64,000 nt of DNA, taken from the sequence record NZ_CP067021.1; one strand, given 5' to 3'. The first letter of the stretch is position 1. Every line of letters starts with the position of its first letter. A model generated the notes under the pieces. The model saw only the letters and a program-made list of their open reading frames with translations. It was not told the DNA's origin and made no database searches. The position numbers were made by a program, and so were the translations under genes. The stretch comes from a plasmid. Positions 1 to 64,000 of the stretch are shown here, piece after piece.

Positions 1-1531
1 GTGGATGGCCGTGGCTATTTTCACGCGCTAAAGGAGGACGTTCGTTACCTTCCTCATTTCGCATATCCTTAAAGCTTTTAGAGGCAACGCTACTTGCAGC
101 CAAACTTGCTTTGTCTTGTGGACCACCAGCAATGTTTAATGTGCTCTTTGGTGTACCTTTTGGTGCATTCGGATCAGCTGATTCAACATCTTCCTTTACT
201 GTCTCTTTAGTCTTCTGATTTTCTTTATGTTCTTTCAAAAGTAGAGCAGCTTGCAACTGGTCGCTATGTTCACGGGTTTCTAATAACTGAATTACTTCCT
301 TGGTTAACGTGTCCGTATTGAATTCAAGATAGTGAATCTCAAGTTGTTCAAGTCGAGCAGCTGTATGGTCGCTATTCACACGCCATTGATCCATGACGAT
401 AGTTTTTGGCACTAAGCCAAGTTCTTCAGCTTCAATCCCACGAATTAAGCAAAAGTCACGCACTTGGCGCATCAATGCGTTAATTTGGTTTTTATCGGTT
501 AATTCACCTGAAAAATAGGTATTCGGTGCACCCGTAACTTCGTTGTAGATCTGCTGCTTTGCTTCACGCACGACTTGGTTTTGGTTAATCAAGCCTTCAA
601 TCGCGAATTGACGATTACTCAGGAAGTTGAGGGCATTTTCTTTAGTTGCACCCTTCAGGCTTAAACCATAGTAGGGCTGAGTGACAAAAGATTTTGTCTC
701 AAAGTTAAAGAGGGTTTTTTCAGCCACTTGAACGGCTTCAAATGGATTCTCTTCTTTGGAAAGGAGGAAATCAGGATCATTGTCTGATAGGAATAATTTA
801 GAGTCTGCAGTTGTATATACACGGTCTTCAACTGGCAATGAACTGTTATTTTCAGCAATATTGCCTAATCCTTGGTCCAGTGCGTTTTTAGTCTGGATTT
901 TATTCAGATCCGCAATAAACTTAAGATCATCATCATTCTGCAGATCAAGCCCGATGTCTGCAAAGAATTCTAATTGACTGGCTGGATCTCTTTGCTCAAG
1001 TGCATCAAATACTTTACCAATCAGAACAGGATCAAGTTCAGCTAAATCATTGACAGTGACAGCGGAAAGATCAAACGTGTTTTCAGGAATGATGGACTGT
1101 TCATTCTCGTAGATCGGGTAGCTACTACGCTCATAATCACCTTCGTCAAAAAACATCGGTTCATCATCGTTCAACCGAGTATCTTCAAGAGGGGGAGCGT
1201 AATCATAATCTGGGTGCCCAGGAGGTACAGAGTTACCGCCCATAGGCTGATCATATTGATACCCATCATCTTGCATGACTGGCGGTTCTTCCATTAATGG
1301 AGGTTCAGATAGGGGATCTTTGGGATGTGGTTCAGACTGGTATTGTTGCGATTGATCTTGTGCAACATTGTTTTGTTGTGGCGTAGGCTGGATGGATTGA
1401 AATTCCACGCCGTCCAAACTTAAATCATCCCACTGTTCCAGGCCCTCATTGAAAGTTAATGATTGGCCGTCTTGCAGTTGATCAAGTGTTTGCTCGTCAA
1501 AATTATCTTGTTTAGGGCTTTGGTCCATATT
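1..1531 (-). CDS. Hypothetical protein, partial (start codon at 1531-1529, continues past the window edge; >500 aa). Acidic/Gln-rich N-terminus.
   Basis: Open reading frame on the minus strand, translated by hand (MDQSPKQDNFDEQTLDQLQDGQSL...) with no stop seen down to position 1. Missing from the ORF track presumably because its stop lies outside the window. Same strand as, and downstream of, the giant MTase-helicase gene. Confidence 0.5.
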
Positions 1532-1561
1532 TGATCCTTATGACAGGTGGCCTTTCTGATT

Positions 1562-1768
1562 TTAAGAGTCCTTTTTAGAATCTGTATCAACATTCCAAAT
1601 AAAGTCTTCTTTAAAGTCAGAATTAAAACCAGTTGTGATGTCTAATTCACTGTCAAAATCCACTAAATCTGAGTTATTAGAAGATTCCTCTAAGGGATTA
1701 GAGTTGCACATAAAATACCTGTATTTGTTTTTTAAAACGTCAATGTGATCGTCACAGATATGATACAT
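1562..1768 (-). CDS. Small acidic hypothetical protein (68 aa)
   Basis: ORF-track entry in the gap between two same-strand genes. No recognisable motifs. Confidence 0.3.
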   Translation of the reverse strand: MYHICDDHIDVLKNKYRYFMCNSNPLEESSNNSDLVDFDSELDITTGFNSDFKEDFIWNVDTDSKKDS

Positions 1769-1840
1769 GGTATATACGAACTAGACCACACGTAATTGTT
1801 ATTCACGTATGGTCTGGTATATACCTTTTAAGGGAGGGTT

Positions 1841-4800
1841 TTAGAAAGATAATTGCTGGATTTCTTGATCGTTATCTAGGGTTTTACCCTCATGTAACTC
1901 AGCCTTATAAGCTGGCTCTTCTGCAGGATTAAGCATACGGTTAATTTCATTTAAAAAGTAACCATTACCATCAGGAAGCTTAGATTTTAAATCCAAAAAG
2001 GCAGCTTCAATTTTGGTTGTACTGTCCAGCTCGTCAACAAAGCGTTCAACATCCTTGAGATCAAGCGCAAATCTAAACTCATTACGGCCTGGCTCAGTAA
2101 AGTGGATGTTCAACGATTCATCTGTTTTACCGCCTTTAGGATCATGGAATACGTTGGTATTCGACATAAAACGATTGAACTGTTTTGCAACAGATTTTAC
2201 CGTCACATTAAAGCAGTCTGAACCGTTGTAGTAGAACTCAATACTTGCTTTCTTGTACGGGAAATTAACCTTAGTACCCACATAGTTATTGCGGTTGAAA
2301 TCAATGTTTACAGGCAATTGATTAAAGAAGTTCGCAATCTCTTTAACTTGCTTAAACGTCACTTGGTTTTCAAGAGAGCTTTCAAACAAGTCAGTTGGTG
2401 TATTTGATGGCAATAATAACGCACGGTTACGCATACCATCAGCATCGGTAAATATAACGGTTGAATGTCGTAGATCTAGTGAGCTGACAATCTTATGTGC
2501 CTTGAACATATTGCCCGTTAAGGTAATCGCTTGTCGTGTGACATCACCAGACGGCGCTTTTTCAAAATAGGTACGCGTATAACGGGAATAATTGTTTTGT
2601 TCAGTAAATAAGTTCACCAAGGGTTGACGATCCTCAACATGACGTCTATTCACATCAGCATAAGAATAAAATTCAGGATTGAAGCGTTTTAGGATAATAC
2701 GTCCTTTTTCACTCACTGGAGCTACCCAATCCAAGTCTTGCTTGGCATTTTGCATGGTGTAATTGATCAGTGGAACTTTAAACGACTTCTTATCACCAGG
2801 GTAAACCAAATCAAGCTTAACCGCATTCGGTGTGATTGCACCTCCACGTAACGGCGGTAGGTCTAGACGTAGCAAAGCACCTGTTTTGTGATCTGGCGTC
2901 ACTTCATCATCAAAAAGACTAGGTTTTGAGATAAGGAACAATAACCCATGCGCTGAATGACCTTCTTTTTCGTTCCTTTCCATAGAACGAGCCAAGAATT
3001 TTAGATCCTGAACAATTCGATACATGCGATCAAAGTTAGAGGTCAAAATAGGATCATTGGCTAGATAAACCGCTTCAGCTACTTTCTCAAAGGCATCTGC
3101 AGAGTGATCATCAGGTTTACGAAATTGAATATCATCAATGTGTTTTACATTGGCTTCAACAACACCGAAATGATCAAATACTTCGTGTCGATAATCACGA
3201 ATTACTTCACCACGCATTTGCCCACTTTTGAAAAATAACTTTTGCTTAGCAAAGCCTTCATATTTTTGGTACATCAATGCCTCAAAGTTATAGGCATAGT
3301 GTAGTAGTCCGTTTACCGTTTCATTGATGTTTTCATTGATACGTTTAAATTGACGCACCAGATAATCATCACTTTCTTTGAACATGAGTTTTAGATTGTC
3401 AGCACGTAATGGCTCAACATGTTCAATGTATTGCAGACCTTCAAAACGCACAGGTAGATCAAAGGTATTGATCTTGGCTGCTTCTGTTTCTGAAGTCACG
3501 GTAAAGAAGTTGTCCTTCACTTCAAACTCACGGACTTTTTTAGCTTTCCAGTCTAAAAAGTTGGTCTTGAGTGGGTTACGACCCAACAAGTCTAATTCAC
3601 GGATCTTATCGTTATAGTCAACAACCAAGTCTTGATAAACCTGTTCTTGCTGACTAATCGGCATCAAAATCAGTTTAGATAGCAACTGGTTCACATGATA
3701 GTTTTGCGCCGTGCGATACGATGGTCCTTTTTCATCATCCGAAATATCAATATCAAGTGTGTTCGCCAAGTTCACGTTATTTTTCAAATAGTCCAACGAT
3801 ACCCGGTTGCCAATGTAGTTGAGCATGTCAGGATAATCGTTTTCGTTAAACTTGGTTTCTGAGTTGGCAGAGACGTTCGCTGATAGGGTAGACAGTTTAC
3901 GCATCATCATTAAGTGCATACGTGTTTCTGCTGGAATACCCGAATCTACTGTCGTCATAATCGGATGTGATTCTTCACCACGGCGACCCACACGACCGAT
4001 CATCTGAATCGTATCGGTAGAGTTCTCAGGTTTTTGCAAGAAAAACAACTCACGTTGGCGCAAGTGATCCGATGGAATTGTAGGATCAGGGTTTTTGGCT
4101 GCATGTAGAGAAATACCCGTACAACCAGAGCGAGTCACAATAACAACATCGATTTCACCAGATTGGAATTTTGATTGAACCAAAATCTTACCTTGTGTCG
4201 TATTGTTCTCTTGTTTATTAACCTTCCATTTGCCGTCTCTTGTTTCCGTTAAGTGGATCTGACGGCCAGAGATTTCATCAATCTTGAAGCCAGCTTTTGT
4301 CACCTTGTTACGTAGTACGTCCAAAGGCATCAAAGGTAGATCAGGGAACTTTTGAATCTTTTCTTTGATACGATCCAAAATGATTTTATACGGACTTACC
4401 ACTGGATCGCCGTTTTCATTAAATGTCACTTCCGTACTGAGCTTCTTAACGAACGAGTTACCGTAGTTATCTTCAGCTTTCACCACATCGATGCGATCTA
4501 ACATCACTTCAAGCAAGTCACGGAATTGTGGGAGTTCATCTAAAACAGAAATTTGACTTTGCAGATAGCTACCGCGCTTATCTTCAAGCTTAGTCAATTC
4601 CTTTTGAATATTTTTCGCTGCTTTTTCATCGCCAGCGTCACGGTTTTCTTTGATCATGAGTTTTTGAAGCTCATTTTCAAGAAATTCAATTTCTGACGAT
4701 ACCGACTTGAAGTTATTAAACGCTTTTTCTTTTTCAGGCGAATCAGCGGTAACGTCTTGCGCCGTATCTGCTTTTAAAATCGCTTCCATGCGACTTTGCA

Positions 4801-7800
4801 TCAAAATGTTGAATAGACTCTCACCCGTATTTTCCAAACCAATCACGGGCTTTCTACCCTCATGTAATGCCTGAATCACAGCATCACTTGTAGAGTCAGT
4901 TTTCAATGCCAATAGGAATTGCTTTTGGATCTGGTACATTCGAGATCCAAAGTTCATCACACTCAAACTTAAACGGTTTTTCGGATCGTCTGAATCCTGA
5001 TGAAAGTCTAAATTGGCAACAGCATCATCATCATTGGCAATGTTTTCTAGCGCATCGAGGCGAATATCTTTAGAAAATTTCACCATGTCCGTCAAGATGT
5101 CAGAAAGAACATCTGAGTAATTGTGAAATTTCTTAATTTCCTCTTCAGTTGGCACAAAGGTTTGAATGGTAATGTGCGAGAGATCTTGCTCTCTACGAAT
5201 CATGGCAGAGCTGTCTACCAAACCTTCAGAAATAAACTCCAAAATTGGACCATCTGCATTTTCGATAACCTTTTGTAAGTCATTACGAGATACGGATCGA
5301 GGGAACAATTTATGGAAGAATTCAAGATTTTCAGGTTTCTTAATTGCCGATGCAGACTGGAAATTAATTAGATTGGTCTGATCAATAACATCTAAGAAAA
5401 ATTGACTTGTAGCTGATTTCAAGGATGCTGCACGGTGCGTTTCATCCATCACCAAAACAGTGTCTTGATTAATAAAACGAGTCAATAACGCACGTTTCCG
5501 GTTTGGTCGGTTAAATTGGCTATACGTTGCCAATACCAAGTCATGTTGCGCTGGAATATCTTCAATTTCCTTAGGCAGATCTTGGCCAGTGAATAAAACC
5601 TCTTCAGTACCAAAGCGGTTAATCACAGCATCCGAGTTAAAGATAAACGGATCTTTAAAGAACTTGTCACTGTCTGTAGCAACAATATCACGCCAAATGT
5701 CGTTCAAGAGTTGCGTTGTATCTGTAAGGAAAACAGGGGGCTTTCCTCTTAACGCACTATATCGTAAACACGCAGCTGCAATACGACCTTTACCTAAACC
5801 CGTCTGGTCGCCAATAAGCACAGGTAAGTTTTGGTCAAAACGTAAAATGATATGGGCAACCGCATCGACCTGTTCACATGCAAAAGCGGACTTTAGTGCA
5901 TCAAAATTGTCATATTGCAATTTCTTAGCGACATAGGCATCAACAAGAGTAGGGTAGTTACCATTATCGACTTCAGCTTGGAAATTGATACCCCCAAAAC
6001 CTAATACATTTTGGATGTGTGTAGTCAATTGAGCATTTGCCTGATTAATCGCTTTAATCTGGTTTTTAGCCACTAAAGCAATTGGCTCAGATGCCATAGA
6101 CATCGGTATATACTTAACTTGGTATATATTTTCCGGAGTTGGTTCTGTTGTGTTTTCAGCATTAGGAACAGGAACAATCGGCTGTAAATTTGATTGGTCA
6201 GATTCAACAGTCGGTTCTTCTTTTTGCTCAGTACCGATCGCTAATTCAGAATTTAACTTAGCAATCTCTTCAGCAGTTAAACCCGGTTCCTGTTTTACTT
6301 GCTCTACCGCTGGTTCTTCAGCTGGTGTTTGTTCAGGTGTTTCACCCTCATTGGTCGCCGTGGTATCACCTACTTGAAGATTAACGTCATCGTCAAGGTC
6401 TTCATCCTGATTTTGGTTCTCGTGCGGATTCTTTACCTCAGGCACGAAATCATTGTCATTTTCATTTTCAAACGTTGGTGTAGCTTCAGTTGGTGTAGGT
6501 ACATCATCATCTGAACTGGTTGTTTGCGTACTAACTTCAACGGTTCCAAAGTCAAAAGAAACTTTATTCGGTTTTGATTTAGGTTTACGACCAAACATCG
6601 GTTTTGGTTTGACAGCTTCCTCTTGCTTAATCTCTTCTTCTTTAGCGACCACGACTTCATCAAACATAGTGACTGCAGACGTAGGCGTTACACTTGATGC
6701 AATATCTTCAAGTGGCGAAACAGGCTGTTCATCACCTAGACTGGCAAACAAATCGTCATTTTCTTTTTCAACAGGCTTAACCTCAACAACAGGTTCAACC
6801 ACTGGTGCTTGTTGTGCTTGTTGCTCAACTGGAGTCGGAGTAGTTGGCTTGAAGTATAGATCCTTATTCGGATTCAAACGATTATAGATTACGTTATTAG
6901 CCCATCCCCAAAGTTCGTCATAGTCCGTAATGACTTTCAACTTATCTGGTACCACAGAAGATTGGTAAGTTTGTAGTAACGCTTGTTCGTTTTTACGATT
7001 GCCTACCACTAACATACGAACATTTTGATTAGCGCCGTTTCGTGCATATGCATTGCCGTGGATTTCTACAACCGCCTCAACTTCATAATGCTTATAGAGA
7101 TAATTAAGTAAATTCTTTGATTTACGCTCAACCGTACCATCTGAAATCTGTTTATCTGAGCCAATAATGAAAACTGAACGCCCTTGATCGTTTCGTGCGT
7201 TTAGTGATTTAACCAGAATGGCATGGTCCAATTTATCCGTACTGAACCAGACGTTTTCTGATGGATCTACCAATAATGGGTTTGGATCTACGCCGTTACG
7301 CTGTTGAACCAAAATTGGTGCAACACGTTCTAGTTTATCCATAGCACCAAAAGGAGGGTTGGCAATCACATAGTCAACTTTTTGCTTAAACGTTTGCTCA
7401 AAATCAATTTGTGTAGCATCTGCAGTAACAACCGTGCATTCATAATTTTGAGTCAGTGCTTTTGTACGTTCAGCACGTTTGGGATCTAACTCAACCGCAT
7501 AGACAGAAGCATTACGCTCTTGGGTTAATAAACCGATTAAAGATCCATTACCCACAGTTGGCTCGAGCACGGAAAAGTTTTGTTTTGTTCGGTTATCACC
7601 CTCAATCAATAAGCGCTGAGCCACAAGTGACATCGGGATTGGAGTCGAATATTGCTGTAACATACGAATCGTATTGTTTCGCATGGTCTTAGTCGGCATG
7701 CGATTGTATAACGCTAAACTCGTTTTAAATGAGCTCTCAGTAAAATCAAGCTCACCTAACTTTTCGACCATCACTGTTTCAAGCGCTTCTTCTGCAGTAT

Positions 7801-8473
7801 GGATCTGTTTATCTGTTACCTTGGATACATCAACGTCAGCATTTTTGGCTTGCGTGATTAGAGCTAAAAACTTTAAAAAGTCCTGGTGATTATGGCTCTT
7901 TGTTTCATGTTCTAATTGATAGATATAGCCTCTTAAGCATTCTTTTAAATCTTTTTGCTTGGTCGCACGTAAGTACAGACTAGACGGCTGATCATTAGGA
8001 CCTTCAGGTATTTGCGTACCTTGGGCATTCACGTAAAAACGGTTATGAGCTGAAGCATAGATTTTGTTGCCATCAGAGTTATAACCGAGTGGAGTTGCAC
8101 TATTCAACGCAACGTTCAATCGTTGTGGCACCAATGTTTTTGCTTGGGCATTGAATAAATCATGCAATTCTTGGCGAGTCGCAAGCACACTACGGATAAA
8201 TTCTTTTGGAATACCCAAAACTTCATGAAACAGTCTTGGTTTGATCGTTTCATTCAAATTGTATTGATACAAGTGACCGTCAAAGTGAGGATAAGCCTCA
8301 AACTTCATCGGTGTAAAACCAATGTTATTCAAATTTTCTTTAGATAGTTTTTTTTGAACGTCCAATAAAAGTAATTGGCTATCCGTCTGGCCAACACGCC
8401 GTACATCGAGATATACACCAGCTTGTGATAAGTCGATCCATTTAATTTTTTCGTTTAAATCATGAGTAGTCAT
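1841..8473 (-). CDS. Giant N6-adenine DNA methyltransferase / SF2 (SNF2/DEAH-like) helicase fusion protein (2210 aa); DarB-like or 'polyvalent' anti-restriction-type protein
   Basis: MTase motif I-like EPTVGNGSLIG and motif IV DYVIANPPFG (NPPF). Helicase motif I LIGDQTGLGKGR, motif II VLVMDETHRAAS (DExH), motif VI QMIGRVGRRG. Central acidic low-complexity linker. 6.6-kb uninterrupted ORF. Confidence 0.85.
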   Translation of the reverse strand: MTTHDLNEKIKWIDLSQAGVYLDVRRVGQTDSQLLLLDVQKKLSKENLNNIGFTPMKFEAYPHFDGHLYQYNLNETIKPRLFHEVLGIPKEFIRSVLATRQELHDLFNAQAKTLVPQRLNVALNSATPLGYNSDGNKIYASAHNRFYVNAQGTQIPEGPNDQPSSLYLRATKQKDLKECLRGYIYQLEHETKSHNHQDFLKFLALITQAKNADVDVSKVTDKQIHTAEEALETVMVEKLGELDFTESSFKTSLALYNRMPTKTMRNNTIRMLQQYSTPIPMSLVAQRLLIEGDNRTKQNFSVLEPTVGNGSLIGLLTQERNASVYAVELDPKRAERTKALTQNYECTVVTADATQIDFEQTFKQKVDYVIANPPFGAMDKLERVAPILVQQRNGVDPNPLLVDPSENVWFSTDKLDHAILVKSLNARNDQGRSVFIIGSDKQISDGTVERKSKNLLNYLYKHYEVEAVVEIHGNAYARNGANQNVRMLVVGNRKNEQALLQTYQSSVVPDKLKVITDYDELWGWANNVIYNRLNPNKDLYFKPTTPTPVEQQAQQAPVVEPVVEVKPVEKENDDLFASLGDEQPVSPLEDIASSVTPTSAVTMFDEVVVAKEEEIKQEEAVKPKPMFGRKPKSKPNKVSFDFGTVEVSTQTTSSDDDVPTPTEATPTFENENDNDFVPEVKNPHENQNQDEDLDDDVNLQVGDTTATNEGETPEQTPAEEPAVEQVKQEPGLTAEEIAKLNSELAIGTEQKEEPTVESDQSNLQPIVPVPNAENTTEPTPENIYQVKYIPMSMASEPIALVAKNQIKAINQANAQLTTHIQNVLGFGGINFQAEVDNGNYPTLVDAYVAKKLQYDNFDALKSAFACEQVDAVAHIILRFDQNLPVLIGDQTGLGKGRIAAACLRYSALRGKPPVFLTDTTQLLNDIWRDIVATDSDKFFKDPFIFNSDAVINRFGTEEVLFTGQDLPKEIEDIPAQHDLVLATYSQFNRPNRKRALLTRFINQDTVLVMDETHRAASLKSATSQFFLDVIDQTNLINFQSASAIKKPENLEFFHKLFPRSVSRNDLQKVIENADGPILEFISEGLVDSSAMIRREQDLSHITIQTFVPTEEEIKKFHNYSDVLSDILTDMVKFSKDIRLDALENIANDDDAVANLDFHQDSDDPKNRLSLSVMNFGSRMYQIQKQFLLALKTDSTSDAVIQALHEGRKPVIGLENTGESLFNILMQSRMEAILKADTAQDVTADSPEKEKAFNNFKSVSSEIEFLENELQKLMIKENRDAGDEKAAKNIQKELTKLEDKRGSYLQSQISVLDELPQFRDLLEVMLDRIDVVKAEDNYGNSFVKKLSTEVTFNENGDPVVSPYKIILDRIKEKIQKFPDLPLMPLDVLRNKVTKAGFKIDEISGRQIHLTETRDGKWKVNKQENNTTQGKILVQSKFQSGEIDVVIVTRSGCTGISLHAAKNPDPTIPSDHLRQRELFFLQKPENSTDTIQMIGRVGRRGEESHPIMTTVDSGIPAETRMHLMMMRKLSTLSANVSANSETKFNENDYPDMLNYIGNRVSLDYLKNNVNLANTLDIDISDDEKGPSYRTAQNYHVNQLLSKLILMPISQQEQVYQDLVVDYNDKIRELDLLGRNPLKTNFLDWKAKKVREFEVKDNFFTVTSETEAAKINTFDLPVRFEGLQYIEHVEPLRADNLKLMFKESDDYLVRQFKRINENINETVNGLLHYAYNFEALMYQKYEGFAKQKLFFKSGQMRGEVIRDYRHEVFDHFGVVEANVKHIDDIQFRKPDDHSADAFEKVAEAVYLANDPILTSNFDRMYRIVQDLKFLARSMERNEKEGHSAHGLLFLISKPSLFDDEVTPDHKTGALLRLDLPPLRGGAITPNAVKLDLVYPGDKKSFKVPLINYTMQNAKQDLDWVAPVSEKGRIILKRFNPEFYSYADVNRRHVEDRQPLVNLFTEQNNYSRYTRTYFEKAPSGDVTRQAITLTGNMFKAHKIVSSLDLRHSTVIFTDADGMRNRALLLPSNTPTDLFESSLENQVTFKQVKEIANFFNQLPVNIDFNRNNYVGTKVNFPYKKASIEFYYNGSDCFNVTVKSVAKQFNRFMSNTNVFHDPKGGKTDESLNIHFTEPGRNEFRFALDLKDVERFVDELDSTTKIEAAFLDLKSKLPDGNGYFLNEINRMLNPAEEPAYKAELHEGKTLDNDQEIQQLSF

Positions 8474-8504
8474 AGCGAACCTGAAGAAGAATTATTTTAT
8501 TTGA

Positions 8505-10139
8505 TTAAAAAGTCATGTCGTTATAGACATCAGAAGTCGCAGCCTTTTCTTGGCTTTTCTTAACATCCATTTCTGGCTGTCTGACTTTCATCATTAACTC
8601 TTGCGGATCAGGTAAAAGATCGTGGTTGAAGTTCTTAGATAACGGACTATCGATTGAAGCTTTATGTTGCTGTACATGCTCTACCGTAATTTCTGAAAAG
8701 TTCAACGCATTCATACGGGTTTGAGTAAGTTCAACAGGCTCGATAAACGAGACAAAACAATTATTCGAGTTCCGTTGGTGTGGTTGAATAACAATAAACG
8801 CTTCAGCAAATTGCTGTTTTGCATGCGTCAATTTATTCATGGTCTGACGATCAACTTGACTTAAAAATTGAGGATTTAAGTCGTGCGGTTTTGGATTGCC
8901 GTAGTCATCGGTAAATTGATTCACTAGGGGAGGTGCACCAACACCACGAACACCCTCACCAGTACGTAAATCTATTTCTGGATCTACCTTGCGAAAACCA
9001 GCGTGAGGCGTTTTATTGTTGAAAAATTTCTTTAAGAACGTGTCTTTGTAAAGCGCACCTAGTTGTAGTTGTTGGCCATGATAAACCTCAGGCAGTAATT
9101 TTTGACTCACCAAGCCAGCGTAAAGACGTTTTAAATTTTGATTTTTTTCTTTGTCTACATCTTCATTGTAGAACACTTTAATTTGTCGATCGCCAAGTAA
9201 TGCAAACAGGGCAATACGGGCCTGGTCCATAACATAAACGTTCTGAGCCTGTTTATCGAACTGGTCTTTTTCATACTGGTTGGATGGTACAAAATTTGGA
9301 TCAAATGTTGCGGTGTGAAAGTCATTGCCGTTCAAAATATCTTTGATACTTTCAATCGGATCTTTAGCAACCCGATAAGACTTTTTAGTTTTATCAATAC
9401 CGCCACGTTCCATCAACGGATCTGGCTTAGCGAATTGCTTAACACTTTCACGATCAGCACTGTCATAGGTTGGAATCAATGGGATTGTAGTTAATACAGA
9501 ACCAGACTCATAGCGCACAACAATTTTTGAAAATGGAATGCGCTCAGGTTGGTTGTCAGTACTATTCGATAAAGATTTAACAAGAAGCTGTAAATTATTT
9601 TTAATAATAGCGTTATGAAGTGCTGGAGAATTAATTTTTACATTGGGCACTTGCATATGTGCTGCATCTTCAATGATTTGAGCTTTAACAAAGAAATCGC
9701 CGTTTTTTTGTTGATGCACATTGATAGAAGTGACTGCTTTGATTAATTGTGAATTCGGGTTGTTACTCATTACGTTGCACCACTGAGCAACATAAGTTTT
9801 ATAACCGTCAAGAGATTCGTAGGGTGAGTCAACACATTTGTCAAAACAGATAATTCGACCACGGTTAGCACCGCGATTATGTGTGTCTAATGAAGTACGT
9901 TGGTTACGTCCAGAATCAAATTTTGCGTGGACTTCATCTACTGAAACATTCTCAGTATGATGCTTGTTGAGTTTATTAATGATCTTCGTGAATTCTTCAG
10001 ATGAACTCATTCGTATGCGAACTGGTTCATTGGTAGACATATCAAAGCCGTATGCATACAGCTCGTCTTGTTCATCATGTTTGTAAAATTGATCTACAGT
10101 CATGACGATACGTTTAATCGTATTATCACTTTTACTCAT
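8505..10139 (-). CDS. Hypothetical protein (544 aa), first gene of the MTase-helicase operon
   Basis: Long ORF 31 bp upstream of the giant gene on the same strand. No recognisable motifs. Confidence 0.7.
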   Translation of the reverse strand: MSKSDNTIKRIVMTVDQFYKHDEQDELYAYGFDMSTNEPVRIRMSSSEEFTKIINKLNKHHTENVSVDEVHAKFDSGRNQRTSLDTHNRGANRGRIICFDKCVDSPYESLDGYKTYVAQWCNVMSNNPNSQLIKAVTSINVHQQKNGDFFVKAQIIEDAAHMQVPNVKINSPALHNAIIKNNLQLLVKSLSNSTDNQPERIPFSKIVVRYESGSVLTTIPLIPTYDSADRESVKQFAKPDPLMERGGIDKTKKSYRVAKDPIESIKDILNGNDFHTATFDPNFVPSNQYEKDQFDKQAQNVYVMDQARIALFALLGDRQIKVFYNEDVDKEKNQNLKRLYAGLVSQKLLPEVYHGQQLQLGALYKDTFLKKFFNNKTPHAGFRKVDPEIDLRTGEGVRGVGAPPLVNQFTDDYGNPKPHDLNPQFLSQVDRQTMNKLTHAKQQFAEAFIVIQPHQRNSNNCFVSFIEPVELTQTRMNALNFSEITVEHVQQHKASIDSPLSKNFNHDLLPDPQELMMKVRQPEMDVKKSQEKAATSDVYNDMTF

Positions 10140-10395
10140 TTCTTAAATTCCACGCTTTATATTTTTGATTGCTGGTCATTGACTCAAGCTATTTATAAAA
10201 TACTACAAAACCTCATTGGTATATACTAAGGAGGCAAATAAAAAATTAAAAAATATATTAAAAAGTTTAAGAGTAAATTTTTAAAAAGAAATTTTTTGTT
10301 TATTATCTTTCTAATTAAGGGAAGTTAATTAGGGACATTTTTTATGCTTATTTTTCATGATATTACAGGATTAGTACGGAAAAACACAAATGGTA

Positions 10396-10700
10396 CGAGC
10401 GAAAATCAAATTCATTTGAGCGCAAATTGAATTTGAATTTTTAGAAAATAAGGCGTTTTTAGCTGGTTTTTGATGTTTTTATCCACTTTCCTATTAAATT
10501 CTATCCACAAATTAAGTTCTTGTATATTAGAATGAATTTAAAAATATGAGTAAAATATTGTTCATTTTTTAGCTTTTTGCAATATTGGAAATTTGCAAAC
10601 TAGCAAGTGTTGTAAGTCGCTGTTTATAATAAAATTAAATAGAATAAAAAATACTTCCAGCGCAAATTAAATTCATTTGAGCGCAAATTAAATTCAAAAC
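10396..10700. promoter_or_regulatory. AT-rich region with a repeated operator-like motif (AAATTCATTTGAGCGCAAATT x2, plus a third AGCGCAAATT). Likely promoter/operator for the leftward operon.
   Basis: Direct sequence repeats at 10396-10428 and 10660-10695. The first copy is flanked by the 7-bp inverted repeat AAATTCA/TGAATTT. It lies in the intergenic region upstream of the 8505-10139 gene. Confidence 0.35.
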
Positions 10701-10816
10701 GTTGCGGATAACTTCTCCAATTTCCTGAGAGCCTTGATAATAAAGACTTTCAGATTTTATGAGGAATAGCCCTTATATATGACCCAACGATCGCTATTTA
10801 GCTTGTTTTACGACAA

Positions 10817-11711
10817 ATCAATAACTTACGCCATTAGGACGGAAGAAAGTTTACAACCCATTTATAAAAAACTTTCGCTGAGTTCAGACTATAACAGAAA
10901 ATCAATGAGTTACGCCATTAGGACGGAAGAAAGTTTACATCCACTTATAAAAAACTTTCGCTCGTATTTTGACACAACTATAAATCAATAACTTACGTCA
11001 TTAGGACGGAAGAAAGTTTACAACCCATTTATAAAAAACTTTCGCTGGAAGTTAGGTACAGCCAAAAAGTTATAACCTAACCTTAAAACATACTAAACAT
11101 ACTATCTATGATAGTTGAGCTATTGGATCTGGACAAAAAAGTAAAATCAATAACTTACGCTATTAGGACGGAAGAAAGTTTACAACCCATTTATAAAAAA
11201 CTTTCGCTCGTATTTTGGCACCACTATAAATCAACAACTTACATCATTAGGACGGAAGAAAGTTTACACCCACTTATAAAAAACTTTCGCTCGAAATTTG
11301 CCAGCAATATAAATCAACAACTTACATCATTAGGACGGAAGAAAGTTTACAACCCATTTATAAAAAACTTTCGCTCGAAATTTGCCAGCACTATAAATCA
11401 ACAACTTACATCATTAGGACGGAAGAAAGTTTACAACCCATTTATAAAAAACTTTCGCTCGAAATTTGCCAGCACTATAAATCAACAACTTACATCATTA
11501 GGACGGAAGAAAGTTTACAACCCATTTATAAAAAAGTTTCGCTCGAAATTTGCCAGCACTATAAATCAACAACTTACATCATTAGGACGGAAGAAAGTTT
11601 ACAACCCATTTATAAAAAAGTTTCGCTCGTATTTTGGCACCACTATAAAACAATAACTTACGTCATTAGGACGGAAGAAAGTTTACAAACCATTTATAAA
11701 AAAGTTTCGCT
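10817..11711. repeat. Array of ten ~83-84-bp direct repeats: 3 copies at 10817-11046, a ~100-bp unique insert, then 7 tandem copies at 11146-11711. Each copy has a 63-bp conserved core containing the hairpin GAAAGTTT-N17-AAACTTTC, plus a ~21-bp semi-conserved linker.
   Basis: Read directly: the core ATCAA(T/C)AACTTAC(G/A)(C/T)CATTAGGACGGAAGAAAGTTTACAACCCATTTATAAAAAACTTTCGCT recurs ten times with few substitutions. Linkers are near-identical (CGAAATTTGCCAGCACTATAA), so this is not a CRISPR array. Confidence 0.9.
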
Positions 11712-11849
11712 GGGTGCCTATCTTGAGCACATATTTATTTGATCAAGTATTACATTGGTTAACTTACATTGTAATTGTGAATATTACTCATATAAGGCAC
11801 TGTTTTTCATAGTCTTATTTATTAAGAAATTACTGTTAAAAATGCTTTT

Positions 11850-11882
11850 AATCGTAGTCTAATTAACGAATTGATGCTATAA
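11850..11882 (+). promoter_or_regulatory. Putative sigma70 promoter (TATAAT at 11875-11880) for the 11895 gene
   Basis: Perfect -10 hexamer with a weak -35. Position relative to the ORF. Confidence 0.3.
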
Positions 11883-11894
11883 TGTCTACTCAGA

Positions 11895-12392
11895 ATGCCT
11901 ATGGGAATTCGAGATATGCAATATCAATCATTTAGTCTTAGACATCAAAAAATACTCATTGACTTCAATGTGTTTAGCTCTGGCTCGTCTGATATTTTGC
12001 TAAAAGGTGTTTTATCTGCCGAATTGCTTATTCTAGTTGATAATTTAAATGCATTTTATTCTGCAGAAGACGGTAGATACGTTGTATCAGCTGAAAAAGT
12101 TAACCACGTTACAGGTCTAGATTTTAATAAGAAAACTATCAACCAGATCATGCGTGAAGCTTGTGATTTATCATTTATGATTGATACAGATGCGAAGCAA
12201 GCTGCAGCACCTATGATTGACGAAATTCAAATCTTATCAAGTGGCGATATTACTTTTAAACTCACTAAAAGCTTTGATTTTTTTAGAAATTCTCTTAGTT
12301 TTAAAAGCATATATGAGAAGCTACCATACAGGTTCACTACTTCTAAACTAGAGTTACCGCAGATCGGTCAACAAATAATGTTAATTGCGTAA
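11895..12392 (+). CDS. Hypothetical protein (165 aa)
   Basis: ORF immediately followed by a strong intrinsic terminator. Confidence 0.5.
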   Translation: MPMGIRDMQYQSFSLRHQKILIDFNVFSSGSSDILLKGVLSAELLILVDNLNAFYSAEDGRYVVSAEKVNHVTGLDFNKKTINQIMREACDLSFMIDTDAKQAAAPMIDEIQILSSGDITFKLTKSFDFFRNSLSFKSIYEKLPYRFTTSKLELPQIGQQIMLIA

Positions 12393-12394
12393 TT

Positions 12395-12418
12395 AAGCCT
12401 CTGACGAGGCTTTTTTAT
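12395..12418 (+). terminator. Rho-independent terminator (AAGCCTC-TGAC-GAGGCTT + T-run)
   Basis: 7-bp perfect stem, 4-nt loop, TTTTTT tail. Confidence 0.8.
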
Positions 12419-12559
12419 TGTCTAAAATTTAGTTAGTATATACACAGCTTTAAAGCGAAAAGACTACAACGTTAGTTGGGTTGCAAATATATTTTTATTT
12501 TTATTTTTTAATTCAATCTCAGGCAATGTACGTTGTACGTTGTCTAAAGTGGAGCAGTT

Positions 12560-14350
12560 ATGCAAGATTCTTCACAAGTCTGCATAAGTAAAGGAATTTC
12601 AGAAGATGAAATTTTTGGACTATCGCAGTCAATCAAAGACTCAATTATTAATGCCGAAACAAAAACCATGGATCTCTTGGGTTACGGCAACAAAATCAGT
12701 AATTTCATAGTCGAATGTTATCTAGATATTCCAGTTGTTGATCAATTCATTTTTTACTTAATGTTGGTGAATGCCAAAAATAAGTATGCACATCAGCTGC
12801 AGCGCGTTATCGCTGAAAAACCTGAATTATCCCAAATTGAAGCATTACAACTAGCGAACAACTTTGTTCTGAATTTTGAATACATCCGTCAAATTCTTTT
12901 ATTCAAAAATAAAGCTAATTACCTTAGCAATGGCCGTATCAAATCTTTGGCATGGAATACGCTAAATAGTGTTGGTAAAGTGATGCTACCAATGAGCTCT
13001 TTACGCCAAATGGACAGCGAACCATTTTCAAGAAATGACGTAGACAGCGTAACTCATAAAAGAATGTTTGCCAGTACGGGCTATTTTGAATTAGATAACA
13101 ATGCGTTTATTTGCTATCAGCTTGAAGAAACGTTGATTGCCAATCTATCTGAATTAGATTTTGATAAAAAGGGGCGCTACACAGTTCTCGACACTTTAAC
13201 GGTTCTTGGATTTAAGGACCGTTTTGATCTTTATATGTATAACTTGATGAAGATCAATGAGTTTCGTGGCGAAGTGGTTATTCCTTACATTGACTTCAAA
13301 GCATTAACCGAGTTTTCAGTAGAATTTAAATACAAAGCAAGTGATTTTTACCGTAAACGACTTCTTGTTTCATTAGAAAGACTGAATAACAATCCATCTA
13401 TTGAATTATTTATTTCTGTTAAGTATGAACCATGCAATAAGCGTACACCAGATCGTGACAATTTTTGCAATTATCGTTTTCAGATTCAGTTGAAGTCCAA
13501 CTATCGTAAAGCGCTTAATACATTAAATGAAATGTGTGCAAAGGTTCAGGATGAACAGGGCAATGAGCTTAAAATCAGTAATGCGCTCTTCACTTCAGCA
13601 ATTCGATTGAATAATGGTGAACCTGAAAAAGTAATAGAACTTGTTAAGGATCGTTTAGCTGCTTATACAACTAAGAATGGACCATCATATTTAGCTAAAA
13701 ATCTTAATTTGGTTGCGTCTTATGTTACGCGAGCTCTAGAAGATCTATATAAAAGTAATCACTTCTTTGAAAGATTCCTAAACGATATGAAGCAAGCAGA
13801 TAATTTACTTTATCTGAGAAATCGTGATAAGAAAGTTGAGATCGAAAACAAAAGTGCATCTACTTTCTCAAGCGAATTCATTAATATTCGCGACAAAGTT
13901 GATGTTACCACTTGTGAAATTCTTACAAACGCTGAGTACATTTCAAAGAAAACGGAAGCTACTGTAATTATTGATTATGCTTTCATACGTAATTCTATTT
14001 TTATTACACATCCTCATTTGCGCCACCAGCGAAATGCAGACGAGAAAAAATACATAGATCTCGTGTGTGAAAGCACAAAGCTTTGCCAAATATTCTTTGG
14101 TACGGGTAATGAAAATAAAAAAACGTTAACTCAAAACTATTTAACAGAACTCCTGTTTGAACATTTTTTTGATGATAATTTCCACTTGAACTCAGATGTA
14201 TTAAAGAATCTTCTAAAAAAAGATAAGGACTATTGGGTACAAGAAAAGCAAAAGACATTTATGCGGTTGTGGAAACTTGCAAATGAGTTCAGTTTAAAAG
14301 CTATTAGTCCAGCGAACTACAACGGTAAAGAGAGTTCAGACAATGAATAA
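12560..14350 (+). CDS. Hypothetical protein (596 aa)
   Basis: Long ORF with no recognisable motif. It sits downstream of the repeat array, so a replication/partition role is possible but unsupported. Confidence 0.7.
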   Translation: MQDSSQVCISKGISEDEIFGLSQSIKDSIINAETKTMDLLGYGNKISNFIVECYLDIPVVDQFIFYLMLVNAKNKYAHQLQRVIAEKPELSQIEALQLANNFVLNFEYIRQILLFKNKANYLSNGRIKSLAWNTLNSVGKVMLPMSSLRQMDSEPFSRNDVDSVTHKRMFASTGYFELDNNAFICYQLEETLIANLSELDFDKKGRYTVLDTLTVLGFKDRFDLYMYNLMKINEFRGEVVIPYIDFKALTEFSVEFKYKASDFYRKRLLVSLERLNNNPSIELFISVKYEPCNKRTPDRDNFCNYRFQIQLKSNYRKALNTLNEMCAKVQDEQGNELKISNALFTSAIRLNNGEPEKVIELVKDRLAAYTTKNGPSYLAKNLNLVASYVTRALEDLYKSNHFFERFLNDMKQADNLLYLRNRDKKVEIENKSASTFSSEFINIRDKVDVTTCEILTNAEYISKKTEATVIIDYAFIRNSIFITHPHLRHQRNADEKKYIDLVCESTKLCQIFFGTGNENKKTLTQNYLTELLFEHFFDDNFHLNSDVLKNLLKKDKDYWVQEKQKTFMRLWKLANEFSLKAISPANYNGKESSDNE

Positions 14351-14945
14351 TAAACTTTATTTATGTGCAATTTTTACGGCTACTATATTGAGTAGTAGTG
14401 CAAATGCCGATTTTAGTGATTGGTATAAAAAAGCAACTTCAAATGAAGATTCAACTCAGCAAGTGCCAGCTCAACAACAGCAAGCACCTGGTCAAATTCA
14501 ACAGCAAGCACCAGTTCAGGTTCAGCAACAGCCGATACAGCAAAGACAATATAATTCTAATCGGAACACCACAGCTACGCGTTACCAAAACAATAATGCA
14601 AATGTCACTGGTGATTCTGGCCTTGAAGCACGAATGAATAACTTGAATTCGACCATTGAGAATCTAAACAAGTCATCAAAAAGTGGTGACAACCTCACGA
14701 ATAACTATCTAAATATTGTTCAATTCATAGTGATAAACGAAGAAACACGTAAATTGGATGGTAAAGACAATACATCACTGATCAATAACATGTTGGCTGG
14801 TATTGTGAGTTGTCAGAATAAATACAAAGTCGATGTTATACAAAAAGTGAATAATCAACTCCCAAGAGATGTTGCTAACACCGTACAACGGTATTTAAGC
14901 CAGAATGGACGCTCTATTGGTGCAAACGGCAACTGTTTATACTAA
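14343..14945 (+). CDS. Secreted Gln-rich hypothetical protein (200 aa) with an N-terminal signal peptide
   Basis: Hydrophobic N-terminus LYLCAIFTATILSSSANA, then a Q-rich stretch. Followed by a hairpin plus T-run. Confidence 0.6.
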   Translation: MNNKLYLCAIFTATILSSSANADFSDWYKKATSNEDSTQQVPAQQQQAPGQIQQQAPVQVQQQPIQQRQYNSNRNTTATRYQNNNANVTGDSGLEARMNNLNSTIENLNKSSKSGDNLTNNYLNIVQFIVINEETRKLDGKDNTSLINNMLAGIVSCQNKYKVDVIQKVNNQLPRDVANTVQRYLSQNGRSIGANGNCLY

Positions 14946-15046
14946 TTAAACCCCCTTTTAAAACCGTCCTTAAAAGGCGGTTTTTTTTATTCTTAAAACA
15001 TACCTATTTATTTTAAAACCACATTCTATATACTACTAACAGTTTA

Positions 15047-15916
15047 ATGAATATTAATGTGGGTTTTATCATGATCAGTTCTAAAACAATATATGAACTA
15101 TATCAATTGCTGAATCAATCCGAAGTACAAGAATTAAAATCATCTATAACTGAGACTTTTGGTGCAGATGTGGAAAGTGAAGTTGATAAAAGCCCGGTCT
15201 TACAGCAAAAGATCAATTATTTTATTTATCAATATATACATCTCAAGCATCCAGAAAGAACAGACAAGATCTTATTCGATGCAAATGAGTCGGCTCACGA
15301 GGTTGTAAAAACAGAACACCTTAAAAGTGAGCCAGTACCCTTATTAAAAGATTTTGTATCAAACAGCAGCAATAAAAGTTTAGCACCTGAAGAACAAAAA
15401 GATGTAATTGCAGTCACTTTACCAGCCGAATTATCTGACATTCCTGTTGAACCAACAAATCAAAACCATACAGGAAATAATGAAGTAAAACATGACTATA
15501 ACATTATCCTTGATGGTCGAACTAAGCTAAATATATTGCTCGAAAGATATTTAAGTGGTGTTGATGATGTGGCTCGTGAAATCATTGTGAAGTGCTTTCT
15601 TGTTATCTCTATATTTGTAGCACTGATCTCTCTTGTTATGGTTCTTCTGAATACGACCAATATTAACCAGATCCAAGAAATGTATGATATTGGCCATAAA
15701 ACATTCCTATTCCAATATGCTGAAGTCTGCAATGTAAATGTTGAAGTTGCAAAAGCGAATCCATGTGTTATCTCAGAAATCAATAAACGTATTTCTGAAC
15801 TATCAAATAGCAGATTTTGGAACACGTTCGGGGTGGTGCTTTTCTCACTTTTATCGTGCTTTTTCTTCTACCATATCTCTACTTACCGTGATTCTAAAGA
15901 TAAGCACAACGGCTAG
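15047..15916 (+). CDS. Hypothetical membrane-anchored protein (289 aa; alternative start at 15071)
   Basis: ORF with hydrophobic segments near the C-terminus (FLVISIFVALISLVMVLL). Confidence 0.55.
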   Translation: MNINVGFIMISSKTIYELYQLLNQSEVQELKSSITETFGADVESEVDKSPVLQQKINYFIYQYIHLKHPERTDKILFDANESAHEVVKTEHLKSEPVPLLKDFVSNSSNKSLAPEEQKDVIAVTLPAELSDIPVEPTNQNHTGNNEVKHDYNIILDGRTKLNILLERYLSGVDDVAREIIVKCFLVISIFVALISLVMVLLNTTNINQIQEMYDIGHKTFLFQYAEVCNVNVEVAKANPCVISEINKRISELSNSRFWNTFGVVLFSLLSCFFFYHISTYRDSKDKHNG

Positions 15917-16047
15917 TCTTAAAAGGAGGGTAGGGTGTTTTAAAATGGTCTTAAAAGGCCATTTTTTTATTTTAATAACAAAGTTTTATAGTTGATAAAA
16001 GGTATTCTAAAAGTATAATAGATACACTCTTAAAACTGGAATGCGTT

Positions 16048-16419
16048 GTGCTTTTTAAAATTCCAAAAACGGGTGAGATTGATTCAAGTGAACAATCGAT
16101 GACAGGCCTGGTACTCAAATCGGCATACAACTTAGTTGCCATTTTCAATATTTGCTACATCTTTGTAGTTGTATTCTTTGTGTTTGAAATGTTTTTAAAT
16201 ACAACGATATACAAGATTAAATATCTACCAGAAACCCTCAATACTCCATCATATATATTGCAAATCATCATATTCATTTTATGTTTTTCTTCACTTCTGT
16301 ATGCGATAAACAAAATGTTTGATGAAAAGTATATCCCTACACGCAAAGAAATCTATCTATTCCTTATCTCTTTTACTATCAATAGTTTATCAATGTTTAA
16401 TTTTTTAGCTACCAAATAA
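16048..16419 (+). CDS. Small integral membrane protein (123 aa)
   Basis: Three predicted hydrophobic helices. Confidence 0.45.
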   Translation: MLFKIPKTGEIDSSEQSMTGLVLKSAYNLVAIFNICYIFVVVFFVFEMFLNTTIYKIKYLPETLNTPSYILQIIIFILCFSSLLYAINKMFDEKYIPTRKEIYLFLISFTINSLSMFNFLATK

Positions 16420-16601
16420 CACTGTAATACCAAGTTCCCACCGTAGCCTAAGCAAAAGTTACCTGTTTTTTTGGGTTTTAAAAGCAGTGAACAAGGGCAG
16501 AATTAAAACACAAAAAAATAAAATTAATAGTTTTAAAAAATATTTTTTAAAACTAAATCAGTGATAATATGTAACCAACGTTAAGTTTAAGAAAGTATAT
16601 T

Positions 16602-17732
16602 ATGTCTGATATTCGCAGCATCTATTTTTACGGTAATAATAAAAGCATCAAATTGGGTAAAAACCCAATCTTAAATACTGTCTTTGAAATTTTTCCAGCC
16701 ACTAAAACCCCTTTAAAGCGGATTCTTAATCATAACCACCAGTGGGTTAGTAATTGCGCTTTTTACGTGCCTAACGATGTGAAAAGTGAATGGGTTAAAA
16801 CGGTAACACTTTCAATTTTGACAATCTCAATTATGGCTTCCTTCCGTAATGCAATTGCACAGCAAAAAGGGTTGTCACCAAACGATGAAGCACTTGATGA
16901 AGAGGTAGAGAACCTTGTGCCAGATTCGTTATTCAATTCTGCTATTGAATTATCGGATCTTAAAAAAAGTTTATTAGAAGTTCTGCCAAATTTAATGAGC
17001 GAATACCTTGCACAAAACTTTGGTGAATACGAAAGCATTATTACAAACGGTGTAGCTAAGCTTTTTATTGATAACCATGAATTTTTGGATAAGCAACTTG
17101 ATTCTGATGCTGGAACAGATAATCAGATTTCAATGTTAAATTTTACTGACAATGCAGATGAATTATTTCACACAACAAACTATATTTTAGTCCGTATTGC
17201 TGATTCAAATGAAAACTTGAAAATCAACTTTACTAACAGCAAACCACATGCAGAACACTTAGGCCGAATTCTGCATACATTGTTGGGGGATGAAAGTTTT
17301 GAGATCTCAAAAGGTTCAATTGAGATACCTAATGACGAAGATGGCCAAGAAATTTTCATCTTTGAAAAAGAAACGAACTTTATTGATTTTTACAATTCAT
17401 TATTGCTGGAAGTTAGTTTTTTTCTAGATCATGCAACAGTCTTAGAGCATATAGAAAAGTATGCACCAATTAACCAAACACTAAGCAGTTTGAGTGAGAA
17501 TTTAGAAAAGAATATTAACTTTGTCATTTCTTCATTCAAAGAAACTCGCGATCTATCTGCATATTTAGAAAGCCGTGCTCAAATCATAGGGTTAATTCAT
17601 GAAGCTGCACAAATCGCCAGCATTGAAATACAGCCAGTTGCTCAGGCTAAGGACCTTAAATCGTTAATTGAATCGCATCACCTGGTTACTTTTAATGATA
17701 AAGACACCTTTAAACAATTTAATTTATTTTGA
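16602..17732 (+). CDS. Hypothetical protein (376 aa)
   Basis: ORF. Confidence 0.65.
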   Translation: MSDIRSIYFYGNNKSIKLGKNPILNTVFEIFPATKTPLKRILNHNHQWVSNCAFYVPNDVKSEWVKTVTLSILTISIMASFRNAIAQQKGLSPNDEALDEEVENLVPDSLFNSAIELSDLKKSLLEVLPNLMSEYLAQNFGEYESIITNGVAKLFIDNHEFLDKQLDSDAGTDNQISMLNFTDNADELFHTTNYILVRIADSNENLKINFTNSKPHAEHLGRILHTLLGDESFEISKGSIEIPNDEDGQEIFIFEKETNFIDFYNSLLLEVSFFLDHATVLEHIEKYAPINQTLSSLSENLEKNINFVISSFKETRDLSAYLESRAQIIGLIHEAAQIASIEIQPVAQAKDLKSLIESHHLVTFNDKDTFKQFNLF

Positions 17733-17749
17733 GGTGAATATGAAATTTG

Positions 17750-18252
17750 TTATTAAAAATGGCATTGGTACACGTAAAGTCGAAGTGGATCTCGCATTAG
17801 ATATACCATTGGTGCTACAAAAATCCATTTCTGTAATTGAGTATGAAGATTTCTTTAAATATTTTAGTGAGCAACATTTTCACATTTGCAAATTTAGAAC
17901 GTTGAACTTTAAAGATAATAGCGTAGAGGGAAGTAGTAAGGAATTAAATCGCTTTATCTGGCTTGCTATGGCACATCAAGCTTATATGGAGCGTAAAGCT
18001 TTACTACCAAGTAAATATATTGCGGATCTAGAAGCTTCAATTTCAAGCATGTTTAATTTAGAGAGCGAATCGCGAGAATGGTACCGAGCTATTCACAAAG
18101 CCATAGATGCTTACCTTAAATCACAATTTCCTGAAGCAATAGATTTTTTACCTTCCAACATTGCACCACTGGATGAAGTGACTAAAATTCTTATGCAAGA
18201 AGTACAGCCAGTGATACCAGTTGCAGACGAGCCAGCGAAGCTTTATAGCTGA
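17750..18252 (+). CDS. Hypothetical protein (167 aa from the ATG at 17750; the ORF track begins earlier, at 17668)
   Basis: GAGGTG RBS 5 nt upstream of the ATG at 17750. Followed by a bidirectional terminator. Confidence 0.55.
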
Positions 18253-18273
18253 TTCTAGAAATAATTAAGACAT

Positions 18274-18308
18274 AAAAAAACCATCTAAAAATTAGATGGT
18301 TTTTTTTG
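18274..18308. terminator. Bidirectional rho-independent terminator (A-run, CCATCTAA-AAA-TTAGATGG, T-run)
   Basis: 8-bp perfect stem flanked by A7 and T9 runs, between convergent genes. Confidence 0.8.
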
Positions 18309-18317
18309 TTTGTGTTT

Positions 18318-18980
18318 TTATAATTTTGCGAATACTTCAGGATTGTCATTCATAAACTGTTCAATGAAATCATTGTCTAATTCGACATGTTTTGGAAGCT
18401 TCTCATGTTCACGAACAATGGATTTTATAGATTCAATATTTTGCTGATTGAAAACAGGTGTTGTACGGCTCTTATAGCCAGTATCAGCCATCGCATAGCG
18501 ATCATCAAACATACCTGAAGAGGTATTAGAATCGACTTCTGAGTCGCTTATAGATAGTGTTAAGTTGCGGTCTTCAGCTAACTTTAAAATGAATTCGTCA
18601 GAGATAAAGTTACGTAGCTCATGCAGCATAGATTCAACTTTATTGTGTTTAAAAAGCACCTTTGCAATTGAACGACAAGATAAGAAACCTTTTGTGATGT
18701 TTAGATCTAGTAATTTTTGAGGAATGATTGGATCGCTTTTCTTGTTGCTATTCGCGATCTGTTCAACTTCTTCATCAGTCATAGAAGCTATAATGTTTTT
18801 AAAGAAATTGCCATATTGAAACTTTTCAATTTTCTCCAGCATTGTCACTTGTTCTGTATCTAATAAGCAAAAAGAAATAGGTTTAAGCTTGCGTTGGTCG
18901 GTTTTGCTTAAACTGCCATTTTGGTTTAAGCGGTTCTCTTTGGTTTTAGCGTTAGTTTTAGAGTTAGTCATTTTAAACAC
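18318..18980 (-). CDS. Hypothetical protein (220 aa)
   Basis: ORF convergent with the preceding gene. Confidence 0.6.
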   Translation of the reverse strand: MFKMTNSKTNAKTKENRLNQNGSLSKTDQRKLKPISFCLLDTEQVTMLEKIEKFQYGNFFKNIIASMTDEEVEQIANSNKKSDPIIPQKLLDLNITKGFLSCRSIAKVLFKHNKVESMLHELRNFISDEFILKLAEDRNLTLSISDSEVDSNTSSGMFDDRYAMADTGYKSRTTPVFNQQNIESIKSIVREHEKLPKHVELDNDFIEQFMNDNPEVFAKL

Positions 18981-19135
18981 CTTTCAATATGTTTTAAACT
19001 TTGGTTAATACCAATAATCATATTATAAGTGGTTTTAGCTAAAATACAAAAAATGAACATTTTGTTTTTTTAAAAAAATCTTTTAAATGTTTTTCGTATA
19101 TACTATAAGAATATCTATCTTAAAAGGTATAACTC

Positions 19136-19558
19136 GTGATTAAAACTGATACAGGCGATACGGTTGGAGGGGGTTTAACGAATCCTCAGGATGAAGTTCT
19201 AGCATTGTTAGAAGAGTGCTTAAACTCTGAACAATATACAGCTCGTATTACTTATATTTGTGAAGATGGCGGTCAATTAGTAGGTAAAAAGGCAGCTTTA
19301 AAGATTTTAAAGGAACAAGAGGACAATGGTTTAATGCTGGTTCCAATACCAGTCTTAGGAAAACAACTAAGAGTCTGGAGTGGTTTAAGTAAAACCAAAA
19401 TGTCTAGTCACACAGGATTGTACAACAATATACAGTGGTCAAAGTTTGAAAGTGGCGAAAAGTTAATAACAAAGCAAGCGTGGACATTACTTCAACTTAG
19501 ACTTGGGGTTCATCCAAAATACAAATTGGTTTTAAAAAATGAATTAGATGTCGAGTGA
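19136..19558 (+). CDS. Hypothetical protein (140 aa, GTG start)
   Basis: ORF. Confidence 0.45.
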   Translation: MIKTDTGDTVGGGLTNPQDEVLALLEECLNSEQYTARITYICEDGGQLVGKKAALKILKEQEDNGLMLVPIPVLGKQLRVWSGLSKTKMSSHTGLYNNIQWSKFESGEKLITKQAWTLLQLRLGVHPKYKLVLKNELDVE

Positions 19559-20073
19559 ATTATATGTTAGTGAAATTAGCCCTTAGTGGTCATGCTTCTC
19601 CAGAAGCTTTAAGTAAATTTGAACGTATCAAAGCGTATGTGCCAGATAGCGCACCTGTTTTGGTCACATACTTTAATAAACAAGTTTTATTAAGTGATCT
19701 ACTGGTTAATTTTTCTAATTTTTTACCATCGCTCGAAATCACAAAAGATAAAGACATGCTGGTTACGATTAGAGGAAATGAAACACCTTTAGTCGAATTT
19801 ATTGTCAATTTAAAACTATACAGCATGAAATTAGGCAAACTTTTCTTTGAATTTGAGAATCAATTTAAAGAAAAAGAGCAAGACTTTAAGGGCTTTATTA
19901 AACGTCACAAACTTAAAGGTTTTGATCATGCCAATTTTGTTAATTACGTGAAACTAGGTGCATATGATAGTGCTTTAGACATTATCAAACACCAGTACGA
20001 AAGCGTTAAAAAAACATTCTTTGTACTGTTTAAAGATCGTTTCACCCTATTAGAAAGCAAGGGTTTTATTTAA
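19555..20073 (+). CDS. Hypothetical protein (172 aa)
   Basis: ORF with a 4-bp overlap with the upstream gene. Confidence 0.5.
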   Translation: MNYMLVKLALSGHASPEALSKFERIKAYVPDSAPVLVTYFNKQVLLSDLLVNFSNFLPSLEITKDKDMLVTIRGNETPLVEFIVNLKLYSMKLGKLFFEFENQFKEKEQDFKGFIKRHKLKGFDHANFVNYVKLGAYDSALDIIKHQYESVKKTFFVLFKDRFTLLESKGFI

Positions 20074-20082
20074 GGATATTCT

Positions 20083-20571
20083 ATGGAAATGTTAGATCCA
20101 TCAAACACAAACCCTGGGCTCTTTTTAGTCATAATGGCTACGGCAATTGGTACCATACTTTTTGGTTTTTTAATTGTCGCTTTAATTGCACGATATAAGT
20201 TCAAGATTAGAGTTACGGTATCTAGTTTTATAGCTGCAGTTACTTTATCTGTATTTAGCTTTATATGCTTTGGTTCACTTGGTCCGATGGAACCTAAATA
20301 CAGTACTTCAGTTGTTCAGCTTTATGCGTTGGGCTTACTGGCTGGTACTTTAATATTAAATATAGTTCTTCTGAAATTATTCAGCCCTAAAACTATTGAA
20401 CAGTTAGCTTTGAAAGGTTTTAATAAGTCAGAAAATGAACAAAAAGAGCATTACAAAAACATCTTAAAAGAGTTTAAATGTATTACTGATTTGGAAGATA
20501 AAAACAAGCTTAATAAGCGCAGTTTTAACTTGTTAAATGTTTTTAAACATAAAGGAAAACAAAATGTTTGA
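20083..20571 (+). CDS. Membrane protein (162 aa, three TM helices)
   Basis: Hydrophobic segments. Confidence 0.5.
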   Translation: MEMLDPSNTNPGLFLVIMATAIGTILFGFLIVALIARYKFKIRVTVSSFIAAVTLSVFSFICFGSLGPMEPKYSTSVVQLYALGLLAGTLILNIVLLKLFSPKTIEQLALKGFNKSENEQKEHYKNILKEFKCITDLEDKNKLNKRSFNLLNVFKHKGKQNV

Positions 20572-21343
20572 TTTTAAGATGAAATCTTTGTGTGTTTTGG
20601 CTGTTGCCGGATCTCTTTTAACTGGTTGCGTATCTAGTACTATTGATGGAATGGGTTCTAAACGCAAACAAATCATGTTGTATTCTGAAAAAGAATATCT
20701 TCAGCAAAGTACTCAGTCTTACAACAACATCATCACGACTGCTAAACAGCGTGGATTGATTGTGAATAACGCTCAAGTAAATAGAGTAGCAAAACGTCTT
20801 ATCGCACAAGTTCCACATTATCGAGCTGACGCAGCAAATTGGAATTGGGAAGTTAATACAATCCGAGATAATGAAATCAACGCGTTTTGTCTATCTGGAG
20901 GCAAGATCGGTGTGTTGACTGGTTCTATCACAAAAATTAATGCAACTGATGATGAATTGGCTGCACTGATCGGCCACGAAATTGCACATGCTTTACGTGA
21001 TCATGGGCGTGAAAAGGTAAGTAAAAAGCTTTTAACTGGTTTAGGTGTGCTTGCAGCTAGTTCGGCTGGTCTTGGTGACATGGTTGTATCTGGCACAAGT
21101 TTACTAGGCGATTATGGGGTTAACTTACCTGGTTCGCGCAAACTTGAAAGTGAAGCGGATCTTCTAGGTGTTGATATTATGGTTCGTGCTGGTTACAACC
21201 CACAGGGCGCAGTCAGCTTTTGGAATAAAGTAGTAGCCCAAGAAAAACAGGGCACTAAAATTGATTTCTTATCAACGCATCCTACTTCAGAAAAAAGAAT
21301 TGTAGCGATCCAAGAATACATCAACCAAAATTACAGGAAATAA
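20564..21343 (+). CDS. M48-family zinc metallopeptidase lipoprotein (LoiP/YcaL/BepA-like)
   Basis: Lipobox LLTGC after a signal peptide. HEIAHALRDH (HExxH) zinc-binding motif. AAGGA RBS 9 nt upstream of the ATG at 20564. Confidence 0.8.
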   Translation: MFDFKMKSLCVLAVAGSLLTGCVSSTIDGMGSKRKQIMLYSEKEYLQQSTQSYNNIITTAKQRGLIVNNAQVNRVAKRLIAQVPHYRADAANWNWEVNTIRDNEINAFCLSGGKIGVLTGSITKINATDDELAALIGHEIAHALRDHGREKVSKKLLTGLGVLAASSAGLGDMVVSGTSLLGDYGVNLPGSRKLESEADLLGVDIMVRAGYNPQGAVSFWNKVVAQEKQGTKIDFLSTHPTSEKRIVAIQEYINQNYRK

Positions 21344-21358
21344 TATAAGGAGCTGGTT

Positions 21359-22294
21359 ATGGATATTTACACAGTTATCCGAGTGAGCAAAAAGTTGTTT
21401 GACCACGGTTATGTTGTAATACCAGAACACAAAGTAGATTTTAAATCGGCTTTACTGCTCTTAAATGAACAAACCGTTGATGATCGATTTCTAATATCTA
21501 AAGATATAGTAGGTGCTGAAATCAGAGGGAATTTTGCCTTAATTGAAAAGGAGGGGAAGTTTCAATTGTTTACCAAAGGAATAGATTACTTTTGTTTGAA
21601 TGTTGAGCCTGAAAAATCCAGTACTGATCCTAAACCTGAAAAAGAGGTAAAAAAGAGTAAAGTAGTTCTCAAAAACCGTTATTTATATAAAAGTGGCGTG
21701 AAGAAGATAGGGGAGCTGGACACGTACAAGAAAAGAAGCGTCAAGATTACGAATGTAGGAAAACCATTTGTACTAAAACAAAAATTGCATGACGTTCCAG
21801 ATTGGCTTTTTGAAAAGCTAAAAGACCAAGATGTATGTTGGATCTATTTTGAATATGCTGAAGAACAATTATCAGAGGCACCAATAGAAACTGCACCAAT
21901 CAATTTAAAAAGTGACATTGAAAGTTGTGTTAAATACTTTAAGTTACATGGTGAAAAAACAAGAAAAAAACCAATTATCAATGCTGAAGCACCAGGTAAC
22001 GTAAACCTATTCAGATATTGTGATTTACGGCGCATTGATCAGGAATTAAAAGTCTTATTTGTTTGTAGTGAAAACTATCTTTGGTTACTGGAACAAAATA
22101 GACAAGATCCACTACCTAACATCAAATTAAACAATATTAGTTTTGGCGGTTGGATCATTCCCAAGACGACAAACCAAGATATGTTGAATAAGCTAATAAT
22201 GTTAGATAAAGAATTAAAAACGAATCCAGATGCTTATCTTCTAAGTGTACGAGAGAGAGATGGATCCGTAAATTTGAACAACTCCTATAAGTGA
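21359..22294 (+). CDS. Hypothetical protein (311 aa)
   Basis: ORF. Confidence 0.6.
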   Translation: MDIYTVIRVSKKLFDHGYVVIPEHKVDFKSALLLLNEQTVDDRFLISKDIVGAEIRGNFALIEKEGKFQLFTKGIDYFCLNVEPEKSSTDPKPEKEVKKSKVVLKNRYLYKSGVKKIGELDTYKKRSVKITNVGKPFVLKQKLHDVPDWLFEKLKDQDVCWIYFEYAEEQLSEAPIETAPINLKSDIESCVKYFKLHGEKTRKKPIINAEAPGNVNLFRYCDLRRIDQELKVLFVCSENYLWLLEQNRQDPLPNIKLNNISFGGWIIPKTTNQDMLNKLIMLDKELKTNPDAYLLSVRERDGSVNLNNSYK

Positions 22295-22328
22295 TATTCT
22301 GCTCCTCAAATGATGTTATAAACATCAA

Positions 22329-23060
22329 GGCTCTAGACTAGCAAAATGATTATGTTAGTCTAGAATCATGATAGAAAACAGTAAATTAAGTCACTACAAG
22401 ATTAAAAAAATTATTCAATGCTTTTGTGTTGATATTCCTGCTTCCAAAACAGCCTTATTACTCAATTTAAATCGTAATACGATTAACTATTGGTACATGC
22501 TTTTTAGAGAAACTATCTATGATCATCAAACAGATTTAAGAGCTAAGTTTGTTGGTTCAATAGAAGTAGATGAAAGCTATTTTGGAGCGAAAAGGCAACG
22601 TGGGTTTCATGGAAAGTTAAAGTGTGGTCGTGGGACTCTAAAACAGCCAGTATTTGGAATATTCGAACGTAATGGGCGCGTCTATACTGAAATCGTACCT
22701 GACTGTAAAATGAAGACTTTACAAGAGGTTATCATTGGTAAAGTTTCACTTGAGAGTGTGATTTATAGTGATGGATGGCGTGGCTATAATGGTCTTGTTG
22801 ATGTGGGTTATTCAAAGCATTTTAGGGTAAATCACGGAGCAAATGAGTTTGCTAGAGGAGAATGTCATATAAATGGAATAGAATCATTTTGGAGCTTTTG
22901 TAAAAGAAGGCTAGCAAAGTTTAACGGCATATCAAAAGAGTACTTTGATTATCATCTTAAAGAAACTGAATGGCGTTGGATGAGGGAACCTAATGAGTTA
23001 GCAACTGAGCTGTGGAACCTCATTAGGTAAAATTAAGTGTAAATCTGCTAGTCTAGAGCC
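22329..23060 (+). mobile_element. IS1595-family insertion sequence (~732 bp) with 15-bp terminal inverted repeats GGCTCTAGACTAGCA
   Basis: Perfect inverted repeats at 22329-22343 and 23046-23060 flank a single transposase ORF. Confidence 0.75.
22368..23030 (+). CDS. tnp: IS1595-family (ISXO2-like DDE) transposase
   Basis: 220-aa protein with the typical IS1595-family organisation (N-terminal Zn-finger/HTH region, DDE core: ...EVDESYFG..., ...IYSDGWRGYNGL...). Confidence 0.75.
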   Translation: MIENSKLSHYKIKKIIQCFCVDIPASKTALLLNLNRNTINYWYMLFRETIYDHQTDLRAKFVGSIEVDESYFGAKRQRGFHGKLKCGRGTLKQPVFGIFERNGRVYTEIVPDCKMKTLQEVIIGKVSLESVIYSDGWRGYNGLVDVGYSKHFRVNHGANEFARGECHINGIESFWSFCKRRLAKFNGISKEYFDYHLKETEWRWMREPNELATELWNLIR

Positions 23061-23082
23061 ACATCAATATATGGAGTATTTT

Positions 23083-23388
23083 ATGGCACGTAGACCAAGA
23101 AGAAATCATTCAAATGATTTTAAAGCTAAGGTAGCACTTGCTGCGATTAAAGCAGAAAAAACACTTGCTGAATTGAGTGCTGAGTTTGATGTTCATCAAA
23201 ACCAAATTATTGACTGGAAAAATCAATTGATCTCAGCTTCCTCGCAAGCTTTCGATCAATCAAAAGCTCCAACAGAACCACCCATCGATCTAAAAAAACT
23301 ACATGCAAAAATCGGTGAGCAGGCATTAGAAATTGATTTTTTAGAAGGTGTGTTGAAGAAACTGGGCCGCTTCAACCACAAAAGTTAA
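23083..23388 (+). CDS. IS3-family transposase OrfA
   Basis: MARRPRRNHSNDFKAKVALAA... HTH; GGAG RBS 6 nt upstream. Confidence 0.8.
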   Translation: MARRPRRNHSNDFKAKVALAAIKAEKTLAELSAEFDVHQNQIIDWKNQLISASSQAFDQSKAPTEPPIDLKKLHAKIGEQALEIDFLEGVLKKLGRFNHKS

Positions 23389-23474
23389 TCGACGACTCAC
23401 TTCAGATTTCAGTATCTAAGCAAGCTAAGCTGCTGAAAGTCTCCCGTGGTTGTTATTACTATCGCCCAAAACCT

Positions 23475-24215
23475 GTGAGTGCATCAGATCTGAAGCTGAT
23501 GCGATGTATTGATGAATTACATATGCAATATCCTTTTGCAGGCAGTCGTATGATGCGTGATTTGTTGAATCGTCAAGGACATCATATAGGACGACGTCAT
23601 ACACGTACTTTAATGAAGAAAATGGGTATTCAGGCGTTATATTGCAAACCAAATTTAAGCCAGGCTAATCAAGCTCACCGTAAATATCCATATCTGCTCA
23701 AAGGGTTGGCTATTCAGCGCAGTAATCAAGTGTGGTCTACGGATATAACGTATATCCCTATGGCAAAAGGCTTTGTTTATTTATGTGCTGTGATTGATTG
23801 GCATAGCCGCAAGGTACTTGCGCATAGGGTATCGATTAGTATGGAGGTGGATTTTTGTATTTCGGCTTTAAATGAAGCGATTGAAAAATATGGTCGACCT
23901 GAAATATTTAATACAGACCAAGGCAGCCAGTTTACCAGTGATGCATTTATTGATGTATTGAAATCAAATGGCATTCAAATCAGTATGGATGGTAAAGGTC
24001 GATGGGTAGATAATGTGATGGTTGAACGATTATGGCGGAGCGTTAAATATGAAGAGGTGTATCTCAAAGCTTATAGCAGTGTCACAGATGCGAAAAAGCA
24101 ATTAAGTGCATATTTTGAGTTTTATAATTTGAAACGACCTCATTCGAGTCTAGACAAAATGACACCAAATGAGTTTTACTATGATCAGCTACCCCAACAA
24201 AACAAGGTGGCTTAA
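23475..24215 (+). CDS. IS3-family transposase OrfB (DDE integrase core; expressed by -1 frameshift fusion with OrfA)
   Basis: DDE motifs VWSTDITYI, NTDQGSQFTS, VERLWRSVK, KRPHSSL. Confidence 0.8.
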   Translation: MSASDLKLMRCIDELHMQYPFAGSRMMRDLLNRQGHHIGRRHTRTLMKKMGIQALYCKPNLSQANQAHRKYPYLLKGLAIQRSNQVWSTDITYIPMAKGFVYLCAVIDWHSRKVLAHRVSISMEVDFCISALNEAIEKYGRPEIFNTDQGSQFTSDAFIDVLKSNGIQISMDGKGRWVDNVMVERLWRSVKYEEVYLKAYSSVTDAKKQLSAYFEFYNLKRPHSSLDKMTPNEFYYDQLPQQNKVA

Positions 24216-24470
24216 CTAGAGCGGAATATCACTTATAAATACGCTTTTAGTTGTTCAAACAAGTGGGACCACCTCTAGAGTAAAGTACTCTCGTACAATA
24301 ACTATTGTAATGCTACTAATTAAGTTGCTTAAATCTAAATAATTAAACATAGCTGCAAACATGAATCTCAATTTTTTATTCGGCTTTATCATAATTATTG
24401 TTGGCGGTGGTGCAGCAATAGTTGCGCTTCGTTCAATGTTAGAAAATGAAATTTTTATGAAGGATAGTAT

Positions 24471-24770
24471 ATGGCTATGAATAATTCTAAATTCGATAAA
24501 TACTTATTGCGCTCATTTTTAAAAAATACTGGACTTGCAATAATTTCAATTAGTGCAATAGCATTGGTTATATTTGCATGTTATGTGGTTTATATAGGAA
24601 TAGGAAAAGCATCAACTTATGTATTCAATAACTTTGTACTAACTCTAAAAACTATTGGCTATATCGTATTATTTTTAATCGCTTTAAATTTAGTTATCTG
24701 TTTTATTGAAAATGTTATCAAAGAAGCCAATCAAAAAAGGAGTGAAGATAGTTCAGAAGATAATGTATGA
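24471..24770 (+). CDS. Small membrane protein (99 aa)
   Basis: Two TM helices. Confidence 0.4.
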   Translation: MAMNNSKFDKYLLRSFLKNTGLAIISISAIALVIFACYVVYIGIGKASTYVFNNFVLTLKTIGYIVLFLIALNLVICFIENVIKEANQKRSEDSSEDNV

Positions 24771-24945
24771 GGGTAATAAAAAGTATCATACTGGCTTACT
24801 CTCAACACTTTGATTTTTTGGTCTTTATCTCCATCAAGTGTATTTTCTAAAATATAGTATGAATCTTTTACCCTCATACACTAAGGGGTTAAGAAAGGTT
24901 TCGGCAAGAAACGCCCCTCAACAAAACACCTACGATAAAAAAGTT

Positions 24946-25308
24946 TTAGTGATCGTGGTGATCTGTATCAATTACGTCATTATTGTTTGCATTAAACTTA
25001 GCCTGCTCTTTATAAAAATTATAGTCGGCATTGTCGTATACAAGCTCTTTTGGGTAAGGGATACCCATTTCATCAAGCTTTAAAGCGTAATAATGCGGTA
25101 TTGGCTTGGTTGGATTGAAGTATGGTTCAGGGTAGTACTGAGTAACGACTTTAGCGGAGTAGGAATTAACGAGTTGATCTACATCGCTTTCTATTGTTTT
25201 TTGTTGGTCATTGTAATAAGAGTCAACAAGCTCTTTGTCTGAGTGGCTTGCTGCACAACCTGAAAATATTAAAGGTATTAAAATAGCGATAATTCTATAA
25301 TGTTTCAT
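24946..25308 (-). CDS. Lipoprotein (120 aa)
   Basis: Signal peptide with lipobox IFSGC. Confidence 0.55.
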   Translation of the reverse strand: MKHYRIIAILIPLIFSGCAASHSDKELVDSYYNDQQKTIESDVDQLVNSYSAKVVTQYYPEPYFNPTKPIPHYYALKLDEMGIPYPKELVYDNADYNFYKEQAKFNANNNDVIDTDHHDH

Positions 25309-25368
25309 TTTAAATAGGCCCAGGTGTAGTGTATATTTAATGGAACGTTAAAATACTTTTGATTATAC

Positions 25369-26115
25369 ATGACTTTTAAAGATGCTGTAACACCACCTTT
25401 TAGCAGAGGAAAAAGAGAACATAAGTTCTTGGCTAAAATGTTAAAATCTGAAAAAGATAAGATTAAGCTTTATACCAAAAGTTTAAGAAAAATTACTTTT
25501 AATGAGCTTTTAATTAGAGCAACTTTAATTTTAGTTGTGGTTTTTGCGTTAAGTTTTTGTATCTTTGGCGTATACCTATCTTTGAACGGTTTATTCTCAA
25601 AAGATGTGCATTTAGGAATGATTGGCATTATAGGTGATAGTAGTAGAATAATATTATGTACCATCTCAGCTATATTGTGCGCGGTTACAGCTTTCAAACT
25701 GTTTAAGAAAGCAAAAATTGACTGGAAAGAACATCAGTCATCAAAACGATATGCCAAAGCAATAACGAAAGAGTACCAGTCATTAAATAATTTGATTTTG
25801 GAACAGATTAAACAAGATAAAACAGGCAGTTATTGGCTGAACAGCAAAGAGATCCTGAGCATAACAGAGCAATACGAAGATAACATAAATGAAAACACAA
25901 AAGATTATCTGGTAAGTTTTACGCAAGATACGACTAAAAAGTATGTTAGGTTTTACATATATAATAATTCGCATATCTCTAATGGGTATACCAATGTTTT
26001 ACATATACACTCGACTACTTTAACAATTTATTCACACTGTCTAAGTTATTCGGATTCGTTGAGTGTTAAAGACCTTTTAGATATTTCTGTTAAAAGTATT
26101 TGCATAAATTATTAG
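25369..26115 (+). CDS. Membrane protein (248 aa)
   Basis: Two to three TM helices. Confidence 0.5.
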   Translation: MTFKDAVTPPFSRGKREHKFLAKMLKSEKDKIKLYTKSLRKITFNELLIRATLILVVVFALSFCIFGVYLSLNGLFSKDVHLGMIGIIGDSSRIILCTISAILCAVTAFKLFKKAKIDWKEHQSSKRYAKAITKEYQSLNNLILEQIKQDKTGSYWLNSKEILSITEQYEDNINENTKDYLVSFTQDTTKKYVRFYIYNNSHISNGYTNVLHIHSTTLTIYSHCLSYSDSLSVKDLLDISVKSICINY

Positions 26116-26214
26116 TTTTACTATAATACTTTTAAGAACAAAATTTAAATGTTTCTTACGACATTAAAAGAATGGGAGGCTTATAGCTTCCCATTTTTCT
26201 TTTTAAAATAACTA

Positions 26215-26586
26215 TTATTTTTCTAAAACATCATTTGCCTTTTTCTCAAAACCCTTAACTTCTGCTAAAAGTTCTTCATTTTGGGCCATTGTGTCAGTAA
26301 AGGTCTGTTTCGAGAATTTAATGAATTCCAATGCATCATTGATCGATTGCTCTTTGCTTGGCTTCACGTACTTCGGGAGCTTATTGAATTCAGTATCCAC
26401 ATTTCTTTTGATCGCAGAAAAGTCTTTATCAAGCGACTCGAATGCTGCACTGGTTGACTCAAGCTGTATACGTTCAGAAACTCTATGGTCGATGTTTTGG
26501 AACACCAGGAACACACATACAAAAACTAAACTAGCAATTAAACTATTTTTTAGAACAACTGTATCCATTTTAAAACCCTTTAACAT
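26215..26586 (-). CDS. N-terminally anchored hypothetical protein (123 aa)
   Basis: One N-terminal TM helix. Confidence 0.5.
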   Translation of the reverse strand: MLKGFKMDTVVLKNSLIASLVFVCVFLVFQNIDHRVSERIQLESTSAAFESLDKDFSAIKRNVDTEFNKLPKYVKPSKEQSINDALEFIKFSKQTFTDTMAQNEELLAEVKGFEKKANDVLEK

Positions 26587-26642
26587 TTCTTTGATATTTT
26601 TAGTATAATCACTTTAATGTCTTTAAAATTTTTTTAAAAAAT

Positions 26643-27161
26643 ATGTCTAAAGCCTCCAACGTTGAGCTCTTAAACTTTTATAGTCTTGTTAAAGTACCTT
26701 TTAAATATGCTCACAAAGAGGTGTTGTTCTCCATTTCTATTTTATATTTTAACGGTAAAACTAAATCATACGTTCATTATCACAAATTTGAAGATGAAGA
26801 ATTGCAGACTGTTCTAGGGTATGTGGTTTCGGAGAGTCTGGCGTGGACCTTTGGATCTTTGAAAACTGATAAATTCACTGTTAATCAGAATTTTATTTTC
26901 AATACTGTGCAAGAAGTGGAAAAAAGCCTTAAAGAACAAATAAATGCTTTATATAAAAGCACGGGTATAAATGCTAAGTTTTCCATGCAATATGCCTTAA
27001 AGGATAAGCCATCTGCAGAAAACAACGACTTATTAGAGAAGATATTTGCGATTGATAAAATGCTACCATTTGCTTTTACATTTAATAATAACGGCGGTTA
27101 TGAAGTTGCATTAAAAGAATGTTCGTTAAAACTAATTAATGATATTGGGTTTTTCGCTTAA
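26643..27161 (+). CDS. Hypothetical protein (172 aa)
   Basis: ORF. Confidence 0.5.
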   Translation: MSKASNVELLNFYSLVKVPFKYAHKEVLFSISILYFNGKTKSYVHYHKFEDEELQTVLGYVVSESLAWTFGSLKTDKFTVNQNFIFNTVQEVEKSLKEQINALYKSTGINAKFSMQYALKDKPSAENNDLLEKIFAIDKMLPFAFTFNNNGGYEVALKECSLKLINDIGFFA

Positions 27162-27251
27162 AAGTCCTTAAACTATTAAATACCACTTCATTAATACTTA
27201 TTTTTAATTATAATGTGGGGTATTAGTAGTTTTAAGTTAGGTCATTAATTA

Positions 27252-28574
27252 GTGAATAAGAAAACCCTTACCATAGCGATATTGTCAGTTTTGCTATTTG
27301 GTTGTGATAAGTTAAAGCCTTCAAATACTGATACTGCATCTCAAGAAGAACAAATAGATCCCATTGAAAAGAAAGTTGAGGAACAAGTTCGCAAATATGA
27401 TGAACGTGTTACCACTTACAATCCATCTAACTACAAATTACCTCAATCAAGCCTTTCTACCACCAGCCACAAAGTAGCGTGTAATTTTGGTGTAGGGGGA
27501 GATCTACCAGCTTTGGCATCAAATGGCATGTTCTCACAGCCGTTATATCGTATTGAAGCTGAGCAGATCATGGATAAAGTTCAGGGCGATGTGATGTATG
27601 CCCCTTATTCAATCGCGACATCTGTTGAGGGTGATGTTTTATATGAATCTGAAATTGATAGCTTTGATCGACAGTTAAATACATTACGAAGTTATCAAAT
27701 TAAATCATCTGAACGAAATATCATTTCGTCATCTGGCTTTTACACCAATTCAAACAAAGCTGTTCGTATGGCACCTATCCGCAGTTACCCGGTTGCTTAT
27801 GTGAAGCGCTTGGACGGCGATATTGTTTCTACATCTATGTTTAATGATGCATGCGACAAAGAAGTAGGTGTACGTAACTACAAATGGCGCGAAATTGATG
27901 TGTCGGGCAAACCATATGCAAGTTTAGCATCCACTGTATCTGAGCAAATTGTTCGGGTGAATCAGTTTGGCATGTTCACCAGTGCATCAAATTTTTACAG
28001 CTACTTCAGTAGTGAGTTTGGCAACTTCTTGGATGCAAATAACAAGTTTAGATCCGCATTGGAGAAATCAGGACGTTTCCCTAAAGGTTCAAAAATCTAC
28101 GTTCCATCTGAGATTAAAACGACTGATGAAACACTGGTGATTACGAAGAACCCTGAGCTTGAAATTACAGACTTCCAAAAAGACAAGGTTTTAGAGGCAT
28201 ACAACAAAGAGGCCAAAATACGGAATCTTGGCCAGATCGTATTCAAGGTCTACAACCTCAAAAACAATACTGTTTTCTATACACCATGGAATGAAACCAA
28301 GCACCGTGAAGCGGTCGAGTTTGAACCTATTGTTGTTATCGATGGCAAGGCTTATTCAGCAGTTTGGCATGTTCCTAATACTTTGACATTCAATGATTCG
28401 ACCAGTGCTGGAAACTTAACGTATTACAACGCTACGGCGCATAACGCATTCGTCAATGCTGTTAAAGGTATATACCAAGGTCAGCAAAGCATGGTTGGTA
28501 CAGAGCACGAAGATGATACCGAATATTCAATGAAGACTGCAGTTGAATACCAGAAAGCCCAGGCAGAGAAATAA
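27252..28574 (+). CDS. Lipoprotein (440 aa)
   Basis: Signal peptide with lipobox LLFGC. Confidence 0.65.
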   Translation: MNKKTLTIAILSVLLFGCDKLKPSNTDTASQEEQIDPIEKKVEEQVRKYDERVTTYNPSNYKLPQSSLSTTSHKVACNFGVGGDLPALASNGMFSQPLYRIEAEQIMDKVQGDVMYAPYSIATSVEGDVLYESEIDSFDRQLNTLRSYQIKSSERNIISSSGFYTNSNKAVRMAPIRSYPVAYVKRLDGDIVSTSMFNDACDKEVGVRNYKWREIDVSGKPYASLASTVSEQIVRVNQFGMFTSASNFYSYFSSEFGNFLDANNKFRSALEKSGRFPKGSKIYVPSEIKTTDETLVITKNPELEITDFQKDKVLEAYNKEAKIRNLGQIVFKVYNLKNNTVFYTPWNETKHREAVEFEPIVVIDGKAYSAVWHVPNTLTFNDSTSAGNLTYYNATAHNAFVNAVKGIYQGQQSMVGTEHEDDTEYSMKTAVEYQKAQAEK

Positions 28575-29343
28575 TATGGAATTAAGCACTATTGAAAAGA
28601 ATACCGAAGCTCAAGACATTCAATCTGATGCGTATGACCAGCGTGTACATTCAGTATTGATAGTACCTGAACATGCCCTAAAAAAAATTGAGTCGATGAT
28701 TTTGGCTACTGGTCATGTACAAAGTGACAGTACCAATCTTTTAGAAGTTTTAAGGCCAATGCCTGAAGAATTCAGAAAAGACGTTGATAACACCGAATTT
28801 ACAGAAAAAGAAAACGGCGACATCGGTGATGCAGCCGTGGTCATTGTTGATGGTTTGATTCACGACACAAAACGCGGTGTTTGGATCTCTCAAAATTGGG
28901 GTTGTGGTAGTCCTAAATTCACCAAGCTTATTCAGGCTGGAGCTGAGCCACCAATTGAACTGATTGCCAAAAATAAGGGGGATAAGTTTAGTGCGACTTT
29001 AACGCACGAATTTCAAAAAGCGTATGAGCGAATGGGTTATACCCAAAAACAGGTCGGTTATATACACATCCTATCAAATGGTACACCAACGACTTTCTTT
29101 AACTACCTGAGTGACGAATTGCTGTGCAAACTGGAATTCATATCAGTAGACAACAACCGTTTAAACGCCTCACAAACTAACTTTTATAGTGCCGTAGAGC
29201 GAGGATCTGTTTCAGATTGGGGAGTGAGCTATCACAGAAAACCTTTTAACTTAGAAAATTACCCGATCAATTCTCTATTGGTGTCGGGATTAACAATAAC
29301 TTTTATTTTGTACCTGATTTACAGCTATCTCTTTGGAGCTTAA
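28575..29343 (+). CDS. Hypothetical protein with a C-terminal TM anchor (256 aa from the ATG at 28575)
   Basis: RBS-like AGGCAGAGA before the ATG. C-terminal hydrophobic helix LLVSGLTITFILYLIYSYLF. Confidence 0.55.
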
Positions 29344-29349
29344 TACCAA

Positions 29350-29733
29350 ATGAAATATTTAAACAGAACATCTCAAGATCGCGAAAAACATCATTACTTT
29401 AATCAACAACAGGGCGACAATAGAAAACAGCACAATCCGAACCATCGTCACCACTCTATTAGCTTAAATGATGTATTTCGGTCGTTATTAGCCCTTACTC
29501 AACTAGACAAAGACATCCCGACATTGATCAAGCTTTTTGAAGAACAAGGGCTTGAAATATGCGAAACGCGTGTACGCACTTGGTCAACACCCGTGCATAT
29601 CAACAATAGACCAATACCACACATTATTTTTGTTGGTTTTATGAATTTACTTGAGTGCATCAATGCTGAAGCAAAACTCAAAGATATTAATCTGTTTGAT
29701 CTGTCAGAAATCTTGGACGATATACGCAACTAA
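29350..29733 (+). CDS. Hypothetical basic protein (127 aa)
   Basis: ORF in an operon-like arrangement. Confidence 0.45.
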   Translation: MKYLNRTSQDREKHHYFNQQQGDNRKQHNPNHRHHSISLNDVFRSLLALTQLDKDIPTLIKLFEEQGLEICETRVRTWSTPVHINNRPIPHIIFVGFMNLLECINAEAKLKDINLFDLSEILDDIRN

Positions 29734-29751
29734 CAATTATGTGGTTTAGCT

Positions 29752-31392
29752 ATGACTGAAGAAATAAATAGTAATGAAAAAAAAGATGGTCCTATTACGG
29801 ATGTAGGTAAAAAGTTTGCTGGTGCACGTAAAGACAACCCATCACCAGACTTCTCAGGCAACATGAATGGAATTAAGTCTGACAGCCTAGTGACTAAAAA
29901 GGAATATTGGCAAAAGCCTGATTTTAGAGCTGATGCCCAATCTGGCCATAAACCTGTAAAACATGCACTATTATTTTCTTTGGTCTATGCAAACTTAACC
30001 AACAAGCCTTTAGGGGGCGGTTGGTTTAGCATAGGTCAAAAGCAATGGGATGATGCCTACATTGCTACGCTACACTTCTTAAAAAACAAATATGAAAGCT
30101 CACACTACGAACGTTTAGAACAACTGACAGACGACTTTAATGCGTACATGACCGTTAAGTTTGGTGCTGGACGAAGTGAAAAAGATATTTTAGAACGCTA
30201 CTCAGCTGGACGACATACCAATCGCAGAGTTAAACACCCACTATCATTTAGTTCAGACACACGTTTACGCTTAAAAAACTTAATCCCTTTAGGATGGCCA
30301 GACGATCGTGTACTTGATACGGATAATTATGGTGCCAAAAAATTATTAAACACTGAGACTGGTCAACATAAGTGGTATGCCGTTAAATCCATTTCAGCAA
30401 AGCGGTTTCAAACACTAGATGATTGGACGGAATACGACACATTCAATGCAGCACTAGAAAAAGTAAAAACATTTTTTCAGCCAATTTTAGATGAACGAGT
30501 CATAGAACCCAAAAAAGGACGCGCAAAACCACCCAAAAGACCGCGCTACGACAGAGTTGAAGTGCGCGAGGGTAAGGACCATCGAAAGGGTGAAAACATC
30601 GATAGCCAGTTGCTTATGGACTATTTCAAATTTTCTGGAGTCGAGTTCGGCAATTGGGTAAATCAAAAGGAACGTGCATGGTTTCTGAATTGCACGTATG
30701 ACTCACTAATGGATCTTGTCGAACTTCTAGGTCTACCCGTTACGTTCGCATCTTTAGGCGGTAAGCTAGGAATAGCATTCGGTTCGCGTGGCACAGGCGT
30801 TGATAGCGCAGCAGCTCACTTTGAACCAGGTAATATGCTTATTCATTTGACCAAGACGCAAGGTGTTGGAGCACTAGCCCATGAGTTCGCGCACGGATTT
30901 GATTGTGTTTTGGCAAAACGAAACGGACTCAATAATAACTTTTTTAGCGAATACTTTCTTTACACCAGTAAAGGGCGTTACTCAGTACAGAATCATCAAG
31001 AGTCAGCATACAAACATCTTAAAGATGGCCAGACTGCAGATAAGTTTATCAAGCTGGTTAATTATCTTACTTTTAAGTCAACCAAATACCTTGATTACGA
31101 AGAAAGACAAGGCGGTACGGGCTTTATGAATAACGCCATGCACCTAGATCAATCACGGTCAATGTATTGGTCACAGCCAACAGAAATCTTTGCCAGACTG
31201 TTTGAATGTTGGGTGACGGATAAGCTGGCTGAAAATGATCAACAAAATGGGTTTTTGGTGCACGGCACAGAAGAGTCGGCAAATAGTTGGAATATGAAGT
31301 TAAGCGCATATCCAACAGGCAGAGAACGGGCAATTTTAGTTGATTTGATGGATGATTGGCTAAAAGCATTAGTGAGGTCGTGGACGAAATGA
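29752..31392 (+). CDS. Zincin-like HExxH metallopeptidase-domain protein (546 aa), resembling the zincin domains of conjugative-element 'polyvalent' proteins
   Basis: C-terminal motif GVGALAHEFAHGFD (HExxH) with a downstream acidic residue in ...NNAMHLD.... Basic KKGRAKPPKRPR linker. Confidence 0.7.
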   Translation: MTEEINSNEKKDGPITDVGKKFAGARKDNPSPDFSGNMNGIKSDSLVTKKEYWQKPDFRADAQSGHKPVKHALLFSLVYANLTNKPLGGGWFSIGQKQWDDAYIATLHFLKNKYESSHYERLEQLTDDFNAYMTVKFGAGRSEKDILERYSAGRHTNRRVKHPLSFSSDTRLRLKNLIPLGWPDDRVLDTDNYGAKKLLNTETGQHKWYAVKSISAKRFQTLDDWTEYDTFNAALEKVKTFFQPILDERVIEPKKGRAKPPKRPRYDRVEVREGKDHRKGENIDSQLLMDYFKFSGVEFGNWVNQKERAWFLNCTYDSLMDLVELLGLPVTFASLGGKLGIAFGSRGTGVDSAAAHFEPGNMLIHLTKTQGVGALAHEFAHGFDCVLAKRNGLNNNFFSEYFLYTSKGRYSVQNHQESAYKHLKDGQTADKFIKLVNYLTFKSTKYLDYEERQGGTGFMNNAMHLDQSRSMYWSQPTEIFARLFECWVTDKLAENDQQNGFLVHGTEESANSWNMKLSAYPTGRERAILVDLMDDWLKALVRSWTK

Positions 31393-31721
31393 ATGCAATC
31401 ACTAAGACCTCAAAAAAAGAACGGATCTTATTCAATAATCCCAAAGCAACACGACTTTACAGGGAAGCAATAACAGAGCTTATTGCGTTTAAACCTTGGG
31501 AAGTTAACGCCACTGAGAATATGCTTACGATCTGCAACACCTACCGCTATGTCGTGAATAAACGTTGTTGTTTAGGGTACGAGTTTTGGTGTTACGACCG
31601 AAGCGAAAAAGAATGGGTACGTGTTAAGCCCTCAAGCGGTCGCCACAACTATGGGAAAAACTGGTGCAAAACAAATGACAAAAACAATGGTCTACAAGGC
31701 AGTAAAACGAGCAGATTTTGA
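31389..31721 (+). CDS. Hypothetical Cys-rich small protein (110 aa); start overlaps the upstream stop (ATGA)
   Basis: ORF with translational-coupling geometry. Confidence 0.4.
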   Translation: MNAITKTSKKERILFNNPKATRLYREAITELIAFKPWEVNATENMLTICNTYRYVVNKRCCLGYEFWCYDRSEKEWVRVKPSSGRHNYGKNWCKTNDKNNGLQGSKTSRF

Positions 31722-32427
31722 GTATTCAAACGCAGCGCGTGGATACGTGTATCGGGGAGAGAAAATATCTGATGCTGAAGCGGAAAAACTAAAGCATAAA
31801 TGGGCTAAAAAAGACCTGATGGACAATGCAAAAAAAGATGGATCGTTCACACCAGAATCATTAGAAATGTTCAAAACCTTGGTGAATCATGTATCACCAC
31901 GGGAGTTGACCGCCAAACAGCAAGCTTTGACATACCATAGCCTTAAACGCTACACAGATTGCGTATTTAACCTTTATGAAGTCACCGCTAAACAAACACC
32001 TCCAGCAAAACTAAAACGACCGTACAGCATGCCTAGACTGGATGGTACGGATAACCCTTGGAACCAAGGCAAACGAGAAAACGATGTCTATATATACAAG
32101 GGGATTGAGTACAAAGGCATTGAAGCGGAAACAGCAATGCATAAAGTGGTGATTGCATCAGAATTAACGGCAATTGCCGGATTGGATAATCAGTTAGCGA
32201 ATCTGGCCAACGAAACAGGTGTAGCGTTGTTTTCAGAATTTATTGAAGTTGCACACCAGAACAATGATTTAAAGGATTTAACATATGTAGTTTTTGATTA
32301 TGTAAAACATCTAATTGTGACGATTGATCGCTATTTTGATTTAAAACTGAAATCTAACGTGTCGGTCAGTATTTCAGTGAACCGAGTAGCTGGCTATTCA
32401 AGGTATAGCATAGTTCAACGGAAATAG
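31674..32427 (+). CDS. Hypothetical protein (~251 aa; start uncertain, ORF track begins at 31621)
   Basis: ORF. Confidence 0.5.
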
Positions 32428-33312
32428 ACGCACGAACGCAACCAGTGACATTACATGTGTCGTCAATGACAGCTTATGTGTCTCGAACGTGCACGTAATT
32501 TTGGATTGATTGGTTTGAATGCAGAAAATGTAAATTATGCAAAGTAACACCATGAATATAGCTGATGATTGTACGGTAGTACGTAGACCGTATCAAAGAA
32601 TGACGACAGCTAACATGCTTAAGATTTGTTATAATAAACAAATTGTTAGTATCTAAACGACACATGAGCTGTCATTTTTTGGAAATTGCGACTACCCTAT
32701 TCATTTTAATTCGAACTTTAACTTATGTTCACCTGAAGTCTAGTTAATAAAACTTTTAATAATTTTATTTATTATTTTCAATAACTTATATAAATAAAAA
32801 AATAATTATAAATTTTTGGTTCATGAACCTAATGAATTTATTGATACTTTTATAAAATAGAGTTAATTTGTCCGAGAGATATGGGTAGATATCTATTTTT
32901 GGTCTTTTTAGTGATTAGAGATATGACCATTGTCATCAAATTTTAAGGAATTCCTTAAGTTTTTTTCTTATAATTCAATAAAATAATTTTGAATACTCAA
33001 AAATTAAATGTAATATAAGTCACATTATGAACCGTTAAGTGAAATACGTTTTGCTTAAACGAATGATTGAGTTAGATCATCTAAATGATGATCGTGCTAG
33101 AAGACTCAGGTTTTACACCAAAATATTTGGCAGACTTTATTTTAAATACAATCCTAAACTGAATATAAAAAACCTTCGGAGGGCTTATTTGGCCAAACTA
33201 ACCATCAACCTGAAAAAACTAAATTCTTACGCTAAGTATTTTTTCTAAAAGACACCGTACATATAGCATTACTTTATGTTAATAAAAATTTAGCATCATT
33301 TTTGACGCTTAT

Positions 33313-36300
33313 TTGTTGTATGTGCAAAAGCAAGACATTTTAAATAAAGAATCTTTTAATATGAAAGTTACATATCCAGAGACAGGTATATACGAGCACG
33401 AACTCAAAGCAATTGATAAGATTAAAAAGGTCTTTGATCGTGGCGAAAAAACTAAAAACTGGCGAGCATATGCTGGTTTTGAATTTATGCATAAAAATGG
33501 AAAAAAAGCAGTAGCGAAAGGTAGTTCTGAGAAATTTGAATATGATCTCCTAATTATTACTCATGCAAACATTTTGGTCATTGAATTCAAGGACTGGAAC
33601 GGTAAGGAAATTACAAAAGTTGCAGGAAAATGGTACGTAGGTAATAAAGAGCAAGATTCATGCCCTGTAGCTAAAAATGTAAAAAAAATGCAAATTATAG
33701 TTAATAAACTAAAGGATAAAGTTTCAGAAAAGAAAGCTAAGGGCATTACATTTCATTACCAAAGTGTTTCTCACTTTGTTGTCATGTGTGGTAAAGCAGA
33801 TTATTCGCGCCTGCCTCCAGAAGATTTAGAGCACATTCTTTCGATAGATGAGTTTATACAATTAGCTCAACAGAAGAATTTTAATAATATGTTCCGCAAG
33901 CATCTGGAACGTGATGGTCGCATATATGATATTAAAAAAGAATATCACGCCATTATTGATGAAATTTTTGCGCCTGACCAAATTCAACCACGCTCTTTGA
34001 TTATTAATAATCATGAACGAGGTGACTTGATCTTACCGCATCCTAAAAAGATTTATAGCGAGTATAAAGCGCATTCATTGACCATCGTTGGTGAAAAATC
34101 TTTAATGCGTTGTTGGGATTTTAATGAATTCAAGTTGAGTAACTCAAGAATGAGTCAGCCTCAACATCGATTCAACTTGATCTGCAATGAGCGCCGGGTT
34201 TTCCAAAAAATTAAAACAGAAAAGCCTGATCTTTATCAAAGTTGTTTGCACCCGATTACAAACCCAAGTCTTGATGACATGACATCAAAATATAATGAGT
34301 TGTATGAGTTGCCTGAGAACAGCTATCGAGTCAACGAATTCATCGGCGCTTATGCTGAGAAAATGTCTGAATCTGAGAAATTGGATTTATTCCAGATTTT
34401 GCTTGGTAAATTTAATCACCTACATCAAATGGGAATTACTCATGGTGATGTGGGTGATCATAGTGTGTGGATCTCTTATAAAAAGGAGATATTGCTATCC
34501 AATTTTTCGGCAGCAAATGATCAAACACAGCCCTCGAAAATTGACCCTGAACTGGCTAACGAACTCCCATTTTTGAATACAACAGCTCATCTTCCGAATC
34601 TTGCGCTGACAGCTGCACAAAAGGATGTGTATTGGTTAGGGCAGTTAATCCTTCATATTTGGAAGAATGCTCGACTGAGCCCACGTTCATTGAAAAAATT
34701 TAGTCTTGAGGAGCGAGATCAGAACCACTGGTTAGAGCGTATTTTAACACGAGCTTTGACAGGGAAATATGATAATGCATGTGCAGTATTCCAAGATTTC
34801 TTAGCTCAAAAACCTGCTGAACAAGTTAGTTATGAACTTGATGCAGATGTACTGAATCCATATTTAAATCAGACAAATACCTATATCAGTTACCCGATAT
34901 TTGGCGCGCCTATTGATGCTAACCAAAATTTTACACTCTATGCATCAGGCAACATGTTAGTCAAAACATGGATGGGTAAAGTTGCATCTGCAATGACAAC
35001 TTATCAAAAGAGTTGTTTTAAGCGATTCTTTGAAGAACTTAAAATGACGCAGGCTCTCAATTTGCCATACCTTCCTAAGATTATTGATTTTGGTTTATCA
35101 ACTAGCACAGCATGTGTGTATCTAGTAACTGAAATGGTAAAGGGTGAAGCTTGGTCAACGGTTATTGAGGGCTTAACTGAGGATGAAAAAAATGAACTTT
35201 CACTTCAGTTATTGCATTCTCTGAAAAAATTTCATGAGCATGGCTTTCAACATGGAAACTTGGATGATGAAAAGATTCTAGTAGATAAAACAAACTTGAA
35301 AGTTAGTTTTAATGATTGCTTCCATCCTGAAGTACCACAACCTGATTCTTCTAATGCTTATTTCCCATCTGATATTGAAGATCCAACAGTCATTCAGTGT
35401 GACAACTTTACTGCATTGAAATTAATCGCAGATCTATACGATATAGACTTGGCTGTGGATGATGTGGCTTCAATGGATCCTACTTTATCCTGGCTAAATA
35501 CAGCCTTGAGCATAGAAGGAATGGAAGATCCAAGTGTACGCTATATTGATAATTCTCGCTTTATAGAGGCATTTGAATGTAAGGGTGCTATTGTAAAAGA
35601 AGCTCCTCAGATTAGTATTTATACAAGTAAGGTTGAGACGCCCTTTACGATTTATCCCGAAAACGGCAAAGTTTATATCCAACTTGAGGCAGCAAGTGAG
35701 GGGGATTTTCGATTTACACTTAGCGGAATCAATGGCATGTTAAAAGGGTTTTATAAGCCCCATGAAAATCAATTAAGTTTCCTTGATTTTGTCAAAAAAC
35801 AAGACCTGTGGTGGAAGGCTAGTAGGGATGCAGATCTGACTATTGATGTTAGCATTGAAGTCCACCCGATATCTGGGATGAGTAAGCGTGACAACATTGT
35901 AGAGTTAAATGACTTCTTAGCAAAAGATCAAAACTTTAAGGATGCTATTGAACAGTTTAAGCAAGCACAGCTCAAAAGGACTCAAGAGAAAGAGGAAACA
36001 TTACGGGCTCTGCGTGAACAAAAAGCATTACAAGAAGAGATAGGCGATGTTATAGCTACTGATGAGCTTATGGCACAGCCAATGAGTCATCTGCCTACAC
36101 ATAGCCACTTAATTGATATTGAAACGAAAGAGTTGTGGAAAAAAGTCATGGCGACTGAGCGTCATGCACATCCTACAATCACTCTGTCTGAGCCGTTAAA
36201 GATAGTTTCGAGCAAACATTTTAAAGATTCAAAGAGTGCTATTGCATACTATGACTCTGCAGAAGATGTTTCAGCTAAATTTTCAAAGACCGATAAAGTC

Positions 36301-38547
36301 GATGTAATGTGCACTAAAGAAACTGGGGCGGGAGGTGATTACACTTTCTGCATAGGTACGGTGAATATTGCGCAATCAAAAGTCGGAGAATTGTGGATCG
36401 ATTTTTGTAAAAAAACAAATGAAGTTCCTGAAGAAGCAACACTGTTTCTACAAAGCAAGGCAGATAAGTCATCTAATCGGAAACGTGCAGATGCTCTGAC
36501 AAATATTCTGAGTAATAAGGCTGTCATTGAAAATCTCGTAGATTACTTTGAACCATCATTAGTGATTGAAGCAAAAGATTATGAGATTGAAGTGCCTGAT
36601 GAAGATCTAGATCACTATAACAAATACAAAAATGGGGAATTGGTTAAAGCCCTCAATCCATTACAACGTAAAGCGTTCCGTAATGTGCTTAAGTATGGAC
36701 CTGTATCACTATTAAAGGGACCACCAGGAACCGGCAAAACTGAATTTATCTCTATACTGGCTCACTATCTCTATGATAAACAAAATGTATCTAACATCTT
36801 AATTGTTAGTCAGTCGCACGAAGCTGTAAATACAAGTGTTGAGCGTATACGTCAGCTATGCACAGAGTATGACACACCATTAAGTATTGCTCGAATAAGC
36901 AATAAAGAGAGTGCTGTGTCTCCTGAATTAAAAGATGTCTATACAGGCTCAATTATTACGAGCCAGATAGAGCTGTTTAAGTCTAATATTAAAGAAAGAG
37001 TGCTTGAGCTTGCAAAAGATTTATCACTTGAAGCTGAATACTTGAGCGATCTTTATGAAATCAGAGTCACTATTTTAAATAGTCTTAAATCTGCGTATCA
37101 GTCAATCGACCAAGATGATCTTGATCAAAAGTTTAGCTTCTCATTAGAAGAGTATACCCAGGCTTTCAAATCAGCAATGCATAAGCTGAAGAGCATGTTT
37201 GACGGAAATCAAGACTTTTGGGATCAACTGGAAGACTGTATCAATGATAAAGAGATAACAGTATTAAACCAGTTAAATAAGATCGACATGATTACGTTCG
37301 CAGCACTTAATCAATACTACGGGGTATCTAATGAGGAAGGACTTAAAGCGAAAGCCTTGATCAATATTGCCCTAGATTATGAACCATTAATTGAAAGCCA
37401 AAATGCTAATTATGAAAGTTTCCTGGTCAAAACAAGGCAATTAGTCTGTGGCACATGCGTTGGTGTTGGCCAACAAAGTATTGGAATCGCCAATCACGTA
37501 TTTGATTGGGTGATTATTGATGAAGCAGCACGTTCAATCGCTTCAGAATTGGCAATTGCAATGCAGTCAGGTGCACGTATTTTATTAGTTGGGGATCAAG
37601 ACCAACTTCCTCCACTATATTCGAGCGATCATAAAAAGGCTTTAGCTAAGCAACTTAAGATATCAGATGATGATTTGGAAGATAAATTACAAAGCGACTT
37701 TGGCCGTATCTTTAATTCACATTATGGACTAAAGGCTAGTTCAGAACTCTTGTCACAGTACCGAATGAGTCCGAGCATCGGCGAATTAGTTTCAGACTGT
37801 TTTTATGAAGGAAAACTTGAAACTGAAGTTGTCGATTCTCGTGGTTTAAGTGATGAAGAGCTGAAAGAAATTAAGTTAAAGCGGATTGTGCCTGATAACT
37901 ATGCATCCGACATCGCAATAGAATTGAATTCAACAGTTACTTGGGTGGATACTGGGAATGCTGAGCATTTCAAAATGGAGAAAGGTAGTAGTATTTATAA
38001 CCCACATGAAATTAATGAAATTATCGATTTTCTTCAGCGGATTGACCAAGACAAACTCTTGTTAAATAAATTAGTGCCAGAGCCTGATTCCCTTAAAGAG
38101 CCTGCTATTGGTGTAATTTGTACCTATGCTGAGCAAAAAAACCGGTTAAGAAAAGCCTTCTCTTTGTGTGAAGTGTCAGATGCATTGAGATCAATTGTGC
38201 GTATTGATACGGTGGATAGTTATCAAGGTAAACAGAATAAGATCATCATTCTCTCAGTTACGCGAAATGATCCAACTAAGTTTCCTGCATTTTTGAAGTC
38301 ACCAAATCGTGTGAACGTGGCTTTATCTCGCGCAATGGATCGTCTTGTAATCTTTGGTGCGTCAGAAATGTGGCAAGGAGTCAACAGTAACTTACCTTTA
38401 GGACGCGTATTAAATTACATCAAGTGCCGTGAGAATCAGACTTTAGAATATCGATATATTTCAAAACGCGCCATTGTCAAAATAGTACAAAACAATCCGC
38501 ACATTAATAAAAATAGATCAAAAAAATATAGAAAGGCAGGGGTATAA
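33313..38547 (+). CDS. Giant multidomain protein (1744 aa): N-terminal NERD (PD-(D/E)xK-like) domain, two tandem protein-kinase-like domains, C-terminal Upf1-like SF1 helicase
   Basis: NERD-like N-terminus (YDLLIIT...VIEFKDW, giving the D...ExK pattern). Kinase subdomain VIb-like loops LHQMGITHGDVGDHSVWI (~aa 380) and FHEHGFQHGNLDDEKILVD (~aa 645), each preceded by hinge-like segments. Helicase Walker A LLKGPPGTGKTEF (~aa 1136), motif II VIIDEAARS, VGDQDQLPP, VDSYQGKQNKIIILSV, motif VI NRVNVALSRAMDRLVIFG. Confidence 0.9.
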   Translation: MLYVQKQDILNKESFNMKVTYPETGIYEHELKAIDKIKKVFDRGEKTKNWRAYAGFEFMHKNGKKAVAKGSSEKFEYDLLIITHANILVIEFKDWNGKEITKVAGKWYVGNKEQDSCPVAKNVKKMQIIVNKLKDKVSEKKAKGITFHYQSVSHFVVMCGKADYSRLPPEDLEHILSIDEFIQLAQQKNFNNMFRKHLERDGRIYDIKKEYHAIIDEIFAPDQIQPRSLIINNHERGDLILPHPKKIYSEYKAHSLTIVGEKSLMRCWDFNEFKLSNSRMSQPQHRFNLICNERRVFQKIKTEKPDLYQSCLHPITNPSLDDMTSKYNELYELPENSYRVNEFIGAYAEKMSESEKLDLFQILLGKFNHLHQMGITHGDVGDHSVWISYKKEILLSNFSAANDQTQPSKIDPELANELPFLNTTAHLPNLALTAAQKDVYWLGQLILHIWKNARLSPRSLKKFSLEERDQNHWLERILTRALTGKYDNACAVFQDFLAQKPAEQVSYELDADVLNPYLNQTNTYISYPIFGAPIDANQNFTLYASGNMLVKTWMGKVASAMTTYQKSCFKRFFEELKMTQALNLPYLPKIIDFGLSTSTACVYLVTEMVKGEAWSTVIEGLTEDEKNELSLQLLHSLKKFHEHGFQHGNLDDEKILVDKTNLKVSFNDCFHPEVPQPDSSNAYFPSDIEDPTVIQCDNFTALKLIADLYDIDLAVDDVASMDPTLSWLNTALSIEGMEDPSVRYIDNSRFIEAFECKGAIVKEAPQISIYTSKVETPFTIYPENGKVYIQLEAASEGDFRFTLSGINGMLKGFYKPHENQLSFLDFVKKQDLWWKASRDADLTIDVSIEVHPISGMSKRDNIVELNDFLAKDQNFKDAIEQFKQAQLKRTQEKEETLRALREQKALQEEIGDVIATDELMAQPMSHLPTHSHLIDIETKELWKKVMATERHAHPTITLSEPLKIVSSKHFKDSKSAIAYYDSAEDVSAKFSKTDKVDVMCTKETGAGGDYTFCIGTVNIAQSKVGELWIDFCKKTNEVPEEATLFLQSKADKSSNRKRADALTNILSNKAVIENLVDYFEPSLVIEAKDYEIEVPDEDLDHYNKYKNGELVKALNPLQRKAFRNVLKYGPVSLLKGPPGTGKTEFISILAHYLYDKQNVSNILIVSQSHEAVNTSVERIRQLCTEYDTPLSIARISNKESAVSPELKDVYTGSIITSQIELFKSNIKERVLELAKDLSLEAEYLSDLYEIRVTILNSLKSAYQSIDQDDLDQKFSFSLEEYTQAFKSAMHKLKSMFDGNQDFWDQLEDCINDKEITVLNQLNKIDMITFAALNQYYGVSNEEGLKAKALINIALDYEPLIESQNANYESFLVKTRQLVCGTCVGVGQQSIGIANHVFDWVIIDEAARSIASELAIAMQSGARILLVGDQDQLPPLYSSDHKKALAKQLKISDDDLEDKLQSDFGRIFNSHYGLKASSELLSQYRMSPSIGELVSDCFYEGKLETEVVDSRGLSDEELKEIKLKRIVPDNYASDIAIELNSTVTWVDTGNAEHFKMEKGSSIYNPHEINEIIDFLQRIDQDKLLLNKLVPEPDSLKEPAIGVICTYAEQKNRLRKAFSLCEVSDALRSIVRIDTVDSYQGKQNKIIILSVTRNDPTKFPAFLKSPNRVNVALSRAMDRLVIFGASEMWQGVNSNLPLGRVLNYIKCRENQTLEYRYISKRAIVKIVQNNPHINKNRSKKYRKAGV

Positions 38548-38550
38548 CTC

Positions 38551-39927
38551 ATGGAAAATTCACTAAGAAGCTATCATGACGTAGATGTTACATTGCCATC
38601 ACAACTATTCAATGTGGCATTTAGCTATACCACAACAGATACCTTAGATTTTATTGATTCTATGGTATTGCGCCTATTGGTAATTGCACCACTTTCTGCT
38701 GAAAAAATAGCGCGGTTCTTAGGGTTATCTAATCATGAAACAGATGTGCTATTAACTAAATTATTAAAACAAATGCAGATAAAACATCTTGAAGATGATC
38801 GATTTGCTCTGACTCAGCGACTTGAGAAAGCATTCTCGGATGTTTGTGCAATTCCTTATGTAAATAAGATTGAGGACAATATTCAAAAGATGAGTTTTGA
38901 GATGATTGGCTTGAATCCTGAGCCAGTTAATCCCAACGCATCTGACAATGGGGCAAATTCAATTAAATTAGATGCTTCTAACCAATACCTTTCAAATGGT
39001 GAGTCTTTGGTTAGTAAGGAGTTTCAGAAAAATTTTCGATTTTATTTCAGCCAAGGATTAGTTAAGTTGAATCCATCAGTGGATGAAAAGAAGCTGCAAC
39101 TGTATAAAATGAGCCAAGTGGAAAAATTGCGAGACCATTCTCGTCGTTTTACATTACCATTGACGCTTGATGAGAATTATACACCTACAGAGATTAGTGA
39201 TTTTAATCACATGGAAAATCTTAACAAAATCGAAGATTCTCTTTACGCTGCTCTTAGATCAGCTAAGAAGCCACAAAATATTGAGGATATTCTAAAGGTA
39301 CTCCATGAATTAGATATGGAGGATACTTTTTCAGTTGAATCTATTTTTAGCGAGAATAAGCTTAATTTAGATCGCTTATTTAAGCTAGAACACAAATCCA
39401 ATGAATACTTTATCGGGCCAATATATTCTAAGGAAAATTCAGACCTGTTTTTCAAAACAATCAAACAATATCAAGACCAGAATAATGATGATAAACAGCT
39501 GTATTGGTTAGCTCCATCAGATGAATTTTGGGGTAAGTCAGATAGATTTAGTGATTTTATTGATCGTTTATCGACAACCACAATTACCAAAAACTTTAAA
39601 TGCTTCTTACCAGTGGCATACAGAAATGATAAACAATCAATCGCAAGTTATAAAAAACTAATCACAGCTGAGGCAGGAGCCAAGCACTTTCTAACGTTTA
39701 AGGAAAGTAGTGTAGTTTTTGACGGTAATTTTGAGCTTTTGGTTATGAAAGACTCTTTTTGTGTTTTGATTATTCACGTTAGTGATTCATCCACAAATAT
39801 TTTAACAACAGTGCCTGTGGGTATTATTGTCAAAAATAAGGCTATTGCCCAATCGTTTTATAAGTTTTTTGAAGACTTAGAGAACGATGGAGAGAACTTC
39901 TTTGGTTTATTAAATTCTAAAAAATAG
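38551..39927 (+). CDS. Hypothetical partner protein (458 aa) with a possible N-terminal winged-helix motif; translationally coupled (4-nt gap) to the NERD-kinase-helicase gene
   Basis: Starts 4 nt after the upstream stop. Followed by a strong terminator. No catalytic motif recognised. Confidence 0.8.
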   Translation: MENSLRSYHDVDVTLPSQLFNVAFSYTTTDTLDFIDSMVLRLLVIAPLSAEKIARFLGLSNHETDVLLTKLLKQMQIKHLEDDRFALTQRLEKAFSDVCAIPYVNKIEDNIQKMSFEMIGLNPEPVNPNASDNGANSIKLDASNQYLSNGESLVSKEFQKNFRFYFSQGLVKLNPSVDEKKLQLYKMSQVEKLRDHSRRFTLPLTLDENYTPTEISDFNHMENLNKIEDSLYAALRSAKKPQNIEDILKVLHELDMEDTFSVESIFSENKLNLDRLFKLEHKSNEYFIGPIYSKENSDLFFKTIKQYQDQNNDDKQLYWLAPSDEFWGKSDRFSDFIDRLSTTTITKNFKCFLPVAYRNDKQSIASYKKLITAEAGAKHFLTFKESSVVFDGNFELLVMKDSFCVLIIHVSDSSTNILTTVPVGIIVKNKAIAQSFYKFFEDLENDGENFFGLLNSKK

Positions 39928-39940
39928 AATAATCATCTTA

Positions 39941-39970
39941 AAAAGCTAGCAGATTTGCTAGCTTTTTTAA
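39941..39970 (+). terminator. Rho-independent terminator (AGCTAGCA-GATT-TGCTAGCT + T-run)
   Basis: 8-bp perfect stem, 4-nt loop, T5 tail. Confidence 0.8.
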
Positions 39971-40305
39971 ACTCAAATTAGAGTGGCAACAATCCAGACC
40001 AGACATTTCTACTTTGAAGTGGCTTTGTTGCACAAAGATTTGAAATGCAAAGCGCCCCTAATTGAGCCAAATTTAAGGCGTAACTTGGGTAAGTGGTCGA
40101 CCTAATTCCGTAAATCTGTTAAGGACTGCTACACGTGCATGGATCTCATTCACTTGGCTATCAAAACTCCTTGCACTGAGTTTATCTCCTAATAATTTGA
40201 TGCAATGCATCTTAGTTTCAACCAAACTTCGCCGATGATAGCCTGACCATTTTTTCCATAGTGTCCTGCCTAAACGTTTAATTGTTCGAAGTAATTCATT
40301 TCGCT

Positions 40306-40815
40306 CTAGCGAGCTACTCTTTGTATCTTTCCATTTTTTCTAGGTGGAATCACCGCATGCGCTTGCCGATCTGCAATGACCTGACGGCATTGCTTGGTGT
40401 CATAAGCCCCATCGGTATAAACAGAGTCAATCCGCTCATCTTGTGGAATCTGATTAAGTAAATCACCAAGCACCTGTGAATCACTGACATTATTGGTTGT
40501 AAGCTGAACTGCTCGTATTTGTAGGGTTTTAGCATCTATACCAATATGAAGTTTACGCCATTGGCGACGATATTCAGGTCCATGTTTCTTGCGTTTCCAT
40601 TCGCCCTCACCTAGAAACTTCATGCCTGTAGAGTCCATGAGTAGATGCAGCCCATCGCTACTTTTTTGGTAGCTGATTACAATATCAATATGCTTTTGTC
40701 TTCTACAAAGCGTGGTGTAATCTGGAGCTATCCAATTTAATCCGCAAAGTTTAATCAGACTTTGCACAAAGCCAGTGACCATACGTAAAGACAGACGGAA
40801 TAAGGATTTAATCAT
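40306..40815 (-). CDS. IS5-family transposase OrfB (DDE domain portion)
   Basis: 169-aa ORF with a DDE_Tnp_1-like sequence (...VYTDGAYD...). Confidence 0.7.
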   Translation of the reverse strand: MIKSLFRLSLRMVTGFVQSLIKLCGLNWIAPDYTTLCRRQKHIDIVISYQKSSDGLHLLMDSTGMKFLGEGEWKRKKHGPEYRRQWRKLHIGIDAKTLQIRAVQLTTNNVSDSQVLGDLLNQIPQDERIDSVYTDGAYDTKQCRQVIADRQAHAVIPPRKNGKIQRVAR

Positions 40816-40994
40816 TAAGCAGCATTGGATGGCTGCGTCGGAGTAGATTTGATTTCGCCCTTGTTTGCCTTTTGATGGAGCATATCATTGCGTAGCAGGA
40901 TCAAACCAAATGGCAATATTTCCTCGACTCATGAGTGCTCGGTTATATGCGGGCCAATTGGTTGTGCGGTAGATTTTGTGTGTAGGCTTCTTCA
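40815..40994 (-). CDS. IS5-family transposase OrfA (59 aa)
   Basis: Hand translation: MKKPTHKIYRTTNWPAYNRALMSRG..., a typical IS427-group N-terminus. Not in the ORF track (<60 aa). Confidence 0.55.
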
Positions 40995-41140
40995 TTTGAA
41001 AATTATATCGCTGAAAAACCCTTTACAGATAGGTTTGTGCAACAAAGCCATTCAGAATTGAAATAGAAAAATTTAAAAATAAATAACTTGGAAATAGATT
41101 TTATGATAAAATTCAATCAGCTATATTAATTTCTACACTT

Positions 41141-41467
41141 ATGTCTGCACTACAAAAAATTAATGAAGATATGATAGTGAATCTTCCTAAGGGTGATTTA
41201 CACGTTCATTTAAATGGAGCTATTCCAACAAATTTAGTTAAGGAATTATTAGCAAAAAATACAAATGGAATTCCCTCAAATTTTGATATTAATAAAGATT
41301 TAAATATTCTCGAACCACAAAAAAATCTGCAAGATTATTTAAAACCATGGAAAGTCTTAAATTTAATACCTAGATCGCAGAGTGATTTAAATAAAATAGT
41401 ATTACAAACATTTTTTAGTTTAAAACGGCTTTGTTGTATAAACATTCTTCAAGATACTGATTTTTAA
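41141..41467 (+). pseudogene. Adenosine-deaminase-family gene fragment (N-terminal 108 aa only)
   Basis: DLHVHLNGAIPTNLVKELL matches the adenosine/AMP deaminase N-terminal metal-binding signature (HxHLDG[AS]I). The ORF is far too short for an intact deaminase (~330+ aa). Confidence 0.4.
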
Positions 41468-41613
41468 GGATTTGTTTAAATTTTAATCCAAAAATAAATT
41501 AAACAAAATCATAGTCTTAGATATTTATGCAACAAAGCCCCATTAGAGCTAAACTCCATTTACTAATGTCATATTTAAATCTAATGGTATGAAAGTACTA
41601 TCAAATATACTGT

Positions 41614-43245
41614 TTAAATTACAGCGATTTCATTCTTGCTTCCATTATTTCGAATTTGAAGTCTTGGAACCATTGAATTATTTAAGTAATCATAAATAAC
41701 CATTTCAGGATGATGCAGATCAAATGCTTGTCCAAACCATATACAAGCAGCATTGGATGCACATGGTAAGACATGAATTTTGGTAATTCCTTTATCTGTT
41801 AGACTATGAAATAACGCATGAATATCTTGCATGAAACTTAGTCCTCGTTCAGGATTTCTTATTGCTCCATTCCCCATATATTCTGGTTTAGCAGTAATAT
41901 TAATTACCGGATGTCCTAATTCAACAGCCTTATTTTTAGAGGTTTCTGGATCAGCAGTGAGATTCAATCTAATAGTAATTTCAGTACAATCTTCTATTTC
42001 ACTGAAATTATTAATTTCATACGCTTTGGTTGTACATATAAGATCAGGCCACATCCAACAACTTCCATCCCTATACATAAGCATAGGTATAAATTTCCCT
42101 TTATTTCCTAATTTACTTCCTAATGCTATTAGGCATGGCATAGGGCCGAAGCCAAAAATAGCTACTCTCTTATCATCAAATTTAGTTTCCCTAAGTAATT
42201 GTTCTGTTTGAACTTCAAATTCTTCTAAAAAATACTTTTTATAGAACTCATCAGCTGAAGCTCTTAAATGAGCTGGTAATGGTTCATGAATTAGTGTCTT
42301 ATCTTTATGCAAAATAGATTTTAATGGGAGAAGGCAGCTTGCAATATCACGTCGTGAAGGAGACTGAGGAATATTGCGATTCACGGGCCAGAAAAATAAA
42401 TACACTGGCATAGGAGTAAAGCTTAAAGAATCTAATAAATCTTCGCATTGTGCTGTGAAATTACTTCTCATTTGCGAGAGTCTTGAAGCTGTATATTCTG
42501 CGCCAGCAACTTTATCAATTAACCTATGATGTTTTTCACATAATAATAAAATATTCGTTGGATCATCTGATAGTTGATATGAGAAGAAGGGGATACCGCG
42601 AGTAGAATTTTCTGATGCTGCAACATTATGAGCTAAAACGCCATATGTACCTTCAAATCCAGTTATTTCATCTATGTTTAATTTTGCACCACATCCTTTA
42701 AACATACATCGGCCATGACTTGAGAGATAAATCTGGTTTTTATCTTTTTCAGATAAATCGTTACCCCTACCTGTAAGATGCTCAAAATCAAAAATTCTTT
42801 TTATGAAATATTCTAATTGGTTTACAGGGTTTGGTTTTTGTTTAGGAATCTTTCTAGGAACAAAATCTACATCTTTAACTTCGCTCTCTTGAGAGGAGGT
42901 TAAATTCCATGTTTCTTTTAACTTTTCAAAATCATGTAGAGTGTGGGCATCAATTATGTGACCTTGAAGAAAGCGTGCATAAATGGAAATTTTTTTGGCA
43001 AGCAATCTTCGGACAAAAGTTAAAGTATCATCATAATTGAGAATTATACGGAAAAAACTTTCAGGGCTTTTATTTTTCAATAAGACAAAAATTATATTTT
43101 TACGTTCTTCATCAACTAATACACCTAATGAATCTATACAAATATGCTTTAAAATTTCTTCTATATATTTATTTGCATTTGATAAATCATCTATTGCTGA
43201 TAAAGAAGTCTGTAAACTTAGGGATGGGTCTAGTTGCATTTTCAA
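41614..43245 (-). CDS. cap5: CBASS effector Cap5 (N-terminal HNH endonuclease + C-terminal SAVED sensor domain)
   Basis: HNH-like motif (LAHNVAASENSTRG...CEKHHRLID). C-terminal ~250 aa has SAVED-like architecture. Last gene of a CD-NTase/Cap2/Cap3 operon. Confidence 0.75.
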   Translation of the reverse strand: MKMQLDPSLSLQTSLSAIDDLSNANKYIEEILKHICIDSLGVLVDEERKNIIFVLLKNKSPESFFRIILNYDDTLTFVRRLLAKKISIYARFLQGHIIDAHTLHDFEKLKETWNLTSSQESEVKDVDFVPRKIPKQKPNPVNQLEYFIKRIFDFEHLTGRGNDLSEKDKNQIYLSSHGRCMFKGCGAKLNIDEITGFEGTYGVLAHNVAASENSTRGIPFFSYQLSDDPTNILLLCEKHHRLIDKVAGAEYTASRLSQMRSNFTAQCEDLLDSLSFTPMPVYLFFWPVNRNIPQSPSRRDIASCLLPLKSILHKDKTLIHEPLPAHLRASADEFYKKYFLEEFEVQTEQLLRETKFDDKRVAIFGFGPMPCLIALGSKLGNKGKFIPMLMYRDGSCWMWPDLICTTKAYEINNFSEIEDCTEITIRLNLTADPETSKNKAVELGHPVINITAKPEYMGNGAIRNPERGLSFMQDIHALFHSLTDKGITKIHVLPCASNAACIWFGQAFDLHHPEMVIYDYLNNSMVPRLQIRNNGSKNEIAVI

Positions 43246-43748
43246 TTTAACTCAATATAACCTAACAGTTTGATTTTAAAATTTTTTCTACCAATCCAGA
43301 TTCCAGTTTTTACTCTTCCGATTATTAAATATAAAACTGGGTCATTAAGATTGGTAATGCCATTTAGAACAGTATCTATATCCCTTAAATCGGTTGGAGA
43401 GGGTGTTGGTACATCTTCAGGATGTGTATGCCATAGGCCTTGAAAATTATAGAATTTTTTAGATTCGTTCCAAGCTTGTATTAAAGCATATTGGTGGGAC
43501 TTTGACCTAAAGAAAGACATACGTGTTTGACAGTCTCCTTCCATAGGAGAGGTAAAGCTTTCAATGATTTTAGCTTTAGTTTCTATGTCTGTTCTTCCAA
43601 TTAGAATGCCACCCGATTCTGGAGAATCTGATTCTAATTGTATAAATTGCTTTAAACTCTTTAAAACATTTGCTTGAATAATAAAGACTTGGCCTGTAGG
43701 TGTGTCACATTTAATCCTCCCTTGAGTTATGTATTGCAACATGGGCAT
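43242..43748 (-). CDS. cap3: CBASS Cap3, JAB/JAMM isopeptidase
   Basis: Perfect JAMM motif WHTHPEDVPTPSPTD (HxHx7SxxD). 4-bp overlap with cap5. Confidence 0.8.
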   Translation of the reverse strand: MPMLQYITQGRIKCDTPTGQVFIIQANVLKSLKQFIQLESDSPESGGILIGRTDIETKAKIIESFTSPMEGDCQTRMSFFRSKSHQYALIQAWNESKKFYNFQGLWHTHPEDVPTPSPTDLRDIDTVLNGITNLNDPVLYLIIGRVKTGIWIGRKNFKIKLLGYIELN

Positions 43749-45385
43749 ACTTCTTTATAAATTTCTTTTAAATTCAATATATTAATTCCATTTGAATTAT
43801 TTACTGAATTATAAAAAGGGGTAGTAATTATTCCATTTTTATTTGCATTCTGATTGTCGCCAGAAATAGAAACAAATCCTAATTGTTGATTCAGGACATA
43901 TTCAGAAATATAGCTTGCTAGCTTCATGCAATTTAAAGAAGAGAAGGGGGTAAATGCACCAGCACACCCTGTAATATTTTTAGCAATTAGCTGTCCAGAT
44001 TGTACATATTTATACATAGGGGTAAGACTTTTATTTGATTTTTCATCAAAATATAAGCAGTTTAAACATCCTACATGTTTATTATTGAAAGAAATAAAAT
44101 GTCCACCTAAATCATAAGGTTCTAACCAGCCTATTATTACTTGAATGTTTGCACTTATTTCATAAATAGTTTTTACGAGAGAAATCTCAGTAGGAGTATG
44201 GCCAATTGCTATGATGATAGTATCAATATCTTCAGTAATTTTTGATTTTATCCAGCTTTCACCATGGCTTACGAATGGAAAAATAGTTAATCCGGGCCTT
44301 TCTATTAAAAACTTATTAGCTAAAGAAGTAGATTTATAGGTATTAACATACTGCAAACCTAAAGAATGACGATAAATATTATCTGTTTTTAAAAGCTCTG
44401 GATCTATGAAAGAAAATTTATTTACGCCTGTTTGAGCTAATATCTCTGCAATCTTTGAGCCTAAAGCCCCACATCCGATAATCGCTATATGTCTTGTTTT
44501 TTTCTCTTGCCCCGTTCTATTTAATAAATAATCTATCCACGCTCTTTGTGTTAAAGAGACTTTAAAGCCTTTGAAGGATACTTTTTCTTTGAAAGAATAC
44601 CAAATGGCATAATAAAAAATCACATAAGCAAATCCATGTTCATTTGGAATTCCCACTAGGGCATAATGATTGCCTTGTTTTAACAAAGATCGTTTGTTCT
44701 CATTAGAGAGGGTATTAACAATTTTTAGAAAATAGTCCTCATTAAAATAATCTCCTATATCTGGTATGGGGAAAACAGAAGCATCTTCTAATAATATCTT
44801 ATGAATTTTTACTTTTGTGAGCTGGTTGTGGTTTATGTAAGAACTATCGCCATCATCAATATGCTCTAATATTTGATGATTCCCTTTTGATGATTTTCTT
44901 AACCAACCATATAAATTAAATGTAGAAGTAGGGTCGCAATGTAATATTACATCCTCATTTATATTTTGAGTGCTGCCTAAATATCCTTCTAGTTCGTTAT
45001 ACAAGCTTACTCGGTTGTTTAATTGAAAATTAATAAAAGATTGCTTGAGTATATCTATAGCCCTTTCAAAGAATTCAGTAATAAGTTCTTTATGTCTATA
45101 GCCTTCAAAGTTTTCACCTTGATGATCCGTAGTACAAATTTCCCCACTTTGACTCACATGATCTAAGGCAGACATTGGTCGTGTCAATATTCTAAAAATG
45201 GGAGGTATCGTCCAATTAGCTCTATTTTGAAAAATTAGACCAAGGCAAACCTGTTGTGTATTAATGAGAAAATCAAATTTTAGATTAACCCAATCCTTAG
45301 TAATAGAAGTGACATGGATATTTTGAGCTCCATGTTCACTTAATAGCTTTTCAATATTGTCTAACTTTGGGTTATCAAAAAACAT
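43727..45385 (-). CDS. cap2: CBASS Cap2, E2/E1 (ThiF/MoeB-like) fusion protein
   Basis: E1 Rossmann IAIIGCGALGSKIAEILAQTGVNKFSFIDPE. C-terminal CxxC...CPCC zinc motifs. N-terminal E2-like region. 552 aa, typical Cap2 size. Confidence 0.8.
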   Translation of the reverse strand: MFFDNPKLDNIEKLLSEHGAQNIHVTSITKDWVNLKFDFLINTQQVCLGLIFQNRANWTIPPIFRILTRPMSALDHVSQSGEICTTDHQGENFEGYRHKELITEFFERAIDILKQSFINFQLNNRVSLYNELEGYLGSTQNINEDVILHCDPTSTFNLYGWLRKSSKGNHQILEHIDDGDSSYINHNQLTKVKIHKILLEDASVFPIPDIGDYFNEDYFLKIVNTLSNENKRSLLKQGNHYALVGIPNEHGFAYVIFYYAIWYSFKEKVSFKGFKVSLTQRAWIDYLLNRTGQEKKTRHIAIIGCGALGSKIAEILAQTGVNKFSFIDPELLKTDNIYRHSLGLQYVNTYKSTSLANKFLIERPGLTIFPFVSHGESWIKSKITEDIDTIIIAIGHTPTEISLVKTIYEISANIQVIIGWLEPYDLGGHFISFNNKHVGCLNCLYFDEKSNKSLTPMYKYVQSGQLIAKNITGCAGAFTPFSSLNCMKLASYISEYVLNQQLGFVSISGDNQNANKNGIITTPFYNSVNNSNGINILNLKEIYKEVCPCCNT

Positions 45386-45394
45386 TGAGTTTTC

Positions 45395-46408
45395 CTAAGC
45401 AGATTTTCCTTCTTGAGTGTAATAAGTTTGTACTACTGGTTCGGACACTTCTTGTATTTCAGGGATAGGGAATTGTCTTCCAAAAGTTTTATTTAAAATT
45501 TTGCAAGCTTCTACTGTATCAGTTTCCTCATTTACAGCTTCTAAAGATGATTTTAAATCTTCAAGTTTTGATTTTAAGTGCTCCATTTGTTTTCGGGTCA
45601 ATTTTTCGAGTAAGTCTACACCTTGATGTGCAGGTAAATTAATTACGAGTCTGAAGTAATACTCGTTATTTTCTGGATCAATGCTAAAGGTAGTGAATTG
45701 ATCTAATACATTATTTACTATAGAAAGTAATACCTTATTATCATTCTCATAATCTTCAGCTGTTATATGCTCATATACAGCTGTAGTGATAGCAATACTC
45801 TTAAAAAAATCTAGACCTTTCTCATTTCGCCATTGTTTCAAGTAGCGAGTACATCGTCTAAACTGATGACGTAAATCTGAATCATCTTCAAATTTTCCCA
45901 AAATTGTATCGGTAAGTTCAGTAGGATTTGAAATATCCCAAGTCTTAAGGTCTTCAGAGGAGAATTCCTTACCTCGAGCTAGATACATATTGCCTTTGTC
46001 GTCTTCAGCGTAGATGGGCAGATCTACATGATAATCGGGACTACCATTTTTGAGATAAGTGACAGTTACGCAAGGTCGTTTGATCGTTACAGTTCTATTT
46101 GAATGAGTTAAAGCATCTCTAACAATTTTTTTAATTTCTACTGAGCCATATTCCTCTTTGTCACAATCTAATAAAACTCCTACATCAATATCATAATCTC
46201 CATTCTTAGGCTTAATCCCTGTGCCCAAGGCATAACTACCTTGATTAAAGTATTCAACAAATTGAGGACCATTTGGATCCTTTTTGAGTTCATCTTTTAA
46301 GGTGCTAATCAAAAGGTCACGTTTTTCACGTAATGTACTTTCTTCGTCATAACGACCTAATCGAATATTTGTGTGGAACTTAGCATAGTGTTTTTGTGGA
46401 TTCGCCAT
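45395..46408 (-). CDS. cdn: CBASS cGAS/DncV-like nucleotidyltransferase (CD-NTase, SMODS)
   Basis: Pol-beta NTase signature QGSYALGTGIKPKNGDYDIDVGV (GS...[DE]hD). First gene of the four-gene minus-strand operon. Confidence 0.8.
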   Translation of the reverse strand: MANPQKHYAKFHTNIRLGRYDEESTLREKRDLLISTLKDELKKDPNGPQFVEYFNQGSYALGTGIKPKNGDYDIDVGVLLDCDKEEYGSVEIKKIVRDALTHSNRTVTIKRPCVTVTYLKNGSPDYHVDLPIYAEDDKGNMYLARGKEFSSEDLKTWDISNPTELTDTILGKFEDDSDLRHQFRRCTRYLKQWRNEKGLDFFKSIAITTAVYEHITAEDYENDNKVLLSIVNNVLDQFTTFSIDPENNEYYFRLVINLPAHQGVDLLEKLTRKQMEHLKSKLEDLKSSLEAVNEETDTVEACKILNKTFGRQFPIPEIQEVSEPVVQTYYTQEGKSA

Positions 46409-47244
46409 ATTGTTGTATTCCTGTAGTGCTTTTGTTGTTATGGGGATCTCCTATATTAAATACAAGTTAAGACATTAAAAAAAATAGAATTTTTAAAGGG
46501 AAAATTTAATCAAAAAATATTTAAACAAACGATGAGATGTATCAATCTCCAATTTTTAGCATTCCTTCCCAACTAAAATAGTTTTGAGTCAAATTCTTTC
46601 TGGACATCGCCCATACACGACCATGCATCTTGCAAGGTCCAATTACGGCATCGCCACCACAGAGTAAAAAGAATGTTCAAAATAAACAGTCTAAAAATTC
46701 TGAATAGCCTTTTAGAACAGAGAGTTAAGGCACACAATTTAAAATAGTCAGTGAGCCTATCAAAATCCTCATGTATGAAACCTAAGAAGTTCGGCACTGT
46801 TGCAAATAGAGATTTGAGTCGATGATGTTCCCTTTAAAAAGTACTTAGAGACCGAAAACCCTGTTGATTAGACACACTTCACCCTGAGGCTGACCATAAT
46901 AAAATGACGATGCTTGTCCTTTACGTAGTGCACGCATGACTTCAATACCTTTAATTGTGGCATAAGCCGTCTTCATAGATTTGAATCCTAATGTGGCCCT
47001 GATGATCCGCTTTAGCTTGCCATGATCACATTCAATCACGTTATTTTTAAACTTAATCTGCCTGTGCTCAAGGTCTGGTGGACATTTACCTTCCCGTTTT
47101 AACCGTGATAAAGCACGTCCATATGTGGGTGCTTTATCCGTGTTGATCACTTGTGGAATTTGCCACTTCTTCACATTATTTAAAATTTTTCCAAGAAAAC
47201 AATATGCTGATTTGGTATTACGTCTAGAAGAAAGATAAAAATCA

Positions 47245-48030
47245 GGTGGTGTATCAAAAAGTATGCTAAAAAAAAGCAGGTTGAGTTTTGATAAAATAGA
47301 GAAATGCAAATAACTCTAGAAATCAAATGTCCAACCTGCCTCAGTGACAATATAAAGAAAAATGGCATCAAAGTAGATGGGAAACAGAACTACCAATGCA
47401 AAGACTGCAAACGTCAGTTTATTGGTGACCATGCTCTGAGCTATCTAGGATGTAATTCTGGCATTACTCGTAAAATATTACAGTTAATGGTCAGAGGCAG
47501 CGGTATACGAGATATCGCTGAAGTTGAGCGCATTAGTATCGGTAAAGTCTTACGGACTTTAACTGAATCGGCCTATCAAATTCAGCCTAAACAAAGTCAT
47601 TATGAATCTCTCGAAGTAGATGAATTCTGGACTTTTGTTGGAAATAAAAATAATAAACAATGGCTTATTTACGCTTACCATCGAGAAACAGGTGAGATTG
47701 TTGCTTATGTTTGGGGTAAGAGAGATTTAGCTACAGTCCAAAGGTTGAAGACAAAGCTTAAACAATTAGGTATTCACTACACCCGAATTGCAAGTGATCA
47801 TTGGGACAGTTTCATCACTGCTTTTAAAAACTGCAAGCAAAGTATTGGTAAGTTTTTTACTGTAGGAATTGAAGGTAATAATTGCAAAATAAGGCATCGA
47901 ATAAGGCGTGGTTTTAGAAGAAGTTGTAATTTCTCCAAAAAGCTTGAAAACCATTTTAAAGCCTTCGACTTAACCTTCTTTTACATCAATAATGGCTTCA
48001 TTTAATGTCAGCATACTTTTTAAAACACCA
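47245..48030 (+). mobile_element. IS1-family insertion sequence (~786 bp; ISAba3-like) with ~23-bp inverted repeats GGTGGTGT...AAAAAGTATGCT and an 8-bp target-site duplication AAAAATCA
   Basis: Inverted repeats at 47245-47267 and 48008-48030. Duplicated AAAAATCA at 47237-47244 and 48031-48038. Interrupts the IS6 tnp at codons ...TIDF. Confidence 0.75.
47304..48005 (+). CDS. IS1-family transposase (InsAB-like single ORF, 233 aa)
   Basis: N-terminal Zn-finger CPTCLSDNIKKNG...CKDCKRQF. InsB-like DDE region (...FWTFVGNKNNKQWLIYAYHRETGEIVAYVWGKRD...). Confidence 0.8.
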   Translation: MQITLEIKCPTCLSDNIKKNGIKVDGKQNYQCKDCKRQFIGDHALSYLGCNSGITRKILQLMVRGSGIRDIAEVERISIGKVLRTLTESAYQIQPKQSHYESLEVDEFWTFVGNKNNKQWLIYAYHRETGEIVAYVWGKRDLATVQRLKTKLKQLGIHYTRIASDHWDSFITAFKNCKQSIGKFFTVGIEGNNCKIRHRIRRGFRRSCNFSKKLENHFKAFDLTFFYINNGFI

Positions 48031-48407
48031 CCAAAAATCAATGGTATCGCCACGTTGATCGACTGCACGATACAGATAAGACCATCGTCCATTCACTTTT
48101 ACATAGGTTTCATCAATATGCCACGAGCTCAGATCTGTAGGATTACGCCAATACCAGCGTAAACGTTTTTCTATTTCAGGAGCATAACGTTGAACCCAAC
48201 GGTAAATAGTCGTGTGATCAACATTCACACCCCGTTCGGCCAGCATTTCCTGCAGTTCACGATAGCTAATGCCATATTTACAATACCAGCGCACAGCCCA
48301 AAGAATGATTTCGCCCTGAAAATGCCGACCATGGAAAGGATTCATATGCTGCACCTTTAGCTAAAACAGTCTTCAGCTTACCATTCGTGGTTATTTGCAA
48401 CAGTGCC

Positions 48408-49745
48408 AGCGAACTTGCCAGTCTCGAACTCGGCCCCGTGACCGAGATCGAGCAGACGCGCAAGCTGTCGGCCGAAATAGACCAAGATCGTTTCACCCGG
48501 ATCGACCGCGCCATGGCCGAGGAAGCCGATGCCCGTTTCCTCGACCTTCGCCATGAACCGGCAGCGCCGAGGCGGCAGTTCGAGCGCACCCTACGCCTGC
48601 ATCGTCTTACCAAGCTGGAGAAGATGGGACTGGCGACCGAGCACGCGCCCGGCGTTTGGGAATTGAGCAAGGACATGGAACCGGCCCTGCGCGAGCTTGG
48701 AGAGCGGGGCGACATTATCCGCACCATGCAGAAGGCGCTCGGCCCGCAGGGCGGCGAACGCGATCCCATGAGCTTCCAAATCCATGACGGAGCGCCCGAG
48801 ACGCCCATCGTCGGCCGCGTCGTGGACAAGCACCTGTCCGACGAACTGGGGGAGAACCTGACCGTTGTGGTGGACGGCATCGACGGCCGCACGCACCACA
48901 TCGCCGGCATCGCGCTCGAGCGGCTCGAGGACGCCCGCATCGGCAGCGTCGTCCAGCTCGGCCCCGCCGAGGCGGCAGCCCGGCCGTCCGACCGCACCAT
49001 TACCGCCATTGCAAAGGACGGCATCTATCGGCCGAGCCGCCATCTGGAGCAGGCCAAGTTCGAGGGCCGCGTTCCAGGCGGCGACTATGAGGGCTATGTC
49101 GATGCCCATGTGCGCCGGCTGGAGGCGCTACGCCGGGCCGGTATCGTCGAGCGGATCGACGCCGACCAATGGCGCATCCCCGATGATCTGGTCAGCCGTG
49201 CCGCCGCCCATGACGCCGGCCGAGACAGTCAGGCCAGCGTTCGCGTCCTTTCCCCGGTCGATCTGAACAAACAGATCGGATCGGACGGCGCGACCTGGCT
49301 GGACCGGCGGCTGATCCACGGCGAGACGGCCGACCTTGCGCCAACCGGCTTCGGGCAACAAGTCCGCGAAGCCATGGACCAGCGCCGCGAGCACCATATC
49401 GAACAGGGCGACGCCACCCGCAGCCGGGACAGCCGCGTCTTCTACCGGCGCAACCTTCTCGCCATCCTGCGGGAGCGCGAGGTAGCCGGCGTCGGATCGG
49501 ATATGGCTTTGAGTAAGGGCCTGCCGTTCCGCGCCGCCACGGACGGCGAGAGCGTCAGCGGCAAGTTTACCGGAACCGTGCATCTATCGAGCGGCAAGTT
49601 CGCCGTGGTCGAGAAATCCCATGAGTTCACCCTTGTCCCGTGGCGGCCGATCATCGACCGCCAACTCGGCCGCGAGGTTATGGGCATCGTGCAGGGCGGG
49701 TCGGTGTCGTGGCAGTTAGGGCGGCAGAGGGGGCTGGAACGCTGA
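48408..49745 (+). pseudogene. Truncated virD2-like relaxase gene (5' end removed by the IS6 copy). Part of the canonical virD2-floR-lysR segment.
   Basis: GC-rich (>60%) ORF whose apparent start lies inside the IS inverted repeat. Established floR context (ISCR2-virD2-floR-lysR). Confidence 0.6.
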
Positions 49746-49961
49746 GTGCGCCCATGCCGCATTGCGAAGCAAAAGATAATCGGATAAAATGTAGCAATTC
49801 ATATTCGTAAGCGTGGAGTAATCAGATGGGAAATTCCAAGTCAGCAGACAAGTAAGCCGCAACAACCAGTATTGTTGTTGCGGCGCTCTGTAAGGCTAGT
49901 CTCATCTGATTGCTGACGAGCAGACGTCGCCCGGTATTCCTTAATCGAGGGTTGATTCGTC

Positions 49962-51176
49962 ATGACCACCACACGCCCCGCGTGGGCCTATACGCTGCCG
50001 GCAGCACTGCTGCTGATGGCTCCTTTCGACATCCTCGCTTCACTGGCGATGGATATTTATCTCCCTGTCGTTCCAGCGATGCCCGGCATCCTGAACACGA
50101 CGCCCGCTATGATCCAACTCACGTTGAGCCTCTATATGGTGATGCTCGGCGTGGGCCAGGTGATTTTTGGTCCGCTCTCAGACAGAATCGGGCGACGGCC
50201 AATTCTACTTGCGGGCGCAACGGCTTTCGTCATTGCGTCTCTGGGAGCAGCTTGGTCTTCAACTGCACCGGCCTTTGTCGCTTTCCGTCTACTTCAAGCA
50301 GTGGGCGCGTCGGCCATGCTGGTGGCGACGTTCGCGACGGTTCGCGACGTTTATGCCAACCGTCCTGAGGGTGTCGTCATCTACGGCCTTTTCAGTTCGA
50401 TGCTGGCGTTCGTGCCTGCGCTCGGCCCTATCGCCGGAGCATTGATCGGCGAGTTCTTGGGATGGCAGGCGATATTCATTACTTTGGCTATACTGGCGAT
50501 GCTCGCACTCCTAAATGCGGGTTTCAGGTGGCACGAAACCCGCCCTCTGGATCAAGTCAAGACGCGCCGATCTGTCTTGCCGATCTTCGCGAGTCCGGCT
50601 TTTTGGGTTTACACTGTCGGCTTTAGCGCCGGTATGGGCACCTTCTTCGTCTTCTTCTCGACGGCTCCCCGTGTGCTCATAGGCCAAGCGGAATATTCCG
50701 AGATCGGATTCAGCTTTGCCTTCGCCACTGTCGCGCTTGTAATGATCGTGACAACCCGTTTCGCGAAGTCCTTTGTCGCCAGATGGGGCATCGCAGGATG
50801 CGTGGCGCGTGGGATGGCGTTGCTTGTTTGCGGAGCGGTCCTGTTGGGGATCGGCGAACTTTACGGCTCGCCGTCATTCCTCACCTTCATCCTACCGATG
50901 TGGGTTGTCGCGGTCGGTATTGTCTTCACGGTGTCCGTTACCGCGAACGGCGCTTTGGCAGAGTTCGACGACATCGCGGGATCAGCGGTCGCGTTCTACT
51001 TCTGCGTTCAAAGCCTGATAGTCAGCATTGTCGGGACATTGGCGGTGGCACTTTTAAACGGTGACACAGCGTGGCCCGTGATCTGTTACGCCACGGCGAT
51101 GGCGGTACTGGTTTCGTTGGGGCTGGTGCTCCTTCGGCTCCGTGGGGCTGCCACCGAGAAGTCGCCAGTCGTCTAA
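49962..51176 (+). CDS. floR: Florfenicol/chloramphenicol MFS efflux pump FloR
   Basis: 404-aa, 12-TM protein MTTTRPAWAYTLPAALLLMAPFDILASLAMDIYLPVVPAMPGILNTTPAMIQL... recognised as FloR. Confidence 0.95.
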   Translation: MTTTRPAWAYTLPAALLLMAPFDILASLAMDIYLPVVPAMPGILNTTPAMIQLTLSLYMVMLGVGQVIFGPLSDRIGRRPILLAGATAFVIASLGAAWSSTAPAFVAFRLLQAVGASAMLVATFATVRDVYANRPEGVVIYGLFSSMLAFVPALGPIAGALIGEFLGWQAIFITLAILAMLALLNAGFRWHETRPLDQVKTRRSVLPIFASPAFWVYTVGFSAGMGTFFVFFSTAPRVLIGQAEYSEIGFSFAFATVALVMIVTTRFAKSFVARWGIAGCVARGMALLVCGAVLLGIGELYGSPSFLTFILPMWVVAVGIVFTVSVTANGALAEFDDIAGSAVAFYFCVQSLIVSIVGTLAVALLNGDTAWPVICYATAMAVLVSLGLVLLRLRGAATEKSPVV

Positions 51177-51203
51177 CCGACGACTGGTAGCAGGCCCGCT
51201 CCG

Positions 51204-51949
51204 ATGCGGCGCACTAACCATCGAAACCTCGTGAATGTCGGTATCCTGTCTGGCAGGATACCGCTCATTTCCCTTGTTCAGTTCATCGCCGTCGCCGAGC
51301 ATCTGAATTTTCGGCATGCGGCCAAGGCACTTGGTATCAGCCAGTCGAGCGTCAGCGCGCGTGTGAAAGCGCTGGAGGATAACCTTGGTGTCCTGCTATT
51401 TGAGCGCCATGCGCGGGGCGTTCGGCTAACAGACGCAGGCAGGCACTTCATGGAGCGTGTCACGGCGGGTGTCGATCAACTCGATCACGCAGTGAAGACC
51501 GCAGGCATGACAGCTCAAGGAGAATACGGCCGGCTTCGCATCGGCATCCATGCCTTAATCCCACGCAGCTTTCTCACGGAGCTGATCCGTCATTATCGGG
51601 AAGAACATACGGGCATTGAGGTTGAGATCACCGAAGGCACAGCCCGCGATGCGGTGATGCAGCTTCGTGCTGACCAGCTCGACGTGGTGTTCGTCGCGGG
51701 CAAGCCCGAGATGCCCGACTGCCATACCCGACCGATCTGGACCGAACCGCTGGTGGCCGTGCTATCGGATGGGCATCGCCTCGCCGGGCAGTCCGCAATC
51801 ACTTGGTCCGATCTGGTCGGCGAGACTTTCATTGTTCGCTATGGTGGCACCGGCCCGCAGGTCCATGACCATATCGTGCTGCGCCTTGCCGGGCGTTGGC
51901 CCGCACCGTCGATCCGGCGCTTTGATGTGGGGCGCGACACGCTGCTATC
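51204..51949 (+). pseudogene. lysR: LysR-family transcriptional regulator, 3'-truncated by the IS6 insertion (the ORF reads through into the IS inverted repeat to 52079)
   Basis: N-terminal HTH LISLVQFIAVAEHLNFRHAAKALGISQSSVS. The last ~43 codons are IS-derived. Confidence 0.7.
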
Positions 51950-52766
51950 GGCACTGTTGCAAATAACCACGAATGGTAAGCTGAAGACTGTTTTAGCTAA
52001 AGGTGCAGCATATGAATCCTTTCCATGGTCGGCATTTTCAGGGCGAAATCATTCTTTGGGCTGTGCGCTGGTATTGTAAATATGGCATTAGCTATCGTGA
52101 ACTGCAGGAAATGCTGGCCGAACGGGGTGTGAATGTTGATCACACGACTATTTACCGTTGGGTTCAACGTTATGCTCCTGAAATAGAAAAACGTTTACGC
52201 TGGTATTGGCGTAATCCTACAGATCTGAGCTCGTGGCATATTGATGAAACCTATGTAAAAGTGAATGGACGATGGTCTTATCTGTATCGTGCAGTCGATC
52301 AACGTGGCGATACCATTGATTTTTATCTTTCTTCTAGACGTAATACCAAATCAGCATATTGTTTTCTTGGAAAAATTTTAAATAATGTGAAGAAGTGGCA
52401 AATTCCACAAGTGATCAACACGGATAAAGCACCCACATATGGACGTGCTTTATCACGGTTAAAACGGGAAGGTAAATGTCCACCAGACCTTGAGCACAGG
52501 CAGATTAAGTTTAAAAATAACGTGATTGAATGTGATCATGGCAAGCTAAAGCGGATCATCAGGGCCACATTAGGATTCAAATCTATGAAGACGGCTTATG
52601 CCACAATTAAAGGTATTGAAGTCATGCGTGCACTACGTAAAGGACAAGCATCGTCATTTTATTATGGTCAGCCTCAGGGTGAAGTGTGTCTAATCAACAG
52701 GGTTTTCGGTCTCTAAGTACTTTTTAAAGGGAACATCATCGACTCAAATCTCTATTTGCAACAGTG
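51950..52766 (+). mobile_element. IS6-family element (IS26-like; IS1006/IS1008-type), complete 817-bp copy
   Basis: GGCACTGTTGCAAA inverted repeats at 51950-51963 and 52753-52766. Intact 237-aa transposase. Confidence 0.9.
52003..52716 (+). CDS. tnp: IS6-family transposase (237 aa)
   Basis: Strong similarity to the pattern of IS26 Tnp26 (…ILWAVRWYCKYGISYRELQEMLAERGVNVDH…KAPTYGRAL…IKGIEVMRALRKGQAS…). Confidence 0.9.
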   Translation: MQHMNPFHGRHFQGEIILWAVRWYCKYGISYRELQEMLAERGVNVDHTTIYRWVQRYAPEIEKRLRWYWRNPTDLSSWHIDETYVKVNGRWSYLYRAVDQRGDTIDFYLSSRRNTKSAYCFLGKILNNVKKWQIPQVINTDKAPTYGRALSRLKREGKCPPDLEHRQIKFKNNVIECDHGKLKRIIRATLGFKSMKTAYATIKGIEVMRALRKGQASSFYYGQPQGEVCLINRVFGL

Positions 52767-52773
52767 CCAGAAA

Positions 52774-52784
52774 TTTTATGTTAA
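52774..52784 (+). other. Orphan XerD half-site (TTATGTTAAAT) of a pdif site whose XerC half was replaced by the IS6 end
   Basis: Match to the Acinetobacter pdif XerD arm 7 bp from the IS inverted repeat. No XerC arm upstream. Confidence 0.5.
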
Positions 52785-52897
52785 ATGATTGTTAGAAATG
52801 CCCCTTGATCGAGGCATTTTCTATAAAGAATACTAAAAACTAATTAAAGCCAACCAAGTTTCAAAACAAGGCAGTTCTCAGCAATCATATTTTTAAA

Positions 52898-53782
52898 TTA
52901 TATAACTCCCAACTGAGCTTTTGCTCCAACGATAAGGCTTTCATTTTGAGTTTCTAAGGCAAATAAACCATACATCAAAGGAGAGGCCGCTGCTCTTTCT
53001 AAAGTCTGTTCATATAGTTTATTCCAAACTTTACCCCCTAGTTTTTCATACTCGATGATTAGAGTTTTGAGGCTTTCTTCTCCAAACAAAGTTACATGCC
53101 CAGCAAAATCAATCGCTGGGTCATCTATATGGGCTGTTGACCAATCAATAACGCCTGAAACAGCTCCATCCTTTGAAGCTAGTACATGCCCAGCATATAA
53201 ATCGCCATGTATAAATTGGGTGAAATCTGCCCATAGAACATCATTATCCAACCATTTTCTGTAGCGGGTTTCCAATTGCTCACTTATACCAATTTCAGAT
53301 TTTACTAACTGCAAATTGTTTGCTATTTCAGGTCTTAAATCTGAAGGTTTCATAATTTTCAAATCATTTTCCCGAACTTCTTTTTCAGGAATACTATGGA
53401 TTTCAAATAAGGTTTTTGCCAAAGATGTTATGTATTTCGGGCTATCTTTGTCCATATTCCAAATTATTTCATAGGTTTCAGCATCCAAATTTAAAACAGG
53501 ATTATCTTTAAGTATGGGATAAGCCACTAATTCTGTAGATGAAATTCTCCAATCAGGAACCTCTACAGAAAGATGTTTTTTTACCAATTCTAAAATGCGT
53601 TTTTCTTTCTTGATTTGTTCCCTCATGCCATCACGACGAGGAATACGCAGCAACCATTGTTGCCCCTTTGTATCAAGAGCAAAAACGACCTTAAAATCAA
53701 TGCCCATTTCATTGAAATTCATTTTGTCCGTAAGCAACAAGCCGTGTGCTTCAGCAAGTGATTGAATATCTTGAATTGTCAT
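52898..53782 (-). CDS. mph(E): Macrolide 2'-phosphotransferase Mph(E)
   Basis: 294-aa APH-fold protein recognised as Mph(E) (MTIQDIQSLAEAHGLLLTDKMNFNEMGIDFKVVFALDTKGQQWLLRIPRRDGM...). Confidence 0.95.
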   Translation of the reverse strand: MTIQDIQSLAEAHGLLLTDKMNFNEMGIDFKVVFALDTKGQQWLLRIPRRDGMREQIKKEKRILELVKKHLSVEVPDWRISSTELVAYPILKDNPVLNLDAETYEIIWNMDKDSPKYITSLAKTLFEIHSIPEKEVRENDLKIMKPSDLRPEIANNLQLVKSEIGISEQLETRYRKWLDNDVLWADFTQFIHGDLYAGHVLASKDGAVSGVIDWSTAHIDDPAIDFAGHVTLFGEESLKTLIIEYEKLGGKVWNKLYEQTLERAAASPLMYGLFALETQNESLIVGAKAQLGVI

Positions 53783-53837
53783 TTTTAATTTCCTTTAAAG
53801 AGTTCAATAATTAATGTTCGGATTAGATTGGCTATCA

Positions 53838-55313
53838 TTAACAATCTCTCTCAAAAGTCTTGATGATTTTGTGGTCTTTGATCTCGTAGATAATGTCAGC
53901 AATATTATCGACCAATTGCTTGTCATGAGATACGAAGATAATAGTTCCTGCATAGGACTTCATCATTGTTTCTAATGCGGCAATACTTTTTAGGTCAAGA
54001 TAGTTTCCTGGTTCATCCATAAGCAAAATATTATATTTTCCTAAAAGCATTTTGGATAAAAGCAGTTTGATGATTTCACCTCCCGATAAGTCGGATAAGT
54101 TTTTTTGAATATCATTCGCTCCGATCCCCATTGAAGCCAATACTGCACGAATTTCCGCAACTGTGTACTCGCACTCTTCCTGCATAAAGGAGAGCACAGA
54201 TTTATGCGTGTTAAATTTATATCCTGTTTGTGTAAAGTAGCCAATTTCAGCTTTTGGAGATATGGTTAATCCATCAGCACGTTCTGATATCATTTTTAAC
54301 AAGGACGTTTTCCCTGTTCCATTCGATCCAGTTATAGCGACTTTAGCGCCAAGCGGTATTATAAAGTTAGCGTCATCAAAGATAGTACGGCTACCAAATT
54401 TTAAGCTCAGACCATCTGCCGTAATCGGGAACTTATTGTGCAGTTCTAGGGCTGAACTTTGACGAAAACGAATAGAACGCAAATGCTCTGGTGCTTGAAT
54501 ATCTTCTAATGCAGCCAAACGCTTTTCCATACTCTTAGCTGCCTGATACAGTTTTCTTTGCTTGGTGCCAGTCATTTTTGCATGCCCAAGTCGTCCAGCA
54601 CTTTCGGTAGAGTTTTTGGATTTTTCTCCTTTTTTCTTATTGTCTAATCGATTAGCTTGCTGGCGTTTTTCTTGCACAGCAGATTCTAATCGCTCCCGTT
54701 CCTTCATCATCAGCTCATATTCTACGGCTTGGTGTTGTCGCTCTTCTTCTTTTTGACGCAAGTAATCCGAGTAACCACCCCAATATTCCGTAATTTTACC
54801 GTCTTTTAACTCCCATATCTTGTCTACAACCATATCAAGAAAATATCGGTCATGACTGATAACAAGTAATGCTCCATCAAATGCTTTAAGTTGACCAATA
54901 AGTAGATCTATTCCATTGAGATCAAGGTGGCTAGTTGGTTCATCCGCTAGAATGCCATGTACTTGTTGGGAAAATGCGGCAGCAATTTTTGCACGAGTTT
55001 CCTCTCCGCCACTCATTGTGTCGTTTTGTACATTGGAAACACCAAGGCGAGATAACATTGCCCGGTCTTCGACCGTTTCTATTTCGATTCCGCCCAGTTG
55101 GCTGATATGTGCAAAATCACCAAAACGCTGTAATGTCGCTTCGGCTAAAACAATTTCGCCATTAAGTACTTTGAGTAAACTACTCTTTCCTGCTCCGTTA
55201 TCACCCACAAGACCAATACGGTCATAAGAGTGAATTTCCAATTCATCAATATCCAAAACATCACGCCCAGCATAATCCAAGCGTATGTTTCTCGCTTTAA
55301 TAATTAAACTCAT
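53838..55313 (-). CDS. msr(E): ABC-F ribosomal protection protein Msr(E) (macrolide/streptogramin B resistance)
   Basis: 491-aa protein with two ABC domains ([11 protein letters not shown] / [11 protein letters not shown]; LSGGE signatures), recognised as Msr(E). Confidence 0.95.
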
Positions 55314-55736
55314 TTTTATTTACTCCTGTTTAGCTCTTGAAATTTTTTATGCAGCAAACAGGATTTAGGTGAAAACAAAAGCTAGCATCACAGTGTCCTC
55401 CCAAAAAAAAAGCTATTCATCCACAGGGTGGACAAATAGCTAGTCAATTAAGTTATAACTGGAAACTATGCACTAAAAGCATACTTATAAATTAAGCATA
55501 CTTTTACTTTATATATCCGCATATATTCTTAAAGACACAACAAAAGCCCACCATTATAAAATAGTGTCACTATGCAAATAGTTGTGTCTTAACGAATGCG
55601 GATAGAATGCATAAACTTACCTAAAAAATAAAATTCAGTTTTATGATAACTTTACTGTTAAAAGAAGTCTAGACAACCTTGTTTTATGCTTGGATATAAG
55701 GCTTATTTTAAAATAATAGTAGTGAAGATTTTCTAA

Positions 55737-55764
55737 AATTAACATAATACACCTTATACGAATA
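55737..55764 (-). other. pdif site (XerD arm AATTAACATAA, spacer TACACC, XerC arm TTATACGAATA; D/C orientation)
   Basis: 28-bp match to Acinetobacter plasmid XerC/XerD sites. Confidence 0.8.
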
Positions 55765-55806
55765 TAAAAATGGGAGCCTTAAGCTCCCATTTTTTAAGTA
55801 ATTTTT

Positions 55807-56079
55807 TCAAATAAGGCTTGGGTGAGCATCTAAAATTCGAATCAATGTAGCTGCTGGTCCAGTTGGATAGCGTCGTCCCTGTTCCCAATTTTGCAGGGTA
55901 CGGGGGCTAATATGTAGACGTGCAGCAAATTCATTTTGGCTCAAGCCAGTTTTTTCACGTACTTCTTTAATATCAGGCAATTCGAGTTCTGTAACTCGGC
56001 TTGCTTTAACTTCTTTACGTTTGATAGCTCCAGCTTCTTTGATTGAAGCAACCAAGTCATCAAATAAGTTGTTATCCAT
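55807..56079 (-). CDS. higA: HigA-like antitoxin (XRE-family HTH)
   Basis: HTH ...TGLSQNEFAARLHISPRTLQNWEQGRR... 8-bp overlap with the upstream toxin gene. Confidence 0.8.
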   Translation of the reverse strand: MDNNLFDDLVASIKEAGAIKRKEVKASRVTELELPDIKEVREKTGLSQNEFAARLHISPRTLQNWEQGRRYPTGPAATLIRILDAHPSLI

Positions 56080-56392
56080 GAAATTGCTCCTTCACGAGTT
56101 GGCGCAGAATGGCAGTTTCCTTATCTGTTAAATTATCTTTTACTGATTTTGGATAAGCCACTAAGAAAAAGATCTGATCATCCTCGGTGACCCAATAATA
56201 AATCACCCGTATCCCACCACTTTTCCCTTTGTTACCTTGAGCACAACGTACTTTGCGAATACCACCGCCATTCTTGATTAGATCACCTCTATCAGGCTGT
56301 ACCAAAAGATCTTGCTGAAGTTGACGATATTCCTCATCAGATACAAGGTCTTTAATTTGCTTGGTAAAGATGCTGGTTTCAATAAATAACAT
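56072..56392 (-). CDS. higB: HigB/RelE-family toxin (start taken at the ATG at 56392, preceded by an AAGAG RBS; the ORF track extends to a TTG at 56410)
   Basis: RelE/HigB-like ...GGIRKVR...KSGGIRVIYY... motif. Toxin-upstream gene order typical of higBA. Confidence 0.75.
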   Translation of the reverse strand: MLFIETSIFTKQIKDLVSDEEYRQLQQDLLVQPDRGDLIKNGGGIRKVRCAQGNKGKSGGIRVIYYWVTEDDQIFFLVAYPKSVKDNLTDKETAILRQLVKEQFHG

Positions 56393-56439
56393 GGACTCTT
56401 TATACGTCAATGGCGTATTTGAATTTTAGCAGTTTCCAT

Positions 56440-57960
56440 AACAAAAAACGAGAGCTGGTAGATCTCTGTTATTCACCAATTAAAATGTCTATGCGATAAA
56501 CCATTTAAAATGTCCTGTTTTTAACCACAAGAGTCAAGCACAGGATTTAACTTTCTTTGTTCAATAACAGCTTTCTGAGCTTTACGACTCGGCATACTTT
56601 TCTTGAGACGGGAACGTTTATTCTGTTTTTCCAACTCTTCATGCTGTTGCTGAATATGTGCCAGAACTGTACCTAACCGTTTATTCTCAACGATCTCATT
56701 CTGCTGTAGCCCAGCTAATTTATTGAAAATGCTGTAGTTGAGCTTTCGTCCCTCGTGCATGAGGGCCACAGTGCCATCTGGGTACTCCAGAAATGAAATA
56801 TATTGCCCAACAAGCTTATGATTCAGCTCTGTCGGTTCAAGCAGATAAATACATTTGTCATAGGTCAGGGTCAGATTCTTGGTGACCTTACGCGGTTCCT
56901 GCCAGGTAAAAATATCATCCAGTTCAAGATGAGATTCGGTTAATGGCCGATGTAAATTCTTTGAGTTTCGCGCACACTTGGCAAACTTCTGATTGAAATG
57001 CTCAATAAAGCAGGGCAGCCAGGCATTTGCCTCGGCAATTGAACAGATACCTTCTAGGCGCATTTCCTTGATCAGGCGATCCTGGAGTGTTCTATTGGCA
57101 CGTTCCACACGGCCTTTGGCCTGGGGTGAGTTGGCGAAGATAATATCAATATTTAACTCATTCAGAATCCGCCCAAATTGCGTGATCTGGCTGTCCTGGC
57201 TCGATTTCTGGTTCACTCGGAAGACCGAATGTTTATCGCTATAAAAGGCCAGAGGCTTACCGTATTGTTCAATGTAGGCTCGGGTTGAAAGCATATAGTC
57301 GAAGGTCGTTTCCGCCTCACAGAAGCGCAGATGCAACAGCTTTCCAGTGGCATCATCGATATAAACCAGCAAGCAGCACTTAGCAGCGCGTCCTTCGAAC
57401 CAGTCATGATATGAGCCATCAATCTGGATTAGCTCACCGAAGCAATCCCGGTTATAACGTGGCTGATATGGACGTTTAAGGCGCTTGGATCGTGGAATCC
57501 AGAGGTCATTTGCAGTCATCCAGCGCCGAAGCGTTTCTACCGGGATATTCAGGTCAAACATGCTGCTGAGCTTCTCATGGGCCAAGGTAGGTCCAAATCC
57601 CAGCAGATGTTCAGAAATAATGGAAAGACATTTTGATTTTAATAAATCATCATGGCGACGATGGCCAGGTTGACCACGACTGGCATGCGCCATACCTGAA
57701 ACACCATCTTGATTGAGCTTCTGTAATAACCGGGTAATTTGACGGGTTGAAAGATTAAGGATTTCAGCAGCACGGACTTGTGTAATACGATGATCTCGAA
57801 CGTCTTGCAGAACAGCAAGACGTTGAATTTCTTTGTCAGACATAGTGATCAGCATCTATATTTCATATCCAGTCCATGATGTTTAAGCCATCATAAACTA
57901 GACATTTTTATTGGTGAGAATATAGACACTTTAAATGGGTTCTAACATCTCGTTTCGCAT
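56440..57960 (-). mobile_element. ISNCY-family (IS1202-group, ISAjo2-like) insertion sequence, ~1.5 kb. Ends approximate (AAACGAGAG-type inverted repeats). Its right end overlaps the XerC arm of the next pdif site.
   Basis: 444-aa transposase typical of the IS1202 group. Short imperfect inverted repeats at ~56447 and ~57955. Confidence 0.6.
56521..57855 (-). CDS. tnp: ISNCY/IS1202-group transposase (444 aa)
   Basis: N-terminal HTH (LSTRQITRLLQKL), central DDE-type core (…LIQIDGSYHDW…YSDKHSVF…), C-terminal basic tail. Confidence 0.7.
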   Translation of the reverse strand: MLITMSDKEIQRLAVLQDVRDHRITQVRAAEILNLSTRQITRLLQKLNQDGVSGMAHASRGQPGHRRHDDLLKSKCLSIISEHLLGFGPTLAHEKLSSMFDLNIPVETLRRWMTANDLWIPRSKRLKRPYQPRYNRDCFGELIQIDGSYHDWFEGRAAKCCLLVYIDDATGKLLHLRFCEAETTFDYMLSTRAYIEQYGKPLAFYSDKHSVFRVNQKSSQDSQITQFGRILNELNIDIIFANSPQAKGRVERANRTLQDRLIKEMRLEGICSIAEANAWLPCFIEHFNQKFAKCARNSKNLHRPLTESHLELDDIFTWQEPRKVTKNLTLTYDKCIYLLEPTELNHKLVGQYISFLEYPDGTVALMHEGRKLNYSIFNKLAGLQQNEIVENKRLGTVLAHIQQQHEELEKQNKRSRLKKSMPSRKAQKAVIEQRKLNPVLDSCG

Positions 57961-57979
57961 AACAGCCATTATGTTAAAT
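57952..57979 (+). other. pdif site (XerC arm GTTTCGCATAA, spacer CAGCCA, XerD arm TTATGTTAAAT; C/D orientation)
   Basis: Match to the pdif consensus with 2 mismatches in the XerC arm. Confidence 0.7.
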
Positions 57980-58010
57980 TGTAGTAAGAACTTTAATGCG
58001 ATAGAGCAGA

Positions 58011-58436
58011 ATGTATATGCAAAATAAGCTTGATAACATTATTCAAGAATTAAAAGAACTATCTGGGAATAGTCGTCTAAACATAGAACTACCTGATGAT
58101 ATTTTCATATCTGCTTATGAACGAAAAATAGGTTTTATTTTTCCAAAAGATTATAAAAAAGTTTTGAAAGAGATTAGCAATATCTTTTATGGAACAATTG
58201 AATTAGCGTCTCTTACAGATGAGAAAGAATGCTATCGAGGGCTATCTCAGATATTAAATGATGCTAGGGAGCAAGGTCTGCCAGAAGATTGGCTACCTAT
58301 TTGTGAAGATAATGGTAGTTATTATTGCCTATCTCCTAATCATAAAATTAGATATTGGACAGCAGATGGATATAGCGATGAGCAGTGGGAAGATTTAGCA
58401 GATTGGATCAAGCAAGTTTGGATAGATGGAAATTAA
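58011..58436 (+). CDS. SMI1/KNR4-family protein (141 aa; immunity-protein-like)
   Basis: Single gene occupying one dif module. Sequence resembles SMI1/KNR4 (SUKH) family members. Family-level call only. Confidence 0.5.
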   Translation: MYMQNKLDNIIQELKELSGNSRLNIELPDDIFISAYERKIGFIFPKDYKKVLKEISNIFYGTIELASLTDEKECYRGLSQILNDAREQGLPEDWLPICEDNGSYYCLSPNHKIRYWTADGYSDEQWEDLADWIKQVWIDGN

Positions 58437-58446
58437 GAATTTCTAA

Positions 58447-58474
58447 AATTAACATAATACACCTTATACGAAAT
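58447..58474 (-). other. pdif site (D/C orientation; AATTAACATAA-TACACC-TTATACGAAAT)
   Basis: 28-bp match to the pdif consensus. Confidence 0.8.
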
Positions 58475-58515
58475 TAAAAAATGGAGCCTAAAGCTCCATT
58501 TTTTAATAACTTTTT

Positions 58516-58797
58516 TTAAATTGCTAAGCGTAAATTCAGTGCTTTTACAACTTTAATCACAGTATCAAAACTAGGGTTAACATCACCAGAAAGTGCTTTG
58601 TAAAGACTTTCTCGGCCTAAGCCTGTATCTCGTGATAATTGAGCCATTCCTTTAGCTTTTGCAATGTTACCTAAAGCCTTTGCAATGAATGCGGCATCGC
58701 CATTAGATTCTTCAATACATGCTTGTAAGTAAGCCTGCATATCATCCTCTGTTTTAAGATGCTCAGCACTGTCCCATTTGCGAAGTTTAATAGCCAT
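58516..58797 (-). CDS. Addiction-module antidote protein (HTH, HigA family)
   Basis: 93-aa protein ...AAFIAKALGNIAKAKGMAQLSRDTGLGRESLYKALSG... downstream of and adjacent to a RelE-like gene. Confidence 0.7.
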   Translation of the reverse strand: MAIKLRKWDSAEHLKTEDDMQAYLQACIEESNGDAAFIAKALGNIAKAKGMAQLSRDTGLGRESLYKALSGDVNPSFDTVIKVVKALNLRLAI

Positions 58798-59127
58798 TTA
58801 TAGCTCCTCCTCTAAATCTTGTGCCAATTGCAGGGCAAGTTTTATATCTTTACTTTGCGTAGACTTATCTCCGCCTGCTAAGAGAATAACAACCCTTTGC
58901 CCTTGCTTGCAGTAATAAATCCTATAGCCTGGCCCAAAGAAGAAACGTAATTCAGAAACACCTTCACCGACCGGCTCAGTATCTCCAAAGTTTCCATCTT
59001 CAACCCGATCAATTCGGACTTGTATGCGTCTTTTTGCCTGCTGGTCTTTTAACTTGGTGAACCAGTCATCAAAGACTTCAGTGGTATATATTGAGTACAT
59101 AAGTAGAATGTATCCTATAGGATACAT
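58798..59127 (-). CDS. Addiction-module killer protein (RelE/HigB superfamily)
   Basis: 109-aa protein with FDDWF...RIDRV...GPGYRIYY... features of the COG3657-type killer. Immediately upstream of the antidote gene. Confidence 0.7.
   Translation of the reverse strand: MYPIGYILLMYSIYTTEVFDDWFTKLKDQQAKRRIQVRIDRVEDGNFGDTEPVGEGVSELRFFFGPGYRIYYCKQGQRVVILLAGGDKSTQSKDIKLALQLAQDLEEEL
59108..59127. promoter_or_regulatory. Perfect 20-bp palindrome ATGTATCCTATAGGATACAT overlapping the killer-gene start codon; putative autoregulatory operator
   Basis: Exact dyad symmetry read from the sequence, at the 5' end of the toxin-antitoxin operon. Confidence 0.5.
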
Positions 59128-59170
59128 TTATGCAAGAAATAAACTTGATATTTGGGGCTCGAAACGGTGA

Positions 59171-59198
59171 ATTTCGTATAACCGCCATTATGTTAAGT
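59171..59198 (+). other. pdif site (C/D; ATTTCGTATAA-CCGCCA-TTATGTTAAGT)
   Basis: 28-bp match to the pdif consensus. Confidence 0.8.
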
Positions 59199-59248
59199 TA
59201 ATCAAAATTCTTAATGCACCAAAACCTAAAAATTTAAATGGAGTAAAA

Positions 59249-59779
59249 ATGACTTTAAAGGGGTTAGATATTCAAGAAGATTGTATCAAAGCTATTTCTA
59301 ATGAATCTTTAATATTTGATATTAAGAATAAAGAGTTTTTAGAGGATATAGAAAATCTTTTATTACAGTATTTTCAAAATTTTAGTAATGATTTAAATGG
59401 AATTGAGTTTGATAATTTTTCTGTGGAGTTTTGGTTCGATGCAGGACAATTGATTATTTATCCTGAAAAAGATTTATTAGATCGTAAACCCTTTGAATCT
59501 GAATATGATTTAGATAGATTAGACCCTTATTTTTATCTAGTTTGTGAAGAATATAGGATATATTTTGATGACTTAATATCTCGAAAAGTAAGCGATCAAG
59601 TATCTGAAAAAGAAGCTATTTCTAAAACTAATGACGTAATTGATTGTGTAAGCAAAGCTATAAAAAATATAAATGATGAAAACAATCTTTTAAAGATGTT
59701 AGGCAGGCCTAAATTAGAAATAAGATATTTCGGTGTAACGAAAGAAGAACTTTTAGCAAAAGAAATTCTCGTGAAATGA
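59249..59779 (+). CDS. Hypothetical protein (176 aa), sole cargo of a dif module
   Basis: ORF bounded by pdif sites. Confidence 0.55.
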   Translation: MTLKGLDIQEDCIKAISNESLIFDIKNKEFLEDIENLLLQYFQNFSNDLNGIEFDNFSVEFWFDAGQLIIYPEKDLLDRKPFESEYDLDRLDPYFYLVCEEYRIYFDDLISRKVSDQVSEKEAISKTNDVIDCVSKAIKNINDENNLLKMLGRPKLEIRYFGVTKEELLAKEILVK

Positions 59780-59811
59780 AGTAGATATTTTTGTCGTATT
59801 AAGGAAAACTA

Positions 59812-59839
59812 AAATTAACATAATGGGCGTTATGCGAAG
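59812..59839 (-). other. pdif site (D/C; AATTAACATAA-TGGGCG-TTATGCGAAGT)
   Basis: Match to the pdif consensus (XerC arm with 2 mismatches). Confidence 0.75.
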
Positions 59840-59867
59840 TCAAAAATGGGAGCTTAAGCTCCCATTT

Positions 59868-60182
59868 TTATTGATGATTTTTTAATTCTTTCAGCATAGC
59901 ATCCCGTAAAATTTCATTCATTCGTGTTTGATAACCTTTGCCTTGTGCTTTGAACCAAGCAAGTACATCAGCATCTAACCGAATTGAAGTTTGTTGCTTC
60001 ACTGGGCGGTAAAATTGATTTTGGCGTACAGCACTGCTCCAATCGGTAATTTCAGGAATATCTGATAGATCTAGCTGATCATCAGGAACCGTGCCTTTAG
60101 CAAGCAAGCGTTGAATTTCAGCATCTTGCTTCTCACCAAATTTCTCATTCAGCTCTTTGCGTGAGTATCTAACCATGCTCAT
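59868..60182 (-). CDS. brnA: BrnA antitoxin
   Basis: 104-aa protein with a C-terminal RHH-like region (…IRLDADVLAWFKAQGKGYQTRMNEILRDAM…), downstream of brnT. Confidence 0.75.
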   Translation of the reverse strand: MSMVRYSRKELNEKFGEKQDAEIQRLLAKGTVPDDQLDLSDIPEITDWSSAVRQNQFYRPVKQQTSIRLDADVLAWFKAQGKGYQTRMNEILRDAMLKELKNHQ

Positions 60183-60465
60183 ATTTGTTTCGCTCCGCTT
60201 TAGTCACTTGCCTTGCACTAATGATTCGTATGATTTCACAGTCATCTTCATCAAAAATGGTGTGAGCCACCAATAACATTAGTACGCCTTTAACTCGTCC
60301 AATGGTTTGCCAACGTTCTTCACCATCGGTATGTCTGTCTTGGATTGAGATCCGTAATGGATCTTCAAAAACAAGGCTTGCAGTTTCGAAAGAGATATCA
60401 TGCTTTTTCTGATTCTTTCGATTCTTAGCCTCATCCCATTCAAAATACTGTTCCATAAAAAACAT
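60169..60465 (-). CDS. brnT: BrnT toxin (ribonuclease toxin of the BrnT/BrnA system)
   Basis: 98-aa protein MFFMEQYFEWDEAKNRKNQKKHDISFETASLVFEDP... typical of BrnT (DUF497). Overlaps brnA. Confidence 0.75.
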   Translation of the reverse strand: MFFMEQYFEWDEAKNRKNQKKHDISFETASLVFEDPLRISIQDRHTDGEERWQTIGRVKGVLMLLVAHTIFDEDDCEIIRIISARQVTKAERNKYEHG

Positions 60466-60663
60466 TCAAATTTGTATATACAATAATGTATCACAAAATT
60501 GTATAACTCAAGTTGAGAAGCGTAATTTTTAGTCAAATTTATTGGCAAGAACTATCAAAACTGCTCATAAAAAAGCCGACTTGTTTCCAAGTCGGCTTTT
60601 GAACATCATCGAGCAAATAATTTATATCATAAGTTTTTGATTTTTATATTTTTCAATTTGTGC

Positions 60664-60691
60664 ATTTCGTATAACGCCCATTATGTTAAAT
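60664..60691 (+). other. pdif site (C/D; ATTTCGTATAA-CGCCCA-TTATGTTAAAT)
   Basis: 28-bp match to the pdif consensus. Confidence 0.8.
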
Positions 60692-60696
60692 ATATT

Positions 60697-61467
60697 TTAG
60701 TTAAGTAATTTATCTCTTATCAATTCTTTAAATTTTTCAGGATTTTGCTCCGCTTGATTATTAAAAATATCAAAGTAAGTTAAAGCTTGTTGTTGAATTT
60801 TTCCTTTATTTGGAACACGAGAAGCAGGATGAGGGAGTCGAATTACTAAAGTCTTTTTATTCCAGAATCTTACGCTAAATCCTTCTATAGATTCTTTGAA
60901 GTTAAGAATATCTTCGTCATTAACATAATTGAGTTTCAACTGTTCCCAATTTCCATGATATGCACCTAAGAAAAAAATATTTTTAGGTTCTAATCTATCA
61001 AGTTGATTTACTAAGTTTTCTATTGATATATCTTTAAGATGCTCATACAAATCTATACTTTTATTTTTTGAATTCAATAAGTTAAAAGATTTTTTATTAT
61101 AATCAAAGAAGTAGAAGTTTAACCATTGTATATACTCGTTATTATTTTTTTCTTTGACTTTACCTAAGAATTTTAAGAATTGTGATCTCACAGGTGGCTT
61201 TTCATAAAGATTACGGTATCTAATTTTACTTTCAGAAATTAATTCATTTGTACTTAAATTTCCTAATATAAAGCTATCTAATTTCAATTTCCCCCATCCA
61301 GAAGTTTCTTGGCCAACAATTACTACTTTATTTTTGGATTGGTCAAAAGAACTATCTAAAAAATCTGGAATGAAAGGTAAGCTGATTTTTTGTAAAAGAG
61401 GGTGATAATCCTTATGTGTAATAAGGTTATTTTTTAATTTATTTAAATTTTCTGAGTATTCAATCAT
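60697..61467 (-). CDS. Hypothetical protein (256 aa)
   Basis: AT-rich ORF inside a dif module. No motif recognised. Confidence 0.55.
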   Translation of the reverse strand: MIEYSENLNKLKNNLITHKDYHPLLQKISLPFIPDFLDSSFDQSKNKVVIVGQETSGWGKLKLDSFILGNLSTNELISESKIRYRNLYEKPPVRSQFLKFLGKVKEKNNNEYIQWLNFYFFDYNKKSFNLLNSKNKSIDLYEHLKDISIENLVNQLDRLEPKNIFFLGAYHGNWEQLKLNYVNDEDILNFKESIEGFSVRFWNKKTLVIRLPHPASRVPNKGKIQQQALTYFDIFNNQAEQNPEKFKELIRDKLLN

Positions 61468-61684
61468 AGTATGTTTACTTGCTTAATTTTTTTTAAGTTA
61501 TATATGAAAACTTAGGAGAATAACATTGAAAATAGGTATATTTTGGTTTTATAAAAATCAAGTTCTTGGTATTTCTCATGAGTTTGATATTAATAGCTCA
61601 GATTCTTTAGGTATGATTTGATGTGTGCTGAAAAAACAGGAGGTTTTAACTTGGTAAACTAAACACACTCATCAGGAGTTTACC

Positions 61685-61984
61685 ATGAGCAAGAAACACA
61701 AGACTTACACCACAGAATTTAAAGCTGAAGCCATCAAATTAATTGAAGCCAATCAAGGCAATGTCTCGGAAACAGCTAGACAACTTAGCATTTCAATGCA
61801 AACTCTTTCAAATTGGAATACCAAAGCAAAGGCTGGAACTTTAGCAGGTACAAAACAGTATTCACCTGATCTAAACGCTCTACTCGAAGAAAATAAAAAA
61901 CTCAAACAACAGCTCAAAATAGCTGAAATGGAACGTGAATTTTTAAAAAAGGCAGCAGCGTACTTTGCCAAAGAAAGTCAGTAA
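61685..61984 (+). CDS. IS3-family transposase OrfA
   Basis: HTH + leucine-zipper 99-aa protein (…ETARQLSISMQTLSNW…). Confidence 0.8.
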   Translation: MSKKHKTYTTEFKAEAIKLIEANQGNVSETARQLSISMQTLSNWNTKAKAGTLAGTKQYSPDLNALLEENKKLKQQLKIAEMEREFLKKAAAYFAKESQ

Positions 61985-61995
61985 GGTACGCCTAT

Positions 61996-62850
61996 ATGAA
62001 ACAAAAAAGATATTCTTTTCCAATTACCTTAATGGCTCGATTACTTCATGTTTCAGTTTCATGTTTTTATGATTGGCTCAAGAGAGGCGTGAGCAAAAGA
62101 ACGATTCAACGAAATCAACAGACGATATTGGTGAAAATAGCCCATGAGGAGACAAGGCAGAGCTATGGTTATATTCGATTAACCAAATACTTACAAGCTC
62201 AGGGCATAAAAATGAGTATGTACGCTGTACGTCAGATAAAAGCGCTGAACCACCTGTATTGTAAGCGACACAAGCGTTTTAAAAGGACTACGAATAGTGA
62301 CCATAATCGAGCGATCTATGAAAACCTGCTGGAGCAACAATTCTCAATGACTAGACCAAATCAAGCATGGTCAAGTGATATTACGTACATATGGACTGTT
62401 GAAGGATGGCTGTACTTAGCAGCGGTAAAAGACCTTTACACGAAACAAGTGGTTGGCTATAGCTTAAATGTGCGCATGACAGCACAGCTTGTTTGTAATG
62501 CGCTAAATATGGCTATTCACAATCAAAAACCAACCAAAGAACTGATTGTGCATTCAGACAGAGGAAGTCAATATTGCAGCCATGAATATCGAAATATACT
62601 TGAGCAATATGGTTTTCAAGGTTCAATGAGCAAGCGCGGAGACTGTTACGATAATGCACCGATTGAAAGCTTTTGGGGAATACTGAAAAATGAGTTAGTG
62701 CATCATTACAACTATCAAACCAGAGAAGAAGCCAAAGCAGATATTATAAAATACATTGAATTATTTTATAATCATCGAAGAATTCAAAAGGGTTTGGGTT
62801 TTAAGACACCAAATCAAATGGCCGAAGACTTTTATAAGTTGGCTGCCTAG
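61996..62850 (+). CDS. IS3-family transposase OrfB (DDE integrase core)
   Basis: DDE motifs WSSDITYI, HSDRGSQYCS, ...IESFWGILKNE. Confidence 0.8.
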   Translation: MKQKRYSFPITLMARLLHVSVSCFYDWLKRGVSKRTIQRNQQTILVKIAHEETRQSYGYIRLTKYLQAQGIKMSMYAVRQIKALNHLYCKRHKRFKRTTNSDHNRAIYENLLEQQFSMTRPNQAWSSDITYIWTVEGWLYLAAVKDLYTKQVVGYSLNVRMTAQLVCNALNMAIHNQKPTKELIVHSDRGSQYCSHEYRNILEQYGFQGSMSKRGDCYDNAPIESFWGILKNELVHHYNYQTREEAKADIIKYIELFYNHRRIQKGLGFKTPNQMAEDFYKLAA

Positions 62851-63177
62851 AATCTCCCAAGGGAAAGTCTCCTGATAATTCAGCGTATATCAATTGATAG
62901 TGCCTACAACCATGTATCTTATTGGGATGAATTACGAAATAAATTTTCTGAGCTAAGGGAAATTGAATATGACGATGTACCTCGGGGAAGAGTAATATTC
63001 GATAAAAATAAAAATAAATTGATCATCTATCTAGATAAGAAATTATTAATTAAAGGTAAGGTATCAAAAATTTGTGATTTTTTTGATGCTGAATATGATG
63101 TGAATACAGTATTACGCTTAGATCCGCACTATAGAACTTAATAGAAAACTAAATTTCTGATTAGAAAGATTTTCTAA

Positions 63178-63205
63178 AATTAACATAATACACCTTATAC
63201 GTAAT
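63178..63205 (-). other. pdif site (D/C; AATTAACATAA-TACACC-TTATACGTAAT), 10 bp from the IS6 end
   Basis: 28-bp match to the pdif consensus. Confidence 0.75.
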
Positions 63206-63215
63206 GCGTTATAAT

Positions 63216-64000
63216 TGGCACTGTTGCAAATAGAGATTTGAGTCGATGATGTTCCCTTTAAAAAGTACTTAGAGACCGAAAACCCTGTTGATTAGACACA
63301 CTTCACCCTGAGGCTGACCATAATAAAATGACGATGCTTGTCCTTTACGTAGTGCACGCATGACTTCAATACCTTTAATTGTGGCATAAGCCGTCTTCAT
63401 AGATTTGAATCCTAATGTGGCCCTGATGATCCGCTTTAGCTTGCCATGATCACATTCAATCACGTTATTTTTAAACTTAATCTGCCTGTGCTCAAGGTCT
63501 GGTGGACATTTACCTTCCCGTTTTAACCGTGATAAAGCACGTCCATATGTGGGTGCTTTATCCGTGTTGATCACTTGTGGAATTTGCCACTTCTTCACAT
63601 TATTTAAAATTTTTCCAAGAAAACAATATGCTGATTTGGTATTACGTCTAGAAGAAAGATAAAAATCAATGGTATCGCCACGTTGATCGACTGCACGATA
63701 CAGATAAGACCATCGTCCATTCACTTTTACATAGGTTTCATCAATATGCCACGAGCTCAGATCTGTAGGATTACGCCAATACCAGCGTAAACGTTTTTCT
63801 ATTTCAGGAGCATAACGTTGAACCCAACGGTAAATAGTCGTGTGATCAACATTCACACCCCGTTCGGCCAGCATTTCCTGCAGTTCACGATAGCTAATGC
63901 CATATTTACAATACCAGCGCACAGCCCAAAGAATGATTTCGCCCTGAAAATGCCGACCATGGAAAGGATTCATATGCTGCACCTTTAGCTAAAACAGTCT
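63216..64000 (-). mobile_element. IS6-family element (IS26-like; IS1006/IS1008-type), third copy, running off the window edge
   Basis: GGCACTGTTGCAAA inverted repeat at 63216-63229. Transposase identical to the 52003-52716 copy. Confidence 0.85.
63269..63982 (-). CDS. tnp: IS6-family transposase (237 aa)
   Basis: Amino-acid sequence identical to the transposase at 52003-52716. Confidence 0.9.
   Translation of the reverse strand: MQHMNPFHGRHFQGEIILWAVRWYCKYGISYRELQEMLAERGVNVDHTTIYRWVQRYAPEIEKRLRWYWRNPTDLSSWHIDETYVKVNGRWSYLYRAVDQRGDTIDFYLSSRRNTKSAYCFLGKILNNVKKWQIPQVINTDKAPTYGRALSRLKREGKCPPDLEHRQIKFKNNVIECDHGKLKRIIRATLGFKSMKTAYATIKGIEVMRALRKGQASSFYYGQPQGEVCLINRVFGL

Follow-up and report, generated by a model that had tools for sequence, protein, structure and literature searches.

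A plasmid-borne gene pair in Acinetobacter matches the long, NERD-containing subtype of the type I Mokosh anti-phage system

Type I Mokosh, an anti-phage system encoded by the gene pair mkoA and mkoB, occurs in a long and a short subtype. Among the systems of Millman et al. 2022 (10.1101/2022.05.11.491447, Tables S2 and S8) is SG199, listed as "Mokosh type I" from E. coli SEC470 and recorded as verified against phages in E. coli, which consists of a 1652-aa "Kinase-Helicase" MkoA and a 478-aa "HTH" MkoB; Acinetobacter entries for type I Mokosh are also present in Table S8. The short subtype, represented by E. coli ETEC H10407, has an MkoA of 1215 aa and an MkoB of 602 aa labeled "HTH-PLD" (PADLOC models PDLC03920 and PDLC03922). 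The text of Millman et al. presents type I MkoB as a nuclease of the PLD family whose active site is HxK(x)4D. It also states that Mokosh defense is lost when the ATP-binding site of the helicase is mutated, and it mentions PLD-site mutations in Mokosh, naming in neither case the Mokosh system that was mutated. NERD has already been counted among the domains of Mokosh type I (PMC10952713), and T-even phages rely on glucosylation of their DNA and on the Alt ADP-ribosyltransferase to evade a type I Mokosh (10.1101/2025.11.20.689424). A parallel between Mokosh and the piRNA pathway has been drawn by Cury et al. (10.1101/2022.12.12.520048). None of the literature searched describes how a type I Mokosh works biochemically or reports a phage test of the Acinetobacter operon, and one group reported unsuccessful purification of type I Mokosh (10.1101/2025.07.10.664194).

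Here we analyze a 64,000-nucleotide stretch of plasmid DNA (sequence record NZ_CP067021.1; hereafter the window), in which an initial annotation made from the sequence alone had flagged a two-gene cassette as a candidate undescribed defense system. The cassette is real, yet it is already known, being a copy of a named and experimentally verified system. Judged from its sequence, the operon is almost certainly a type I Mokosh anti-phage system of the long, NERD-containing subtype, carried beside a type II CBASS by a large Acinetobacter plasmid that is widespread. The proposed defense role in a setting resembling a defense island thus appears sound, given Mokosh orthology and the CBASS neighbor, but the claim of novelty falls because the cassette matches a named and verified type I Mokosh. 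The comparison mainly serves to correct the record, since existing detection models recognize the supposedly undescribed cassette as an ordinary type I Mokosh.

The large gene, mkoA, occupies 33361..38547 (+) and encodes 1728 aa, translation probably beginning at the ATG at 33361. The mechanical open reading frame is longer, as first reported (33313..38547 (+), 1744 aa from a TTG start), and RefSeq places the start at GTG 33322. We prefer ATG 33361 because the database cluster that matches at 100% identity (P0138) has a length of 1728 aa and because the PADLOC MkoA model alignment begins at residue 1 of the 1728-aa form. The second gene, mkoB (38551..39927, +), is a separate gene on the same strand, has the extent originally given and encodes a 458-aa protein of the short HKD-less type. 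Its ATG follows the mkoA stop by 3 nt, in keeping with the tight coupling that had been proposed, and the purine-rich stretch AGGCAGGGG just before this ATG could be a ribosome-binding site. At the end of the operon lies an intrinsic-terminator-like hairpin (39940..39967, +) with a 12-bp stem and a flanking A-run and T-run, which agrees with the strong terminator predicted there: it folds at -18.4 kcal/mol (z = -4.1) and 0/200 shuffles fold equally well. RefSeq labels the two products only as "AAA domain-containing protein" (MkoA) and "hypothetical protein" (MkoB).

The AT-rich intergenic leader 5′ of mkoA spans 933 bp (32428..33360, +). Between 32600 and 33100 its GC content drops to 19-25%, compared with about 37% for the genes, which bears out its description as extremely AT-rich. 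A search of the plus strand of the leader for a sigma70-like site found none, an Rfam scan of the leader gave no match, and its ORFs are all short and unannotated. The leader had been read as a possible sign of silencing or tight regulation; a long leader is not a trait of the family, and the corresponding gap measures about 185 bp in locus L006 of E. coli and about 450 bp in locus L003.

Assignment to Mokosh relies on full-length matches of both proteins. The top-scoring PADLOC match of MkoA is model PDLC03921 (E=0, 1675 bits), residues 1-1705 aligning to model positions 1-1603 of 1607, and that of MkoB is PDLC03923 (E=1e-94), residues 2-454 aligning to positions 4-451 of 454. For the verified SEC470-type operon, whose sequence was taken from E. 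coli TUM1886 (same operon), BLASTP aligns MkoA collinearly over its whole length at 33% identity (919 bits) and MkoB at 28% identity over 439 aa (E=6e-51). The type I features of a Upf1-like (COG1112-type) SF1 helicase, a kinase-like domain and an adjacent mkoB on the same strand are all found here; the HxK(x)4D active site of the PLD family is the one feature that MkoB does not show. The gene pair is also kept in metagenomic loci, where an MkoB of 22% identity directly follows a 1616-aa NERD-Pkinase-AAA_11/12 gene. In every case checked, MkoB homologues lie directly 3′ of a NERD-kinase-helicase gene. The word-indexed homologue search retrieves close relatives only, even with an alignment as query.

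The closest described system is the long subtype of E. coli SEC470, which shares with the present operon its gene order, tight coupling, full-length collinearity and the succession of NERD domain, kinase-like domain 1, kinase-like domain 2, middle region and Upf1-like helicase. Pfam detects NERD, Pkinase and AAA_11/12 in the SEC470-type MkoA and no domain in its MkoB, which is likewise short, carries a winged helix and lacks the HKD motif. The two differ in that identity is just 33% (MkoA) and 28% (MkoB), in that the Acinetobacter copy is plasmid-borne with its 933-bp AT-rich leader whereas the E. coli copy is chromosomal and sits in an integrase island, and in kinase-like domain 2, where the SEC470 type keeps HGDIHPGN ... 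IDIPDF and three residues, the catalytic Asp, the catalytic-loop Asn and the DFG Asp, have disappeared from the Acinetobacter clade. The short subtype is more remote. Its model PDLC03920 matches MkoA at 842-1696 with 393 bits, a kinase-like domain and the Upf1-like helicase being common to both, and PDLC03922 matches MkoB at 10-96 (about 4-243 in other family members), the N-terminal winged-helix regions of the H10407 MkoB and of this MkoB being homologous. The NERD domain and the PLD active site are distributed in a complementary manner: no NERD was seen in residues 1-399 of the H10407 MkoA, which has one kinase-like domain, and the H10407 MkoB has a canonical PLDc_2 domain (HAKIIVCD...GSCN) that is absent from MkoB here. 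Mokosh type II, in which the helicase is fused to a C-terminal PLD domain (MkoC), was rejected: there are two genes here, and the type II model matches MkoA at 1538-1705 only (88 bits).

Several other systems share single modules with this operon. PglW of BREX type 2/Pgl (PADLOC E=1.5e-11, NCBIfam E=6.6e-11) and MAD6 of MADS (NCBIfam E=2e-26) both match the N-terminal module of MkoA, NERD plus the first kinase-like region, at about 11-440, and matches of this type are stronger in relatives, up to E=1.8e-39. Membership in either family was rejected since only the N-terminal module matches and its NCBIfam scores, 40.7 bits for PglW (cut-off 990) and 92.7 for MAD6 (cut-off 460), fall far short. 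No BREX or MADS partner gene is annotated nearby, the scanned upstream ORFs gave no PADLOC match and the downstream genes belong to CBASS; PglW and MAD6 act in methylation-based systems with other partners and no Upf1-like helicase. Nhi and Nhi-like systems, Hachiman and Hna also combine a nuclease with a helicase, and Nhi-like systems also have a NERD domain (PMC10952713), but their helicases belong to different families (SF2 in Hachiman and Hna) and they have neither kinase-like domains nor an MkoB. None of their models is among the PADLOC matches at E<=1, and membership was rejected. The eukaryotic pairing of Upf1/MOV10L1 with Zucchini (PLD6) shares the helicase core and the Nuc/Zucchini fold with MkoA and MkoB. 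However, Zucchini uses an HKD active site that MkoB lacks here, and MkoA adds NERD and kinase-like domains that are absent from the eukaryotic helicases.

Pfam and PDB matches confirm that one protein combines a NERD domain, two kinase-like domains and a complete Upf1-like SF1 helicase, as had been read from the sequence. The NERD domain, of the PD-(D/E)xK nuclease-like type (Pfam PF08378), covers MkoA residues 29-124 (33445..33732, +) and scores 35.7 bits against a cut-off of 22.1 (E=1.3e-8). D62 and K77 do not vary among relatives as distant as 26% identity, and these have either E or D at position 75. Since these D...(E/D)xK residues are conserved, the domain is probably a nuclease, and by this reasoning probably the effector nuclease of the long Mokosh subtype. 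At the other end of the protein, the Upf1-like SF1B helicase core (36652..38364, +; residues 1098-1668) matches Pfam AAA_11 at 1098-1422 (E=5e-38) and AAA_12 at 1445-1668 (E=4e-36). It carries GPPGTGKT at 1120, DEAA at 1387 and GDQDQLPP at 1411, and throughout the family motifs I, II, III and VI do not vary. The closest solved relatives in the PDB are Upf1/Nam7 (E about 1e-22), Sen1, DNA2 and IGHMBP2. Between the kinase-like domains and the helicase lies a middle region (35461..36651, +; residues about 700-1097) that is conserved and collinear with the E. coli MkoA and gives no significant Pfam match.

Kinase-like domain 1 spans residues about 225-480 (34033..34800, +). Its profile finds 639 distinct PDB sequences at E<=10, and the 60 of these 639 matches that are listed are Ser/Thr kinases, among them PAK6 (E=9e-6), PLK4, B-Raf and PknB, which together with the Pfam Pkinase match of the second domain corroborates the kinase fold proposed for this part of the protein. 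HGD361-363 aligns to HRD and LSNF to LSDFG, so N381 occupies the position of the DFG Asp; H361 and D363 are invariant in the family. Kinase-like domain 2 (34918..35460, +; residues about 520-700) matches Pkinase at 549-648 with 43.5 bits against a cut-off of 31.7. It keeps K535 and E558, has HGN631-633 at the HRD position and K638 in place of the catalytic-loop Asn, and its DFG-Asp column holds S650 (VSF, against VDF in a distant relative). The HGD and HGN loops initially reported are thus both at the expected place; Asn at the DFG position, which had been assigned to both folds, is found in the first domain and not in the second. The same columns of domain 2 read HGDIHPGN in the SEC470-type protein and HGDLKPAN or HGDIKPDN in distant relatives, and the domain is a predicted pseudokinase in the Acinetobacter clade, its catalytic residues having been lost. 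Catalytic residues are degenerate in both kinase-like domains of MkoA and likewise in the verified H10407 MkoA, which has HRH and TGF at the catalytic-loop and DFG positions. Because both the catalytic Asp and the DFG Asp are absent from kinase-like domain 2 here and H10407 carries HRH and TGF, kinase catalysis is probably dispensable.

MkoB had been described as a partner with no catalytic motif and a possible winged-helix N-terminus, and both points stand: the HxK(x)4D motif is absent and a winged helix-turn-helix is predicted at residues about 30-95 (38638..38835, +). The AlphaFold model combines it with a PLD/Nuc-like fold at residues about 283-458 (39397..39924, +), which shares the fold of Nuc/Zucchini in this C-terminal domain. 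Model confidence reached pLDDT 89 with a 44-sequence alignment of distant representatives, compared with 34 using 9 close homologues. No significant family was found for MkoB in Pfam and none in NCBIfam, and profiles of the MkoB family searched against PDB sequences and Pfam gave weak winged-helix matches and no PLD; in this modeling, the relationship of MkoB to PLD is visible by fold only. The HxK(x)4D motif is missing at the aligned site in 97/97 family members, the verified E. coli type included, while W319 and E395 are kept in 97/97, G424 in 96/97 and H409 in 84/97. An hhalign comparison of the MkoB-family profile with a partial H10407 MkoB aligned the N-terminus only, at low probability, and for this reason the correspondence of GNFELLVMKD with GSHAKIIVCD was drawn by eye, with secondary structure, rather than computed. 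By this alignment the positions of the HKD His and Lys hold hydrophobic residues in MkoB.

FAM83 DUF1669, vaccinia F13 and TrmB-family regulators match the MkoB model structurally (Foldseek E about 1e-3), TrmBL2 over both the winged helix and the C-terminal domain; the TM-scores, at 0.2-0.5, are low, and no relationship can be detected at the sequence level. A functional analogy of MkoB with such HKD-less PLD folds, in ligand or protein binding, is a lead only. Two details were not found stated elsewhere: the winged helix plus HKD-less PLD fold of MkoB and, in MkoA, the conserved NERD motif alongside the loss of catalytic residues from kinase-like domain 2 in the Acinetobacter clade.

These features lead us to a tentative mechanism, offered in the expectation that it may well need revision. 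MkoA and MkoB would form a nuclease-helicase complex, in which the Upf1-like motor would load onto a nucleic acid of the phage, be it RNA, ssDNA or an intermediate of replication or transcription, and translocate along it at the expense of ATP. The N-terminal NERD PD-(D/E)xK site would cleave the loaded nucleic acid, so that NERD in the long subtype would take over the role of the HKD nuclease carried by MkoB in the short subtype. MkoB would have no catalytic function and would bind nucleic acid through its winged helix and HKD-less PLD-like fold as an adaptor or sensor. The kinase-fold domains would work as switches that bind nucleotides or provide a scaffold, and not as active kinases. In this scheme we infer three things: that NERD is active, that MkoA and MkoB associate, and what the substrate is. 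The intact helicase motifs, the published loss of defense after ATP-site mutation, the conserved NERD residues and the complementary distribution of NERD and the PLD site speak for it. The dependence of T-even evasion on glucosylation and Alt points to phage nucleic acid as the target that is sensed or attacked.

In nearly even measure, the data leave room for the broader proposal that type I Mokosh comprises two mechanistically different systems with swapped effectors, the long subtype relying on the NERD nuclease with MkoB as sensor or adaptor, or as the site of Glu/His chemistry (E395, H409). If true, the textbook view of "helicase plus PLD nuclease" and the analogy with Zucchini and the piRNA pathway would fail for the long subtype. 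For specialists, the complete NERD motif and the HKD-less MkoB offer clear mutants to test. As a whole, Mokosh identity taken together with the proposed mechanism is very probably the best explanation of the locus.

The division of labor could be the reverse, with MkoB as effector through a Glu/His site and NERD as a sensor or DNA-end-binding module. E395 and H409 could form an unconventional active site in the PLD-like domain, in which case MkoB would not be non-catalytic. Their conservation across the family speaks for this, as does their placement, by eye against H10407, on the strands that bear HKD and GSxN in canonical PLD nucleases; moreover, the NERD-kinase module is common to PglW and MAD6, where NERD may also be a sensor or bind DNA ends. 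Nevertheless, hydrophobic residues occupy the HKD His and Lys positions, the structural matches include HKD-less PLD folds (FAM83, for example), and the D...(E/D)xK motif of NERD is complete. Neither FAM83 nor TrmB-type domains are known to be catalytic. We consider MkoB as effector unlikely and retain NERD in that role.

Still less probable is that the operon is a decayed, inactive relic of Mokosh that confers no defense and is carried along by the plasmid. The missing HKD motif could suggest decay, as could HGN for HGD, K for the catalytic-loop Asn and S for the DFG Asp in a kinase domain 2 whose relatives retain canonical residues. Yet both ORFs (5.2 and 1.4 kb) and the helicase and NERD motifs are intact, MkoB is HKD-less throughout a family that includes the experimentally verified E. 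coli system, and the kinase loop is degenerate in the verified H10407 MkoA too. At >=80% coverage the cassette occurs in 54 large Acinetobacter plasmids, and in the best 15 of these 54, which come from nine named Acinetobacter species and one further isolate, identity is 99.9-100%, which again argues against decay.

A housekeeping role for the pair, as a plasmid helicase-nuclease in RNA decay, replication or conjugation, is very improbable. It could account for the position of the pair in a segment that is conserved within a large plasmid family, where conserved hypothetical genes and a gene with an LPD1 domain lie upstream of the pair, but the pair is an ortholog of a system with demonstrated protection against phage. 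It adjoins CBASS here, its counterpart in the E. coli integrase island adjoins a type I restriction system, and HipAB-like or RNase T and HsdR-like genes lie near the Mokosh pair in metagenomic loci. Least credible of all is a previously undescribed system that joins NERD, two kinase-like domains and a Upf1-like helicase to a novel partner: uninformative RefSeq names and the lack of a Pfam or NCBIfam family for the partner invite it, but the full-length PADLOC matches, collinear orthology with the SEC470 operon, the tabulated NERD domain and the Acinetobacter entries of Table S8 leave it next to no room.

The surroundings of the cassette agree with the IS-flanked region beside a type II CBASS that had been described. 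An IS5-family (ISAba12-like) element (40020..41050, -) lies between Mokosh and CBASS as context rather than as part of the system; it has perfect 17-nt terminal inverted repeats and a Pfam DDE_Tnp_1 match, and plasmid pH7-250 carries ISAba12 at the equivalent place. On the other side, collinearity with pH7-250 suggests an ISAba14 about 9 kb upstream of the cassette. The type II CBASS operon (41614..46408, -), also context, encodes a CD-NTase, E1/E2, JAB and a SAVED-nuclease effector and is supported by PADLOC matches (effector E=2e-221, JAB E=4e-75), by Pfam matches (DncV-like, SMODS) and by RefSeq annotation of an identical plasmid region. With near-identical copies across plasmids of varied isolates, the Mokosh-CBASS pair can be regarded as a mobile anti-phage module, with possible consequences for the use of therapeutic phages against Acinetobacter. 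The best-matching plasmids come from clinical, animal and sewage isolates, with blaOXA-58 on at least one of them and floR on one.

Mokosh was first described as a COG1112 Upf1-like helicase together with a PLD nuclease, and type I is defined by a kinase domain that is also carried on the helicase gene, with the PLD as a separate gene (Millman et al. 2022, preprint 10.1101/2022.05.11.491447). Both proteins of the cassette match PADLOC-DB models: MkoA, the product of the larger 5′ gene, aligns through residues 1-1705 with positions 1-1603 of the 1607 in PDLC03921 (E=0, 1675 bits), and MkoB, its 458-aa partner, matches PDLC03923 (E=1e-94) over practically its full length. The two verified type I systems differ in architecture (10.1101/2022.05.11.491447, Table S2). 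E. coli ETEC H10407, the short subtype, encodes a "Kinase-Helicase" MkoA of 1215 aa and an "HTH-PLD" MkoB of 602 aa, whereas E. coli SEC470 (SG199), the long subtype, encodes a "Kinase-Helicase" MkoA of 1652 aa and a 478-aa MkoB whose sole annotation is "HTH". The complete SEC470-type operon was retrieved from E. coli TUM1886 with the initial 399 nt of the cloned fragment as query. Its MkoA is 33% identical to that of the window (919 bits), collinear end to end, and carries the same Pfam set of NERD, Pkinase, AAA_11 and AAA_12; its MkoB, in which a Pfam scan found no domain, is 28% identical over 439 residues (E=6e-51). NERD (PF08378) is already tabulated among the Mokosh type I domains in a review (PMC10952713), and Acinetobacter type I entries are present in Table S8 of Millman et al. 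(10.1101/2022.05.11.491447). Together, these model matches, the collinear orthology to SEC470 and the two published listings identify the cassette, by sequence, as an orthologue of a system already named and verified by experiment. The initial annotation was right to read it as a defence system but had called it undescribed; the operon is already known, being recognised by existing models and verified in its E. coli orthologue, and a match to a named system is what that annotation had itself specified as refuting its proposal.

The two proposed ORFs are both real and lie on the plus strand: mkoA at 33313..38547, 1744 aa when called mechanically from a TTG, and mkoB at 38551..39927, with 3 nt between the mkoA stop and the mkoB ATG. 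RefSeq starts mkoA at GTG 33322. The likely start is ATG 33361, giving 1728 aa, because the 100%-identical database cluster has this length and the alignment to the PADLOC MkoA model begins at the first residue of this form. The expected terminator is borne out by a hairpin with a 12-bp stem that closes the pair at 39940-39967 (-18.4 kcal/mol, z = -4.1), as is the AT-rich leader, a 933-bp stretch (32428-33360) in which GC falls to 19-25% at 32600-33100. Within this leader an Rfam scan returned no matches and no plus-strand sigma70-like site was found. Two 18-nt arms of an inverted repeat, with 94% complementarity, lie in it at 32465-32482 and 32659-32676, as does a 69-aa basic ORF with a GTG start and without annotation (33039-33248).

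Pfam places a NERD domain at MkoA residues 29-124, a protein-kinase match (kinase-like domain 2) at 549-648 and the halves of a Upf1-type helicase at 1098-1422 (AAA_11) and 1445-1668 (AAA_12). The predicted helicase motifs are present, and among solved structures Nam7/Upf1, Sen1, DNA2 and IGHMBP2 are closest in sequence. A profile of residues ~205-500, built from seven homologues, matched numerous Ser/Thr kinase structures (PAK6 at E=9e-6); the kinase-fold domains therefore number two, as initially annotated. This profile sets HGD361-363 on HRD and LSNF on LSDFG, so the Asn claimed for the DFG position of both domains holds for domain 1, but domain 2 has S650. The N-termini of PglW (BREX type 2) and MAD6 resemble the NERD and kinase-1 module of MkoA.

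Residue conservation was assessed in a seven-sequence alignment with identity down to 26%. D62, K77 and E14 of the NERD domain are invariant and position 75 is E or D, which reads as a complete PD-(D/E)xK-type signature. Kinase-like domain 1 retains HxD, with H361 and D363 invariant, but across the family it lacks both the Lys of the catalytic loop and the DFG Asp. In kinase-like domain 2, K535 and E558 are retained in MkoA. Its loop reads HGDLKPAN or HGDIKPDN in the distant relatives and HGDIHPGN in the E. coli orthologue, all three having Asp at the DFG position, whereas the Acinetobacter clade has HGN or HGH in the loop and S, V or I at the DFG position. Since HGN633, K638 and S650 replace residues kept in relatives, domain 2 of the window's MkoA is predicted to be catalytically dead, and this clade-specific decay is modestly new. 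The verified H10407 MkoA likewise reads HRH for HRD and TGF for DFG (sequence in Millman 2022 Table S2); its "STK" domain thus looks, by sequence, like a pseudokinase, and an active kinase is probably dispensable for Mokosh defence.

An exhaustive HMMER search gathered 125 cluster representatives of the MkoB family, mostly of 450-520 aa. All those tested match PDLC03923, and wherever context is available the homologue follows a NERD-kinase-helicase gene, with stop and start overlapping or nearly so. The AlphaFold model of MkoB, from a 44-sequence alignment, is confident (mean pLDDT 89.4, pTM 0.80), and Foldseek matched it to Nuc (1BYR), NucT, Zucchini/PLD6 and PLD3, plus F13, FAM83 and TrmBL2. 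FAM83 is non-catalytic and the active-site HKD motif of F13 is degenerate. This motif, HxK(x)4D, occurs at the aligned site in 0 of 97 full-length MkoB-family members, the verified E. coli type included; a predicted PLD-like fold lacking it in short MkoB proteins is a second modestly new point. Aligned by eye, the MkoB strand GNFELLVMKD (392-401) would correspond to GSHAKIIVCD of H10407 MkoB, in which case the catalytic His and Lys would be replaced by hydrophobic residues; hhalign did not establish this correspondence. In H10407, by contrast, Pfam gives a clear PLDc_2 match in the partial MkoB sequence (E=3e-9) and no NERD match in MkoA residues 1-399. This apparent complementarity of NERD and HKD between the two subtypes of type I, based on no more than a handful of cases, is also modestly new.

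Phage protection by orthologous operons has been shown in E. coli, as has the loss of defence when the ATP site of the Mokosh helicase is mutated (10.1101/2022.05.11.491447). We infer that MkoA and MkoB work as a complex of nuclease and helicase. As a rule, systems of this class form complexes, although type I Mokosh resisted purification (10.1101/2025.07.10.664194). The Upf1-like motor would engage phage nucleic acid and, in the long subtype, the NERD site would cut in cis, while MkoB would have a nucleic-acid-binding and regulatory role, exerted by its winged helix and HKD-less PLD-like fold, and the kinase folds may act as switches or scaffolds. The main rival places a new active site in MkoB itself, at E395 (97/97) and H409 (84/97); the other conserved positions are W319 (97/97), G424 (96/97), P422 (95/97), G289 (94/97) and W327 (93/97). 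In a HIDEN-SEQ study, evasion of one type I Mokosh, long or short, by T-even phages required both DNA glucosylation and the Alt ADP-ribosyltransferase (10.1101/2025.11.20.689424), which by analogy fits phage nucleic acid as the thing sensed or attacked.

In PLSDB the 7.2-kb region occurs in 442 plasmids, of which 441 belong to Acinetobacter, and is covered to at least 80% in 54. The 15 best of these 54 (99.9-100% identity) are large plasmids of 207-378 kb from sewage, animals and patients, in A. johnsonii, lwoffii, pittii, baumannii, junii, seifertii, defluvii and others. Window positions 23061-46792 are collinear with pH7-250 of A. lwoffii (99.94%).

The cassette does sit in a defence island beside a complete type II CBASS operon on the opposite, minus strand (41614-46408), comprising a SAVED-nuclease effector (41614-43245), JAB (43242-43748), E1/E2 (43727-45385) and CD-NTase (45395-46408). 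To call it IS-flanked is accurate only in a loose sense: between mkoB and CBASS (40020-41050) lies an IS5-family (ISAba12-like) element whose 17-nt terminal inverted repeats are perfect, and ISAba14 lies ~9 kb upstream, beyond conserved hypothetical plasmid genes and an LPD1-domain gene. The latter (29752-31392, plus strand, 546 aa) has a C-terminal large polyvalent protein-associated domain 1 (E=6e-19). The transposase frame of the IS5-family element is split into short ORFs in the window, and the same gap in pH7-250 holds an intact 310-aa transposase gene. Because a different element, ISAba17, occupies it in pAcsw19-2, the gap reads as a recurrent IS landing site. Between IS and CBASS, a 108-aa ORF (41141-41467, plus strand) matches only positions 1-77 of the Pfam adenosine-deaminase model, below cut-off (E=8e-6), and may be a truncated deaminase remnant. 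Further along, GC rises to 57-63% at 48000-52000 against 30-40% elsewhere; 49712-51453 aligns to the part of pH7-250 that carries floR (florfenicol resistance), and copies of IS6-family elements surround it.

Related loci show a similar setting: one metagenomic relative has RNase T-like and HsdR-like genes nearby, and another adjoins a HipA-type toxin module. The TUM1886 operon lies in an integrase-bounded island beside clpA, with a type I restriction system adjoining downstream. At 8753-9101 of this locus (L006), directly upstream of Mokosh, lies a fragment with a frameshift, its annotation being a "TOTE conflict system archaeo-eukaryotic primase domain" protein.
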